Shown here in pieces: positions 1-64,000 of a stretch of 64,000 nt of DNA. Each line of letters starts with the position of its first letter. Positions within the stretch are counted from its first letter, which is position 1. Source of the stretch: Botryllus schlosseri (lineage: Eukaryota); contig CM119371.1 in NCBI GenBank assembly GCA_051294905.1, positions 32,056,001-32,120,000 of the forward strand, read 5' to 3'. The translations under genes were made by a program, and so were the position numbers. The notes under the pieces are model-generated. The model had not been told where the DNA came from. It worked only from the letters and a program-made list of their open reading frames with translations, and searched no databases.

Positions 1-570
1 AGTCGCAAGGCTCAGAGTCACAAGTCAATCTCACTTTTGCGATTCGACTCGAGTCAAGTCGAGTCATTTTCAAGTTCAAGTCCAAGTCAGCGTGCAACGA
101 GTCGAGTCCGAGGCATGCTATTCTGACTCGAGTCCGAGTCTTTGCGTTAACTGCTCAGTTTCCAGTTAAGGTCCTGATAAACCCACTTTTTATAACTCTG
201 TTAGGTGATATCGATAGTTCGCATTTTTAATATACTGATTTTCCTCACTTTTAGCAGTTTTGGTCGCATTTTCAAGTACCAGTACCAATAGAAAAAATCC
301 CAATATTGCAGTTACGTTACTATTCTTTGAAATTACAATGAAATGTCAGTCATAGAATTCCGAGTCTTGAGTCAAATGACTCAGTTCGGGTCGTGCGCAA
401 TGACTCGATTCCAAGTCGAGTCAATCCATACATCGACCCAAGTCGAGCTGACTTGGACTCGGACTTGACTCGGTGGTGAATTGAAAATGACTCGACTTGA
501 CCCGAGTCAAAATTATGAAAATGGGATTGACTTATGACTCGGTGCCTTGTGACTTAATGTTACAACCCTG
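1..570. mobile_element. MITE family A (hAT-like CAGGG terminus, rich in GACTC/GAGTC); near-complete copy
   Basis: Bases 1-75 are the inverted complement of ~480-555, and the element ends TTACAACCCTG at 570. Related fragments lie at ~3930-4050, 13967-14097, 16870-17298, 20727-21120, 32815-33195, 37585-37742, 55995-56109 and 58835-59643. Confidence 0.75.
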
Positions 571-802
571 ATGATCATATTATTCAAATCAGTATTTGCA
601 AACATCATGGCAGTTAAGAATTCACTGCAATGTCCAAGATACAGAATTTAAGGACATAGAATGACATGGAATTATAGCAATACAGACTTTAGGCGACAAT
701 CTCCATAACATTACCATGTCTAGAATGCCCTTAATGCAAGTGAATCAGTCTCAATATTCATATAGCGTATGGCTCAATTTACAACAAGTCTATAATTTTC
801 AG

Positions 803-3800
803 AATGAAGCTAGGCCTCACGGAGGACGACACGCTATGCAGCTGTATCATAGACTTAAACATGGAGCCTCTCAGCTACTGCCTACGACAAAACGCCACTG
901 TCAAAATGAGAATTCTCGACAAATGCATCAACCAGTAAGGATTGAACCCCGCACCTTAACATAACGCAGATCTTACAAGATTTGTATTCAGAGCTAATGT
1001 ACTCTTGGAAAGCTGCTACTACCAGAGAAACAGATGAAATGTCGTGAAACTAATCGGAAAAACTGTTTTTAATTCACTACTGATTATATTTCATGTATTT
1101 ATTAGGAATACACTCTTAAAACGTGTATTGAAGTTCCACAACCCAAAAACTATTCGGTTTTCAGGCACGAGGAAACCACAATTATCATGTCCCGTCATTT
1201 CTCGTGGACAAGAATACCGACTAGGATAGAGTCCAGGCAAATCAATGGGGAGAAGCATTACTACGCCGTGACAGAGTCACAAGTATTCGGTAAGGTGTAC
1301 GAACGATATTATACGCATTATTCATGTCTTTCGTGATTAGTTAGCCTTTAAAAATCAAAATAACTCCAAAATGCAATCACGACAAGTCTATGCAACAAAA
1401 CACTCCTATTTTTAGACAAACTTAGTCCTAGACTTTGCTGGAGCCTCTTAGATATAACACCTGCCGAGCGTGGTTCTGTAAAACCTACCAACTAGACCGT
1501 TGACCGTAGAATATCTTCTGAAAGAAATCTAGCTTCAATTCGGTTCGCTAGATTCTGTCATACTGTCAAATTTCGATAAATCACCGCAATTTTCAATGTA
1601 TAACGCGCATAATTTTACCGATATTTGCCCTAAAACCGAGAGATGGGTACAACAATTCTTGAAAAAAATCTCCCTCGAAATAAAAGTTATTGAAATCACA
1701 ACTTTCTTCATGTTTATTGTTAATCGCGCATCACACTCGGCCACTCTTCTCCGTAATTCGTATCATCATTGTTAGGCGCTGTCAATTTGAGAGAGGCGTG
1801 TTACCAATTAGTGAGATTGGTCTGCGCGGCACAACAGCACGCGTTGTGCGCGAGCGAAATAAGCTCATCGATTGCTGCGCGCGCATTCCTCGCTAAGTTA
1901 TCGCGTCATACAACAGGCCTGAACAATCGCATCTACAACAGGCCTCTTGCGCATCTCCAGGAGGCCTGGTGCGAAAGAAATAATCGTTGTTGGCCTGAGC
2001 AATCGCATCTGTAATAGGCCTCTTGCGCAAGATATCGTCGCTTGCCTGAACTATCACGTCGCCGGCCTCGCAGGCTTCGGCTGCTATCTACAAGCGTTTA
2101 GAGACAATGCCGTTAAGTGTATAGCGATCTCTGCAAATACTAAACCATAAACATCGCTAGTAACTTATCATACGTGCAAGTTTGTCAACACGACAAGCTT
2201 GCATAATCGCCATTCACACATGAACTATGCATGTACTGCTCGTGCAGGGTGCATACTATACATGGGCACAGGCTTTTCCCTAGAATCTACATGCCATTTT
2301 CAGGGCATTATGCATGGGGACGTATTATACATGGAATATCACGGTATAAATTTATTCTCAATTTCTTAATCAGTTAATTCCTCCAATCAATGAACAATTT
2401 ATGATTGAGAAATTGAAGTGTGCTTGATGCGGAACACGACGGGCCGGCTATTCTGACCGTCTCCGTGTTGTATTCAGGAAAGATTGCCGTTATCAACACA
2501 CAGAAAATGGATCGTTTTGTGATAACACAAGCCGGTGGCAATTTCCAATCTACCATCGACCCAGGTAAGATTCGAGTAAGCTTAGGCCTATGCTAAATTA
2601 GAACATGGTTGACTCCAATGGTAGCCTGAATCGAACGTACATTTGAAATTTAGGTGTCAGTATCAAATTGCAAGAAGACCAGCTATCGGGTCACCCTCCG
2701 CAGATGGTGGAAATGATCGTCAGGAACATATGTGAAGACGCGGTGAAGCAGACCAGTAAAGAAATGCCATGCGTGAGAGGTATGGCGGTGCATGGATGAA
2801 GTTTACTAGTGTTAAATTTATGCTACTTCAAATTATATCAAATATCCGACACAAATTTTACTTTGGCATTGGCTCAATTCCAGGGTATAGAAGCGAACAT
2901 AATTTTAGTTCGAAAATTTTTAATTCTTTTTTTTTATTTTCAAAATTTACTGCCAACCCCATGAATTTGTTGAATAGATTTCAAAAATAACTTTTTTCTT
3001 CAAATTATACTGCATATTGGATCAAAACGTAAGCTTGGCGAAAAAATAAGCTACATACCATATTTGGCTCAATTCCAAGGTATAGAAGCGAATGTTTGAG
3101 AATTTTTGAATTATTTTCAAAAAAAAAATTCAAAAATTCACTGCCAATCCCATGAATTTGTTAAGTAGGGTTTAAAAAATAAATTTTTTCTGCAAATTAT
3201 ACTGATTTTCGACAAAATTGTAAGTTTAGCCAAAAAAACGTTGCACATCATATTTGGCTCAATTCAATGTTTAAAATTTTGGATTTGAAACAATAGGTAG
3301 TATTTATGGTTGTCAGTTTGAAAAATTAGGATTGAGAATTTCGACCATACATACTATTTATTCCAAATCCATCCAAACCAAATCCATCCAAACATTTTAT
3401 TAATAAATTCAAAAGTTCTTTCTTATACAGCAATGCTCCTATAGGTTGGAATCGAGCCAGAATTGGCGTGCAGCCCTAAATTCCAATCATACAACAGGTG
3501 CTTATGGAAAGTTAGTCGGGGCCTGCCAGATCATCGAAATCAGCAAGGACACAATGGCACAGTCAGGCAGAATGAAGCACGGCATACGCTTTCCAGAAGC
3601 CATAACGCTATCTCTCCCTGTACCAAAACCTGCGATCAATTACTCTTCGGAAGCGGCTCCAAAACGAAAAGTGTTGATAATGCGAAAGCATACGAATCCA
3701 AGCTACAACACCATCGACGGCTACAGACACAATCCAAACGCGTACTCAAGGAAGATGGGTCACACTTGGAAAGATATCACATATAAAAACAGGTGGGAAG

Positions 3801-6800
3801 TTATGAATTTAATGGTCACTCACAAAATGATGACCAATTCAGATTTTTGAATTGAGTAAATTTGAAAATCTTGGTTATTTTGAATCTCTGGCATTGCGAG
3901 CAGACACTCAGACGACTCTAGATGTACAACTAGACTAATTAGCAGGATTGTGATGACTCGAGTCATATTGTCAAATGCGTAAAATGACTCGACTTGAGTC
4001 AATTTTTGTGTTGACTCGACTGGTACTCGAGTCATTGTGCATGACTCAAACTAATTCTAGTCTAATTTGGAAAAAAATGTGTAGCTATCATTCTAATTCT
4101 AATCAAATTTGGCAAAAAACTGCGTAGCTATCATGCTAATTTTAGTCTAATTTGGAAAAAATTTGTAGCTATCATACTAATTCTAATCCAATTTGGCAAA
4201 AACTGTGTAGCTATAATTCTAATTCTAGTCTAATTTGGTAATAAATGTGTAGCCATCATTCAAATTCTAGTCTAATTTGAAAATTTGTGTAGCTATCATT
4301 CTAATTCCAACCTTATTTGAAAAAAAATTGTGTAGCTATAATTTTAATTCCAGTCTAATTTGGAAAAAAATGTATAGCTAATAGTTATCATTCTAATTCT
4401 AATCGAATTTGGCAAAAACTGTGTAGTTATCATTCTAATTTTAGTCTAATTTGGAGAAAAAAATGTGTAGCTATTATTCTAATTCTAGTCTAATTTGGCA
4501 AAAGTTGTGTAGCTATAATTCTAATTCTATTATAAATTAAAAAGACCTGAGAAGCTGCTACAGTGTTGGCAAAATCGCACCGCATCTACAACCGACACTA
4601 GCTTGACAATTTCAAGTAAAAATCCCATTATTTCAACACGTATAATATCGACAACACTCCCAAATATTAGATTATAAAGATAAATCACAGTACTTGACCA
4701 GAATTTCTCGAATATATGTGACTAAAACTAGCATTTTTTTCATGTTTGAGATGAATCATCATTAAAAATTGGAAAAACGCATTAAAAAAAGAAGTGTCCC
4801 GTTGTATAAGACACGCAATTGACCGAAGATCCATAGCCGAGCCATAAAATGTATGGCATGATATTGCTCCTACAATACACCAATTTATATCTTTAGACGG
4901 GCTGCTGATGGCGTTATGTTCGAGCCGGACGAAAAAATAAACTTGGAGGTAACTGTGCCGGGGCTGTACATGGTATTAGCCATGGAAGAAGACCTGGACT
5001 CTGGAGAGGGCGACTCAGAATTGGGCCTGAACGACTTGGCAAACGGCATAGCCGAAACCAACCGCGAACACAAAGCCTGCGTCATGATACACCAAAAGAT
5101 ATCTCAAGAATCAATAATAAGTGAGTTACTGTATGGTATCAAACAAAGTTTTTGTGGTCAAAGTAGCCAGCATTGGAACTATGAGTAAAAATAGTAGATC
5201 AAAATTGCATTACAACCACACAGCTATACATATGGCTCTTTGAACTAACTAACTAACTACAGTAAATAGCAATCTTTACATCGAAATTGCATTACATTCA
5301 CACAGCTATACACATGGTAACCTGCGATGCCGTGGAGCCAATATCAAAGGCGATGGTTTCTTCAAAAACCTGGAAAAAGGTCTACCAGAGCAAGGAACTA
5401 TACATGCGCGAATGGCAGAAAATTCAGTTGGAGTTCAAAGGCGACCTCAAGCTTACCGTGAACCAAATGACGCCGGAACTGAGGTTTTACTCAAAGCGAT
5501 GGCAGGGATATCAGGTAATTTAGTCTAGAGTTATCAAAACACTGGCGTCTAGCATGCAATTAGACTAGAAACCTTCAAGTTTATCAAAATTAGATTAGAA
5601 TTAGAATTATAGCTATTATTTTTTCTCAAATTACACTAGAATTAGAATTATAGCTCTACTGCTTTTGCCAAATAAGATTAGAATTACAATTATAGCCGCA
5701 CAGTTTTTGCAAAATCAGACTAAAATTAGAATGATACCTCCACATTTTCCAAATTTTATTACAATTACTGAATTATTAAAAAAAATTGAAATCGAATAAA
5801 CATTCCCTATCAAAGCCTCCCTACGTTTCAGTTTCAATTGGAAGCTACCGCAGAGTCATTCGCAAAACAAGCCGAAACAGTCACAGGCACCATCGAATTC
5901 GTAGAAGCTGAAAGCCAGTCTGCGCGCAAGACCAAATCAGCGGCAAGCGTCCGGAATGACCAGGACGGTAACTGCGTGTGCAAGGCCTCTATCGAGATTG
6001 AACACGAGATGGCGAAACCTTTCAAACCAACGGTCGTTATCAAAGAAGTGCCAAAAGGTAATATTGTGGTAGGAATAGTAAAAATTTTGCAGTACTACGA
6101 AAGATACTTTCCTACATTCTCGGGTAGAAAATGTCTGTCCCTACTAAGTATCTTGCCAAGAATGGAGAAAGAACGTTCAACAGCAGCAGTTGTTGGCTGA
6201 CAACACTCAAGTTGTGCGTGCACTGCTGGTGACAAACCGTGTTGCTTCATTGTCTACATCACAATTTTTCATCATGCGGGTCTCGATATAAGAACCAATG
6301 CCCACGCAGTCTTGCTTCAGTTGGGATATTGCGGTACGTTGAGCACAACACCATGTCAACCTATTTGTTTCATTTGAACGCTTATGATTCACAATGAGCA
6401 GACAATGGGCCGTCTACAACGGTAGGCCTATAAAGTAGGCTACAAGCTGTAAAATGTCAAGTGATAAGATCACCGACAGTGCAAACATCTACGATACAAA
6501 CGAAATGCAGGCTGCAAAAATTTTTGACTTTGTAAACAATTTTGACAATTTTTTGACCTAACGCTACAATTTTGACAGAATTTTGACTTGTTTTGTAATG
6601 TCAAAAAAATGGCCCTACTTATAAGGTTATTGCTTACAAAACATATTTTGGCAATATCAAAATTAGACACTGGTAAACCAGAAAGGAGGTTATCAGATTG
6701 CTGTAAAGATTTCAGAGGTTTTTTATTCAAACAATTCTAGCTTTTTAGTTTCCAATTCTCTACTAGTTGCTGACGATTACCCCTGATGAGTGTTACCCAA

Positions 6801-7079
6801 AAATATCCCAGTTCATTTCAATATGTAGCCTGCACATTAGGCCTACTCAATTGTATATTGAAGCTTTTTACCTCGTAGAAGCTCTTGAAAATATATTCCT
6901 TACTAAATGCATTCACTTACACAATCAAAACACAGCTGAGAAACTACAGCTTCAAGCACAAAGTGAATTAAAGCAATTCTTCCTTTCCAGTTCCGATATA
7001 TCGCGAATATAAAATGAAATGGCTGCAACATCTGTCTCAAGAAGATATCAAACGTTACAAGGCAGCCCACGGCATCTAA
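803..7079 (+). CDS. Spliced ZU5-ZU5-UPA domain protein (ankyrin/PIDD/DTHD1-like supramodule) without a death domain; nested antisense in an LRP1 intron; 5' end possibly incomplete
   Basis: Nine GT-AG exons in consistent phase: 803-934, 1165-1289, 2478-2564, 2654-2779, 3498-3792, 4897-5120, 5306-5514, 5832-6057, 6991-7079 (TAA). 503 aa from the ATG at 804. ZU5-like motifs: LTEDDTLCSCIIDL, GKIAVINTQKMDRFVITQAGGNFQSTIDPGVSI, IRFPEAITLSLPVPK, WKDIT. UPA-like motifs: KVYQSKELYMREWQKIQLEFKGDL, LRFYSKR, TGTIEF, CVCKASIEI. Confidence 0.85.
6060..6600 (+). repeat. Dispersed repeat family G
   Basis: Core GAACGTTCAACAGCAGCAGTTGTTGGCTGACAACACTCAAG recurs at ~10220-11100 (reverse), ~33830-34600 and ~42480-43160. 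Confidence 0.8.
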
Positions 7080-7417
7080 CTACGTCTGCAAGTATCAGAG
7101 ATGGCTTGAGAGCTCGGAAGATCTGCAGATCGCGACGATAAACTAATACTTTTACAATACAAACAAATGTATCAGACGACTACAAAGTATTGGTGTTTTA
7201 AGCAACATAATATACCAATATTTGTGTTTGCATTCGGCTTTATTAGCTATCTGCTTCCGTCCTGACATGGACTGTATGATTTATTTCTAGAGAGCGTCTT
7301 TTGATAACAATTTTCAATGTGAATGCTAGATTATTCGTGCTTTCTTTAACAATGATGCACATGTGTTTATAAAAAGCTACTACTTATACTCTACGATTAG
7401 ACACTGCTTTATATGGT

Positions 7418-7423
7418 AATAAA
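7418..7423 (+). terminator. Polyadenylation signal AATAAA of the nested gene
   Basis: AATAAA about 340 nt after the stop codon at 7079 and just before a satellite array. Confidence 0.55.
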
Positions 7424-7479
7424 CACAAAATTATTGCATATTAATTCGAAGGCTTGTCTCTTACGATTATAGCTTTATA

Positions 7480-8623
7480 GGTTTTTCCAAATTAGATTAG
7501 AATTAGAATGATAGTTACACATTTTTTTTCCTAAAATTAAACTAGAATTAGAATTATAGCTACACACTTTATTCCGAATTAGATTAAAATTATAATTACA
7601 GACTCAATTTTTTTCCAAATTAGAATAGAATTAGCATTAAAGGCTGTATATATTTTATAGCTACACATTTTATTCAGATTACATCAAAATCATAATTACA
7701 GACCCACCGTTTTTTCCAAATTAGACTAGAAGTAGGATTATAGCTTCACATTTTATTCCAAATTAGATTAGAAGTAGAATTATAGCTGCACTTTCATTTC
7801 ATGTTATATTAAAATTACAATTATAGCTAGGCCTACATGTTATTTTACCAAATTTGAATAAAATACAATTATAGCTACATAGCGCACATGTTTTTCTCAA
7901 ATTTGACGAGAATTATAATTATAGCTACACATTTTATTCTAAATTAGATTACAAGTAGAATTAAAGCTGCACTTTCAGTTCACGTTATACTAAAATTACA
8001 ATTATAGCTAGGCCTACATGTTTTTTTTTACCAAATTAGAATAAAATACAATTATAGCTACATAGTACACATTCTTTTCTTAAATTAGACTAGAATTATA
8101 ATTATAGCTATGCATTTTATTGTAAATTAGATTAAAATTACAATTACAGCCATACACTTTTTCCAAATAAGACTAGAATTAGAATTATAGCTACACATTT
8201 CATTTCCAATTAGATTATAATTATAGCTGCATATTTTTCAAAATTAGATTACAAGTAGAATTATAGAGATACAGCTTTTTCAGATCAGACTAGAATTAGA
8301 TTTAGAGCTACACGCTTTTTCCAACTTAAATTAGAATTAGAACAATAGCTATGCATTTTTTTGTCTAAAATGAACTACAATTTAAATTATAGCCACACAT
8401 TTGATTCCAAAGTAGATTAAAATCACAATTATAGCTACATAGTTTTTATCCAAATGTGATTACAATTAATAGCTTGTATCAAATCATAGTTTAATGTCAG
8501 GTAAACCACAAATTAGATTAGAATTAATATTACAGCATAGAAACATTTTGCAAGTTAGATAAACAGCATTTCGATTTAATTAGCCTAATTATACAACCAG
8601 AATCATACAGTTGTCCAAGTCTG
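7480..8623 (+). repeat. Minisatellite family B (~40-bp unit TTCCAAATTAGATTAGAATTAGAATTATAGCTACACAG)
   Basis: Degenerate tandem array. Other arrays at ~4050-4540(rev), 5520-5790, 9050-9410(rev), 12773-13360, 25751-26460, 29040-30080, 31226-32533, 33210-33530, 35040-36920, 47760-48710(rev), 56645-57600. Confidence 0.9.
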
Positions 8624-8812
8624 GTGCCTTACGCCCTAGGGGTCCACTTAAACACCCCTGCATCCAACGAAATATTCTAATAATTGCAGCTTACAATACA
8701 TTATGTAAAAAATTACCGACTAATTCTCTGGCTAATTTTCCACCTCTCTCTCTTATCGCATAAAGCGAAACATAAATATTTTAATTATTTTTTTTGATAC
8801 TCTTAAACTCAC

Positions 8813-11800
8813 CCTGAGCATTCGTACAGGACCAACGCTCTCAGCCTGTCCTCGTCCAGTAGCCCGGTCACGACAACCTGCTTGTCGTAGGCGCCGCGTC
8901 TGGTCTGGTCCAGGGAATGGCGTGAAATTGTGGCAGACCTGAAGCCGGTCCAGTACAGGGCGTCTTCGCCGTGGTGGTACGCTATGCCCTCGACTGCGTC
9001 TACGTCTGAAAATATAAGGGCAGTGTCAAAGGTTCAAGGACCGCTCAAAATTTCAATTCTAATTCAATTTGGAAAAAAATGTGAAGCTATAATTCTAATT
9101 TTAACCTAATTTGGAAAAAACTGTAGCTTTAATTCAAATTCTAATCTAATTCGGAAAAATACGTAGCTATAATTCTAAATTTTAATCTAATTTGGAAATA
9201 AACTGTGTTGCCATAACTTTAATTCTGATCAAATTTGGAAAAAAAACTGCGTAGCTCTAATTCTAATTTTGAACTAATTTGGAAAAACTGTGTAGCTATA
9301 ACCCTAATTTTAATGTAGTTTAGAAAAAAATGTGTAGCAATAACTTCAATCGTAATCTAATTTGAAAAATGTGTAGCTATAATTCTAATATTAATCTAAT
9401 TTGGTTAAGCTGTCTTCATAAAACCCACCGTGCACGACGGGCTTCGGCACACGCAGTTTCGCGTCGCGTTCCCTGGGGTTGACCACGTAAATAGCGCTGG
9501 CGCGCATGTCGCTGTAAAACAGCCGTGACTTGGAGAAGTCCTGCGCCAGGGCTATCACCGACTTTATGAACGATTGGTGCTGAAAGGAAATAAAAACAGA
9601 TTATTATCAGGGGTGTTTTTTCGGACCTGTCCTACGTCTCAAACTATACGCTGGCGCTATAACTTGAGCTGCACTTAGGCATTAGGGCTGTAAAAAAAAA
9701 AAAGTTTTTCCAAATTTCACGGTTATAGTGGTTAGATTGATACTTAAGAAGACTCTTGGAACAGATTTAACATTCATATCTCCGAAATAAGGTGTGAAAA
9801 AGACTCGGCTACCTGCATGCGTGGCACGGGTGCGTTCGGATCGCTGACGTTGTCCACGTCGATACTTTCGATGGTGTTGCCTCTCGAGAACACAACGTAG
9901 GAAGGATGCTCTGAAAATACCGAGGGTGCTGGCGTGTGTTTTAAATCGGACATCACGGGGTGCAATTAGAGCACCCTAGACATTTTGTTGTATATAAAAG
10001 AGAATACTGTACACTTGAATTTTGGGAATATACCTGTCTGCGGAAAAAACTGTACTTACCAATACAATTTGAAGAGTTTTTCGGGTCGATTTTGTTGAAA
10101 GAGCATTTACACTCGATGCCCTTGCCTGGTCCCTGATACATGCATATATGGGCGCAGCCACCTGCGATAACATTCACAGTTATTATCACCAATGCTACGC
10201 AAGGTTCTTAACAAAGCATTAGATTTGCCTGCTACAAAACTCTGAATGGCTTTTTTTTTTTTTGACATGTCAAAATTTGTCAAAATTTTGTCAAAATCGT
10301 TCATAAGTCCAATTTTTTTTGACGTTTGCATTTCGTTTGTATCGTAGATTTTCCACTATTGGTGAACTTATCATTTGATATTTTACTGCTTGCAGCCTAC
10401 TTTATACCGTTGCCTACCGTTGTAAACGGCTAATTGTCTGCTCATTGTGAATCATAAACGGTCAAATAAAACACATAAGTTGACATGGTGGTATGGTCAA
10501 CGTACCGCAATATCCTAACTGAAGCAAGACGGCGTGGGCATTGCATCGTTCTTATATTAAGAAGCGTGTGATGAAAAATTGTGATGTAGCCAACATTTTC
10601 AGAATGAAGCAACACGGTTTGTCACCAGTAGCGCACGCACAACTTGAGTGTTGTCAGCCAACAACTGCTGCTGTTGAACGTCCTTGGCAAGCTTCTTAAA
10701 AGAACATGCACTTTCTACCCAAGAATGTAGGAAAGTATATCTCGTACTACAAAAAACAGTAATTATTTCTACCCATAATACATATCGTAACCACTGGGAT
10801 TCTTCATAGGGCCAGATTTCGTTAAAATATTGGTTTTTTCATGTAAAAAGTTGCCTGTTTCTAAGCCAAAAACGTTTTTTCAGGCCTAACTACTTCGTTA
10901 GGACAGCCAGTTCCAACCAGAAATGAAGATAAGGGGTACAATTTTAACATTATTTTGGAAAACACCTAATTTGCATACGTTAGGTCAAAATTTGGTCAAA
11001 ATTCAGTTTGTTTAGGTCAAAAGTCAAAATTTTGATTTTTTTAGGTCAAAATTTTCCTTTTTTAGGTCAAATTTCGACACAATGTTACTAACGTCAAAAT
11101 AAAGGCTTATAGTCCAGAACAAATTGCAAAAAGACCAATATTACGTAGCGTAGCTTCCCCCGCAAACTTGTGCATTAAGTGCCGGAAGGTATGCAGTTGA
11201 AGAGCTATCACATAACGACATAATAGTATGTTGTAGTAACGACGGGCATTTTCAGTTTATTTCAATGTATAGCACTCACCAAATCAATGCTTAAATAACC
11301 GATATAGAATCTATAGAAGTATATGTGAATGCTTTTGGCGATGGTGAGATCCAGAGGTAGGCTAGTTAGCTTTACGTTTTCGTTACAAGTAGACTACTCT
11401 AGTGTTTTCAAGCGGCTCCGACATCCAAAAAGGTTGGGAACCCCTGTTCTACATCGAGGCCTATTATTAAACTAAATATACTTACCGTTATTAACGCTGC
11501 AAGGATTGGACCCCTCTTGTCTGTCCGGGCTGTATACCTGACAAAGAGATTCGTTTAGATTCAAATTTCGACATAAAACTTTGAAATACGGTGAAGAATT
11601 CGTAAAATTTGGCTCGGATTAAAATCACGAAACATACTTGAATTCCTCTGGAAGAAGTCCTACCGGCGACGCCGGGATGGTTGGCCACCTGCGTACAATT
11701 TTCTGGCAGATAACAGCTCGATATGCCCGCGTGAGCTCTAGAAGACAAAAACACATTACCGAAAATTAGTTGTAAATTGGAATTAGGACTTTAAGCTCAA

Positions 11801-14800
11801 GTATTTAACAGGATTTTACAGAACCCTGATTCAATTCCAAACAAAAGCCAGTTGCAAACAGTAATTTAACTTATATTATACAGCACATAGCGCACAGATT
11901 TTCAAGTCATGTACCTAAAAAACGCAGGAAAACAACACATAAATTTACCTCACAGTCCAGTAAAGAGTGGTATTGAAAATGGCCAGGCTTTTGGGTTGAA
12001 TTTGCGAGCTCGACAGCACGGACCTGCGATTCATGCCGTCCAGGTCCACGGAGAATATGCCGCGCCTCAAATTATCGGTCCAATAAATGCGGTCGGTCTG
12101 AGAATAGCGAATACAATATGTCGGCCTATATAGTGATTAGGTAGCTAAAATTTTCAAAAATATATAGCCATTGCTAGACATAGAATTGCGTCTTGATATT
12201 ATAGCATTATCGCTATTTATTAGTAGCCTACAGTCCACACTTCAAGTTCGGCACTCAAATAATTAATTAATATTTCATAAAAACTGTAAAATATCGGAAG
12301 TATACAAAACATCAAAAATTCACTAGTAATGATACGAAAAATTGAAAAAAAATTCAAAAAATCGGGAAAAAAACGAAAAAACTTTTTTTTTTAAATGTGT
12401 AGTAATGAGACCATAGGTGTTTGAAAGAAAAAATTCAGAAACTATTATTTATTTGAGAAATTGAGAAAATAAATAAAAAAACATGAGTATAAAGTATTTA
12501 TAAGGAAAAATCAAATTATCGAAAGCATACCCAAAATCCAAAAACTTTGAAAAATCGCAAGCGTACAAAAAATGAAAAATAGAAAAAAAATATGCAAAAA
12601 CACAAGTCGCTATTCAAAGCATAAAGATGGTTTAGTACAAGAGCTACTCATAGATACCTTACCTTATAATCGATCGTAAATCCGCTCATGGATGAAATAT
12701 GCGTCGACACGATATGGTCGATGTTTTTACCGTCCAGCGAAAATCGAACGATGGAAGGATTTTCGGAAAAATCTAAATTAGATTAGAATAATAGCTACTC
12801 AGTTATTCCGAAATTAGATTAGAATTAGAATGATAGCTACACAGTTTTTTCAAAACTATATTAAAATTAGAATTATAGTCACACATGTATTTCCAAATTA
12901 GATCAAAATTAAAATTATAGCTACACAGTTTTTTTTCCAAATTAGATTAAAATTAGAATCATAGCTACAGTTACTTCCAAATTGGACTAAAATTTAGAAT
13001 TATAACTACACAGTTGTTTCCAAATTAGAACAAAATTAGAATTATAGCGACACAGTTATTTCTAAATTAGACTAAATTTAGAATTACAACTTCAGTTATT
13101 TCAAAATTAGACTAAAATTTGAATTATAGCTAGACAGTTATTTCCAAATTAGATTAAAATTTGAATTATAGCTACACGGTTATTTCCAAATTATATTAAA
13201 ATTATAGCTACACAGTTATTCCCAAATTATATTGAAAGTAGAATTATGGCTACACGGTTATTTCTAAATTAGATTAGAATTCGAATCATAGCTACACAGT
13301 TATTTCAAAATCTAATTAAAATTACAATTATACCTACACAGTTATTTCCAAATTCGATTTTTGCCGCCCAGCAAAAAAATTAACCTTATTCGATACATTC
13401 GCTGAGAAACGTGCTCCACGAGCATCGATTCTTGCTAACATTACATCATTCAACAGTGCTTCCCATGACACTTGGTCAATGTGCTGTAGTTAGGACACGC
13501 ACAGATAGGTGTTCCCCACGACAATCAATTACATATCCAGCAGTGTTTTCCATGACACCTGATTAATATGCTGTAGTTCACACTAAAAATAAGCCAGTAA
13601 ATCTATCTTTGAATCCAAGATTAAGCTAAGGAATTTATCGTCTAACACAAAATCATACCAATTAATCAGTCTTTGAATCCAAATCAAACCAAGAATTCAG
13701 TCTTTACACACAAAATTACACCAATAAATCTCTCTTTAGACAAGAAACTGTCTTTTAACCCAAATTAGACCAAGGAAACATTGTCAGATCCTAAATTAAG
13801 CTGAGAAATTCACCTGTAACGAATATATATCCCTTGGCGGGATGTACCACAATTCCGGTGGGCTTCATTGTGTTGCTTTTGTGAACAATGTACCTAAAGC
13901 CGCCATCAACACGCATCATCTGGAAATAAAAAATCATTACACACAAACATTAATAACAATACCAATCAGGGTTGCAACCAAGTCGCAAGGTTACGAGTCA
14001 CGAGTCAATTTCAAGCTATAATAGTTTTGACTCGAGACATTTTTAATTCCGATTCAAGTCAAGTAATTTGCTATTTTTATGAACATGGCTCGATTCATTG
14101 CAGCCCAGATATGAATACACTTTTAGCCGAATTGTTCGTCGATATAACACAAAGATTACACGCCAAATGGCAGCAAAAATCTTGCTAACTGTGAATTTGA
14201 ACGTATCTGCGACTTATTGTAAATGTACATTGAGTATAACATTCCGTCTTCTATCACATGAATGGTCTACTACAGGTGCAACCAAATTCTTGAAGAAATA
14301 TTTTATGGTCAATCCCAAGTCATACCAACACAAAAACAGACAGTTAGAATTTCACCATAGACAGGACATAAATTCCACGCATAATAAATGGCAATTTTTC
14401 AATTACGCCGTTTTGAGACGAAAAACGTTACCTCGATAGTCTTTGTGCAGGGATTGGTCCAGTAAATGTTCCCGGCCATCCAATCGAAAGCCACAGACGC
14501 AAAACAGCTCTTCCGCTGTTGGCTAAACCAAATTTCAATTTTGATTCGCTATATGCCAGAAGGCTCCTAACTGTAAACGGCGCCTCATAAAGCATACAAG
14601 CCCTGGATTACTTTGTATTTGTATTTGTATTCAGCTGGGTTAGGACTAGGTGTGAGAATAAGGTTAGCTTGGGTTATTTCGCATGGCTTGTTATCATGGC
14701 AATGTGCAATACGCAATTGTTTATTGAAGTCCTGTACCTCCAAGGAGCTCCTAACTGCAATATATATACGATAGAGCAGAATAATATAGGCCTACTACAA

Positions 14801-15191
14801 TACATATGAGTATATAGACTATACGATAATAATTATTACCTGCCAGATAAGGTATGCCCCGATCTGCTCCTGCCCTTCAAGTTATAGAGCACTCTCTGCG
14901 AGGACATGTCTCGCTTGGCTGTGTAAATCACGTTTTTCGACTGTTCCACCCAGAAAATCGCGTCTCCATCTGCCGACACGTTGTAATTGTTGAAGAAAAA
15001 ACATTAAAATTTGAAAAAATAAATTGAAAATATGTAAATACGTATATATATCTATATATTACCTGCGTCAAAATCGACAGAGGTGACGTCGTTACGGTCG
15101 TTCACTGGTATCATGGCTAATGTCCTCAGGTCGTCCAGATTATATCCATATATATTAGTGGGCGTGTACAGCAGGAGAAAGTCTTTCGTGC
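8813..15191 (-). CDS. LRP1: LRP1 exons for YWTD propeller 5, EGF9 and the first half of propeller 6
   Basis: [86 protein letters not shown]. The last exon has an intact GTGAG donor at 8812, so the gene continues beyond position 1. Confidence 0.88.
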
Positions 15192-18100
15192 CTGGAAGAC
15201 ACAAATAGGAATTTCTTGACGCAATTTTCCTTCCAAAAGACAGATTCCTTGGCTTCATTTTGGTTTTAAAGACAATTTCTCGGCTTAAAATTGCATTCTG
15301 ACGGATTCCATAACTTAATCTTGGATCCAAAGACAGATTTTATTAATAACTTTGGGTTGTAAGACAGTTTCTAAGCTTAAGGTTGCATTCCGACAGATTC
15401 CTTGGCTTAATCTTGTATTCAGAGACAGATTTTATTAATAATTTCGGCTTGTAAGACACTTTCTTGGCCTAATCTTATATCCAGAGACATATTTTAGTAA
15501 TAATTTACGGTTGTAAGACAGATTTTTGGTTACAATTGCATTCAGACAGATTCCTTGGTCTAATCTTGGATCCTAAGACAGATTTTGTAATAATTTGGGG
15601 ATGAAAGACAGTTTCTAGGCTTAAAATTGCATTCAGATAGATTTTTTGGTTCAATCTTGGATCCAATAACAGATTTTGACAATAATTTTGAATTTATAGA
15701 CAATTTGTCGACTTGAAATTGGATACAGGGAGATTCCTCGGCTTAATCTTAGATCCAAAGACAGATTGTACCAATAATTTTGGGTTGCAAGACAACTTCT
15801 GGGCTTAAAATTGGACTATAACTGGTTTCTTGGCTTAATATTAGATCCAAAGACACATTTTAAGTCAGTTTCTTGGCCTAAAATTTGAGATAGCTTGAAT
15901 TAATCTTGGATCCGAAGACAGAGTTTATTGATAATTTTGGGTTTTAAGGCGTTTTCTAGGCTTCAAATTGCATTCAGATAGATTCCTTGGCATAATCTTG
16001 CATCCGAAAACAGACTTTAATTATAATTTTGGGTTGAAACAGTTTCTTTGACTAAAAATTGCATTCATACATATTCTTTGGCATCATCTTCGATTCACAC
16101 AGATATTGATAATAATTTTGGCTTTTAAGACAATATCTTGGCCTAAAATTGCAGACAGCTTCCTCGGCTTAATCTTGGATCCAAAGGTAGATATTATCAA
16201 TATTTTGGGTTGTAAGACATTTTCTTGGTTAAAATTCGATACACACACATTCCTTGGCTTAATCTTGTATACAAAGATCGATTTTAATAATAATTCTGGG
16301 TTGTACGATAGTTTCTTAGCTTAAAATTAGATGCAGACTGATCATTTGGCTTAATATTGGATCTAAAGACAGATTTTTAGCAATAATTTTGGGTTGTAAA
16401 GCAGTTTCTAGACTTAAAATAGCATTCTGACACATAACATAACACAACAAAGATCGAACTTAGCACGACCTGAATTTTTAGGTCAAAACTCACCATCGCA
16501 TTCTTTACCGTTAGCTTGGTAGCCGGTCGTGCATTTGCATGTGATATCGTCGCGAGACGGCAGACAGAGATGGGCGCAGCCCCCATTATCCACAGAGCAT
16601 CTGGGTTAAAATCAACAGGTATATTACCTCGCAATAACAGGATACCTTAGTATACTATATGCATTCCGCCATATCTTGTCACAAAACTACTATTAGCAAT
16701 TACATTGAAAGCCACTTACAAAGTCTCACGGACTGGTTCATTTCCATTGTAAAACACAAGATCCGTTACTGACACAGGTAGACTAGTCTGTCTTTGAAAC
16801 TTGACTGGGTTTGAGGTAGACGTCGTATATATAACGTACGGTATATCCTTCTCTGCATCTGTGAAAATATCGACTTGGCTCGAGTCATTTTCTCAAAATA
16901 CGGAAATGACTCGACTTGTGTATTGACTCCACTTGGGCTGAGTCATTGCGCATGACTCGAACCAAGTCATATGACTCGAGACTCAGAGGGCCAAGACCGA
17001 CATTTCGAAGAATAGTAAAGTGACCAAACTATCGCGATTTCGTCTATTGGTACTGGTACTTGAAAATGCGACCAAAAACTGTCAAAAGTGAGGAAAATTA
17101 GTATATTATTAATGCGAACCATTCGATATCGCCAAATAGAGTTCTAAAAATTGGGTCTAACAAGACTTGAACTGGAAACTGAGCAGTCAACGCAATGACT
17201 CGGTGGTGAATGGAAAATGACTCGATTTGACTCGAGTCAAAACTGTAACAGTGAGATTGACTTGTGACTCGGAGCTTTGCAACTTGGTTACAAGCCTGAA
17301 TGTAGATAATTATTTCCCAGGAACAATTACCGAACATCCTTATAAAGCAATACCAGTGAAGCTATATATAATTACTCTCTCTCTCTCTCTCTCTCTAGTA
17401 CTGAAATAATTGCGATCAGCCCCAGTTATGAGCACAAGCTCAGCATATAAGAATAATTTATTACCTCCAGCAGCGACATATATGGTACCATTCTCGACCT
17501 CCAAGGCCGTTATCTTGCCCATGCCGGCGGGCAGGCTGATTTTGGCCGGTTTCCACAGCAAAAAGCTGGCCTCCGGGTCGTTTGTCAAGTTCTTCAAAGT
17601 CCCGTCCTAGGATTTAGATTGCACGTCGAAAATATGGTACGTTTAAATGCCATTAAAAGGTAGTTAAAAGAACAGAGTCCAGTGTACTGCTTCATCCATG
17701 TCCGGAAATGTGCCCTACGACCATTAATCAGCAGTGTTCCCCATGAAAACGTCAAAATTGATGGTGTTTCACATGATTGTCAACTTCATGTTCCATGGAA
17801 TTCGATATAATTTTACTGTCTACCTCCTGGAATTGTTAGGATGCCTAGAATAACAATGTATACACAATTTGGCGCAATTCCAACCAGCGGAGGCGACATC
17901 ATTGCAGTAAATAATTTTGGATTTGAAAAAATAGTATTCATGGTTGGGTAGGTCTACGTAATATGAACAATGAATTTGCATCCGAAAATGCCATACTTTT
18001 TAATCCAAAATTTTCTACCGCAATCACTTCGCTTCCATGGGGAACACAGTTGATGATAACATGAAATCAATAAGTTTTTTACAATGTCATACGGAACATT

Positions 18101-21100
18101 GATCAACAACTGCAATTGGGAGCATTCCCCATTGTGGATGAAAAAGTACATTAAAAGGACATTCGAAAGAACGTTCAGGGAGCATTTTATGAATAATTTG
18201 GGTTGTCTAAGACAACTTCTTGGCTTAAAATTTGACTATAACAGGTTCCTTGGCTTAATAATAGATCCAAAGACACATTTCAAACAATACTTGTAGGTTG
18301 TAAGTCAGTTTCTTGGCCTAAAATTGCATTCAAAGAGATTCCTTGGCTTAATCTTAGATCCAATAACAGATTTTCATACTTATTTTGGTTTGTAAGACAG
18401 TTTCCAGGCTTAAAATTGCATTAAAACAGATTGCTTGGATTAATCTTGGAGCAGAAGACAGAGTTTATAGATAATTTTGGGTTTCAACGCATTTTCTAGG
18501 ACTAAAATTGCATTGCGATAGATTCCTCGGCCTAATCTTGCATCCAAAAACAGACTTAAATTATAATTTTGGGTTGAGAGAGTTTCTTTGACTAAAATTG
18601 CTTTCATACATATTCTTTGGCTTCATTTTGGATTCAAACACAGATTTTGATAATAATTTTGGGTTTCAAGACAATACCGTTTAAAGAACATTGAAAAAAC
18701 CCTGAAACAATATTCTAATACAACGTTCAAAAAGATTTACCTAAAAAGAACCTTCTTGGAACATTGAAAGAACAGAGAAGGTACATACTTTTACAAAATA
18801 CAGGACGTCAGCATATCTGCCTCCAGTCGTAAAAGAGTCTGCTTTATCGAAACGTAGCGCCGTCACCCCTGTGGTGGCGTAGATCTAAAACACGAACAAT
18901 GCCGTTTACCCCACGCTTTTAGCAGCGCTTCGATTACAGCACCAATGTTACCACACCGCGACTTTGAAGTTAGATATTTTGCAAGCTGCATCAACAATAT
19001 TAGATCGGTAGTTCACGGTACTTTAAAGACATACTCGTTTGTATATTAGGAGCTTTTCGTCCTGTGCCGAAATATACAGTAATAGGGTTGTATTCAGGAA
19101 TTTCTAGAGCTTCTAGAAGGCACAGAACTTCAATATACAATTGCATAGTGTATTGAGATTGAAATAAACCAGGATATTTTGGGCTGACACTCGTCAGCGA
19201 CTAGTAGAGAATTGGGACGAACATTGTACATCAGCAATTGTGTCTCCAAATACTATTTGGTGCCTATATAAATATACTACTAATAAGATATTTATTTCAC
19301 GCAAGTGCAAGGCACAAGTCTGCTTTAGCTACGATATTACAATGTTAATACTGCTGCTATATTGTTATCCACCGATACTTACCTTGTAGACAATAGGGTG
19401 GCTATTCAAAATGACCACAAACACATACCCTGGAAATTATTGCTAACAAAGACTAGATTTATTGTGATGTCTTCCAACAGTTTATGAAAGCGGCAAAAAC
19501 ATTTATTAGTCAGACTAAAATTACCAAGAATGTCCGCAACTAACCAAAGTTTGTCAAAATCCATCGAGGGTGATGTGCGTTGGGTTTGTTCAAAAAAAAT
19601 ATCAATTCCAAATCTTGCTTGCTTGGCGATTAAATTGCAGTTATTGGATTTGCAAAAATAGCACCGACGATGGGTGATCCCAGAATTATCAACGAAAAAC
19701 TTCGCTTCCGCGGGTATTAATCGCGCCAAATTTGTTTTGCACCGTATTTGTAGACAACTCACCGATTTCATGGGGTTGACAGTAAAATTTGAAGAAAAAA
19801 TTCAGTTTTTTACATTAAATTCTAAAATTTTAATTGGCTCCACTGGTTGGAATTCAGCCAAATTTGACTTGCAGCGTATTTTTTAAGCAACCCAACAATT
19901 TAACAACGGAATCACCGAAATCCTGAAAAAATTTTTTAATTTCGAACAACCCAACCCTAGATATTATTTCACATTCCCATTAACGAGCAGACCATTGCTA
20001 CTTGAGTAGAAGAAAATTCATAAATTTCTAATCAATTAATTTTGAATCAAAATTTTTAACAAGGAAAGTGTAGGAATTCTACTTGAAATGTCGTGAGCAC
20101 GGTCACTTCTACTTGTGCTTTTACAAAACTAGTACTTTTGATCGTTTTTACTAAAATTTAGAGGAAAAATAGAGAATTGAGTAGGAATTAACGAATTTTT
20201 ATAAATTTTTGAGCGTATTGCAGCAGAATTTTCAATATTCGAATTTTGGTAGTAAAATCTCCTTTTTTCGGAGTATTTCAAGTAGATTTTAACTATTTGC
20301 ACTACTTTGTCACGAGGTTATGTTTTTTGACATAGTTTCACAGTTTTTTGGGCCAACATCCTGTTTTGTATTTATTTCTTCATTTTTTCAAAATAATTTT
20401 TCGACTCAATTTTTAGTCCGCGCCAAACCGACGATGCTGGTCAGTGTCACACCCATGCCAGTCCAGCCCGCCCTGAAAAGGAAACTCGTTTTTCACTTTC
20501 ACGGGTCCCACTTGTAGCGGGCCGCCGCCGTCTAGCGAGAGCTGGAATATCCCGTTGTCGTCGGCGTAGTACAGGTAGGAATTCTCAAAGTCCGCGGTCA
20601 GGCAGCAGGGCCGGCTCAGCTTGGTCTGTTGGACGGATGTGATGATGCGGTACGTCAGCCTGAACGGGGAAATACCATTGCGTAACCTGCAGTTTTTTTT
20701 ATACAAAACTATGCCTAGATTATATGCCAAGTCACAAGGTTCCGAGTCACCAGTCAATCTCACTTTTATAGTTTGGACCCGAGTCAAGTCGAGTCATTTT
20801 CAAATCACCACCGAGTTCAAGTCCGAGTCATCGAGTTTTGACTCGAGTCAGAGTCAGTGTTCAACTCTGCTCGAGTGATATAGAATGGTTCACATTCATA
20901 ATATCGTAATTTTCCTCAGCTTTAACACTTTCTTGCCGTATTTTCCAAGTATCACGACTGGTAGACGAAATCCCAATAATGTGGTGACTCGACTATTTTT
21001 CGAAGTTACAATGAAATGTCTGTAATGGCCGTCCTAGTCTCTAGTCTTATGACTTCGTTCGAGTCATGCACAATGACTCAAATACAAGTCGAGTCGCTAC

Positions 21101-24100
21101 AAAAATTGACTCGAGTCAATCCAAACCTGCTTTACGCTCACTCAACAATGGCCACTTCAACTCCAACTTCTAGTTTTACTCTAAATTTGCAGTTTTTTAG
21201 CCAAAACTAAACCTTAGATATCAAGAAGTGAAATCAATTCATATTACAGCTGCCAAAACGAGACACTCACTTCCCGTCAAGCCTTGCCACGCTGATATGC
21301 GCGTTTGTGGTGCCGCGCTTCTTGATTTCCGTGTACGACGACCAATATATCGTGTTCGAAGCCGTATCTAGCAGCATACCTTTCGGATTGTCTACGTCTA
21401 AAATGCAAACAAGACGTAACGAACACAAATCCACCTTAAGCATTTGTTTCAATGGATTACACTTCATTATATCATAAAGAATTGAGAAGGCGGACATGAT
21501 ACATAAAATTCATGTGGCGAACAATGTTTTCTACAACCGACTCTCGACTAACTACAGATTTTTTCATTAGTTTTAGTTCTAGTTGCAGATTTTGAAAAAC
21601 GAGTAGTTCTATTTCCAGTTCTAATTGCGAGTTTTAGAATGTGAGTAGTTCTAGACTTCTAGTTCTAATCGCGGATTTTGAAAAATAAGTACTTCTAGTT
21701 CTAGTTCTGGATTTTGAAAAGCGACTAGTGTGTGGTTCTGGACTTCTAGTTCTAGTGGATTTTATAAAGTGAGAAGTTTTAGTTCTAGCTGCAAGTTTTA
21801 AATACTGGGTAGTTCTAGACTCCTGGTTCCAGTTGTAGATTTTAAAAAGTGCGTAGTTCTAGTTTTAGTTGCACATTTTGAATATCCGGTAGTTTGTAAA
21901 AGTCTGTGTCAAATTAACACGAATAAGGTGCGTCTTATACCCAAACGCTGGTTTCACCTTGGCATACACAAACCTGTCGTGATAATGCTCGCAATCCCGC
22001 TGCCGTTAATATACGAAGACCTGATTGCCTTCCTTTCATCGTCAGCCCAGTATATCTTCTCGTATCGGCTGTCGTAGGCCATCACAGTCGGGTTGGACAG
22101 GTACGGAGTGGTCATGGCAATGGTAGCGCTGTAGTTCAAGTTGCTGGCGTTCAGCCCGAGTATCTACAATGAAACGCAGCCCGAATAATCCCACAGGATA
22201 TAATAACCTACCAGTTTGGTTCGTACTCATAAATATGTGGCATTTGTAGGGTTAATAGTACGCTGCTTAGCTGGCTAGTGCAAGTGATTTGAGAAATATG
22301 CTTAGTAAAACTTGATTTGTTCAAAATAAACCAATAAACGAAGAAAACTGGTGGAACTTGAAGTCAAATGTCACAATAAACGCATATAGCAGCAGAAAAA
22401 CGTAGTTTACAAACTGATATTCGTGAAGACAGATTATATAAACGAATGATTAACCAACCCCATCGGCCGAAACGTAGAACAGCATTTTCTTCGATTTCCT
22501 ACAAGAAAATCCATCGTTTTCCAGATAGCTGCCGTACGGACATTTGCAAGAGTAATTGCGTCCGGAGTGAAGGTGGTCCGCGTAGGATATCAAGCAGACC
22601 CCGTCACAGCGATGGTTCTCGCATGGGTTGATTGCATCTGAATAGGAAATCGTGGATTATCCCCCATTTTAATAGAGTGATGGTGGGATAAAGTTGTCTA
22701 GTTAATTGACGGTCAACTAAGTGCTGATATTTTGAGTAGTTCTAGTTCCAGTTTCGAGCTTTGAAATGTGACTAACATTAGGGGTGGAGCCCGATTCTTC
22801 TCCTCAACTAAGGAATGCTTAAATGCGTATCTCCACTCAACTAAGTATCGATCGATACTCAACGTTGAGTGCGCGCCAATTCTCTCAACTCAGTTGAGTA
22901 TCGACTTCCAGGCGTCATTTTCCGAAGTTGTGTTGCCAGATATTTTTAGCCTTGAACCAGACACGCGTGAACGGTTTTGTCATGACAACGAGACGCTTTC
23001 CTCGTTATTTCGTCACAAAACTTACTTACGTACACATCGTTCTCAATGATTTACCTCATCCATACCCTTTGAAGATGGCCCATTAGAAATATTAGAAATC
23101 CTTGAAGATACCCAGAACGTTCCATTGCCACACAGAAGCTCTATCAAATATGCCGGACCTGATGTGTGGAACCATATCCCGCCGGCCATCCGACAGTCGA
23201 CGGGCATGTCCACATTCAAGTCGAAATACAAGCTATTACTACTAAATGAATACAGTCCATCCTCAAGATTACCGGACCACGACTGACCCATCGCTCTCGC
23301 TTTCCATGACATGCCGCCCTATTTCTTGTCGCTTTCTTCTTCTATACTATCTTCTTTACTTTCATTCAGTGTGCATGCCTCCTGTTTACATCGCCTAGGC
23401 CAAGGTGGATGTTAGATTCCATAGACTACTCCTGCAACATCTTCCTGTCTTTTCATTGTGTCGCCTTTTTTGTGGTGTATTGAGCTGATAAAATTGCTAA
23501 TAAACCAATGATGATGATGATGAAGTATATTCGCGAGACGCCACAAACCAATTCGAAATTTATAAAGATATAAAGTTTCACAACAGGCCACAATAACGTA
23601 AGTACAGGCCTCTAAGAACAAAAGAATACGTCGATATCGTGTAAATACATTGAAAATTGACATTTCTTCAGGATTCCTTTCCAATCGTAGCTCGTCCATG
23701 CACGAATCACTTAGCTCCTCTACCATTATACTCTGCCATATCCACCCTACATTTCCTCCCTGATATACTCAGCATTTCTTGTTTCCAAAAGCTTATTGCT
23801 GGTCTGTTGACAGGGAGTCTCGTATGAATATTGAAAGGCCTGAAGGTATAGTGACTCCATCCTGACACGGATATCACAAAGAACTCTATCAGTTCAGGTT
23901 CAAAATGCTGAATCTTCTTAATTGTGAGAGGAGCATTCGTGAAGTACCGGCAGCGTTAAATTCAATTGCTAGCAGCAGGCCTAAACTTGTCGGTTTTGCT
24001 TGACGATGATCCTTTGTCACCATTTCTGTTTCTATAAATTTCAAATGGCAGTTGACATGACTTACGGTATGTATAAAAAAAATTTATGGAACACAAAATA

Positions 24101-27100
24101 CCCAAGCGTCAGCCCACTCATTTACTCAATGGAACTTATAACTTAGAACAAATTCATACAGCAGAAGTTACCATTCTGATAAATCGAGATAACGTACAAG
24201 AAGCCGAAATGGTACAGCAGGCGCCACTGATTTCATCCGTTCAGCAGAAAGCAATAGAGTATTTCATTATCAAATACTATACCGTACCGGTGTCCGGTAC
24301 TCCGGTATTTGGCGAACCCCGCAGCGACTGTTGCCTAAAATGCCTGCAGTTGGCTGCTCGACCGCAAAAATTGACACTTAAGTCTGGTGGTCCGCTGACT
24401 TAGATTTGAGTGCCGATTCGAACGCGTTTGAGTGTGAGTATACTTTTTGGCGTGATTTGAGTAAAAAATTTGCTGCTAAGTAGAGAATCGCTACTCAGCG
24501 GAGAAATTGGTCTCCGCCCTAGGTCTAGTTCTAGTTCTAGTTCAAGATTTAAAAAAATGAGTATTGCTAGTTCTAGTTTCGAATTTTAAAAAGTAAGTAG
24601 TTCTAGTGGCGAATTTTGAAATGTGAGTAGTTCTAGTTCTATTTCCAGTTGCAAATTTTGCAAGGTGAGTAGTTGTAGTTCTGGTTCTAGTTGCAAATTT
24701 CAATAAATGAATAATTCTAGTTTAAGTTTTACTGGCGAATTTTGGAATATGAGTAGTTCTAGTGCTAGTTCTAGTTGCGAATTTTGAATAGTGAGTAGTT
24801 CTAGTGCTAGTTCTAGTAGCGAATTTTGGAATACGAGTAGTTCTAGTTATAGTTCTAGATGCGAATTTTGGAATATGAGTAGTTGTAGTTCTAGTTCTAG
24901 TTGCAAATTTTAATAAATGAATAATTCTAGTTCAAGTTTTACTGGCGAATTTTGGAATATGAGTAGTTCTAGTGCTAGTTCTAGTTGCGAATTTCGAATA
25001 GTGAGTAGTTGTAGTTCTAGTTCAGTTGCAAATTTTAATCAATGAATAATTCTAGTTCAAGTTCTAGTTGCAAATTTTAATAAATGAATAATTCTAGTTC
25101 AAGTTTTACTGGTGAATTTTGGAATATGAGTAGTTATAGTTATAGTTCTAGTTGCGAATTTTGGAATATGAGTGGTTCTAGTGGTAGTTCTAGTTGCGAA
25201 TTTTGAAAATTGAGTAGTTGTAGTTCTAGTTCTAGCCGCGCATTCTAAGAAGCCAGCAGAGTGTACGTACATTGCATACGACAAGTCTGGTTTATGGCCA
25301 TGGAAATTCGGATTTGTGAATTCGGGAATGTAATTGGACCATTCCGAATAGATTCCAGTGGAAAAGAATATAAAATACGCTCGTTTCTTATTGAAATCCG
25401 AACCCAAATCCACCACCGCTGGCACTGTACCTAAAACCAGTCGCAAAATCCCTTACCAGGTTGCCTGCTCTCATGATAAACCTTGATATCGAACGGCTGT
25501 ACCACTGACAACTCGACCACGGTCACGTTCTTCCCGGTCCACTTGTTGGCGGACACGATCATGGTGGTCCGCCAGTCGGTCCAGAACAGGTGGTGGCCGT
25601 ACAGGGCTATCGAGAAGGGGTGAGACAGCCACTGGTGCTGTTTGATGACCGTGTGCACGTCCGTGCCGTCGAATTCCATGGAACGTATCACGTCAGACCT
25701 GGAAATAAAACGTTATTACAGATCTAATGTGAGTAAATATGCCGTGATGGCAGACTTCGACAACTATAATAAATTTGGCTTTTCTAAATTAGATTAGAAT
25801 TACCATTACTGCTAAACAGCTTTTTCAAAATTACAGTAGAATTAAAATTGTAGCCACAGTATTTTTTTAATTAGATTAGAATTACAATAGTTGATACACA
25901 ATTGTTTTCCAAATTAGATTAAAATTACAATATTAGCTACACAGGGTTTTCCAAGATAGATTAGAATTAGAAATAGAGCTACAGTTTTTTTTCAAATTAG
26001 ACAAGAATTAGAATAAAATCTACATAAGTTATTTTCAAGATTACACTAGAATTAGAATTACAGCTACAGTTTTTTTTAAATTAGATAAGAATTACAATTA
26101 TAGATACACAATTGTTTTCCAATTAGATTAAAATTACAATTATAGCTACATAGGGTTTTCCAAGTTAGACTAGAAGTAAAAATGGAGCTGCACAGCGCTT
26201 CCCTAATTAGACTAAAATTAAAATTAAAACTACACAGATTTTCTCAAATTTGATCAGAATTGGAATTAGAGCTACACAGAAGTTTTTCAAATTCGATTGG
26301 AATTAGAAGTAGAATTACGGAGCCACAGTTTTTTTACAAATTAGACTAGAATTGGAGTTTTTCGAGAGTAGGTTAGAATTAGAAATAGAATTATAGTTAG
26401 CTTTTTTCAAATTAGATTGGAATTAGCATTAGACCTACACAGTTTTTTTTTTGAATTAGACTTTTTGTAACTGAAAAAAAGAAAAAATCAAGTCATTTAC
26501 TTTGCGTCAGCCCAGAAGACCCGGTCCGACAAGAAGTCCACGGCTATGCCGTTGGGCCACCCGTCCGCTGTCTCGTTCATGGTCCACAGTACCGTGCGCT
26601 CCTCCCCCGCCATGGTGCTGGATTCAATTCGGGCCGCGCCAGTCTCCCAGTCCGACCAGTACATGCGGCTGAAATTGAAAGGGGGTCAGTGAAAAAATAC
26701 TTGTACTTCACAGACAGTTCTACTACTTGTACTGCTCAGGGGGCTACTTCCAGTAATGAAGTACTTTTACTTGCACAGAGTACTCGAGTAGATTTTGCAT
26801 ACTTTCAAGTACACAAGTACATTTTTAAAGGCTGTCAAGTAGATTTTGCCTGCTTGTAATAACAACCCGAGGCTACTTGTACTTTTTAAAAGTACTTAAG
26901 TAGATTTTCAGGGCTACTTGTACTCTTTAACGGTGCTCAAGTAGATTTTTCAGGCTACTTGTACATGCCAAGACTACTCGAGTAGATCCTTACGGGTGTT
27001 CAAGTAGATTTTGTCCGCTTGTAATAATGGCTGGCGGTCACTTGTACTTTTTAAGAGTACTCAAAGTAGATTTTTAAGGCTACTTGTACATTCTAAGACT

Positions 27101-30100
27101 ACTCAAGTAGATTTTTACGGGTGCTCAAGTAGATTTTGCCCGCTTGTAATAATGGCTCGCGGCCACTTGTACTTTTTAAGAGTACTCAAAGTAGATTTTT
27201 AAGAGTACTCAGGTAGATTTTTAAGGGTGCTCAAGTAGATTTTGCCCGCTTGTAATAATGGCTCGCGGCCACTTGTACTTTTTAGGAGTACTCAGGTAGA
27301 TTTTTAAGGGTGCTCAAGTAGATTTTTAAGGCTACTTGTACATTCTAAGACTACTCAAGTAGATTTTTACGGGTGCTCAAGTAGATTTTGCCCGCTTGTA
27401 ATAATGGCTCGCGGCCACTTGTACTTTTTAGGAGTACTCAGGTAGATTTTTAAGGGTGCTCAAGTAGATTTTTAAGGCTACTTGTACATTCTAAGACTAC
27501 TCAAGTAGATTTTTACGGGTGCTCAAGTAGATTTTGCCCGCTTGTAATAATGGCTCGCGGCCACTTGTACTTTTTAAGAGTACTCAAAGTAGATTTTTAA
27601 GAGTACTCAGGTAGATTTTTAAGGGTGCTCAAGTAGATTTTGCCCGCTTGTAATAATGGCTCGCGGCCACTTGTACTTTTTAGGAGTACTCAGGTAGATT
27701 TTTAAGGGTGCTCAAGTAGATTTTTAAGGCTACTTGTACATTCTAAGACTACTCAAGTAGATTTTTACGGGTGCTCAAGTAGATTTTGCCCGCTTGTAAT
27801 AATGGCTCGCGGCCACTTGTACTTTTTAAGAGTACTCAAAGTAGATTTTTAAGAGTACTCAGGTAGATTTTTAAGGGTGCTCAAGTAGATTTTGCCGCTT
27901 GTAATAATGGCTCGCGGCCACTTGTACTTTTTAGGAGTACTCAGGTAGATTTTTAAGGGTGCTCAAGTAGATTTTTAAGGCTACTTGTACATTCTAAGAC
28001 TACTCAAGTAGATTTTACGGGTGCTCAAGTAGATTTTGCCTGCTTGTAATAATGGCTCGCGGCCACTTGTACTTTTTAGGAGTACTCAGGTAGATTTTTA
28101 AGGGTGCTCAAGTAGATTTTTAAGGCTACTTGTACATTCTAAGACTACTCAAGTAGATTTTTACGGGTGCTCAAGTAGATTTTGCCCGCTTGTAATAATG
28201 GCTTGCGGCCACTTGTACTTTTTAGGAGTACTCAGGTAGATTTTTAAGGGTGCTCAAGTAGATTTTTAAGGCTACTTGCACATTCTAAGACTACTCAAGT
28301 AGATTTTTACGGATGCTCAAGTAGATTTTTAAGGCTACTTGCACATTCTAAGACTACTCAAGTAGATTTTTACGGATGCTCAAGTAGATTTTGCCCGCTT
28401 GTAATAATGGCTCGCGGCTACTTGTACTTTTTAAGAGTACTCAGGTAGATTTTTAAGAGTACTCAGGTAGATTTTTAAGGGTGCTCAAGTAGATTTTGCC
28501 CGCTTGTAATAATGGCTCGCGGCTACTTGTACTTTTCAAGAGTACTCAGGTAGATATTTAAGAGTACTCAGGTAGATTTTTAAGGGTGCTCAAGTAGATT
28601 TTTAAGTATATTCAATTTAAAATAACAAGTACATTAATTGAAATAAGATGTGTACTTCGGATTAGAATTTGGAATCTACAAAAAAAATTCTCAAAAAACC
28701 AAAACCCACCCAAAACCTTCCCTGGGGTCCAACGCAATCGACCTTGGCCTGTGTATATTGCCCGCGATCAGCACCGTCCTTTTAGACCCGTCCAGGTGCG
28801 CCACCTCCATCTGGTCCAGGCTGGACTCTATGAAGTAGATCAGCCCCGTCACCCAGTCTATGGCCATGCCCTCGGGCGTGGTCAGGCCCTGGCTTATCAC
28901 GACTTCCTTGTTGGTCATCGTCAGGGTTTTGAATTCCTCTGTAAAATGAGAAAACGTTGACGTTATCAGCGTAAAATACACGTGAATACCGATTTAGATT
29001 GCAATCAGAGGCAGTAGTTTGTGACATATCAATAATTTCAGCTTTTCCAAACTACATTAGAATTAGTACTATACCTACACCTTTTTTACAAATTAGATTA
29101 GAATTAGAGCTACATAGTTTTTAAAAATTGCACTAGAATTACATCAACATATTTTTTCCAAATTAGAAAAGAATTAAAATTACAGCTGCACATTGCTTTC
29201 GAAATTACACTAACATTAGAATGATAACTACACAGTTTTCGAAATTACACTAAAATTAGGATGATAACTACATAGTTTTTCGAAATTATATCACCGTTAG
29301 AATGATAACTACACATTTTTTTTCAAAATTATATTACAATTAATATGATACGTACACATTTTTTCGAAATGATATTACAATTAGAATGATATGCACACAT
29401 TTTTTGAAATTACACTGAAATTAGAATGATAACTACACATTTTATCAAAAATTAGGTTACTATAATTAGAATCATATCTTCACATACTTTTTTTCCAAAT
29501 TAGATTGAAATTAGGATGATAGCTATTAAGTTTCCCAAATTAGATTAGAATTAGAATTATAGCTAGGCCTACATAATTTTTCAGAATTAGAATATAATTA
29601 GAATTATACCAAAATAGTTTTTTCGAATATTTTTGGAAATTAGAATAACTACAGATTTTATCGAAAATTAGGTTACAATTACAATGATATCTATATTTTT
29701 CTTTCCGAATTAGATTAGAATTAGGCTTACAGCAATATAGTTTTTCAAATTGGATAAAATTTAGAATTATATCTACATCCTTTTTTAAATTATATTACAA
29801 TTAGAATGATAACTACACATTTTATCCGTTTTTTATCATTCTAGGTTACAATTAGAATGATAATTGAAATGATATCTAACGTTATTATTTTTTTCAAAGT
29901 AGATTAGAATTAGGACTATAGCTATAAAGTTTATCCAAAGTAGAATATAAATAAAATTGTACCTACATAGTTTTTCCAAATTATATCAAATTTAGAATGA
30001 TATCAACATATTTTTTTCAAATTAGATTACAATTATAATTACAACTACACATTTTTTCCCAAATTAGATTAGAATTAGCTCGTTCTCATAAGCACAAAAA

Positions 30101-33100
30101 TAGCAAATGACAGCTTCCAGTATAAACAGACATATTTGCAGTTTTAGAAACACACAACTTTTACATCAAGAAGGTAACTGGCCGATACCTATACTTATAC
30201 AGAGCCATATATTGACCCGGGCAATAATTACAACATAGCAAAGCTAAGATCGCTGTAAAACAAATAACCTACCATCATAAACCAAGTCTCCACGCACAAT
30301 ATGGTCGTCGACTACGTCTGAATAGTATATCTGATTGTCCTTGTAGTGAAAATCGATGGCTATAATGTGCTGCAGCCTGTTGGCCACTATCGTTGACAGC
30401 AAGTTGTACTCTGGCCCGCTGTCCAGACCCTCCATATCCAAATGAACGCTGAAAAGAGGGTTTTCAATGATGTAATCATATTGAAATAACCCCGAATATC
30501 ATTGGCTGGCACTCGTCAGGGGTAATTGTTCACAACTAGTATAGAATTGGACAGTGTATTCATATTGAAATGAACCCGAATATGTTCGGCTGACACTCGT
30601 CAGGGGTAAACGTCAGCGACTGGTAGAGAATTGGAAAGAACATTGCATATCAACAATCGTATCACAAAATATGACGTCACCAGCATGAAAGAGGCACGAA
30701 TTCACATTAATTTTGAAATATCGAATTGCGAATTTTGCTTGTAAAAAGATACGTTAAAAATTTTTGGTTGAAAAATTTTTCAAATTAATTTTTGTAATAG
30801 TTTTTTGATTGAAAATTGTTTTTAAATAAAAGAAATAAAACCCCTTACCTGCGTATCGTGTGTCGGTTGCTGAACAGCACAAAAGGGGGCGGCCTCGTAT
30901 TCTCGGACCTGCACGTGTGTCGGTCCTTGGCCAAACGCCAGCCGGGGTGACAGCCGCAGTCGTACCCGGGCTCGGCCGGGACACAAATCTGGGTGCATAT
31001 GCCCCTCTGCTTGCAGTAGTCGATATCTGAACGATTCAATAATGCTGGGATTTGATAGATAACTGAGCGTGAAGGGTGATTAAATTATAAATTCGATTTT
31101 TAAAAAAATTAAAATAAAATACTACCGGTAGACTCAATGCGATAAAAACAATATTCAATTTCCTCAGTTTGCTAATATGCAAAAACGGTTCGGCCTAAAT
31201 AAGAATTACAGTTACAGAATTTGTCCAGACTTGGACTAGCTTTAGAATGATCGCTGGTTTTCTTTTTCAAATTAGATTACAATTACAATTATAGCTACAT
31301 AGTTTTTCCAAAATAAAATGGAATTACAACGATAGCTACACAGGTTTTTCAAAGTTGGACCAGAAGTTAACTTATAGGGACATCGTCTTTCGCAATTACA
31401 TTACAATTAGAATTATAGCTATACAATATTTTTTTCAAATTACATTGCAATTAGAATTCCAAATGGGACTAGAATCACAATTATAGCTACAGTTTTTCTC
31501 AAATTAAACAAGAATTACACTGATAGCTACACAGGTTTTGCAAAGTTGGGCTAGAATTAGAATTATAGCTACATATTTTTTTCCAAATTGGACTGGAGTT
31601 AGAAGGATATTTACGGTTTTATTTTCAAAATTAGTCTACAATTACAATTATAGCTACATATTTTTTCCAAATTGGAATGGAATCAGAAAGATAGTTACAG
31701 TTTTATTTTCAAAATTAGACCACAATTACAATTATAGCTACACAGTAGTTCTCTACAATTACAATGATAGCTATATAGGTTTTCTGAAGTTGGACTAGAA
31801 TTAGGATTATTGCTACATATTTTTTCTAAATTACTTTAGAATTAGAATTATAGATACACATTTTATTCCAAATGCAACTAGAATAAAAATCATAGTTACA
31901 CATTTTTTCAAATTAAACTAGAATTACAATGATAGCTACACAGGTTTCTCAAAGTTGGACTAGAATTAAAATTATAGCTACAGATTTTTTTCTAAATTAC
32001 TTTAGAATTAGAATTATAGATACACATTTTATTCCAAATGCAACTAGAATTAAAATGATGGTTACACTTTTTTCAAAATTAGACAAGAATTGAAGTGATA
32101 GCTACAGTTTTTTTTAATCATATTAGAATTATAGCTAGTTTTTCCCAAAATGAACTAGAATTACGACGGTAGCTACACAGATTTTACCAAATTAGATTGG
32201 AATTAGAATCATAGGGAAGGAATTTTTTGCATTTTTTTTTCAAATTATGATTCGAATTAAAATGATAGCTACACATATTTATCCAAATTAGATTACAATT
32301 TAAATTTTTTATAAATTAGATTGGAATTAGAATCATAGCTACATCATTTTTTGCATTCTTTCTTCAATATGAGACTGGAATTAGAACGATAGCAACAGGT
32401 TTTTTTTTCAAATTAGATTAAAAGTATAGCTACAGTTTTTCCCAAATACAAACTAGCATTACACAGACTTTTCAAAATTATTGCTATAATTAATATAATT
32501 AGACAACTAGAATTATCTAGTTGACCAAGTCTGCCGCCGCTGGCTATCTTGATCGCCTCCGTAAATTACTGAAGTTTTGCGTCTTTGAAACAGACGCAAC
32601 TAACTTTCGCACGTCCTCTCGTCATCCTTGAGTTGTTTCCCTTTAGGACACGTGCACTCGAAGCCCTCCGCGTCTTCCTTGCAGCCGTGGCTGCAGTCCC
32701 CGTTTTGGCAGGTGCCCTGGAACCCTGAAATGTATCGAGCTCAGTCAAAATCAGGCTGTGTATAAGATTTTTTGTCGTAGGCGTACATGGTCTTCTATTG
32801 CACATGGTCCAAGGCAGGGTTGTGACCAAGTCGGAAGGTTCCGAGTCACAAGTCAATCTCGCTTTTATAGTTTTGACTCGAGTTAGGTCGATTCATTTTC
32901 AATTCACCACTGACTCAAGTTCGAGTTCAGTTTGGAGTGACTCGAGTTGAGTCATTTTACGAATTTGAAAAAATGACTCGAGTACAAGTCGAGTCAATAC
33001 AAAAATTGACTCGAGTCGAGTAGTTTAACGCATTTGAAAAAATGACTCGAGTACAAGTCGAGTCAATACAAAAATTGACTCGAGTCGAGTGGTTTTACGC

Positions 33101-36100
33101 ATTTGAAAAGTGAATCGAGTACAAGTCGAGTCAATACAAAAATTGACTCGAGTCGAGTCATTTTATGGATTTGAAAATATGACTCGGGTACAAGTTTAAG
33201 TTTTTTTCAACTAAAATTACAATGATAGCTACACAGGTGACTAGAATTCAACTTGCAGATGGATAATTTTTCTAAATTAGATTAGAATTAGAATTTTTCG
33301 AAATTGATTGGAATTAGAATAATACCCACATAATTTTTTGCATTTTTTTAGATCAGACTAAAATTAGAATGTGGCTAGTTTTTTTCAAATTACATTACAA
33401 TTACAATTATAGCTACAGTTTTTTGTAAAATTAAACTAAAATTACACTGATAGCTACACAGCTTTTTCAAAGTCAGACTAGAATTAGAATTATAGCTACA
33501 TAGTTGTTCCTAAATTAAAATTAGACAAATTACATTGGAACAATCAAACAACAAATTTGGCTCAATTCCAGCAAGTATTAGCACTCACAGCAATTCCTTT
33601 CGTCAGATCTGTCGATGCAGTCGTGGACACCGTCGCATTTCGGCACGCAATCGTAGGTCCCGCTGCTAGTCTCGCAGCGGTGCTGGTAAAAGGCGCAAAA
33701 CATTAGAGAATTTGCTTGGGCGGAAAATGAAATGAAGAGGCAAAAGCCAGAGGCAAGCTCGTAGGCCGTTTTAAAACTATGGCGAGGTTGGATACAGCAA
33801 TGCAAATTGGAGTATTTGGTCGTAATAACTAGGGTGATTATTTCAACCTAAAAAACGGAAGATTTTGACCCAAAAAACATGAAAAAAAATTAATTTTGAC
33901 AAAATTTTGACCTCAAATTAGGTGTTTCCGCACATAATGTTAGAATTGCACTACTGATCTTCATTTCTGGTCGGAACTGCGTGTCCTTACGAAGTAGTTT
34001 GGCCTGAAAAAACGTTTTTGGCTCAAAAACTGACAAATTATCACATGAAAAATTGGTATTTTAACAAAAACTGTCCCTATGAAGAAGTCCGGCAGTTACT
34101 CACGTATTATGGTAGAAATAATTAAAATTTGTTGCAGTACAAGGAAAGATACTTTCCTACATTCTTGGGTAGAAAGTGTCTGCGCTTACTCAGATGCTTG
34201 CCAAGAATGGAGAAAGAACGTTCAACAGCAGCAGTTGCTGGCTGACAACACTCAAGTTGTGCGTACACTGCTGGCGACAAACATTGTTACTTCATCCTGA
34301 CAATGTTGTCTGCATCACAATTTCCCAGCTTGCGCTTCATGATGTAAGAACCACGCAATGCCTACGCAGTCTTGCTTCAGTTAGGATATTGCGGTACGTT
34401 CACCAGAAAACCATGTCAACCTATTTGTTTCATTCGACTGTTTATGATTCGCGATGAGCAGACGATGGGCCGTCTACAACGGTAGGCCTATAAAGTAGGC
34501 TGCAAGCTGTAAAATGTCGAATGATAAGTTCACCGACAGTGCAAAATCTACGATACAAACCAAATGTAGAGGTCAAAATAGTTTTGACATGTAAAAAAAT
34601 CGCCCCGGTCAACAACATAAATATGCAAGATTCCGCACACGAATAGAGAACGAAATCGGTGAGTAAAATCCACTTTAATGCCTAAAACAAATGGGTTCCA
34701 CGGACCCCGTGAAAGCAAACGCCAAGCCGTAAAACGAAAACAAAACAAACCATAGAGTTCTGTCTGACTGGATGGCACTCGCAATCGCTTTCGTCCGATT
34801 TATCGTCGCAGTCTGGGTCGTCGTCGCACCACCAAGCCGCGTAGATACAGTGCGACGAATTCTTACATTGCTTTTCGCTATCGGAGCATTTGACTTCTGC
34901 AGAATAGAACGATTCAGGTTGAATTGCGTGTTGGTTAATCTTAAGAATGGAGAAATTTGTGCAGTAAAACATGCTTGGAGGGTGGAAAAGGGGCATTATA
35001 ATATAATAAAATAGAACATAATAAACAAATCAGTAAGTGATTAGACTATAATTACAATAAAAGCTACCTGGTTTTCTCAAATCATTAGAATTAGAATTAT
35101 AGCTTCACGGTTTTTTACCAAATTAGACTAAAATTCAACTCATAGCTGTATAGTTTCTCCAAATTAGATTAGAATTGGTATTATAGCTGCATAGTTTTCA
35201 TAATTTAGAATTAAAGCTACACAGTTCTCGCCAAATTATATCGGAATTAGAATTATGGCGTCAAAGTTTTTGCCAAATTAGACCAGAATTGGAATTGTAG
35301 CTATAGATTTTTCTACAAATTAAATTCGAATTCGAATTATCGCTTCAGTTTTCGCCAAATTAAACTAGGATTAGAATTATAGCTACTCAGTTTTTGCCAA
35401 ATTATATTGGAATTAGAATTACGGCTTCACAATTTTTGACAAATTAGACCAGAATTGGAATTGTGGCTATAGATTTTTTTCCCAAATTAGGTTAGAATTC
35501 GAATTATAGCTTCAGTTTTCGCCAAATTAAACTAGGATTAGAATTATAGCTACTCAGTTTTTGCCAAATTATATTGGAATTAGAATTACGGCTTCACAAT
35601 TTTTGACAAATTAGACCAGAATTGGAATTGTGACTATAGATTTTTTTCCCGAATTAGGTTAGAATTCGAATTATAGCTTCAGTTTTCGTCAAATTAAACT
35701 AGGATTCGAATTATAGCTACTCAGTTTTTGCCAAATTATATCGGAATTAGAATTATGGCTTCACAGTTTTTGCTAAACTAGACCAGAATTGAAATTATAG
35801 TTATAGATTTTTTTCCGAATTAGGTTAGAATTCGAATTATAGCTTCAGTATTCGTCAAATTAAACTACGATTAGAATTATAGCTACTCAGTTTTCGCCAA
35901 ATTATATTGGAATTAGAATTATGGCTTCACAGTTTTTGCCAAATTGGACTGGAATTGGAATTGTAGCCATAGATTTTTTTCCAAATTAGGTTAGAATTCG
36001 AATTATAGCTTCAGTTTTCGCCAAATTATATTGGAATTAGAATTATGGCTGCACAGTTTTTGCCAAATTATATTGGAATTAGAATTATGGCTTCACAGTT

Positions 36101-39100
36101 TTTGCTAAATTAGACCAGAATTGAAATTATAGTTATAGATTTTTTTCCGAATTAGGTTAGAATTCGAATTATAGCTTCAGTATTCGTCAAATTAAACTAG
36201 GATTGGAATCGTAGCTATAGATTTTTGTCCAAATTAGGTTAGAATTCGAATTAGAGCTTCAGTTTTCGCCACATTAAACTAGGATTAGAATTATGGCGTC
36301 ACAGTTTTTGTCAGATTAGACCAGAATTGCAATCGTAGCTATAGAATTTTTTCCAAATGAGGTTAGAATTCGAATTATGGCTTCCAGTTTTCGCCAAATT
36401 AAACTAGGATTCCAATTATAGCTACTCAGTTTTCGCCAAATTATATTGGAATTAGAATTATGGCATCAAAGTTTTTGCCAAATTAGACCAGAATTAGAAT
36501 TGTAGCCATAGATTTTTTTCCAAATTAGGTTAGAATTCGAATTATAGCTTCAGTTTTCGCCAAATTATATTGGAATTAGAATTATGGCTGCACAGTTTTT
36601 GCCAAATTATATTGGAATTAGAATTATGGCTTCACAGTTTTTGCCAAATTAGACTAGAATTGGAATTGTAGCTATGGATATATTTTCCAAATGAGGTTAG
36701 AATTCGAATTATAGCTTCAGTTTTTGCCAAACTAAACTAGGATTAGAATTATAGCTACACAGTTTTGCCAAATTACATTATAAAAAGAGTTATAACTACA
36801 CAGATATTGCCAAACTATATTGGAACTAGAAATATAGCTTCACAGTTTTTGCCAAATTAGACTAGAATTGGAATTGTAGTTATCGATTTTTTTTCCAAAT
36901 TGGATTAAAATTAGACTTCAGGCATTTCTATCTATTTAGTCAATTACACCACTAGTATTAGCCAGTTTTCTAGAGTCTCAAAAATCCCAAAAATTTGCCC
37001 CGCCGATTATCTCACCGTCGCAATTCTCCTCGTCACTGCCGTCCATACAGTCCGGGTCGCCGTCGCACTGCCACCCTTTGGAAATACACCGTCCGCCACC
37101 CACGGCCGCAGAGGCGCCCTGGCCGCACGTAAACTCCTCTTGCGGGTTGCAGGGCCGCGAGGTAGGTATCGTTTCGAAGGTACAGTTGCTCTCGTCCGAG
37201 CCGTCCTCTGGCAAGAGATAGTAATAGTTCAGACTCATACTCGGAACAAGAGGTAGTCCGTAAGGGAGTATTTTCCCAGAGCATACTTGCAATATTCACC
37301 ACTTCAACAGAGTCAGAAAAAAACTATTTTTTCAAAATTTTGCACCTTTCTGATAAAATTTTCAGGTCACTGGTTAAAAAAATGTGGCACACCAATTTTG
37401 GTTCAATTTTAGCTACAAGTGTTTAAAAAGTTTTGATTTATTATAAAATTATATTTTTAAAATTTTACTGTCAAGCCAAACGAAATTGTACAGTTTTCTG
37501 AGCAAAAACTACGCAAAAAAAAACTTTACGTAAATTAAAACCCATAGAAATTATTTCAATAATTCTAGAATTATCCACAGTCAGCGATCAGAGGGTCGAG
37601 TTCGAGTCATGGTATCTCGAGTCATATGACTTGGTTCGAGTCATACGCAATGACTCGAGTCGAGTCAATTCACAATTTTTCAAAAATGACTCGAGTCAAG
37701 TCGAGTCATCAGAAAATCGTGACTTGAGTCGTTGCAATCCTGGTAGCCAGAAAGAAAATGTATTTATTTTTTTATATTAAATTAAAAAATTTCTTAAATT
37801 CCAGCTTCCACAGTCATAATCGAGCCAACTTTGGCGTGCAGCATTTTTTCAGCAAACCTAACAATTTTATCCAGTAATATTGGAAGAAATCAGTTATTTT
37901 TGAACGGACCTATTGCGCATATCCCTGCTCATAGTGAATCAAAGCTTAAAAAACCCTGCGTCTTCAAATAGGTTTTCCTGGTAAGGTTCCTCTCAGAGGT
38001 AAAAGAATACTGGTCACTCACTGCAGTCTGAAGATCCATCACATCTCCACCAGTTGGGAATGCATTCTCCGCCGTAACAGCGAAAGAATGACGTAGACTC
38101 GCATTCGTAAGTGCACCCTGAAAACAAACGAACACAGTACACTTGCCTGGTCGCAAATAAAAACACTCCGACGGACTTTGAAACATTCAGGAATGGCGGA
38201 TTTCACCATCATACGTGGCAGGGATGTTTGAAAATGAAGGATGACACCAGAAAAATATAGAATCTTACCATATCTCATGAGAATTTCGCCGTTAAAAGTG
38301 CTGCGAACTTACCCTTAAAGCTACATTCCGGTTTTATTTGCAAGTTTTAAAAACTGATTAGTTCTAGTTGTAGTTGCATATCTTCAAAAGTGAGTAGTTC
38401 TAGTTTTAGTTGTAGTTGCGAATTTTGGAAAGTGAGTGGTTCCAAATCTAGTTCTAGTTCTGGTTCTAGTTCTAGTCTTAACAAGGTCATAGTTCAAGTT
38501 CTCGTTTTAGTTCCAATTCTAGTTCTGGTTCTAGTTCTAGTTCTAGTCTTAACAAGGTCATAGTTCAAGTTCTAGTTCTAGTTCTAATTCTAATTCTGGT
38601 TCTAATTCTAGTTCTAGTCGTAACCAGGGAGTAGTTCAAGTTCTAGTTCTAGTTCTAATTCTAGTTTTGGTTCTAGTTCTAGTTCTAGTCTTAACAGGGT
38701 CCTAGTTCAAGTTCTAGTTGCAGTTCTAATTCTAGTTCTAATTCTAGTTCTAGTTCTAATTCTAGTTCTGGTTCTAATTCTAGTTCTAGTCTTAACCAGG
38801 GAGTAATTCATGTTTTAGTTATAGTTCTAATTCTAATTCTGGTTCTGGTTCTGGTTCTAGTTATAGTCTTAGCAAGGTCATATTTCAAGTTCTAGTTGCA
38901 GTTCTAATTCTAATTCTAGTTCTAGTTCTAGTTCTAGTTCTAGTTCTAATTCTGGTTCTAATTCTAGTCTTAACCAGGAAGTAGCTCAAGTTACAGTTCT
39001 AATTCTAGTTCTAGTCCTAGTCTTAACAAGGTCATAGTTCAAGTTCTAGTTCTAATTCTAGTTCTGGTTCTAGTTCTAGTCTTAACAAGGTCATAGTTCA

Positions 39101-42100
39101 AGTTCCAGTTGCAGTTCTAATTCTTGTTCTGGTTCTAATTCTAGTTCTAGTTCTAATTCTAATTCTAGCTCTGGTTCTAATTCTAGTTCTAGTTCTAATT
39201 CTAATTCTAGTTCTGGTTCTAATTCTAGTTCTAGTGTTAACCAGGGAGCAGTTATAAGTTATCGTTATAGTTCTAATTCTAGTTCTGGTTCTAGTCTTAG
39301 CAAGGTAATAGTTCAAGTTCCAGTTGCAGTTCTAATTCTTGTTCTGGTTCTAATTCTAGTTCTAGTTTTAATTCTAATTCTAGTTCTGGTTCTAATTCTA
39401 GTTCTAGTGTTAACCAGGGAGTAGTAATAAGATATCGTTATAGTTCTAATTCTAGTTCTGGTTCTAGTCTTAGCAAGGTAATAGTTCAAGTTCCAGTTGC
39501 AGTTCTAATTCTTGTTCTGGTTCTAATTCTAGTTCTAGTTTTAATTCTAATTCTAGTTCTGGTTCTAATTCTAGTTCTAGTGTTAACCAGGGAGCAGTTA
39601 TAAGTTATCGTTATAGTTCTAATTCTAGTTCTGGTTCTAGTCTTAGCAAGGTAATAGTTCAAGTTCCAGTTGCAGTTCTAATTCTTGTTCTGGTTCTAAT
39701 TCTAGTTTTAGTTCTAATTCTAATTCTAATTCTTGTTCTGGTTCTAATTCTAGTTCTAGTTCTAATTCTAATTCTAGGTCTGGTTCTAATTCTAGTTCTA
39801 GTGTTAACCAGGGAGTAGTTATAAGATATCGTTATAGTTCTAATTCTAGTTCTGGTTCTAGTCTTAGCAAGGTAATAGTTCAAGTTCCAGTTGCAGTTCC
39901 AATTCTTGTTCTGGTTCTAATTTTAGTTCTAGTTCTAATTCTAATTCTAGTTCTGGTTCTAATTCTAGTTCTAGTGTTAACCAGGGAGCAGTTATAAGTT
40001 ATCGTTATAGTTCTAATTCTAGTTCTGGTTCTAATTCTAGTTCTAGTGTAAACCAGGGAGCAGTTATAAGTTATCGTTATAGTTCTAACTCTAGTTCTGG
40101 TTCTAATTCTAGTTCTAGTGTTAACCAGGGAGCAGTTATAAGTTATCGTTATAGTTCTAATTCTAGTTCTGGTTCTAGTCTTAGCAAGATCTTAGTTCAA
40201 GTGGATTTTTGAAAATCGATGGGTACTAATTAGTTATATCAGTCGGGTTTAGTCATGATTAACATTCAGAATCACATAACGTCAGTTCAAATCTTCGCCG
40301 CCCAGGTCCAACCGCCCCGGCATACCTGCCAAAGCTCCCTCGTCGCTGCCGTCCGGGCAATCGTCCTCCTCGTCGCATTTCCAACTGAGCGGTATGCACC
40401 GGCCCATCCCGCATCGGAATTTGGTCGCGGAATCGCATTCCACGTACGCTGTGCAATAGAAAAACAATTGCATAAAAATATTGAAATTTTCTCGAGTATT
40501 CCTAGTTCTAGATTAAATTGCTCATTTTAAAAATTAGGCGGTTTTAGTTCTAGTTGCGAATTTTGAAAAGTGAGTAATTATAGTTCTGACTTTGTATTTA
40601 AAATTTTGAATATTGATTACGAGCGCCACTCTCAACTCTTCGAAACATTACCTGTCCACCAAGCCTGTCCCAAGTCTAGCCCTGACCAGGACTGGCTTGG
40701 TGAGACGATATTTTGTGAAGTAAATTGCGCTCGTAATGGCTATTCAAAATTTTGCCACACAGAAACTACGATGTGTTATTGGTACCGTAATTTTCCATGC
40801 CTGATACCCACCCTTAAAATGGCGTGTGGATTAGGGGTCTTTAAAAATGACCATTTTTCTCAAATCGTTCTGGCTACTTGATAAAATTGTTAGGTTACCT
40901 AATTGAAGCCTACGCACCAAATTTGGTTCAATTCCAACCAGTAACCGCTTTGCTACAGGAGAAGTAAGTTTCTATTTATGATACAAAAATAAATAATAAA
41001 AAATTGGAAAATTTTCTGTTCACCCTATGAAAATGTTAGGTTTTCTATAGAAACGATGTTCACCAAATTTGGTTCAATTCCAACCATTGCAAGCTGAGTT
41101 ATCGTCGTCGAAAAATTTGGATTTGAATAAAATAGTATTTACGGTGGGCACACTTATAATAAATAATTAAAGATTTGGTCACCGTAAATACTATTTTATT
41201 GATAATCCAAAGCTTTTCGACGGCAATAACTCCGCTTCCACTTGTTGGAATTGAACCAAATTTGGTGAACATCGTTTCTATACACAACCTAGCACTTTCA
41301 TGGGGTGAACAGAAAAATTGTCAAATTTTTTTTTAGTTATTTCTATATAATAGATACAAACTTTCTTCTCCTGTAGCAATGCTGCTACTGGCCGGAATTG
41401 AACCAAATTTGGCGTGCCGGCTTATATTAGGTAACCTAACAATTTTATCAAGTAGCCAGTACGATTTGAGAAAAACAGTCATTTTCGAACACTCCTAATG
41501 CGCCGCCCCTGATTTTAGGACAAAAAGCTGTAAAATTTTGCGCATTACACATGGAATTTCACAGTACATTTTACTTTACAAAATGTAGAAAAGTCAAAGA
41601 AACGCTCACTTCTTCAAATTTTTCCAAGAAGAACCTAATACCACCACAAGCCCTGCCCCGGATTAACCCCCAAAAGTGTACCCACAGCAATTCGCGTTCT
41701 CATCCGACCCGTCGTGGCAGTCCGCGTCGTGGTCGCACACCCAGTCCTCCGGGACACACCCGCCGTCTTCGCACAGAAACTGGTCGTCCCCGCACAGCCT
41801 CTTGCGCGATCGGCACAGCCCCTCGTCCTCGTCTTCGCCGGTACGGCCGCAGTCCACGTCCCCGTCGCAGACCCACGACTGCGGGATGCACAGGGACTCG
41901 GTGCACTTGAAGCGGTCCGGTCCGCAGGTCGAGTTTTCTGGGGGGGGAAATGGTTTTGAGTTTTGAAAAACGGATTTTCAAATCTTGAAGACTCTTGGAG
42001 GTACAGAACTTCAGTAAACGATTCCAAATTTTTTCGAAATTTTATTAGACTCAAACCTACGAAATCCGCAAACAAATTGAAATTGGATATTTTACAAATA

Positions 42101-45100
42101 GTCGCTAGAATAGGCAATGATACTAAGTTCACAGGCACCAGTGGTGATTCAAATTCATTCACAAGCCTGACAAAAACTAGCTATCATTCTAAAAGAGAGG
42201 TCTTGCTGCCTGCGTGTACCGGTCAAATTCTACAGACACAGCCCTAATACGCTGCTGGAAATACATACTGCAAAGAACGGGGTCTTCGTCGCTTTTGTCG
42301 GCGCAATCTTCCTCTCCGTCACACTTCCAGATGGCCATGATACAACGGCCGCTGTTGCACGCGAAATACGATTCGTCCTTACACACGGGAGGCGCCTTGT
42401 AGTTCTCAATATCTGCCAAGAACGTATCCGAAAGAAAACAATTAACGAACACAAATCTCCACTGGTATATACTGTGATTATTAGAGTGAATTTTTTTACC
42501 TAAAAAACGGAAGTTTTTGACCTAGAAAATCAGAATTTTGACATTTTTTGTCCTTAAAAATCTACATTTTGACAAGATTTTGACCTAACGCACGTAAATT
42601 AGGTGTTTTCTCACCTAGTGTTAAAACAGTACTGCTTATCTTCATCTCCGGTTGGAGCTGTCTGTCCTTACGAAGTAGTTTGGCGTGGAATCACTTTTTT
42701 GACTCAAAAACTGACAAATTTTTACAAGAAAAAACTTTATTTTAACAAAATCCGGCACTATGAAGAATTTCAGTAGTTACATCAAGTATTATGGTGGATA
42801 TAATTAAAAGGTGTTGTAGTGCAACTTAAGATGCTTTCCTACATTCTCGGGTAGAAAGTGTCTGTCCTTACTAAGTAGCTTGCCAAGAATGGAGAAAAAA
42901 CGTTCAACAGCAGCAGTTGTTGGCTGACAACACTCAATTTGCTGGTGACAAACCGTGTTGCTTCATTCTGACAATGGTGTATACATCACCATTTTTTCAT
43001 CATGCGCTTCTTAATATAAGAATGATGTAATGCACAAGCGGCCTTGCTTCAGTTGGGATATTGCGGTACGTTGAGCATAACACCATGTCTACCTATTTGT
43101 TTCATTTGACCGTTTATGATTAACAATGTGCAGACAATGAGCCGACTACAACAGTAGGCCCATCCTATAAAGTCGAAAAAATCGCCATAGTGATTATAAT
43201 CGATGGCAGAAAGCCGTCTGCGAAATTTCACCAGGCTACTCACCAACACAATGTGTGTCGTTCACAATTCTCTGCCCATCCGGACAATCGCATTTGTAGC
43301 CTACTTTAGTCGGGATAGGCAGGCAGAGATGGCTGCAGGGCCGCGTGCTGCACAGATTAGTGCCAGATCTTCTGTCCAGGTCAAACACCGACACCTAAAA
43401 AACAGGTAAACAATAATAATTGACCACGATAGGCACCATTATGTTTCAAATATTCTCCTTTCAACTGACTTGTTTTATTAGGCTAGATAAAAATAAAAAT
43501 AAATTTTTCCTAGCAATGCCTCTATAGGCTGGAATTGAGCCTAAATTGGTGTGCAGAGCGTTTTTAGGCAACGTAGCAATTTTATTAGTAACCTTGTAAA
43601 ATTTGAAAAAAAAAGTTATTTCTTGACACTTGAACAGCCATAGGCTCAGAGCCTTAACCAGAATTGTTGAAATACAGTAGCGTGAAAGTGATAGCAGTAT
43701 CTTTGCATACAAGCTAAAACCGTCATTTCTCACCCCGAAAAGCTGGGGCCCCACGAATTTCATGATGGACGAGTCCTTTTTGCCCAAGGCCTTGTTCGCG
43801 TTGTAGGCTGTCAGGTTGAGTCGCATTACGTAGCCTGTCCTGTATTCGGTCCAGTAAAGAAAATGGTGTTGTAGCTCGTTGTAGATGGCTATTCCGAACG
43901 GGTGGAGCAGGTCGTTGTTTGTAGAGTCGTATACAAGCTGCGAAAAAGGCGCAATTTCAATACAGCGCAAGAAAAAAGAGCTAATCCTAGGCCTAGACCA
44001 AAACAGGCCTAGGCTGACGTATTTTTTCAAGTTGAAAAGAGCTAGGCCTAACTCAGCCTAGGCCTACTTCACCCTTCCCTACTTCAGCCTAGGGCTGTTT
44101 TGACCATAGCTGAAGTAAGCCTACTTCTAATTTTTCGAAGTTTAGAAAATTTCGGCCTACTTCAGCCCAGGGCTGGTTTGACTTTGGCTACTGTAAGCCT
44201 AGTTCTGATTTATGGGAGATAGAAAGCCTGTCTACATCGGCTTAGGCCTATTTGAGCCTGGGGCTGCATTGACCTAGGCTGAAGTAAGCCTACTTCTAAT
44301 TTTTTGAAGTTTGGAAAATCTCGGCCTACTTCAGCCCAGGGATGGTTTGACTTAGGCTACTGTAGTCCTAGTTCTGATTTATGGGAGCTGGAAAGAACCC
44401 GGCCTACATCGACTTAGGCCTATTTGAGCCTGGGGCTGCATTGACCTAGGCTAAAGTAATCCTACTTATAATTTTTCGAAGTTTGAAAAATCTCGGCCTA
44501 CTTCAGCCCAGGGCTGGTTTGACTTTGGCTACTGTAGGCCTAGTTCTGATTTATGGGAGCTGGAAAGAACCCGGCCTACATCGACTTAGGCCTATTTGAG
44601 CCTGGGGCTGCATTGACCTAGGCTAAAGTAATCCTACTTATAATTTTTCGAAGTTTGAAAAATCTCGGCCTACTTCAGCCCAGGGCTGGTTTGACTTTGG
44701 CTACTATAGGCCTAGTTCTGGTTTATGGAAGATAGAAAGAACCCTGCCTACAATGGCTTAGGCCTATTTGAGCCTGGGGCTGCATTGAACTAGGCTGAAG
44801 TAAGCCTACTTCTAATTTTTGAAAGTCTTAAAAATCTCGGCATACTTCAGCCCAGGGATGGTTTGACATAGGCTACTGTAGTCCTAGTTCTGATTTATGG
44901 GAGCTGGAAAGAACCCGGCCTACATCGACTTAGGCCTATTTGAGCCTGGGGCTGCATTGACCTAGGCTAAAGTAATCCTACTTATAATTTTTCGAAGTTT
45001 GAAAAATCTCGGCCTACTTCAGCCCAGGGCTGGTTTGACTTTGGCTACTGTAGGCCTAGTTCTGGTTTATGGAAGATAGAAAGAACCCTGCCTACAATGG

Positions 45101-48100
45101 CTTAGGCCTATTTGAGCCTGGGGCTGCATTGACCTAGGCTGAAGTAAGCCTACTTCTAATTTTTAAAAGTCTTAAAAATCTTAGCCTACTTCAGCCCAGG
45201 GCTGGTTTGACTTAGGCTACTGTAGGCCGAGTTCTGATTTATTGGAGCCTATTTGAGCCTGGGGCTGCAGTGACCGAGGCTGAAGTAAGCCTACTTCTAA
45301 TTTTTTCAAGTTTGTAAAAACTCGTCCTAATTCGGCCGAAGCCTACTTCAGCCTAGGGATGGTTTGACTTAGGCTACTATAAGCCTAGTTCTGATTTATT
45401 GGAGTTAGAAAGAACTAGGCCTAAATCAGCTTAGGCCTACTTCAGCCTGAGGCTGCATTGACCTAGGCTGAAGTAAACCGACTTCTAATCTTTTGGAGTT
45501 AGAAAGAACTCAACCTAACTCAGCCTAGGCCTACTTCAGCCTTACCTACTTCATCCTAGGGCTGTTTTGACCTAAGCTGAAGTAGGTTAGGCGAAAATAG
45601 ACCAACTTCTATTTCGGGATTAGAGAGAATTAGGCCTACTTCAGCCAAAAAAAGCCAAAAGTATTACCAATGAAAGAATTGAACACCATAAATACTATTT
45701 TTTTCAAAAATTTTCAAACTCCAATAGTTTCGTTTCCACCAAATTTGGCGTGCAGCAGTTTTTTAGCCAATTTCATCGAACAGCCAGTGAAATTTGCGGA
45801 AAAACTATTTTTGAACAACCCTAACGAGCAGTCACTCAAAACGCTCCAAAACAATCTGCTACCTCTCGATGAAGCCCGTTAATATGAATTCTCTCAATAC
45901 GGTCGAAATATCCGTCCGCCCAGTACACGAAATTGGTCTTGTAGTCGATGGTCAGGCCGTTGGGCCAGAGCAGGCGTTGCCCCGACACGAACACGGTCCG
46001 GTTGGACCCGTCCATCCACGCGCGTTCTATCTGCCCGAACTTGGACCCCACGATCCTGTCTTTCCAGTCCGTCCAGAACATGACACTGGAGAACATCAAA
46101 AACAAGGCTTATGTTATTAAAAAATTTAAATTTGAAAGAATTATAAAAAAAAAATATTATTGTAAAAATAATGAAAAATATGGAAAAATTAGGATAATTG
46201 AAAATAACAAAAAGGTATTATTTCAATATAAAATTAACATTAGCAGTATATTTTGGCTTAAAATGCACCATTTCGGGTTGTCATATCATAGGATATTATG
46301 CATTGGAGGTGAAGTTGAGCAAGTTTGAAAACAATTCTAATTTTTGGATTTATTCGAGGATAAAGAATCCCAATATTGAACAATCGTATTCGAAGGCTAA
46401 AAGATGGTATCATTACTATCATTTCACAGAACCTCTGTCTTCCAAGGTTAAAAATACTAGAAAAAACTCATGTCACTGGACAAATTTCTTCAGTATTTAC
46501 ATTCAGAACTGTTTCAAGGTCAAATGGCTGCAAAATACGGGCAAAAATCACTAACAGGACACATTCCACCCAAAAAAAAATAGGGCAAACGCCATACGAC
46601 AAAACAATTGGGGTGTACTCACGCCTTGGCGGGATGTACCGCTATGGTTCTGATGTGGGTGACGTTGTTCCTCACGATAACTTTGCGTACGTGCGGGCCT
46701 GGATGGAAAATGAACATAAATTTTCGGAGCAAATACCAACTGAAAAATATCACATTTTTTGGCCGAAAACATTAACATGAGGAACAAATCTTTGCCGATA
46801 AACCGATAAATCGTGTCAAAATAAGGTGTATTTCAAGTAGAACGCCTGATCAACGACACTTATCTGAAAACTGCATCCCATATCAACTTCAATATTTACA
46901 GTAGATTATTTCCATTATTGGGGTCGTGAAATAATTTTGAATATATACATCTCACATTTGTCAGGGGTAATCGTCAGTAACCAGTAGAGAATTGGAAAGC
47001 ACATTGTATATCGGCAATTATACAAAATATGACGTCACCAGCGTGAAATTTCCAATAATTGGCGCGAGCAGATGGCTTAAGCTCAATGCGCTAATTTCAC
47101 AGTGTACTACTATACACTGCTTCTGTTGACGCATACTAGGTTGGCAGATTTTGATAAGGGCCAGTGTTTCTAAATTCCAAAACCCCAAATTAAGGAATAA
47201 TCTTCGTATCCAAATTTTTCAAAGACAATTTGCAGAAAATCTCGAGAAATTGGTATTTTTCAACGAAGAAAATGGAGGACATATCCTTGAATTACGATTT
47301 TTTAAAACCAAATCGGGCTCGATTACAGAGTAATACAAACCTTCTGGCCTTGGCGTGGCCCCGTTTGGAGTGGTTAGATTCGTGACCGATATGGTCTTGG
47401 ACCCGTCGTCGGTCCAATACAGATTGCCGCTCATCCAGTCCACGGCCAGGCCCTCGCAAGCGTGGACCCCGGATTTGAAGAGGACCTGAGATAAGAGACT
47501 TTCAGTAAATATTCAGTCGTTACGCCAGAAAGAAAAAAAATGGATTGAAAAAAAAATTGAAATTTAAAAATTTTAATATAATCTATATAATTCATAACTC
47601 ACGTCGTCCATCAAATTCCCGATTTTTCTCTGCGCGATCACAAGCCTCGAAGTATCAGAAAATACGATCCAACGGTTGCCCGCGGTGTCACTGAACAGAA
47701 ATATCACATATAGAATAATATATCGATAATAAAATAAACAATGATATTTCCTCGTAATATTTGGAAAAAAAAGTGTGTAGCTATGATTCTAATTCTAGTC
47801 TAATTTGGAAAAAAGACTTTGTAGTTATAATTATAATTCTAGTCTGATTTAGAAAGAAACTTTGTAGTAGTTATAATTCGGATTATAGTGTGATTTGTAA
47901 AAAAGACTTTAGCTATAATTCTAATTCTAGTTTACTTTGGAAAAAAGCTGGTTATAATTCTAATTCTAGTCTAATTTGGAGAAAAACTTTGTAGTCAGAA
48001 TTATAATCCAAGTCGGATTTAGAAAGAAACTTTGTAGCGGTCATAATTATAATTATAGTGTAATTTGTAAAAAGACTGTAGCTGTAATTCTAGTTCTAGT

Positions 48101-51100
48101 CTACTTTGGAAAAAAACTAGTTATAATTCTAATTCTAGTATAATTTGGAAAAAAAAGTGTGTAGCTATGATTCTAATTGTAGACTAATTTGGAAAAGAAA
48201 CTATATAGTTGATATTCTAATTCTTGCATAATTTGTACCGAGACTATGTAGCTACGATTCTAATTTGGAATAAAATTTTGTAGTTATAATTCTAACTCCA
48301 GTCTAGTCCAGTCCAATTTGGAAAAAACTGTGTGGTTATGATTCTAATTCCACACTAATTGATTTAATTTGGAAAAAAAAAACTATATAGTTAAAACTGT
48401 AATTCTTGCGTACTTTGGAAAAAGACTCTGCAGCCATGATTCTAATTCTAGTCTAGTCTAATCTGGAACAAAACTTTGTAGTTATAATTCTAATTCCAGT
48501 CTATTTTAGAAAAAAACTGTAGTTATAATTCTAATTCTAGCCTAATTCGTAAAAAGACCGTGGTTATAATTCTAATTCTGGTCTACTTTGAAAAAAATGT
48601 AGTAGTAGTTCTAATTCTAATTGTAGTCTAATTTCAAAAAAAAAAAAACTATGCGGTTACAATTGTAATTCTTGCGTAATTTGGAAAGAGACTATGTAGC
48701 TTTAATTCTATTTCTCAAAAAAAAACAGAACCGCTATCATACTTGTAATAGTCGATGGCTTTCGGCGTCTGTAAATTCTCGATAGGAACCATCGGCTCGA
48801 CGGCTTGCGATTTTCGCAGTAAGTTGATGGCTTTGATCTCTCCCGGCATCGATTTTCCGAACAGCAGGAATTTCTCTTCGTCTTTTGGCTCTGCAAAGTA
48901 GTATATTCAATATTCCGTACATAGCAATAGTCACTAGGCGTTGAAGGCACACTATATCTATTCAATAACCTATGTATTCCTACAGAAATATCGCAAATAT
49001 ATTGCCTCAAAAAGGCCTATAGTCCATGTCCCCACAAAAAAGTTAATTCACAATTCGATGTAACAGACAGACAAGAAAGCCCACTCACTTTGGCAAGTGA
49101 CTCCGTCGTCCAGCAACACGTAACCGGCCCTGCATCGGCAACTGCCGTGGCGCGAGCTATTCCCTAGCAGGCACAGCTGGTCGCACTCTACCCGCTTGCA
49201 ATAGTTGTCTTCATCTGGTACTGTAAAGAAAGTTTAATAATAATCTTCGGCTGACACTCGTCAGGGGTAATCGTCAGCGACTAGCAGAGCATCGGAAAGA
49301 ACATTGTATATCAACAGCATATCCACATATAACTGTAGGCTACTTTTAAATAATTTGGTACAACCCCAGCAGCATTGTGACATAGTCCAAAGAAAACCAT
49401 CGTCTCGACGAAATTCAAAAAATAACGTGTCAAACCTAAAAAGTATTTCAAAATTTGATGCTTGGTTTATCTCATAAATGGACAAGCATCTAACTCCTTC
49501 TATTTCGCAGCCGAGATATAAAATTTTAATACCGTAAACCGGGGTAACTTTTGGACTTGAGGGTAACTTTGGGCATGTAGCAGTGAAACATTTAAACGGT
49601 TATTGATGGATAGGGGTTGCCGCTGGATATCCAATTCTTTTCCATGAGGCAACGGTACCGCAAGTAGCCTCAATAAAACGTGGATTCATTTCACTACCAG
49701 ATTAACATGACCCAACATTGATAAATTAATGGCGGGGGGGTCGAGGTCATCAAAATTGACGGTCATTGTGAATCTTACTACCAAGCATAGATAGCGTGCG
49801 AGTCATAGATTCAAAACTTGGCAGCAGATACCTCTAAGCAGTCTTAACTCGTGGCAAAAATCTCGGCGCTTCTTCGATATACGCCCGAGATCAAAACAGT
49901 GTTCCCCATGACACCCGTAAATGTTTCCGCATGAACACGATAAAATTTTATAAACGCCGAAATATTTTTTTGCATTTGAATAGACGGATATCAGGGTTGG
50001 GGAATGGAGATATTGGTGTTGAATGTGGGTTAGGGTCAAAGTTTGGGTTAGGGTATCCCAAGATTACGGTTGGGGGAGGGGGTAATAGGGAAGAGGAAGG
50101 AGGGATATTAGGGTTGGATGTGGGTTAGGGTCAAAGTTGAGGTTAGGGTATCCCAAGTTTAGGGTTGGGGCCTGAGGGAGAGGGGGATACTAGGGTTGGG
50201 GAGGGGTATTAGGGTTGGATGTGGGTTAGGGTTAAGGTTGGGGTCAAAGTTTAGGTTGGTGTATCCCTAACCCACATTCAACCCCCTCCCCCAACCGTAA
50301 TATTGGGACACCCTAACCTTAACTTTGACCCTTACCCTCCCACATCCAACTCCAAGACCCCCCTCCCCCAACCAGAATATACCCATTCCCCAACCCTAAT
50401 CCTGGGATATCCCAACCTCAACTTTGACCCTAACTCTAACCCACATCCAACTCTTATACCCCTCCCCCAACCCTAATATACCCCTTCCCCAACCCTAATC
50501 TTTGGATACCCTAACCCCAACTTTTACCCTAACCCACATCCAACCCTAATATCCCTCCATCCTCTTTCCTAATACCCTCTGCCCCAACCCTAATCTTGGG
50601 ATACCCTAACCCCAACCCACCTCCAACCCTAATATATGTCTCTCCAAAGGCAAAAAAACAATTTATTTTGACGTTTATAAAATTGTATCGTGCTCATGGG
50701 AAGCACTTGCTGGTGCTACGTGAAACACTGTTTCGATCTCGGGCGTATATCGAAGAAGCGCCAAAATCTCAGCGCGCTCGCCCTCTGGATAAATACGAGA
50801 AAATGTGATGTCCAAAGTTACTCCATCAAGCTTTGGACAGTGGAACATGTGATATTTAGAGCTCTGGAAAGTGGCTGCTTCATCTGCGTCAAAGTTTATC
50901 GTCTACTATGCTCGTTATGACCTGACAGATGGTTTTTTAAAATGGAATGAGACGGTTAATGAGTACAGAGTTTGCCAAAATATGAAAAAATGGGTAGGCA
51001 ATAAGCGGGTGGTAGCTACTTCAAAAACATGTCGCACACTCTTAGCATTTCCAAGATGCAAAGCAAAATACTGAAAAATTGTCCAGAGTTACCGAGGTTC

Positions 51101-54100
51101 ACGGTGTTGTAGTCGGTCTACTGTTCCGAACGCAAATACTCACCTGGGATCTGAGCGGTGCGGTGCACAATGCGGATGCTGCCGGGCTGTTTCAGCCCGT
51201 TAAATATCGTCATGACTTCGGTGGTACCGTGTCGCTGGGACGGCGGGCCACCGCGCCAGGCATCGATACGTATTATGCTCTGGTCGTTCCAATTGGTCGC
51301 GTACAGGTAACCTGTAACGTTGACGGTCGACCACTGGTTTTCTGAGTAGTTCTAGATCTATTCCTAGAGAGTAGTTGCGGTTCTAGTTGAGGATTTTGGA
51401 AAGTGAGTGGTTCCAGATCTAGTTCTAGTTGAGGTTTTTGGAAAGTGGGTAGTTCTAATTGTAGTTGTACTTGAAGGTTTCGAAGGAAGTTGTTTTAGTT
51501 CTGGTTCTAGATTTTCAAAAGCGAGTAGTTCCAGTTGTAGTTGAAGGTTTTGAAAAGAGGATAGTTCTAGTTCTAGTTGAGCATTTTGAAAAGTGAGTAG
51601 TTGTATTTCTAGTTCTAGTTGTAGTTGAAGATTTTGAAAAGAGGATAGGTTCTAGTTCTAGTTGAGCATTTTGAAAAGTGAGTAGTTGTATTTCTAGTTC
51701 TAGTTGAGAATTTTCAAAAGAGGATAGTTCTAGTTCTAGTTGAGGATTTTGAAAACTGAATAGTTGTATTTCTAGTTCTAGTTGAGAATTTTCAAAAGAG
51801 GATAGTTCTAGTTCTAGTTGAGCATTTTGAAAACTGAGTAGTTGTATTTCTAGTTCTAGTTGTAGTTGAAGATTTTGAAAAGAGGATAGGTTCTAGTTCT
51901 AGTTGAGCATTTTGAAAAGTGAGTAGTTGTATTTCTAGTTCTAGTTGAGAATTTTCAAAAGAGGATAGTTCTAGTTCTAGTTGAGCATTTTGAAAACTGA
52001 GTAGTTGTATTTCTAGTTCTAGTTGTAGTTGAAGATTTTGAAAAGAGGATAGGTTCTAGTTCTAGTTGAGCATTTTGAAAAGTGAGTAGTTGTATTTCTA
52101 GTTCTAGTTGAGAATTTTCAAAAGAGGATAGTTCTAGTTCTAGTTGAGGATTTTGAAAACTGAATAGTTGTATTTCTAGTTCTAGTTGAGAATTTTCAAA
52201 AGAGGATAGTTCTAGTTCTAGTTGAGGATTTTGAAATGTGAGTAGTTGTATTTCTAGTTCTAGTTGAGAATTTTCAAAAGAGGATAGTTCTAGTTCTAGT
52301 TGAGCATTTTGAAAACTGAATAGTTGTATTTCTAGTTCTAGTTCTAGTTGAGAATTTTCAAAAGAGGATAGTTCTGGTTCTAGTTGAGCATTTTGAAATG
52401 TGAGTAGTTCTAGCTCTAGTTGTGGTTGAAGATTTAGAAGCAAGTAGTTGTAGTTCTAGTTGAGCATTTTAAAACATGAGTAGTTCTAGTTCTAGTTCTA
52501 GTTGAGGATTTTGGAAAGTGAGTAGTTCCAGATCTAGTTCTAGTTGAGGATTTTGGAAAGAGGGTAGTTCTAATTGTAGTTGTACTTGAAGATTTCGAAG
52601 GAAGTTGTTGTAGTTCTAGTTCTAGATTTTCAAAAGTGAGTAGTTCCAGTTGTAGTTGAAGATTTTGAAAAGAGGATAGTTCTAGTGCTAGTTGAGCATT
52701 TTGAAAAGTGAGTAGTTGTATTTCTAGTTCTAGTTGAGAATTTTCAAAAGAGGATAGTTCTAGTTCTAGTTGAGCATTTTGAAAACTGAGTAGTTGTATT
52801 TCTAGTTCTAGTTGTAGTTGAAGATTTTGAAAAGAGGATAGGTTCTAGTTCTAGTTGAGCATTTTGAAAAGTGAATAGTTGTATTTCTAGTTCTAGTTGA
52901 GAATTTTCAAAAGAGGATAGTTCTAGTTCTAGTTGAGGATTTTGAAAACTGAATAGTTGTATTTCTAGTTCTAGTTGAGAATTTTCAAAAGAGGATAGTT
53001 CTAGTTCTAGTTGAGGATTTTGAAATGTGAGTAGTTGTATTTCTAGTTCTAGTTGAGAATTTTCAAAAGAGGATAGTTCTAGTTCTAGTTGAGCATTTTG
53101 AAAACTGAATAGTTGTATTTCTAGTTCTAGTTCTAGTTGAGAATTTTCAAAAGAGGATAGTTCTGGTTCTAGTTGAGCATTTTGAAATGTGAGTAGTTCT
53201 AGCTCTAGTTGTGGTTGAAGATTTAGAAGCAAGTAGTTGTAGTTCTAGTTGAGCATTTTAAAACATGAGTAGTTCTAGTTCTAGTTCTAGTTGAGGATTT
53301 TGGAAAGTGAGTAGTTCCAGATCTAGTTCTAGTTGAGGATTTTGGAAAGAGGGTAGTTCTAATTGTAGTTGTACTTGAAGATTTCGAAGGAAGTTGTTGT
53401 AGTTCTAGTTCTAGATTTTCAAAAGTGAGTAGTTCCAGTTGTAGTTGAAGATTTTGAAAAGAGGATAGGTTCTAGTGCTAGTTGAGCATTTTGAAAAGTG
53501 AGTAGTTGTATTTCTAGTTCTAGTTGAGAATTTTCAAAAGAGGATAGTTCTAGTTCTAGTTGAGCATTTTGAAAAGTGAGTAGTTGTATTTCTAGTTCTA
53601 GTTGAGAATTTTCAAAAGAGGATAGTTCTAGTTCTAGTTGAGCATTTTGAAAAGTGAATAGTTGTATTTCTAGTTCTAGTTGAGAATTTTCAAAAGAGGA
53701 TAGTTCTAGTTCTAGTTGAGGATTTTGAAAACTGAATAGTTGTATTTCTAGTTCTAGTTGAGAATTTTCAAAAGAGGATAGTTCTAGTTCTAGTTGAGCA
53801 TTTTGAAAACTGAATAGTTGTATTTCTAGTTCTAGTTCTAGTTGAGAATTTTCAAAAGAGGATAGTTCTGGTTCTAGTTGAGCATTTTGAAATGTGAGTA
53901 GTTCTAGCTCTAGTTGTGGTTGAAGATTTAGAAGCAAGTAGTTGTAGTTCTAGTTGAGCATTTTAAAACATGAGTAGTTCTAGTTCTAGTTCTAGTTGAG
54001 GATTTTGGAAAGTGAGTAGTTCCAGATCTAGTTCTAGTTGAGGATTTTGGAAAGAGGGTAGTTCTAATTGTAGTTGTACTTGAAGATTTCGAAGGAAGTT

Positions 54101-57100
54101 GTTGTAGTTCTAGTTCTAGATTTTCAAAAGTGAGTAGTTCCAGTTGTAGTTGAAGATTTTGAAAAGAGGATAGTTCTAGTGCTAGTTGAGCATTTTGAAA
54201 AGTGAGTAGTTGTATTTCTAGTTCTAGTTGAGAATTTTCAAAAGAGGATAGTTCTAGTTCTAGTTGAGCATTTTGAAAAGTGAGTAGTTGTATTTCTAGT
54301 TCTAGTTGAGAATTTTCAAAAGAGGATAGTTCTAGTTCTAGTTGAGCATTTTGAAAAGTGAGTAGTTGTATTTCTAGTTCTAGTTGAGAATTTTCAAAAG
54401 AGGATAGTTCTAGTTCTAGTTGAGGATTTTGAAAACTGAATAGTTGTATTTCTAGTTCTAGTTCTAGTTGAGAATTTTCAAAAGAGGATAGTTCTGGTTC
54501 TAGTTGAGCATTTTGAAATGTGAGTAGTTCTAGCTCTAGTTGTGGTTGAAGATTTAGAAGCAAGTAGTTGTAGTTCTAGTTGAGCATTTTAAAACATGAG
54601 TAGTTCTAGTTCTAGTTCTAGTTGAGGATTTTCAAAGGTGATTAGTTCTAGTTGTAGTTGAAGATTTTGAAGCGAGCAGTTGTAGTTCTAGTTCTAGTAG
54701 CAGATTTTGACAAATTAGTAATTCTAGTTCTAGTTCTGGGGGCGAATTTTGAAATACGAGTAGTTCTAGTTCTAGTTGTAGTAGAAGATTTTGAAGCGAG
54801 TAGTTGTAGTTCTAGTTGAGGATTTTGAAAACTGAGTAGTTTTATGTCTAGTTCTAGTTGAGTATTTTGAAACATGAGTAGTTCTAGTTCTAGTTGTGGT
54901 TGAAGATTTCGAAGCAAGTAGTTGTAGTTGTAGTTCTAGTTGAGGATTTTCAAAAGCGAGTAGTTCTAGTTCTACTTGAGCATTTTGAAACATGAGTAGT
55001 TCTAGTTCTAGTTGAAGATTTTGAAGCGAGCAGTCGTAGTTCTAGTTCTAGTTACGAATTTTGAAAAGTGAGTAGTGATAGTTATAGTTCTTTTTGGAAA
55101 TTGAGTACCGGTAGCTCTATTTCTAGTTCTAGTAGTCGATAGGGACATAGACAGGCTATCTCAAACCACAGTCCTTTTGAAATCCTGGCACCAGACAACA
55201 TTTCTAAACCCAATTCGCAATGCAGGAATTCGTATTCGAAATTTAACATAATTGGATAAGTTCTGTTGCTGCTTTTTAAGGGTCATTAGCTCTAGCGCTA
55301 GTTACGACCATTGAACACCCCTGTAATCGACGCGAAAATCCGTACCATCAAAATACGCGATCCGATGTAAATTCTGCACGCTCATAGAGGCCGCTATCTG
55401 AGTGCGCGTGCCGCCGTCGTAGTCCACAGAGTCCACGTAATCTGGAAAAGATTTCGAGCCTTGAATGACACGCGGAATCGTCCCGAGAAATCAAATTACA
55501 AAACCAACTACACACAGCCCGCAATAGTCTACTATTTCTTCATAATATATTACGTAAGATAACAGGTAGTCATAATGGAACTTTGAAATCCCGTATACAA
55601 CAGTGGCAAATCTGATATTGGCTTCTAACCGGAAGAGTAGATAATCTTATTGAAAAAATGTGTATCCTTTGGTTACTTCCTTACAGAGTCCATAACGTGT
55701 ACCTAGTGCGAATAAGTATGCGCTATTCACTGCGACGGAGATATCCTCTTTCAAACAAGCCATGAGTGCTCGACTAATTCGATCGATACCATCAATACAC
55801 GGCAGTGCGTTTCACCATAAACACGCAGTCTGAGAGGGTCAAGAATGGCAAATGTCTGCACAGCAAGGACTATACTACTATATACGCAGTGTACAGTTTT
55901 GCTGTAGCATTTTTCAGGAAAATCGGGAGTTGATTAGAATTAATAGTAGAGCATGGAAACATTTCACTAATTAGATGAGAATTGGAAATGAGCACTGACT
56001 CGGGCTTGACTCGGTGGCGAGTACAAAATGACTCGACTTGACTCGAGTCAAAACTATAAAAGTCAGATTGTCTCGTGACTCGGAACCTTGCGACTTGCTT
56101 ACAACCCTGGCTCACACAACACATTTATACTTACTGATATGGGCGTCGACGAAATAGACGCGCTTCCCGATCAGATCCAACGCAATTCCCAGTGGAAACA
56201 CTATTTTCCTGGACACCAGCACTTTTCTTTCAGTACCGTCCATATTGACACGCTCAAGTTTGGGGTGAATTCCTTGGTCGGAGAAAAATACCTTCCTGCA
56301 AATGCGAAATGGGCGACGTTATCAGATTATTATATTTTTCTTCTAAATTAAGCTTGTAATTCTAACCTAATTCGGGACATGTTTCTGTACTCCTACTTTA
56401 ATTCTGATCTAATTTGGAGAAAAATTTTAGTGTAAAATATACGAATTCGACAAGAAACGTAACCCTACCCTTCTTTTGGGTCCAGGGCAATCCCCCTGGG
56501 CATGTTCAATCCCTTTTGCAGTATGGTGATACACGTGGCCCCCGTGCCATCACAAACGTAGAGCCTGTCGTCGGTACCGTCGAGGAAGTAGAAATTCCCG
56601 GTCAGCCAGTCGTAAGCAATCTGTTCCACGCCTGAAAAATATAAAGAATTAGATTAAAATTACAATTATAGCTCCGCATTTTTTCTAAATTAGACTAAAA
56701 TTAGAATTATACCAACACATTTTTTTTCAAATTAGATAAGAATTACAGCTACACAGGTTTTCCAAATTAGATTAGAAGTTTCATTACAGCACCAAATACT
56801 TTCCAAATTAGATTAGAATTAGAATTGTAGCTGCACAGTGTTTTTGTCTCGATTACACTAGAATTAGAACTATAGCAACAGTTTTTTTTCCAAATTCGCT
56901 TAGAATAAGAACTACAGCGACACAGGTTTTCCAAATTAGACTCAAATCAGAATTATAGCAACACATTTTTTCCAAATTAGATTAGAATTAGAATAGCAGC
57001 TGCAGTTTTTTTTCTTGATTATAGAATTATAGTAACAGTTTTTTCGAAATTAGATCACGATTAAAATTTTAGGTACAGGTTTTTCCAAATTAGATTAGAA

Positions 57101-60100
57101 TTAGAATTATAGCTACAGTTTTTTCTAAATAGATCAGAATCCAAATTGTAGCTCAAGTTTTTCCGAATTAGATTAGAATTATAGCTCTACAGTTTTTTTC
57201 CCAAATTAGACTAGCATTAGAATTGTAGCTATAGATTTTCTGAATTAAAATAAAATTAGAATTATAACTACAGTTTTTTTTCAAATTAGACTAGAACTAG
57301 AATTGTAGCTACAGTTTTTCCGAATTATATTCAAATTAGAATTACAGCTACACATTTTTCTAAATTACACTAAAATTAGAATTATAGCTACATAGTTTTT
57401 TTTTCAAATTAGACTAGGAATAGAATTACAGATACACAATTTTTTTTCCAAATTGGACTCGAATTAGAATTATAGCTACAGTTTTTCCGAATTAGATCAC
57501 AATTAGAATTATAGCTACAGTTTATTTTCCAAATTAGACTAGAATTAGAATTGTATCTACAGTGAGAGCCTACAAACATTTCACGAATTAGATAAGAATT
57601 ACATTACCGGCATTCCGCTCCAATTAGTCCAATTATACAACTTGTAAAATAATATCATGGCCGGCACCATAAGGTTTACAAGACAACACTTACTATCCAC
57701 AGAATATAGCAAGTTTATCTTGGTCGTGCTGTTGAGATTGTCTAGCGGCGCGCACACAAACGCGCTGTCCGTGTAGCCCTGGTAGCGTTCGATCCAGCAA
57801 GCCCTCTGCCCCGCCACGTCCACTATCATGGCCAGGGTGTTGTGCGAAAACCTGATAGACTTTGAAGGCAAATCCTGCCCTTCCAGCGTAACAGCCTGCA
57901 ATAAAAGTGTGTGCCTTTATCTGGGTTGTGATGATGCTAGTTGTAGTACTAGCTGCGAGGTTTGATAAGCGAGTAGTTTGGTTTTAGTTCTAGTTTTGAA
58001 AAGGGAGTAGTTTTGGTTCCAGTTTTAGTTGCATATTTAGAAAACACGAGTACCGGTAGTTGTAGTTCTAGTTCCCGTTTCTAGTTTTGAAAAGTGATTA
58101 GTTGTAGTTCCAGTCGCGAGATTTGAGAAGCGACCAGTTTATTTGTAGGCTAGTTCTAGTTACGATCTTTCAAAAGGGAGTAATTCTAGTTGTAGTTCTA
58201 GTTGCGAAGTAGTTTGTACACGCCTGGTTAACCGTCATCTAACTAGGTTGATAGTTTGTACGTACAAGCGAGTCTGGCTTCGAAGCTCAGAAGTCGCATG
58301 AAAATTCAAAATTATACGAAATACCACGCACATGTCAAAATTTCATTAACGAAATCGTTTTTTAACGAGTAACATACTGATAATGAAATAAATCTGAATA
58401 TTTTATTTTCAGTGGTCATGGGTAATCCTCTGCCACTAGTAGAGAATTGAAAAGAACATTATATATCAACAAATATTTGGTTTTTTTTCGATATGAACAC
58501 ATTATTCCGTTGTATACTAGCATAGCACGGTTTCAAGACAACACAAAAACAAAATCTCCCAAATTTTACCCGGACTGATGTCGTCGTGGTGACAAGTATG
58601 TAGGCCGAGTCAGGATTCGCGACTCTGCAGTGGCTTTCGCGGTCTCTGGAACTGGCAATCTGGTAGCCTGCCGCGGAATCGCACGAGCATCTGTACAGCA
58701 GCTCAGGAGCAAGCTCGCAGTACTGCTCGCAAATGTCCATCTCCTCGCAGTAATGGATATCTGAGAAAGATATAAACCATTTTGGAGTAAAGCAGCAGAT
58801 TATGGGTATAATCGTCACCATTAGCCTATTGGAATGACTCGAGCCATACTTGTGATACGTTATCCAAATGATTTGACTTGACTCGAGTCGCCGCCATAAA
58901 TTACTTGACCTGACTCGGATACGACTAAAAAAATTTTTGACTCGAGTTTGACTCGACCCATGTCCAGACTTGAAAATTTTTTAAATGACTCGACAGACTG
59001 AAGTCACTAAAAATTTGCGCGACTCGACCCGAAAAGTTTAGAAAAGACTTGACTTGACTTGACTCGAGTCACATTACAAACTCGGGCGACTTGAGTCGTG
59101 ACTTGTCTGGAAAAAGTTGGAAACTAAGTCGAAAATTTATGTGACTCAACTCGTGAATTGAAAAATTTTTACTGGACTCGACTCAAGTCACTTGGAAACT
59201 CTTGGCAATGCGACTCGTGACTTGACTCGAGTAGAAAAATTTCAAAATGACTGAACCAAAATCCAGTCAAAAATTGCGGCGACTCGAAATGACTCGTGAC
59301 TCGAAAATAGCGACTTGATGCCATGGCTGCAATGAATCGAGTCTCGGTTTTTTTGTGACTCGACTTGACTCGAGTCATTTTTCCAAATGCGTAAAATGAC
59401 TCGAGTCACGGTTTATGGTGACTCGACTTGACTAGAATCATTTTTTCAAATCCATCAAATGACTCGAGTCGATTTTTATATCGAACTGAAAACTGATCAG
59501 TGAGCATAATAACTTGGACTGGGACTCGACCCTCTACTCACTGACTTGAACTCGGTGTTGAATTGAAAATGACTCGACTCGAGTCAAAACTATAAAAGTG
59601 AGATTGACTTGTGACTCGGAATCTTGTGACTTGGTTACAACCACCAGCCTATCGACAGTACAGATATCTCACCAACACAAGTTCCGTTGTCTTTGCTTAA
59701 CCTTTGCCCATCTTCGCAGTAGCACGTCACGTTACGATTTGGCAGGACAGTACACAAACGCTGGCAGCGTCTGCATTCCACAGGCGGGGCTATTCCCGGA
59801 CTCGATATACCTGAAGATAATATACAGATGGTAATCAGATATACAATAAAGCTACACACATTAGAATAGGATATAGGCTACCAATAAAAAATCATACCAT
59901 ATTATCTTTATTCTGATATAGAACTGTCATGATATTCTTTGCGGTAGCATAACACAGTATTTGAAGTTTGAACCTTCCGTGTCTTCAACACGTCAAAATC
60001 TTGAACTTAAAGACGGGCCTAAGACGTCTGCGCTAGCTTAGGAAGGAGATTTTCACATCCAGGCGTTGCCCTAAATATCACACTATTCAGCTGAGGGTTG

Positions 60101-63100
60101 GTCAGCTCACCCGCGCAATGGTTCCCTTCGTCAGAATGGTCCGAGCAGTCCGGGAATCCGTCGCAAAACTTCTTGAAGGGTATGCATTTGGTCGGGTCGT
60201 TTTCGCAGTAATGGCCGACCCCGTTGCAGTCCACGGCACCTGAACGAAGAATGGGTTTAGCGGCATGAGATCCAACATCGTAATTTGTATGGTATAGTAT
60301 AATAATTGGTGAAAATATACCGGTGCTAAAATACTACGACAATATTAGCCTACTGATTGAAATGATGCGAATCCATCAAAAGTTAGTTCTACTTGACTGA
60401 ATTTGTAAACTAGAAGTACCTTGACCTGCGCACGGAACGTAAACGCTCGAAAGGTGCGATAGGGGGCAGCCTACATGAGCAATTAGCACTCCCTTAATTT
60501 GAATACCAGCCTGTCGGGTAACTTTGGACAATGTAGATTTCTGTACGTTCTGTACATCTGTACGTTTATGAAATCTCTTAAATGTGGCTCATTTGGTAAG
60601 AGTTGACGAGAGCAGTGGCTAAATATGAAACAAAATAGTACAAGTCTGGTTCTGGCTTATTGCAAGATTTTTATTTAATACACCCATAAAAATAAAAGTA
60701 AAAAATTAAAAATATTAGGCGTATTTATGAAGGCTAATGCCCCCATCCATCATCTCAATTTCATGTCATGTCTTCCCCAATTGTGACTTATAAACAACAT
60801 TATGGTGAGAAGGTTATCCCCACTGGCGGCGTCAGCAAACATTAAGCTTGTTACCACGATTTATTGCTGATTTCAAATATTTTACTGTTATTTAAAATAT
60901 GCACTTTCCCTTTCCTGTGTCCTCAGATGGATATATTTTGTCATAATTTATGCCATATTCAGCACGCGCACCTTCAAGAGGATGTAATAAGTTTTTAAAG
61001 GAGCTTCCGCCCCTCTTACAATCTCTCAACTTATATTGCCTAACCAATTTTTCCATGTTTTTGCAAACTCGCAGTACATTAACCTTCTCATTCCATTTTC
61101 TAAAAGCAATCAAGCAGGTTATACTGAATTAGTTGACACAGATGAAGCAGCCACTTTCCAGAGCTCTAAATATCACATTGTCCACTGTCCAAAGTTACCC
61201 CGTTCTGATAAAATATGAGGGGGTCACTTTGGACATCACATTTTCTTACATTCATCTAAGGGGGAGCCTGCTGAGTTTGCTGCCCTAGATTAAGACTACT
61301 TAGAGGTATCTGCTGCTGAGTTTTGAATCTGTGGCTCACATGCTATTAATGTTTGGTTATCAGATTTGTAATAACCACCTATTTCAGTGAAATTGACCCC
61401 CGAAAATTATTCATCAATGTGGGTCAACTGTATCTGGTAGTTAAATGAATCCACCTTTTACTGAGACTACTATTGGTACTATTGCCTCATGAAAAAGAAT
61501 TGGACAACCAGCGGCAACTCTTTTCCATCAATAACCATTTAAATCTTTTACTGCTTAGTGTCCAAAGTTACCCCCTTAAGTCCGAAGTTACCCCGGTTTA
61601 CGGTACTCACTTTCCAGAAGTCGCAACTACAGTAAGAACTAGAAAGAATCACTTTTCAGAAGTCGCAACTAGAACTAGACCTAGAACTACTCATTCTTCA
61701 AGCCGCAACTGGAATTAAGAACTACAACTACTCACTTCCAAAAGTCGCAACTACAAATAGAACTGGAAATAATTACTCTCCCGAAGTCGCAACTTGAACT
61801 AGAGCTACTAACTCTCCAAAAGTCACAACTCGAATTAGAACTAGAACTACTAACAGTTTCAAGACGCTCAACTAGAATTAGAAGTAGGCCTAACCACTTT
61901 CCAAAAGTCGATACTAGAGCTAGAACTACTCATTTTTCAGAAGTCGTTACTAGAATTAGAACTACAAATACCGGTAGTCACTTTCCAAAAGTCGCAACTA
62001 GAATTAGTACTAGAAATAAGCACTTTACAAAAATCGCAACTAGAACTAGAGCTAGAACTACTCCCTATTCCAAAACTGCAACTATAACTTGAACTACTCA
62101 CTTTCCAAAAGACACAACTAGTACTAGAACTACTTATTTTTCAAAATCTGCTAGAACTATTAGAGCAACTCATCAATTAACTATATTGTTAGTTTGTACA
62201 AGTCCGCTGTAAATGCCAAACGCGCAGCGAGCTTGCGTCCGATGTAGTCATTTTCACAGTTAGCTAGCGTCGAGGTCAAGGTCGTTATAATATTTTTCTC
62301 ACATCACCGCTATGTTATGCTGGCAATTTTGACATGTCGCTGGCATTTTCCACTTAATCTCCTTGGCCAAAGAATTTAATCCGATCCGTTTTGTCAACAA
62401 ATTGTGTGCTTTGAGGTCGTATAGCATGCTAAATATGTCGTCATGTGAATTTCTATCACCTTGTTACACTGAAAGATCATCCATAAAACGGTTTCGATAC
62501 GGAATGTTTGTTTGTACAACGTAAAAGTGTTGCCTCGGAATAAACAATGGTTAATAATAACTAGGTTGTCGTCACGAGCCTGGTCGATGCCACTGACTGA
62601 CCTTTTTTCTTTTAGTAGGCTATATCGATGCCTGATCAAGACAAAATTGAATGAGAAATATCGAAGATATTCAATTGAATCATAACTTCAACAAGGACTG
62701 TTGACAACAATTTTGTCCAGATTCCAGGGATTCACTGATTACACTGTTGGGTTGCCTAAAAAAACGCTGCCCGCCAAATTTGGCTCGCAGGAGTTTGAAA
62801 ATTTTGCATTTAATATAAAAATTGAAAAGACATCCAAATTTCACTGTTAATCCCATGAAATTGATAAGTTGTCTAGAAGAACTATGCTCAACAATTTTTT
62901 CTCACTTCCAACTGGTAGACGCAAAGTTATTGCGGTTGAAAACTTTGGATTCGCAAAAATAGCCTTGGCGCGGGTAGGCTAATCCTAGAATTATTATAAT
63001 GAAAAACTCAGATAACTTCGTTTCTACAGGTCGGAAATGCGTCAAATTTGTTTTGCATCGTTTTTGCAGACAACTCAACAATTCCATGGGTTAGCCGGTA

Positions 63101-63464
63101 CAATTTGTAACATAATTTTCAATTTTTTATAATAAATTCAAATTTTTTCAAACTCCAATAGCTTCACATCTACTCGTTGGAATCGAGCCGAATTTTGCGT
63201 GCAACATTTTTTCAGACAACCTAACAATTTTAGCTCGTAGCCGCAAAAATTTGACAAAAATTTTATTTTTGAACCACCCAAACGGTCATTCACATCCTAC
63301 TTAATACTGCATTTGACGACAATACTCACAGATTTCCGGCGATTCGTCGGATCTGTCCTGGCAATCATATTCGTTATCGCAAGTCCAGCCTTTGGCGATG
63401 CAATTTTGTTTGTCGCCGATCTGCTCTTTGCAAGTGAACTCGTTCGGCTTGCACGGCTCCGGAT
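8813..63464 (-). CDS. LRP1: LDL receptor-related protein 1-like receptor (LRP1/LRP1B family), partial: 50 exons, ~2,415 aa of the ectodomain
   Basis: Exons in transcript order: 63330-63464, 60111-60239, 59673-59810, 58570-58760, 57694-57895, 56469-56631, 56135-56295, 55346-55441, 51144-51311, 49089-49220, 48743-48890, 47603-47690, 47341-47485, 46623-46698, 45863-46085, 43734-43937, 43244-43394, 42269-42412, 41686-41937, 40326-40448, 38022-38117, 37016-37207, 34751-34896, 33589-33682, 32605-32724, 30849-31026, 30273-30448, 28710-28938, 26501-26668, 25457-25698, 22459-22637, 21974-22163, 21271-21397, 20512-20659, 18789-18884, 17465-17606, 16720-16858, 16494-16600, 15063-15191, 14840-14969, 14432-14522, 13814-13919, 12663-12772, 11949-12097, 11638-11737, 11486-11537, 10060-10161, 9813-9910, 9429-9579, 8813-9005. 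All junctions are GT-AG and in phase (7,249 nt). Module order (2 LDLa, 2 EGF, YWTD, EGF, YWTD, EGF, 8 LDLa, 2 EGF, YWTD-EGF x3, YWTD) matches LRP1 and not LRP2. Peptides such as [38 protein letters not shown] and [16 protein letters not shown] resemble vertebrate LRP1. Confidence 0.93.
15200..16430 (+). repeat. Satellite family E (~95-bp unit containing TTAATCTTGGATCCAAAGACAGATTT)
   Basis: Degenerate tandem copies; further arrays at ~18190-18680 and ~13590-13810 (reverse). Confidence 0.85.
16494..22163 (-). CDS. LRP1: LRP1 exons for divergent YWTD propeller 4 and EGF8
   Basis: [65 protein letters not shown]. The donor of exon 20512-20659 is ambiguous (in-phase GT sites give exon ends 20512, 20503 or 20497). 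Confidence 0.82.
22459..32724 (-). CDS. LRP1: LRP1 exons for EGF5-6, YWTD propeller 3 and EGF7
   Basis: [98 protein letters not shown]. Confidence 0.93.
22779..24521. mobile_element. Degenerate non-autonomous DNA transposon with TAGGG..GGAG termini (hAT-like)
   Basis: Left end TAGGGGTGGAGCCCGATT and right end AATTGGTCTCCGCCCTA are imperfect inverted repeats. It interrupts a family C satellite. No clear TSD. Confidence 0.5.
23040..23523 (+). mobile_element. 5'-truncated LINE 3' end (L2/Crack/CR1-group-like)
   Basis: Encodes [36 protein letters not shown], typical of the ORF2 C-terminus of this LINE group, followed by a 3'UTR, AATAAA and an (ATG)n tail. Confidence 0.7.
24522..25235 (+). repeat. 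Satellite family C (AGTAGTTCTAGTTCTAGTTGCGAATTTTG-type)
   Basis: Tandem array built on TTCTAG; related arrays at ~21565-21906, 38330-40210, 51340-55140, 57935-58226 and 61606-62206 (reverse). Confidence 0.88.
26690..28640 (+). repeat. Satellite family D (CTCAAGTAGATTTT subunits; ~146/106-bp higher-order units)
   Basis: Marker GTAATAATGGCTCGCGGCCACTTGTAC at ~27146, 27252, 27398, 27544, 27650, 27796, 27901 and 28046, with a one-base variant at 28192. Confidence 0.92.
33589..42412 (-). CDS. LRP1: LRP1 exons for ligand-binding LDLa cluster II (8 complement-type repeats, CR3-CR10)
   Basis: Eight six-cysteine repeats with the CDG..DC.D.SDE pattern across exons 42269-42412, 41686-41937 (two repeats), 40326-40448, 38022-38117, 37016-37207, 34751-34896 and 33589-33682. 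Confidence 0.93.
35040..36920 (+). repeat. Longest family B minisatellite array, with higher-order structure
   Basis: Blocks such as TTAGGTTAGAATTCGAATTATAGCTTCAGTTTTCGCC recur at regular intervals within the ~40-bp array. Confidence 0.9.
38330..40210 (+). repeat. (TTCTAG/TTCTAA)n hexamer-based satellite with ~173-bp higher-order unit
   Basis: Marker CAAGGTAATAGTTCAAGTTCCAG at 39301, 39474, 39647 and 39868. Confidence 0.92.
40832..41497. mobile_element. Palindromic MITE (family H, AAATTTGGTTCAATTCCA motifs)
   Basis: Left arm TTCTCAAATCGTTCTGGCTACTTGATAAAATTGTTAGGTTACCTAA is the inverted complement of right arm TTAGGTAACCTAACAATTTTATCAAGTAGCCAGTACGATTTGAGAA. Relatives at ~2790-3480, 17860-18000, 19570-19960, 37380-37930, 43500-43640, 45680-45830 and 62745-63280. 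Confidence 0.8.
43244..48890 (-). CDS. LRP1: LRP1 exons for YWTD beta-propeller 2 and EGF4
   Basis: [99 protein letters not shown]. Confidence 0.92.
43985..45660 (+). repeat. Satellite family F (~172-bp unit, AGGCCTACTTCAGCC subrepeats)
   Basis: Marker GGGGCTGCATTGA at ~44260, 44432, 44605, 44777, 44948 and 45120. Confidence 0.92.
49089..57895 (-). CDS. LRP1: LRP1 exons for YWTD beta-propeller 1 and EGF3
   Basis: [18 protein letters not shown]...[73 protein letters not shown]. Confidence 0.9.
49250..49320 (+). repeat. Short dispersed repeat family I (GCTGACACTCGTCAGGGGTAATCGTCAGCGACTAG)
   Basis: Copies at ~6750-6800 (reverse), 19183-19240, 30506-30660 (two), 46959-47040 and 58425-58470. 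Confidence 0.7.
49530..51106. mobile_element. Non-autonomous TIR element (TA-CCGT terminus, Tc1/mariner-pogo-like), copy 1, interrupted by a foldback element
   Basis: Left end TACCGTAAACCGGGGTAACTTTTGGAC; right end GTCCAGAGTTACCGAGGTTCACGGTG. Internal sequence is homologous to 60504-61605 in reverse orientation. Confidence 0.7.
49865..50762. mobile_element. Foldback (Mutator-like) element with long TIRs and inverted GGTTAGGG/CCCTAACC arrays; 8-bp TSD
   Basis: TIR GGCGCTTCTTCGATATACGCCCGAGATC ... GATCTCGGGCGTATATCGAAGAAGCGCC; direct repeat AAAATCTC at 49857-49864 and 50763-50770. Confidence 0.85.
51340..55140 (+). repeat. 3.8-kb family C satellite with near-identical higher-order repeats (~789, 705, 626 bp)
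   Basis: Marker CTCTAGTTGTGGTTGAAGATTTAGAAGCAAG occurs four times; the ORF-track peptides starting at 52443, 53232, 53937 and 54563 begin identically. Confidence 0.95.
58570..63464 (-). CDS. LRP1: LRP1 exons for LDLa cluster I (CR1, CR2) and EGF1-2
   Basis: [42 protein letters not shown] (63330-63464); [24 protein letters not shown] (60111-60239); EGF exons 59673-59810 and 58570-58760. Confidence 0.92.
58835..59643. mobile_element. MITE family A copy with expanded GACTCGAGTC palindromic subrepeats
   Basis: Dozens of GACTC/GAGTC motifs. The right end GTGAGATTGACTTGTGACTCGGAATCTTGTGACTTGGTTACAACC matches the family A terminal inverted repeat. Confidence 0.7.
60504..61605. mobile_element. Tc1/mariner-pogo-like non-autonomous TIR element, copy 2 (lacks the foldback insertion)
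   Basis: Ends GTCCGAAGTTACCCCGGTTTACGGTA; degenerate left end TACCAGCCTGTCGGGTAACTTTGGAC; reverse-complement homology to 49530-49860 and 50770-51000. Confidence 0.7.
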
Positions 63465-64000
63465 CTGAACGAAAACTTTCGGCTCGAATTCAAAGGGGAA
63501 ATGGCAGCACAAACTGCAATGAAGATTGGATAACTTTACAAAAATGCGTATTATCCTTCAACTTCTATCAGCTCAGTGAGTCAATATCAACGGGGAATGA
63601 ATTCACTCCGGCAGCATTTTCAGGAAAACCCCACGTTGGTCTAGAATTAAAATTGAGCATAAAAACATTTCAATTAGATTTGAATTGCAAAACCGGCACT
63701 TTGCACCAATTAGTCTAATTGAACAGCTAGAAATATATTATAGCTGTTGAAGTCTGCTATAAGCCAATCTCTGGTTCGCTGATTAAAGTGTGGGCGATTG
63801 ATAAAAGAAGGATGTTAATAGCTTTTAACACATCCAAGCGGTATAACCAAAACCATGGGCAGTCAGTTATTTTCAGTATGAAATTCAATCGCTAACTAGA
63901 AGGCATATTGAAGTGTCACAGTTATGCAAAGGACAGTGAGGGAATCAGCAAAATATTTATTTATTGTATCTACACAGTGATTATATTACCTACTATGTTA

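Follow-up and report, generated by a model that had tools for sequence, protein, structure and literature searches.

A spliced gene on the + strand

The window analysed here is a 64,000-nt stretch of the Botryllus schlosseri genome (GCA_051294905.1, contig CM119371.1, positions 32,056,001 to 32,120,000 of the forward strand), and negative coordinates denote positions to its left. Nine + strand segments, all with an AG acceptor and all but the last with a GT donor, join into 1,512 nt, equal to 503 codons plus TAA, and AATAAA follows at 7418. The sequence-only reading had described this in-phase, stop-free GT-AG chain, and every element of it was found in the sequence. When six of the splice sites (exon 4 donor through exon 7 acceptor) were varied, 936 other in-phase, stop-free models were obtained, so that an open spliced frame says little by itself. 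This exon model is right because three independent lines agree on it, namely collinearity with an ortholog, spliced contigs from run X5, and an excess of synonymous variants.

The ortholog, P0001, is the 1,023-aa product of Styela clava LOC144430408. The segment at 803/804-934 (acceptor ttttcag/A, donor CAACCA/gtaagg), previously taken as exon 1, is an internal coding exon: base 803 finishes an Arg codon started in an upstream exon, Met-804 is internal, and the exon corresponds to P0001 residues 512-562 at 73% identity. The coding exon at 1165-1289 has GT..AG joints on both sides and 74% identity to residues 564-606, and that at 2478-2564 matches residues 605-640 and has its joint in an X5 contig. 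The exon at 2654-2779 is identified by its splice sites and by residues 635-677 (37%), its junctions being ungapped in the pair alignment. The longest of the nine, 3498-3792, gave a phmmer match to P0001 and is covered by X2 and X5 contigs. Further downstream lie 4897-5120 (residues 775-849), at whose donor X5 contigs stop exactly, 5306-5514 (residues 851-920, 64%), the best-conserved portion of the putative UPA region, and 5832-6057 (residues 918-997, 45%). The last coding exon, 6991-7079, matches residues 997-1023 at 78% and ends with TAA at 7077-7079, and the 3' untranslated region, with X19 depth, occupies 7080-7423 up to AATAAA (7418-7423).

The gene extends beyond the left end of this chain. 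An X5 contig carries 44 extra letters ahead of 803, and the 30 letters compared match the left flank (L002 9889-9918) with one difference, which is synonymous. tblastn of P0001 placed 13 collinear matches on the + strand between window -4106 and 7076, including all nine exons, with residues 1-519 giving four more matches between -4106 and -81. The segments proposed as a complete 9-exon, 503-aa gene, whose first base follows an acceptor, are thus the C-terminal (3') half of a gene of ~1,000 codons, with at least four coding segments before base 803. The start codon, at L002 5894 (window -4106), precedes the window by ~4.1 kb, the stop is at 7079, and the coding region measures ~11.2 kb (window -4106 to 7079). 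Across the 495.5-Mb genome, one locus matches exon 5 or P0001.

An ortholog in Styela clava

A phmmer search of exon 5 (3498-3792) against 1,835,955,588 representative proteins retrieved P0001 with an E value of 1.3e-20, and no relative other than P0001 was found with this exon among these ~1.8 billion proteins. The spliced product, extended by the upstream exon, was aligned with P0001 and gave 341 identities over 591 positions (57.7%). There were two gaps only, of 1 and 2 residues, and none fell at an exon junction. At the C-terminus, the Botryllus product and P0001 stop at the same residue. Conservation is concentrated in the C-terminal ~550 residues, which are 58% identical between the two species; it is poor over the N-terminal ~470 residues, a stretch with many acidic, Ser, Thr, Asn, and Pro residues. 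LOC144430408 and the Botryllus gene are orthologs. The latter had been called hidden, which does not hold generally, as the ortholog is annotated in Styela clava under the NCBI name 'uncharacterized protein'.

Transcription, splicing and coding constraint

Four sequencing runs were mapped, of which X2 and X5 are presumed to be RNA, their type being guessed. A 199-letter X5 contig with a depth of 27 joins 934 to 1165 and 1288/9 to 2477/8 with GT..AG ends, and the joint 934>1165 is also present in one X19 read. A third junction is recorded in the X5 contig reaching 800, which runs into the end of the upstream exon. Spliced reads had been called for at the eight junctions within the chain; 934>1165 and 1289>2478 were joined, and the others were not among the listed joints. 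Counting the upstream junction, six of nine junctions were absent among the joints listed for the RNA-type runs.

Coverage was also observed away from these joints, in X5 contigs over 815-929 and 4940-5120, X2 and X5 contigs over 3562-3729, and an X2 contig over 7055-7157, the stop region. The exon at 5306-5514 had RNA depth from X19 only, at 0.8. None of the four runs gave any depth over exon 8 (5832-6057), so homology is the sole support for this exon. The X5 depth of the nested-gene exons was 16-40 vs 1.7 at the neighbouring host exon, and the X19 depth was likewise higher than at the neighbouring host exon. At the 3' end, X19 depth was present from 6993 to 7600 and near zero from 7601. With X5 presumed to be RNA, the + strand gene produces a spliced transcript of its own.

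Coding constraint is evident from the exonic variants, since 15 of the 20 listed are synonymous vs 22% expected (p = 6e-7). A frame open by chance, or a dead pseudogene in the intron, would accommodate the 936 alternative models and the silent exon 8. However, it would have to coexist with an end-to-end ortholog alignment at 57.7% identity with ungapped junctions, with spliced contigs, with the strong synonymous excess, and with an intact frame ending at a stop common to the ortholog, and we regard it as extremely improbable.

Nesting within an intron of a giant receptor gene

On the minus strand, 8813-9003 is a host exon that codes for one blade of a YWTD beta-propeller. Its best matches among solved chains are the LRP4 and LRP6 propellers, and a minus-strand X2 contig covers 8938-9006. 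The donor at 8813/8812 (CTCAGG/gtgagt) opens an intron whose in-window part is 1-8812; both this donor and the lack of any LRP-type exon in 1-8812 had been proposed and were found. Extending the search leftwards, as had been suggested, located the next host exon behind the acceptor ctcttttgcag/ACC, with its first base at window -7326 (L002 2674), in matching phase with 8813-9003. The intron therefore runs from -7325 to 8812, a total of 16,138 nt, exceeding the earlier lower bound of 8.8 kb, and no YWTD-like or LRP-type exon was found between the flanking host exons.

The coding region of the + strand gene (-4106 to 7079) lies wholly inside this one host intron (-7325 to 8812), on the opposite strand, as the claim of an antisense gene in an LRP-type intron required. 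The two host exons join in phase and complete one YWTD blade. Because of the consensus sites, the matching phase, and the continuous blade, we infer that they are joined in one mRNA. The host belongs to the LDL-receptor family as a giant gene of the LRP1/LRP2 type, with this intron interrupting a YWTD beta-propeller, an identity based on the part of the gene matched to solved chains. The left host exon is closest to LRP2 among solved chains (E 9e-115), and the best solved relatives of the flanking exons are LRP2, LRP4, and LRP6; the more specific labels 'LRP1' and 'propeller-6' are putative.

Alternatively, the left and right LRP-type exons might belong to two genes or to a misjoined assembly, with the + strand gene in between. 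Consistent with this, no read or contig among the best-supported joints listed spans the host junction 8813>-7326, and the domain order was not matched to any named LRP. But the right exon ends partway through a YWTD blade, at a consensus donor (CAGG/gtgagt), where a propeller cannot end, and the left exon brings a consensus acceptor, the matching phase, and the residues completing the same blade. Moreover, minus-strand exons of the LRP type (propeller, EGF, and LDL-A) run on for 40 kb leftwards in a region free of N. We therefore consider two separate genes or a misjoin very unlikely.

Profile and structure searches of the conserved half

The sequence-only reading had assigned the nine exons to a tandem ZU5-ZU5-UPA module and expected a ZU5/UPA profile match on the spliced exons, which did not appear. 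Pfam returned no family for full-length P0001 even at E <= 10, UPA (PF17217 / PF17809) included, and nothing substantial for the nine exon pieces. A six-frame genome search with the ZU5 profile PF00791 gave no match at this locus at E <= 1; the same search produced five matches at three other loci of the same genome. phmmer and profile searches of PDB sequences yielded two chance matches and nothing else. An HMM of the two orthologs failed to separate own-genome ZU5/UPA exons from decoys. As for a death domain, neither PF00531 nor any family matches P0001, and both orthologs end ~45 residues past the last conserved block. For 571 residues of P0001 with five exon rows, AlphaFold2 reached a mean pLDDT of 34.8 and a pTM of 0.19, too low for a fold comparison.

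The likeness of short motifs to ankyrin segments, put forward in that reading, was drawn by eye without database sequences and was not counted as evidence here.

Tests for weak similarity

ESM-Atlas features of P0001 residues 470-1023 placed ZU5/UPA clusters nearest (0.94, 0.93, and 0.92), followed by DTHD1-like and FIIND clusters, and nine of the 10 best named matches belong to one family or clan, ZU5/UPA. Further neighbours at 0.89-0.90 are named 'UPA/ZU5 domain-containing protein' and 'death domain-containing protein 1'. The top match has 157 of 256 features in common, under the 170 typical for true family members, and, as the Atlas tool itself states, 4 to 10 of 100 shuffled proteins score >=0.9. 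The Atlas query with residues 825-1023, the putative UPA, gave no usable match.

For hhalign, the panel comprised 12 exon pieces of own-genome ankyrin, UNC5-like, and C3 ZU5 loci together with eight LRP decoys. The five top scores (16.6-21.4) all came from ankyrin or UNC5-like pieces, at corresponding motif positions and in the same order, with probabilities <=1.5%; the decoy maximum was 15.7. The own-genome ankyrin UPA exon scored 12.4, inside the decoy range, though at the expected position. In Smith-Waterman profile alignments with the joined own-genome ankyrin ZU5-ZU5-UPA, z was 2.2-3.2; 4-13 of 400 shuffles attained the score, as did 2/30 (BLOSUM62) or 0/30 (BLOSUM45) real-sequence controls. 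The exon-chain alignment gave z 0.57, short of significance (129 of 500 shuffles attained the score), and no repeat linking the two putative ZU5 units within the protein was detectable at a significant level.

The ZU5-ZU5-UPA assignment is plausible, with the evidence divided: the language-model features and a weak, well-placed similarity to own-genome ankyrin and UNC5-like exons favour it, and the Pfam, PF00791, and PDB searches do not. The conserved half might instead be a lineage-restricted domain with another or a new fold, the gene being real and nested and the ZU5/UPA likeness arising from chance and composition. Such a domain would fit the failure of all profile-based sequence tests, the non-significant exon-chain test, the low hhalign probabilities, and the lack of a detected internal duplication. 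It would also fit the rate at which shuffled proteins reach the Atlas threshold, the 157 shared features, the empty query with residues 825-1023, and the single relative among 1.84 billion representatives. What it leaves to coincidence is that the best named Atlas matches fall almost entirely in ZU5/UPA, that pieces of ZU5/UPA genes take the five best hhalign places at corresponding positions and in order, and that the own-genome ankyrin alignment scores above 97-99% of shuffles and above 28-30 of the 30 real-sequence controls. Judged from these comparisons, the conserved half is probably a very divergent beta module of the ZU5-ZU5-UPA type, with no ankyrin repeats and no death domain; a different fold seems less likely, at about half that weight.

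Interpretation and comparison with known systems

Taken together, we are confident in the overall picture of a real, single-copy, spliced gene of ~1,000 codons nested in an LRP-type intron, with a conserved half that is probably ZU5-ZU5-UPA. If so, the protein may be a cytoplasmic scaffold whose partners bind the ZU5-ZU5-UPA-type module, and the disordered N-terminal half could serve as a flexible arm of the scaffold. A bolder view would make it a new ascidian-restricted branch of ZU5-ZU5-UPA scaffolds, beyond the reach of sequence profiles, that has lost ankyrin repeats and death domain and gained an acidic disordered arm, and whose residence in the receptor gene is conserved and functional. 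This view is very unlikely in our estimation. Were it true, the residence could function, for example, in reciprocal transcriptional interference, or the product could link the cytoplasmic traffic of the receptor to the cytoskeleton.

The arrangement is an ordinary host/nested gene pair, without sign of functional coupling to the receptor gene. Such pairs are described as common: intronic genes are put at ~6% of Drosophila genes (PMC3786989), and mammalian pairs have been catalogued globally (PMC11694760). Like these, the present gene has its full coding region in a single intron of a larger, opposite-strand gene; this particular combination, an uncharacterized gene hosted by a propeller intron of the LRP type, did not turn up in the literature. 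Literature searches found none on LOC144430408 and, for ZU5/UPA/DTHD1 in ascidians or tunicates, nothing relevant among the matches listed.

To our knowledge, the UPA unit of PIDD1, UNC5, DTHD1, and FIIND-type proteins is in all cases followed by a death domain or a CARD. The present protein resembles this group in its Atlas neighbours at 0.89-0.90, which include UNC5B fragments and FIIND clusters, whereas only ~45 residues follow its last conserved block, with no Death-family match. An HFS triplet occurs in exon 2, with HFT at that place in S. clava; by a provisional placement, we take it not to be at the position of the self-cleavage site.

Ankyrins are described, in excerpts of PMC9864249 and PMC5779224, as carrying a ZU5-ZU5-UPA module. 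The present protein differs from ankyrin in having no ankyrin repeats, no death domain, and no Pfam ZU5/UPA match, and in having an acidic N-terminal half of ~470 residues in place of the membrane-binding domain. It would resemble ankyrin in how the three units are proposed to be ordered and roughly spaced; the best local own-genome exon matches keep that order, and the whole-module alignment is weakly significant.

Compared with Styela clava LOC144430408, the gene belongs to another species and its N-terminal half can be aligned in patches only. The two proteins are nevertheless collinear from the first to the last residue, with the C-terminal 593 residues 57.7% identical, and they share the same two-part build, in which an N-terminal half of low complexity precedes a conserved C-terminal half.

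Extent of the plus-strand gene

Nine plus-strand segments were located in the window (G000:C1:32056001-32120000) at 803/804-934 (exon 1), 1165-1289 (exon 2), 2478-2564 (exon 3), 2654-2779 (exon 4), 3498-3792 (exon 5), 4897-5120 (exon 6), 5306-5514 (exon 7), 5832-6057 (exon 8), and 6991-7079 (exon 9), each with an AG acceptor and, apart from the last one, a GT donor. Spliced together they gave 1,512 nt, that is 503 codons and a TAA, with AATAAA at 7418, all as the sequence-only reading had described. Considering that varying the six middle splice sites (exon-4 donor through exon-7 acceptor) produced 936 alternative in-phase, stop-free models, the open spliced frame was weak support by itself and independent evidence was required.

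The proposal that these exons make up a complete nine-exon, 503-aa gene proved to be wrong. Base 803 was preceded by an acceptor (ttttcag/A), and a contig of X5, a set of Logan contigs taken as RNA by guess only, reached position 800 with 44 extra letters ahead. Thirty letters of this loose end corresponded to 9889-9918 of the left-flank locus L002, with one synonymous difference; an exact search of the loci for a 23-base string of the loose end gave no match, one base being different in L002. The upstream exon terminated with GACAG/gtactg at L002 9918, which is window position -82 (negative positions lie left of the window). The joined reading was ...E F D R M K..., the same as in P0001, the 1,023-aa orthologous protein of Styela clava, indicating that Met-804 is internal.

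Further plus-strand matches to P0001 were found upstream by tblastn: residues 1-25 at -4106..-4035, 293-330 at -2206..-2096, 402-446 at -1117..-974, and 431-519 at -347..-81. The first of them lay within a 256-codon open frame (L002 5882-6649), with an ATG at L002 5894 and a stop four codons before it, and an additional candidate exon was present at L002 8466-8678. Except for the last donor, the borders of the upstream exons are match coordinates. The coding region of the gene therefore extends from -4106 to 7079 and comprises at least 13 coding exons with about 1,000 codons in all. Half a gene had passed for a whole one because of the window edge and the internal methionine, and correcting the model roughly doubles its length.

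Orthology, copy number, and coding constraint

When exon 5 (97 aa) was searched with phmmer against 1,835,955,588 representative proteins, P0001 was the sole credible relative (E 1.3e-20, 51% identity); the three remaining matches were low-complexity or fibronectin-repeat proteins (E 1e-6 to 6e-4). Among some 1.8 billion representative proteins, the family thus shows a single further detectable member, which NCBI names 'uncharacterized protein LOC144430408 [Styela clava]' and for which no paper was found in the literature. Word-based searches found no homolog of exon 5 ('longer' setting); for P0001 480-1023, they returned P0001 itself only ('near') or none ('shorter').

In the window and its 40-kb left flank, local tblastn with P0001 as query gave 13 collinear plus-strand matches, including all nine segments. 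The spliced product, with the upstream exon added, shared 341 identities over 591 positions (57.7%) with P0001 431-1023. Only two gaps interrupted the alignment (1 and 2 residues), both away from exon junctions, and the two proteins had the C-terminal residue in common. Both exon 5 and P0001 matched a single locus in the 495.5-Mb assembly; the gene is thus neither a repeat nor a transposon gene. Coding constraint was assessed from the 20 exonic differences listed (19 further differences lay outside the count): 15 were synonymous, where random changes in the covered stretches would be expected to give 22% (binomial p = 6e-7).

Transcription and splicing

Four runs supplied the RNA evidence, namely the contig runs X2 and X5, taken as RNA by guess only, and two raw RNA runs with the same species label. 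A 199-letter X5 contig at a depth of 27 carried the joints 934>1165 and 1288/9>2477/8 with GT..AG ends, and the former was also present in one raw read of the RNA run X19. The splicing predicted by the earlier reading was accordingly confirmed by X5 contigs at these two junctions, and a third joint was gained with the upstream exon, while the six other junctions were absent from the joints listed. Contigs covered exon 1 at 815-929, exon 5 at 3562-3729, exon 6 at 4940-5120, stopping precisely at the donor, and the stop region at 7055-7157. The depth of exon 7 was 0.8, in X19 only, and that of exon 8 was zero in all four runs.

In X5 and X19, exons of the nested gene were deeper than the neighboring host exon, which fits transcription of its own better than intronic read-through, contig depth being a poor measure of expression. 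Orthology, transcription with splicing, coding constraint, and copy number agree, and the gene is real. Its expression and coding constraint make it a candidate for a gene restricted to the lineage of styelid-like ascidians.

Nesting within an intron of an LRP-type gene

YWTD-propeller, EGF, and LDL-A exons of a giant LDL-receptor-family gene lay on the minus strand, both in the window and in its 40-kb left flank. The host exon at 8813-9003 (minus strand) ended at a consensus donor (CTCAGG/gtgagt), and the next host exon began at -7326, preceded by ctcttttgcag. Their phases agreed, and the joined translation was continuous through one propeller blade (...LYECSG-PQYVFWTNWNK...). No further YWTD exon was found between them by tblastn of 13 YWTD-containing ORFs, and no read across 8813>-7326 was seen among the listed joints of the four runs. 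The intron is 16,138 nt long (-7325..8812) and encloses the entire coding region of the plus-strand gene. The antisense nesting proposed earlier, for which a continuation of the receptor gene to the left was decisive, therefore holds for the coding region. Among solved chains, the host exons best matched LRP2 (E 9e-115), and the short right-hand exon matched LRP4 and LRP6; we therefore call the host LRP1/LRP2-type and have not adopted the earlier names 'LRP1' and 'propeller 6'.

Repeats in the introns

Two stretches within introns of the nested gene, window 1-608 and 6081-6992, are high-copy transcribed repeats: contig depth there was very high, with maxima of 20,579 in X2 and 9,635 in X5, and loose ends were numerous; the former stretch was crowded with GACTCGAGTC-like palindromic words. 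Arrays of a unit of about 60-70 bases of the type 'ctagaattagaattatagctacaca' occurred in both orientations at 4060-4530, 5560-5760, 7440-8560, and 9060-9400, and gave rise to numerous false joints in the contig runs. Long tandem arrays with repetitive open frames on either strand lay in introns of the LRP-type gene at 38300-40200 and 51300-55000; the GC skew of the latter was 0.5 between 52 and 54 kb. Similar open frames recurred in LRP introns at window 6201-6374 (+), 10442-10621 (-), and 34173-34457 (+), and at L004 5729-6037 (-). These frames (e.g., '...QTVLLH...NIR...PRSLASV.ILRYV...TMSTY.F...YDS') are copies of a single dispersed element.

Protein architecture and possible relation to ZU5-ZU5-UPA modules

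The N-terminal half was rich in Asp, Glu, Ser, Thr, Asn, and Pro and aligned only patchily between the two species, and the C-terminal ~550 residues were conserved. The sequence-only reading had assigned a tandem ZU5-ZU5-UPA scaffold to this product. By profile, it did not qualify as a ZU5/UPA family member: Pfam families gave no match to full-length P0001 even at E <= 10 and nothing of substance for each of the nine exon pieces. A six-frame genome search with PF00791 matched ankyrin, UNC5-like, and one further locus, and the nested-gene locus was not among them.

Two of the matched loci had features of their own. In L012/L011 (G000:C16:4976624-4996623), a 4,307-codon open frame on the minus strand, some 1.1 kb downstream from the last ankyrin ZU5-ZU5-UPA exon, looks like a giant-ankyrin-type exon, the topic of PMC5135030. 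In L009 (G000:C3:13221412-13224666), positions 160-2331 of the plus strand form a 724-codon open frame without introns and with a ZU5 match over the cut-off (E 7.5e-4), a third ZU5 gene for this genome.

A profile search and a structure prediction used A2, a six-row alignment with five well-aligned rows of the ten exon rows tried; the MAFFT alignment A1 scattered the less conserved exon pieces and was set aside. Neither phmmer nor a profile from A2 found a relative among PDB sequences, and two retroviral protease matches of the profile (E 0.24, 0.5) were attributed to chance. An HMM of the ortholog pair, searched against 3,210 ORFs, of which 1,170 came from ZU5 loci and all others served as decoys, raised none above the decoys. 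Single-exon Smith-Waterman tests exceeded z 4 once in 18, an exon-chain dynamic programme was not significant (z 0.57), and neither was a test for an internal repeat. The ESM-Atlas query with residues 825-1023 returned no usable match, and AlphaFold2 on A2 gave an unusable model (pLDDT 34.8).

Weak signals in favor came from language-model features and from alignment with ankyrin and UNC5-like pieces of the same genome. For P0001 470-1023, the nearest ESM-Atlas clusters were ZU5/UPA (0.94, 0.93, 0.92), followed at 0.89-0.90 by UNC5B, 'UPA/ZU5', DTHD1-like, and FIIND, and nine of the ten best named matches had one family or clan in common; in calibration, 4-10% of shuffled proteins scored >=0.9, and members typically share 170 features, here 157. 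With hhalign, the ortholog pair was compared with 12 exon pieces from ZU5 loci, next to 8 LRP decoys: the top five scores (21.4, 19.3, 17.7, 17.2, 16.6) all belonged to ankyrin or UNC5-like pieces, the decoy maximum being 15.7 and all probabilities <=1.5%. The matches fell at corresponding landmarks ('IP.GA', 'F..P..L.LP', 'LW.D.T', and the ZU5-to-ZU5 junction). Smith-Waterman profile alignment to the 467-aa joined ankyrin module of the same genome scored z 2.2-3.2, a value reached by 4-13 of 400 shuffles and by 2/30 (BLOSUM62) or 0/30 (BLOSUM45) real-sequence control windows. On balance, we favor a ZU5-ZU5-UPA-type fold for the conserved half, with moderate confidence.

No death domain is present: P0001 gave no Death-family match, and both orthologs stopped about 45 residues past the last conserved block. 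An HFS triplet in exon 2 was considered as a PIDD-type self-cleavage site and rejected, the ortholog having HFT.

Comparison with known systems

The product is a candidate lineage-restricted, possibly ZU5/UPA-like protein and probably acts as a cytoplasmic scaffold; one or more partners would be bound by its compact beta module, from which a long, acidic and disordered arm would project. The ankyrin ZU5-ZU5-UPA module is described in PMC9864249 and PMC5779224; a literature search for ZU5/UPA with ascidian, tunicate, or DTHD1 gave nothing relevant among the matches listed. The putative scaffold would be without membrane-binding repeats and without a death-fold signalling end. If the ZU5-ZU5-UPA assignment is true, the protein would show how far the module can diverge with a language model still seeing what profiles miss.

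Nothing in the data ties the function of the nested gene to the receptor gene, with which co-regulation or transcriptional interference had been suggested. The gene had been correctly spotted and half seen. Antisense nesting in a large receptor gene requires no special mechanism by itself, and the arrangement is an ordinary host/nested pair, opposite-strand genes in introns being common among animals according to the abstracts of PMC3786989 and PMC11694760.
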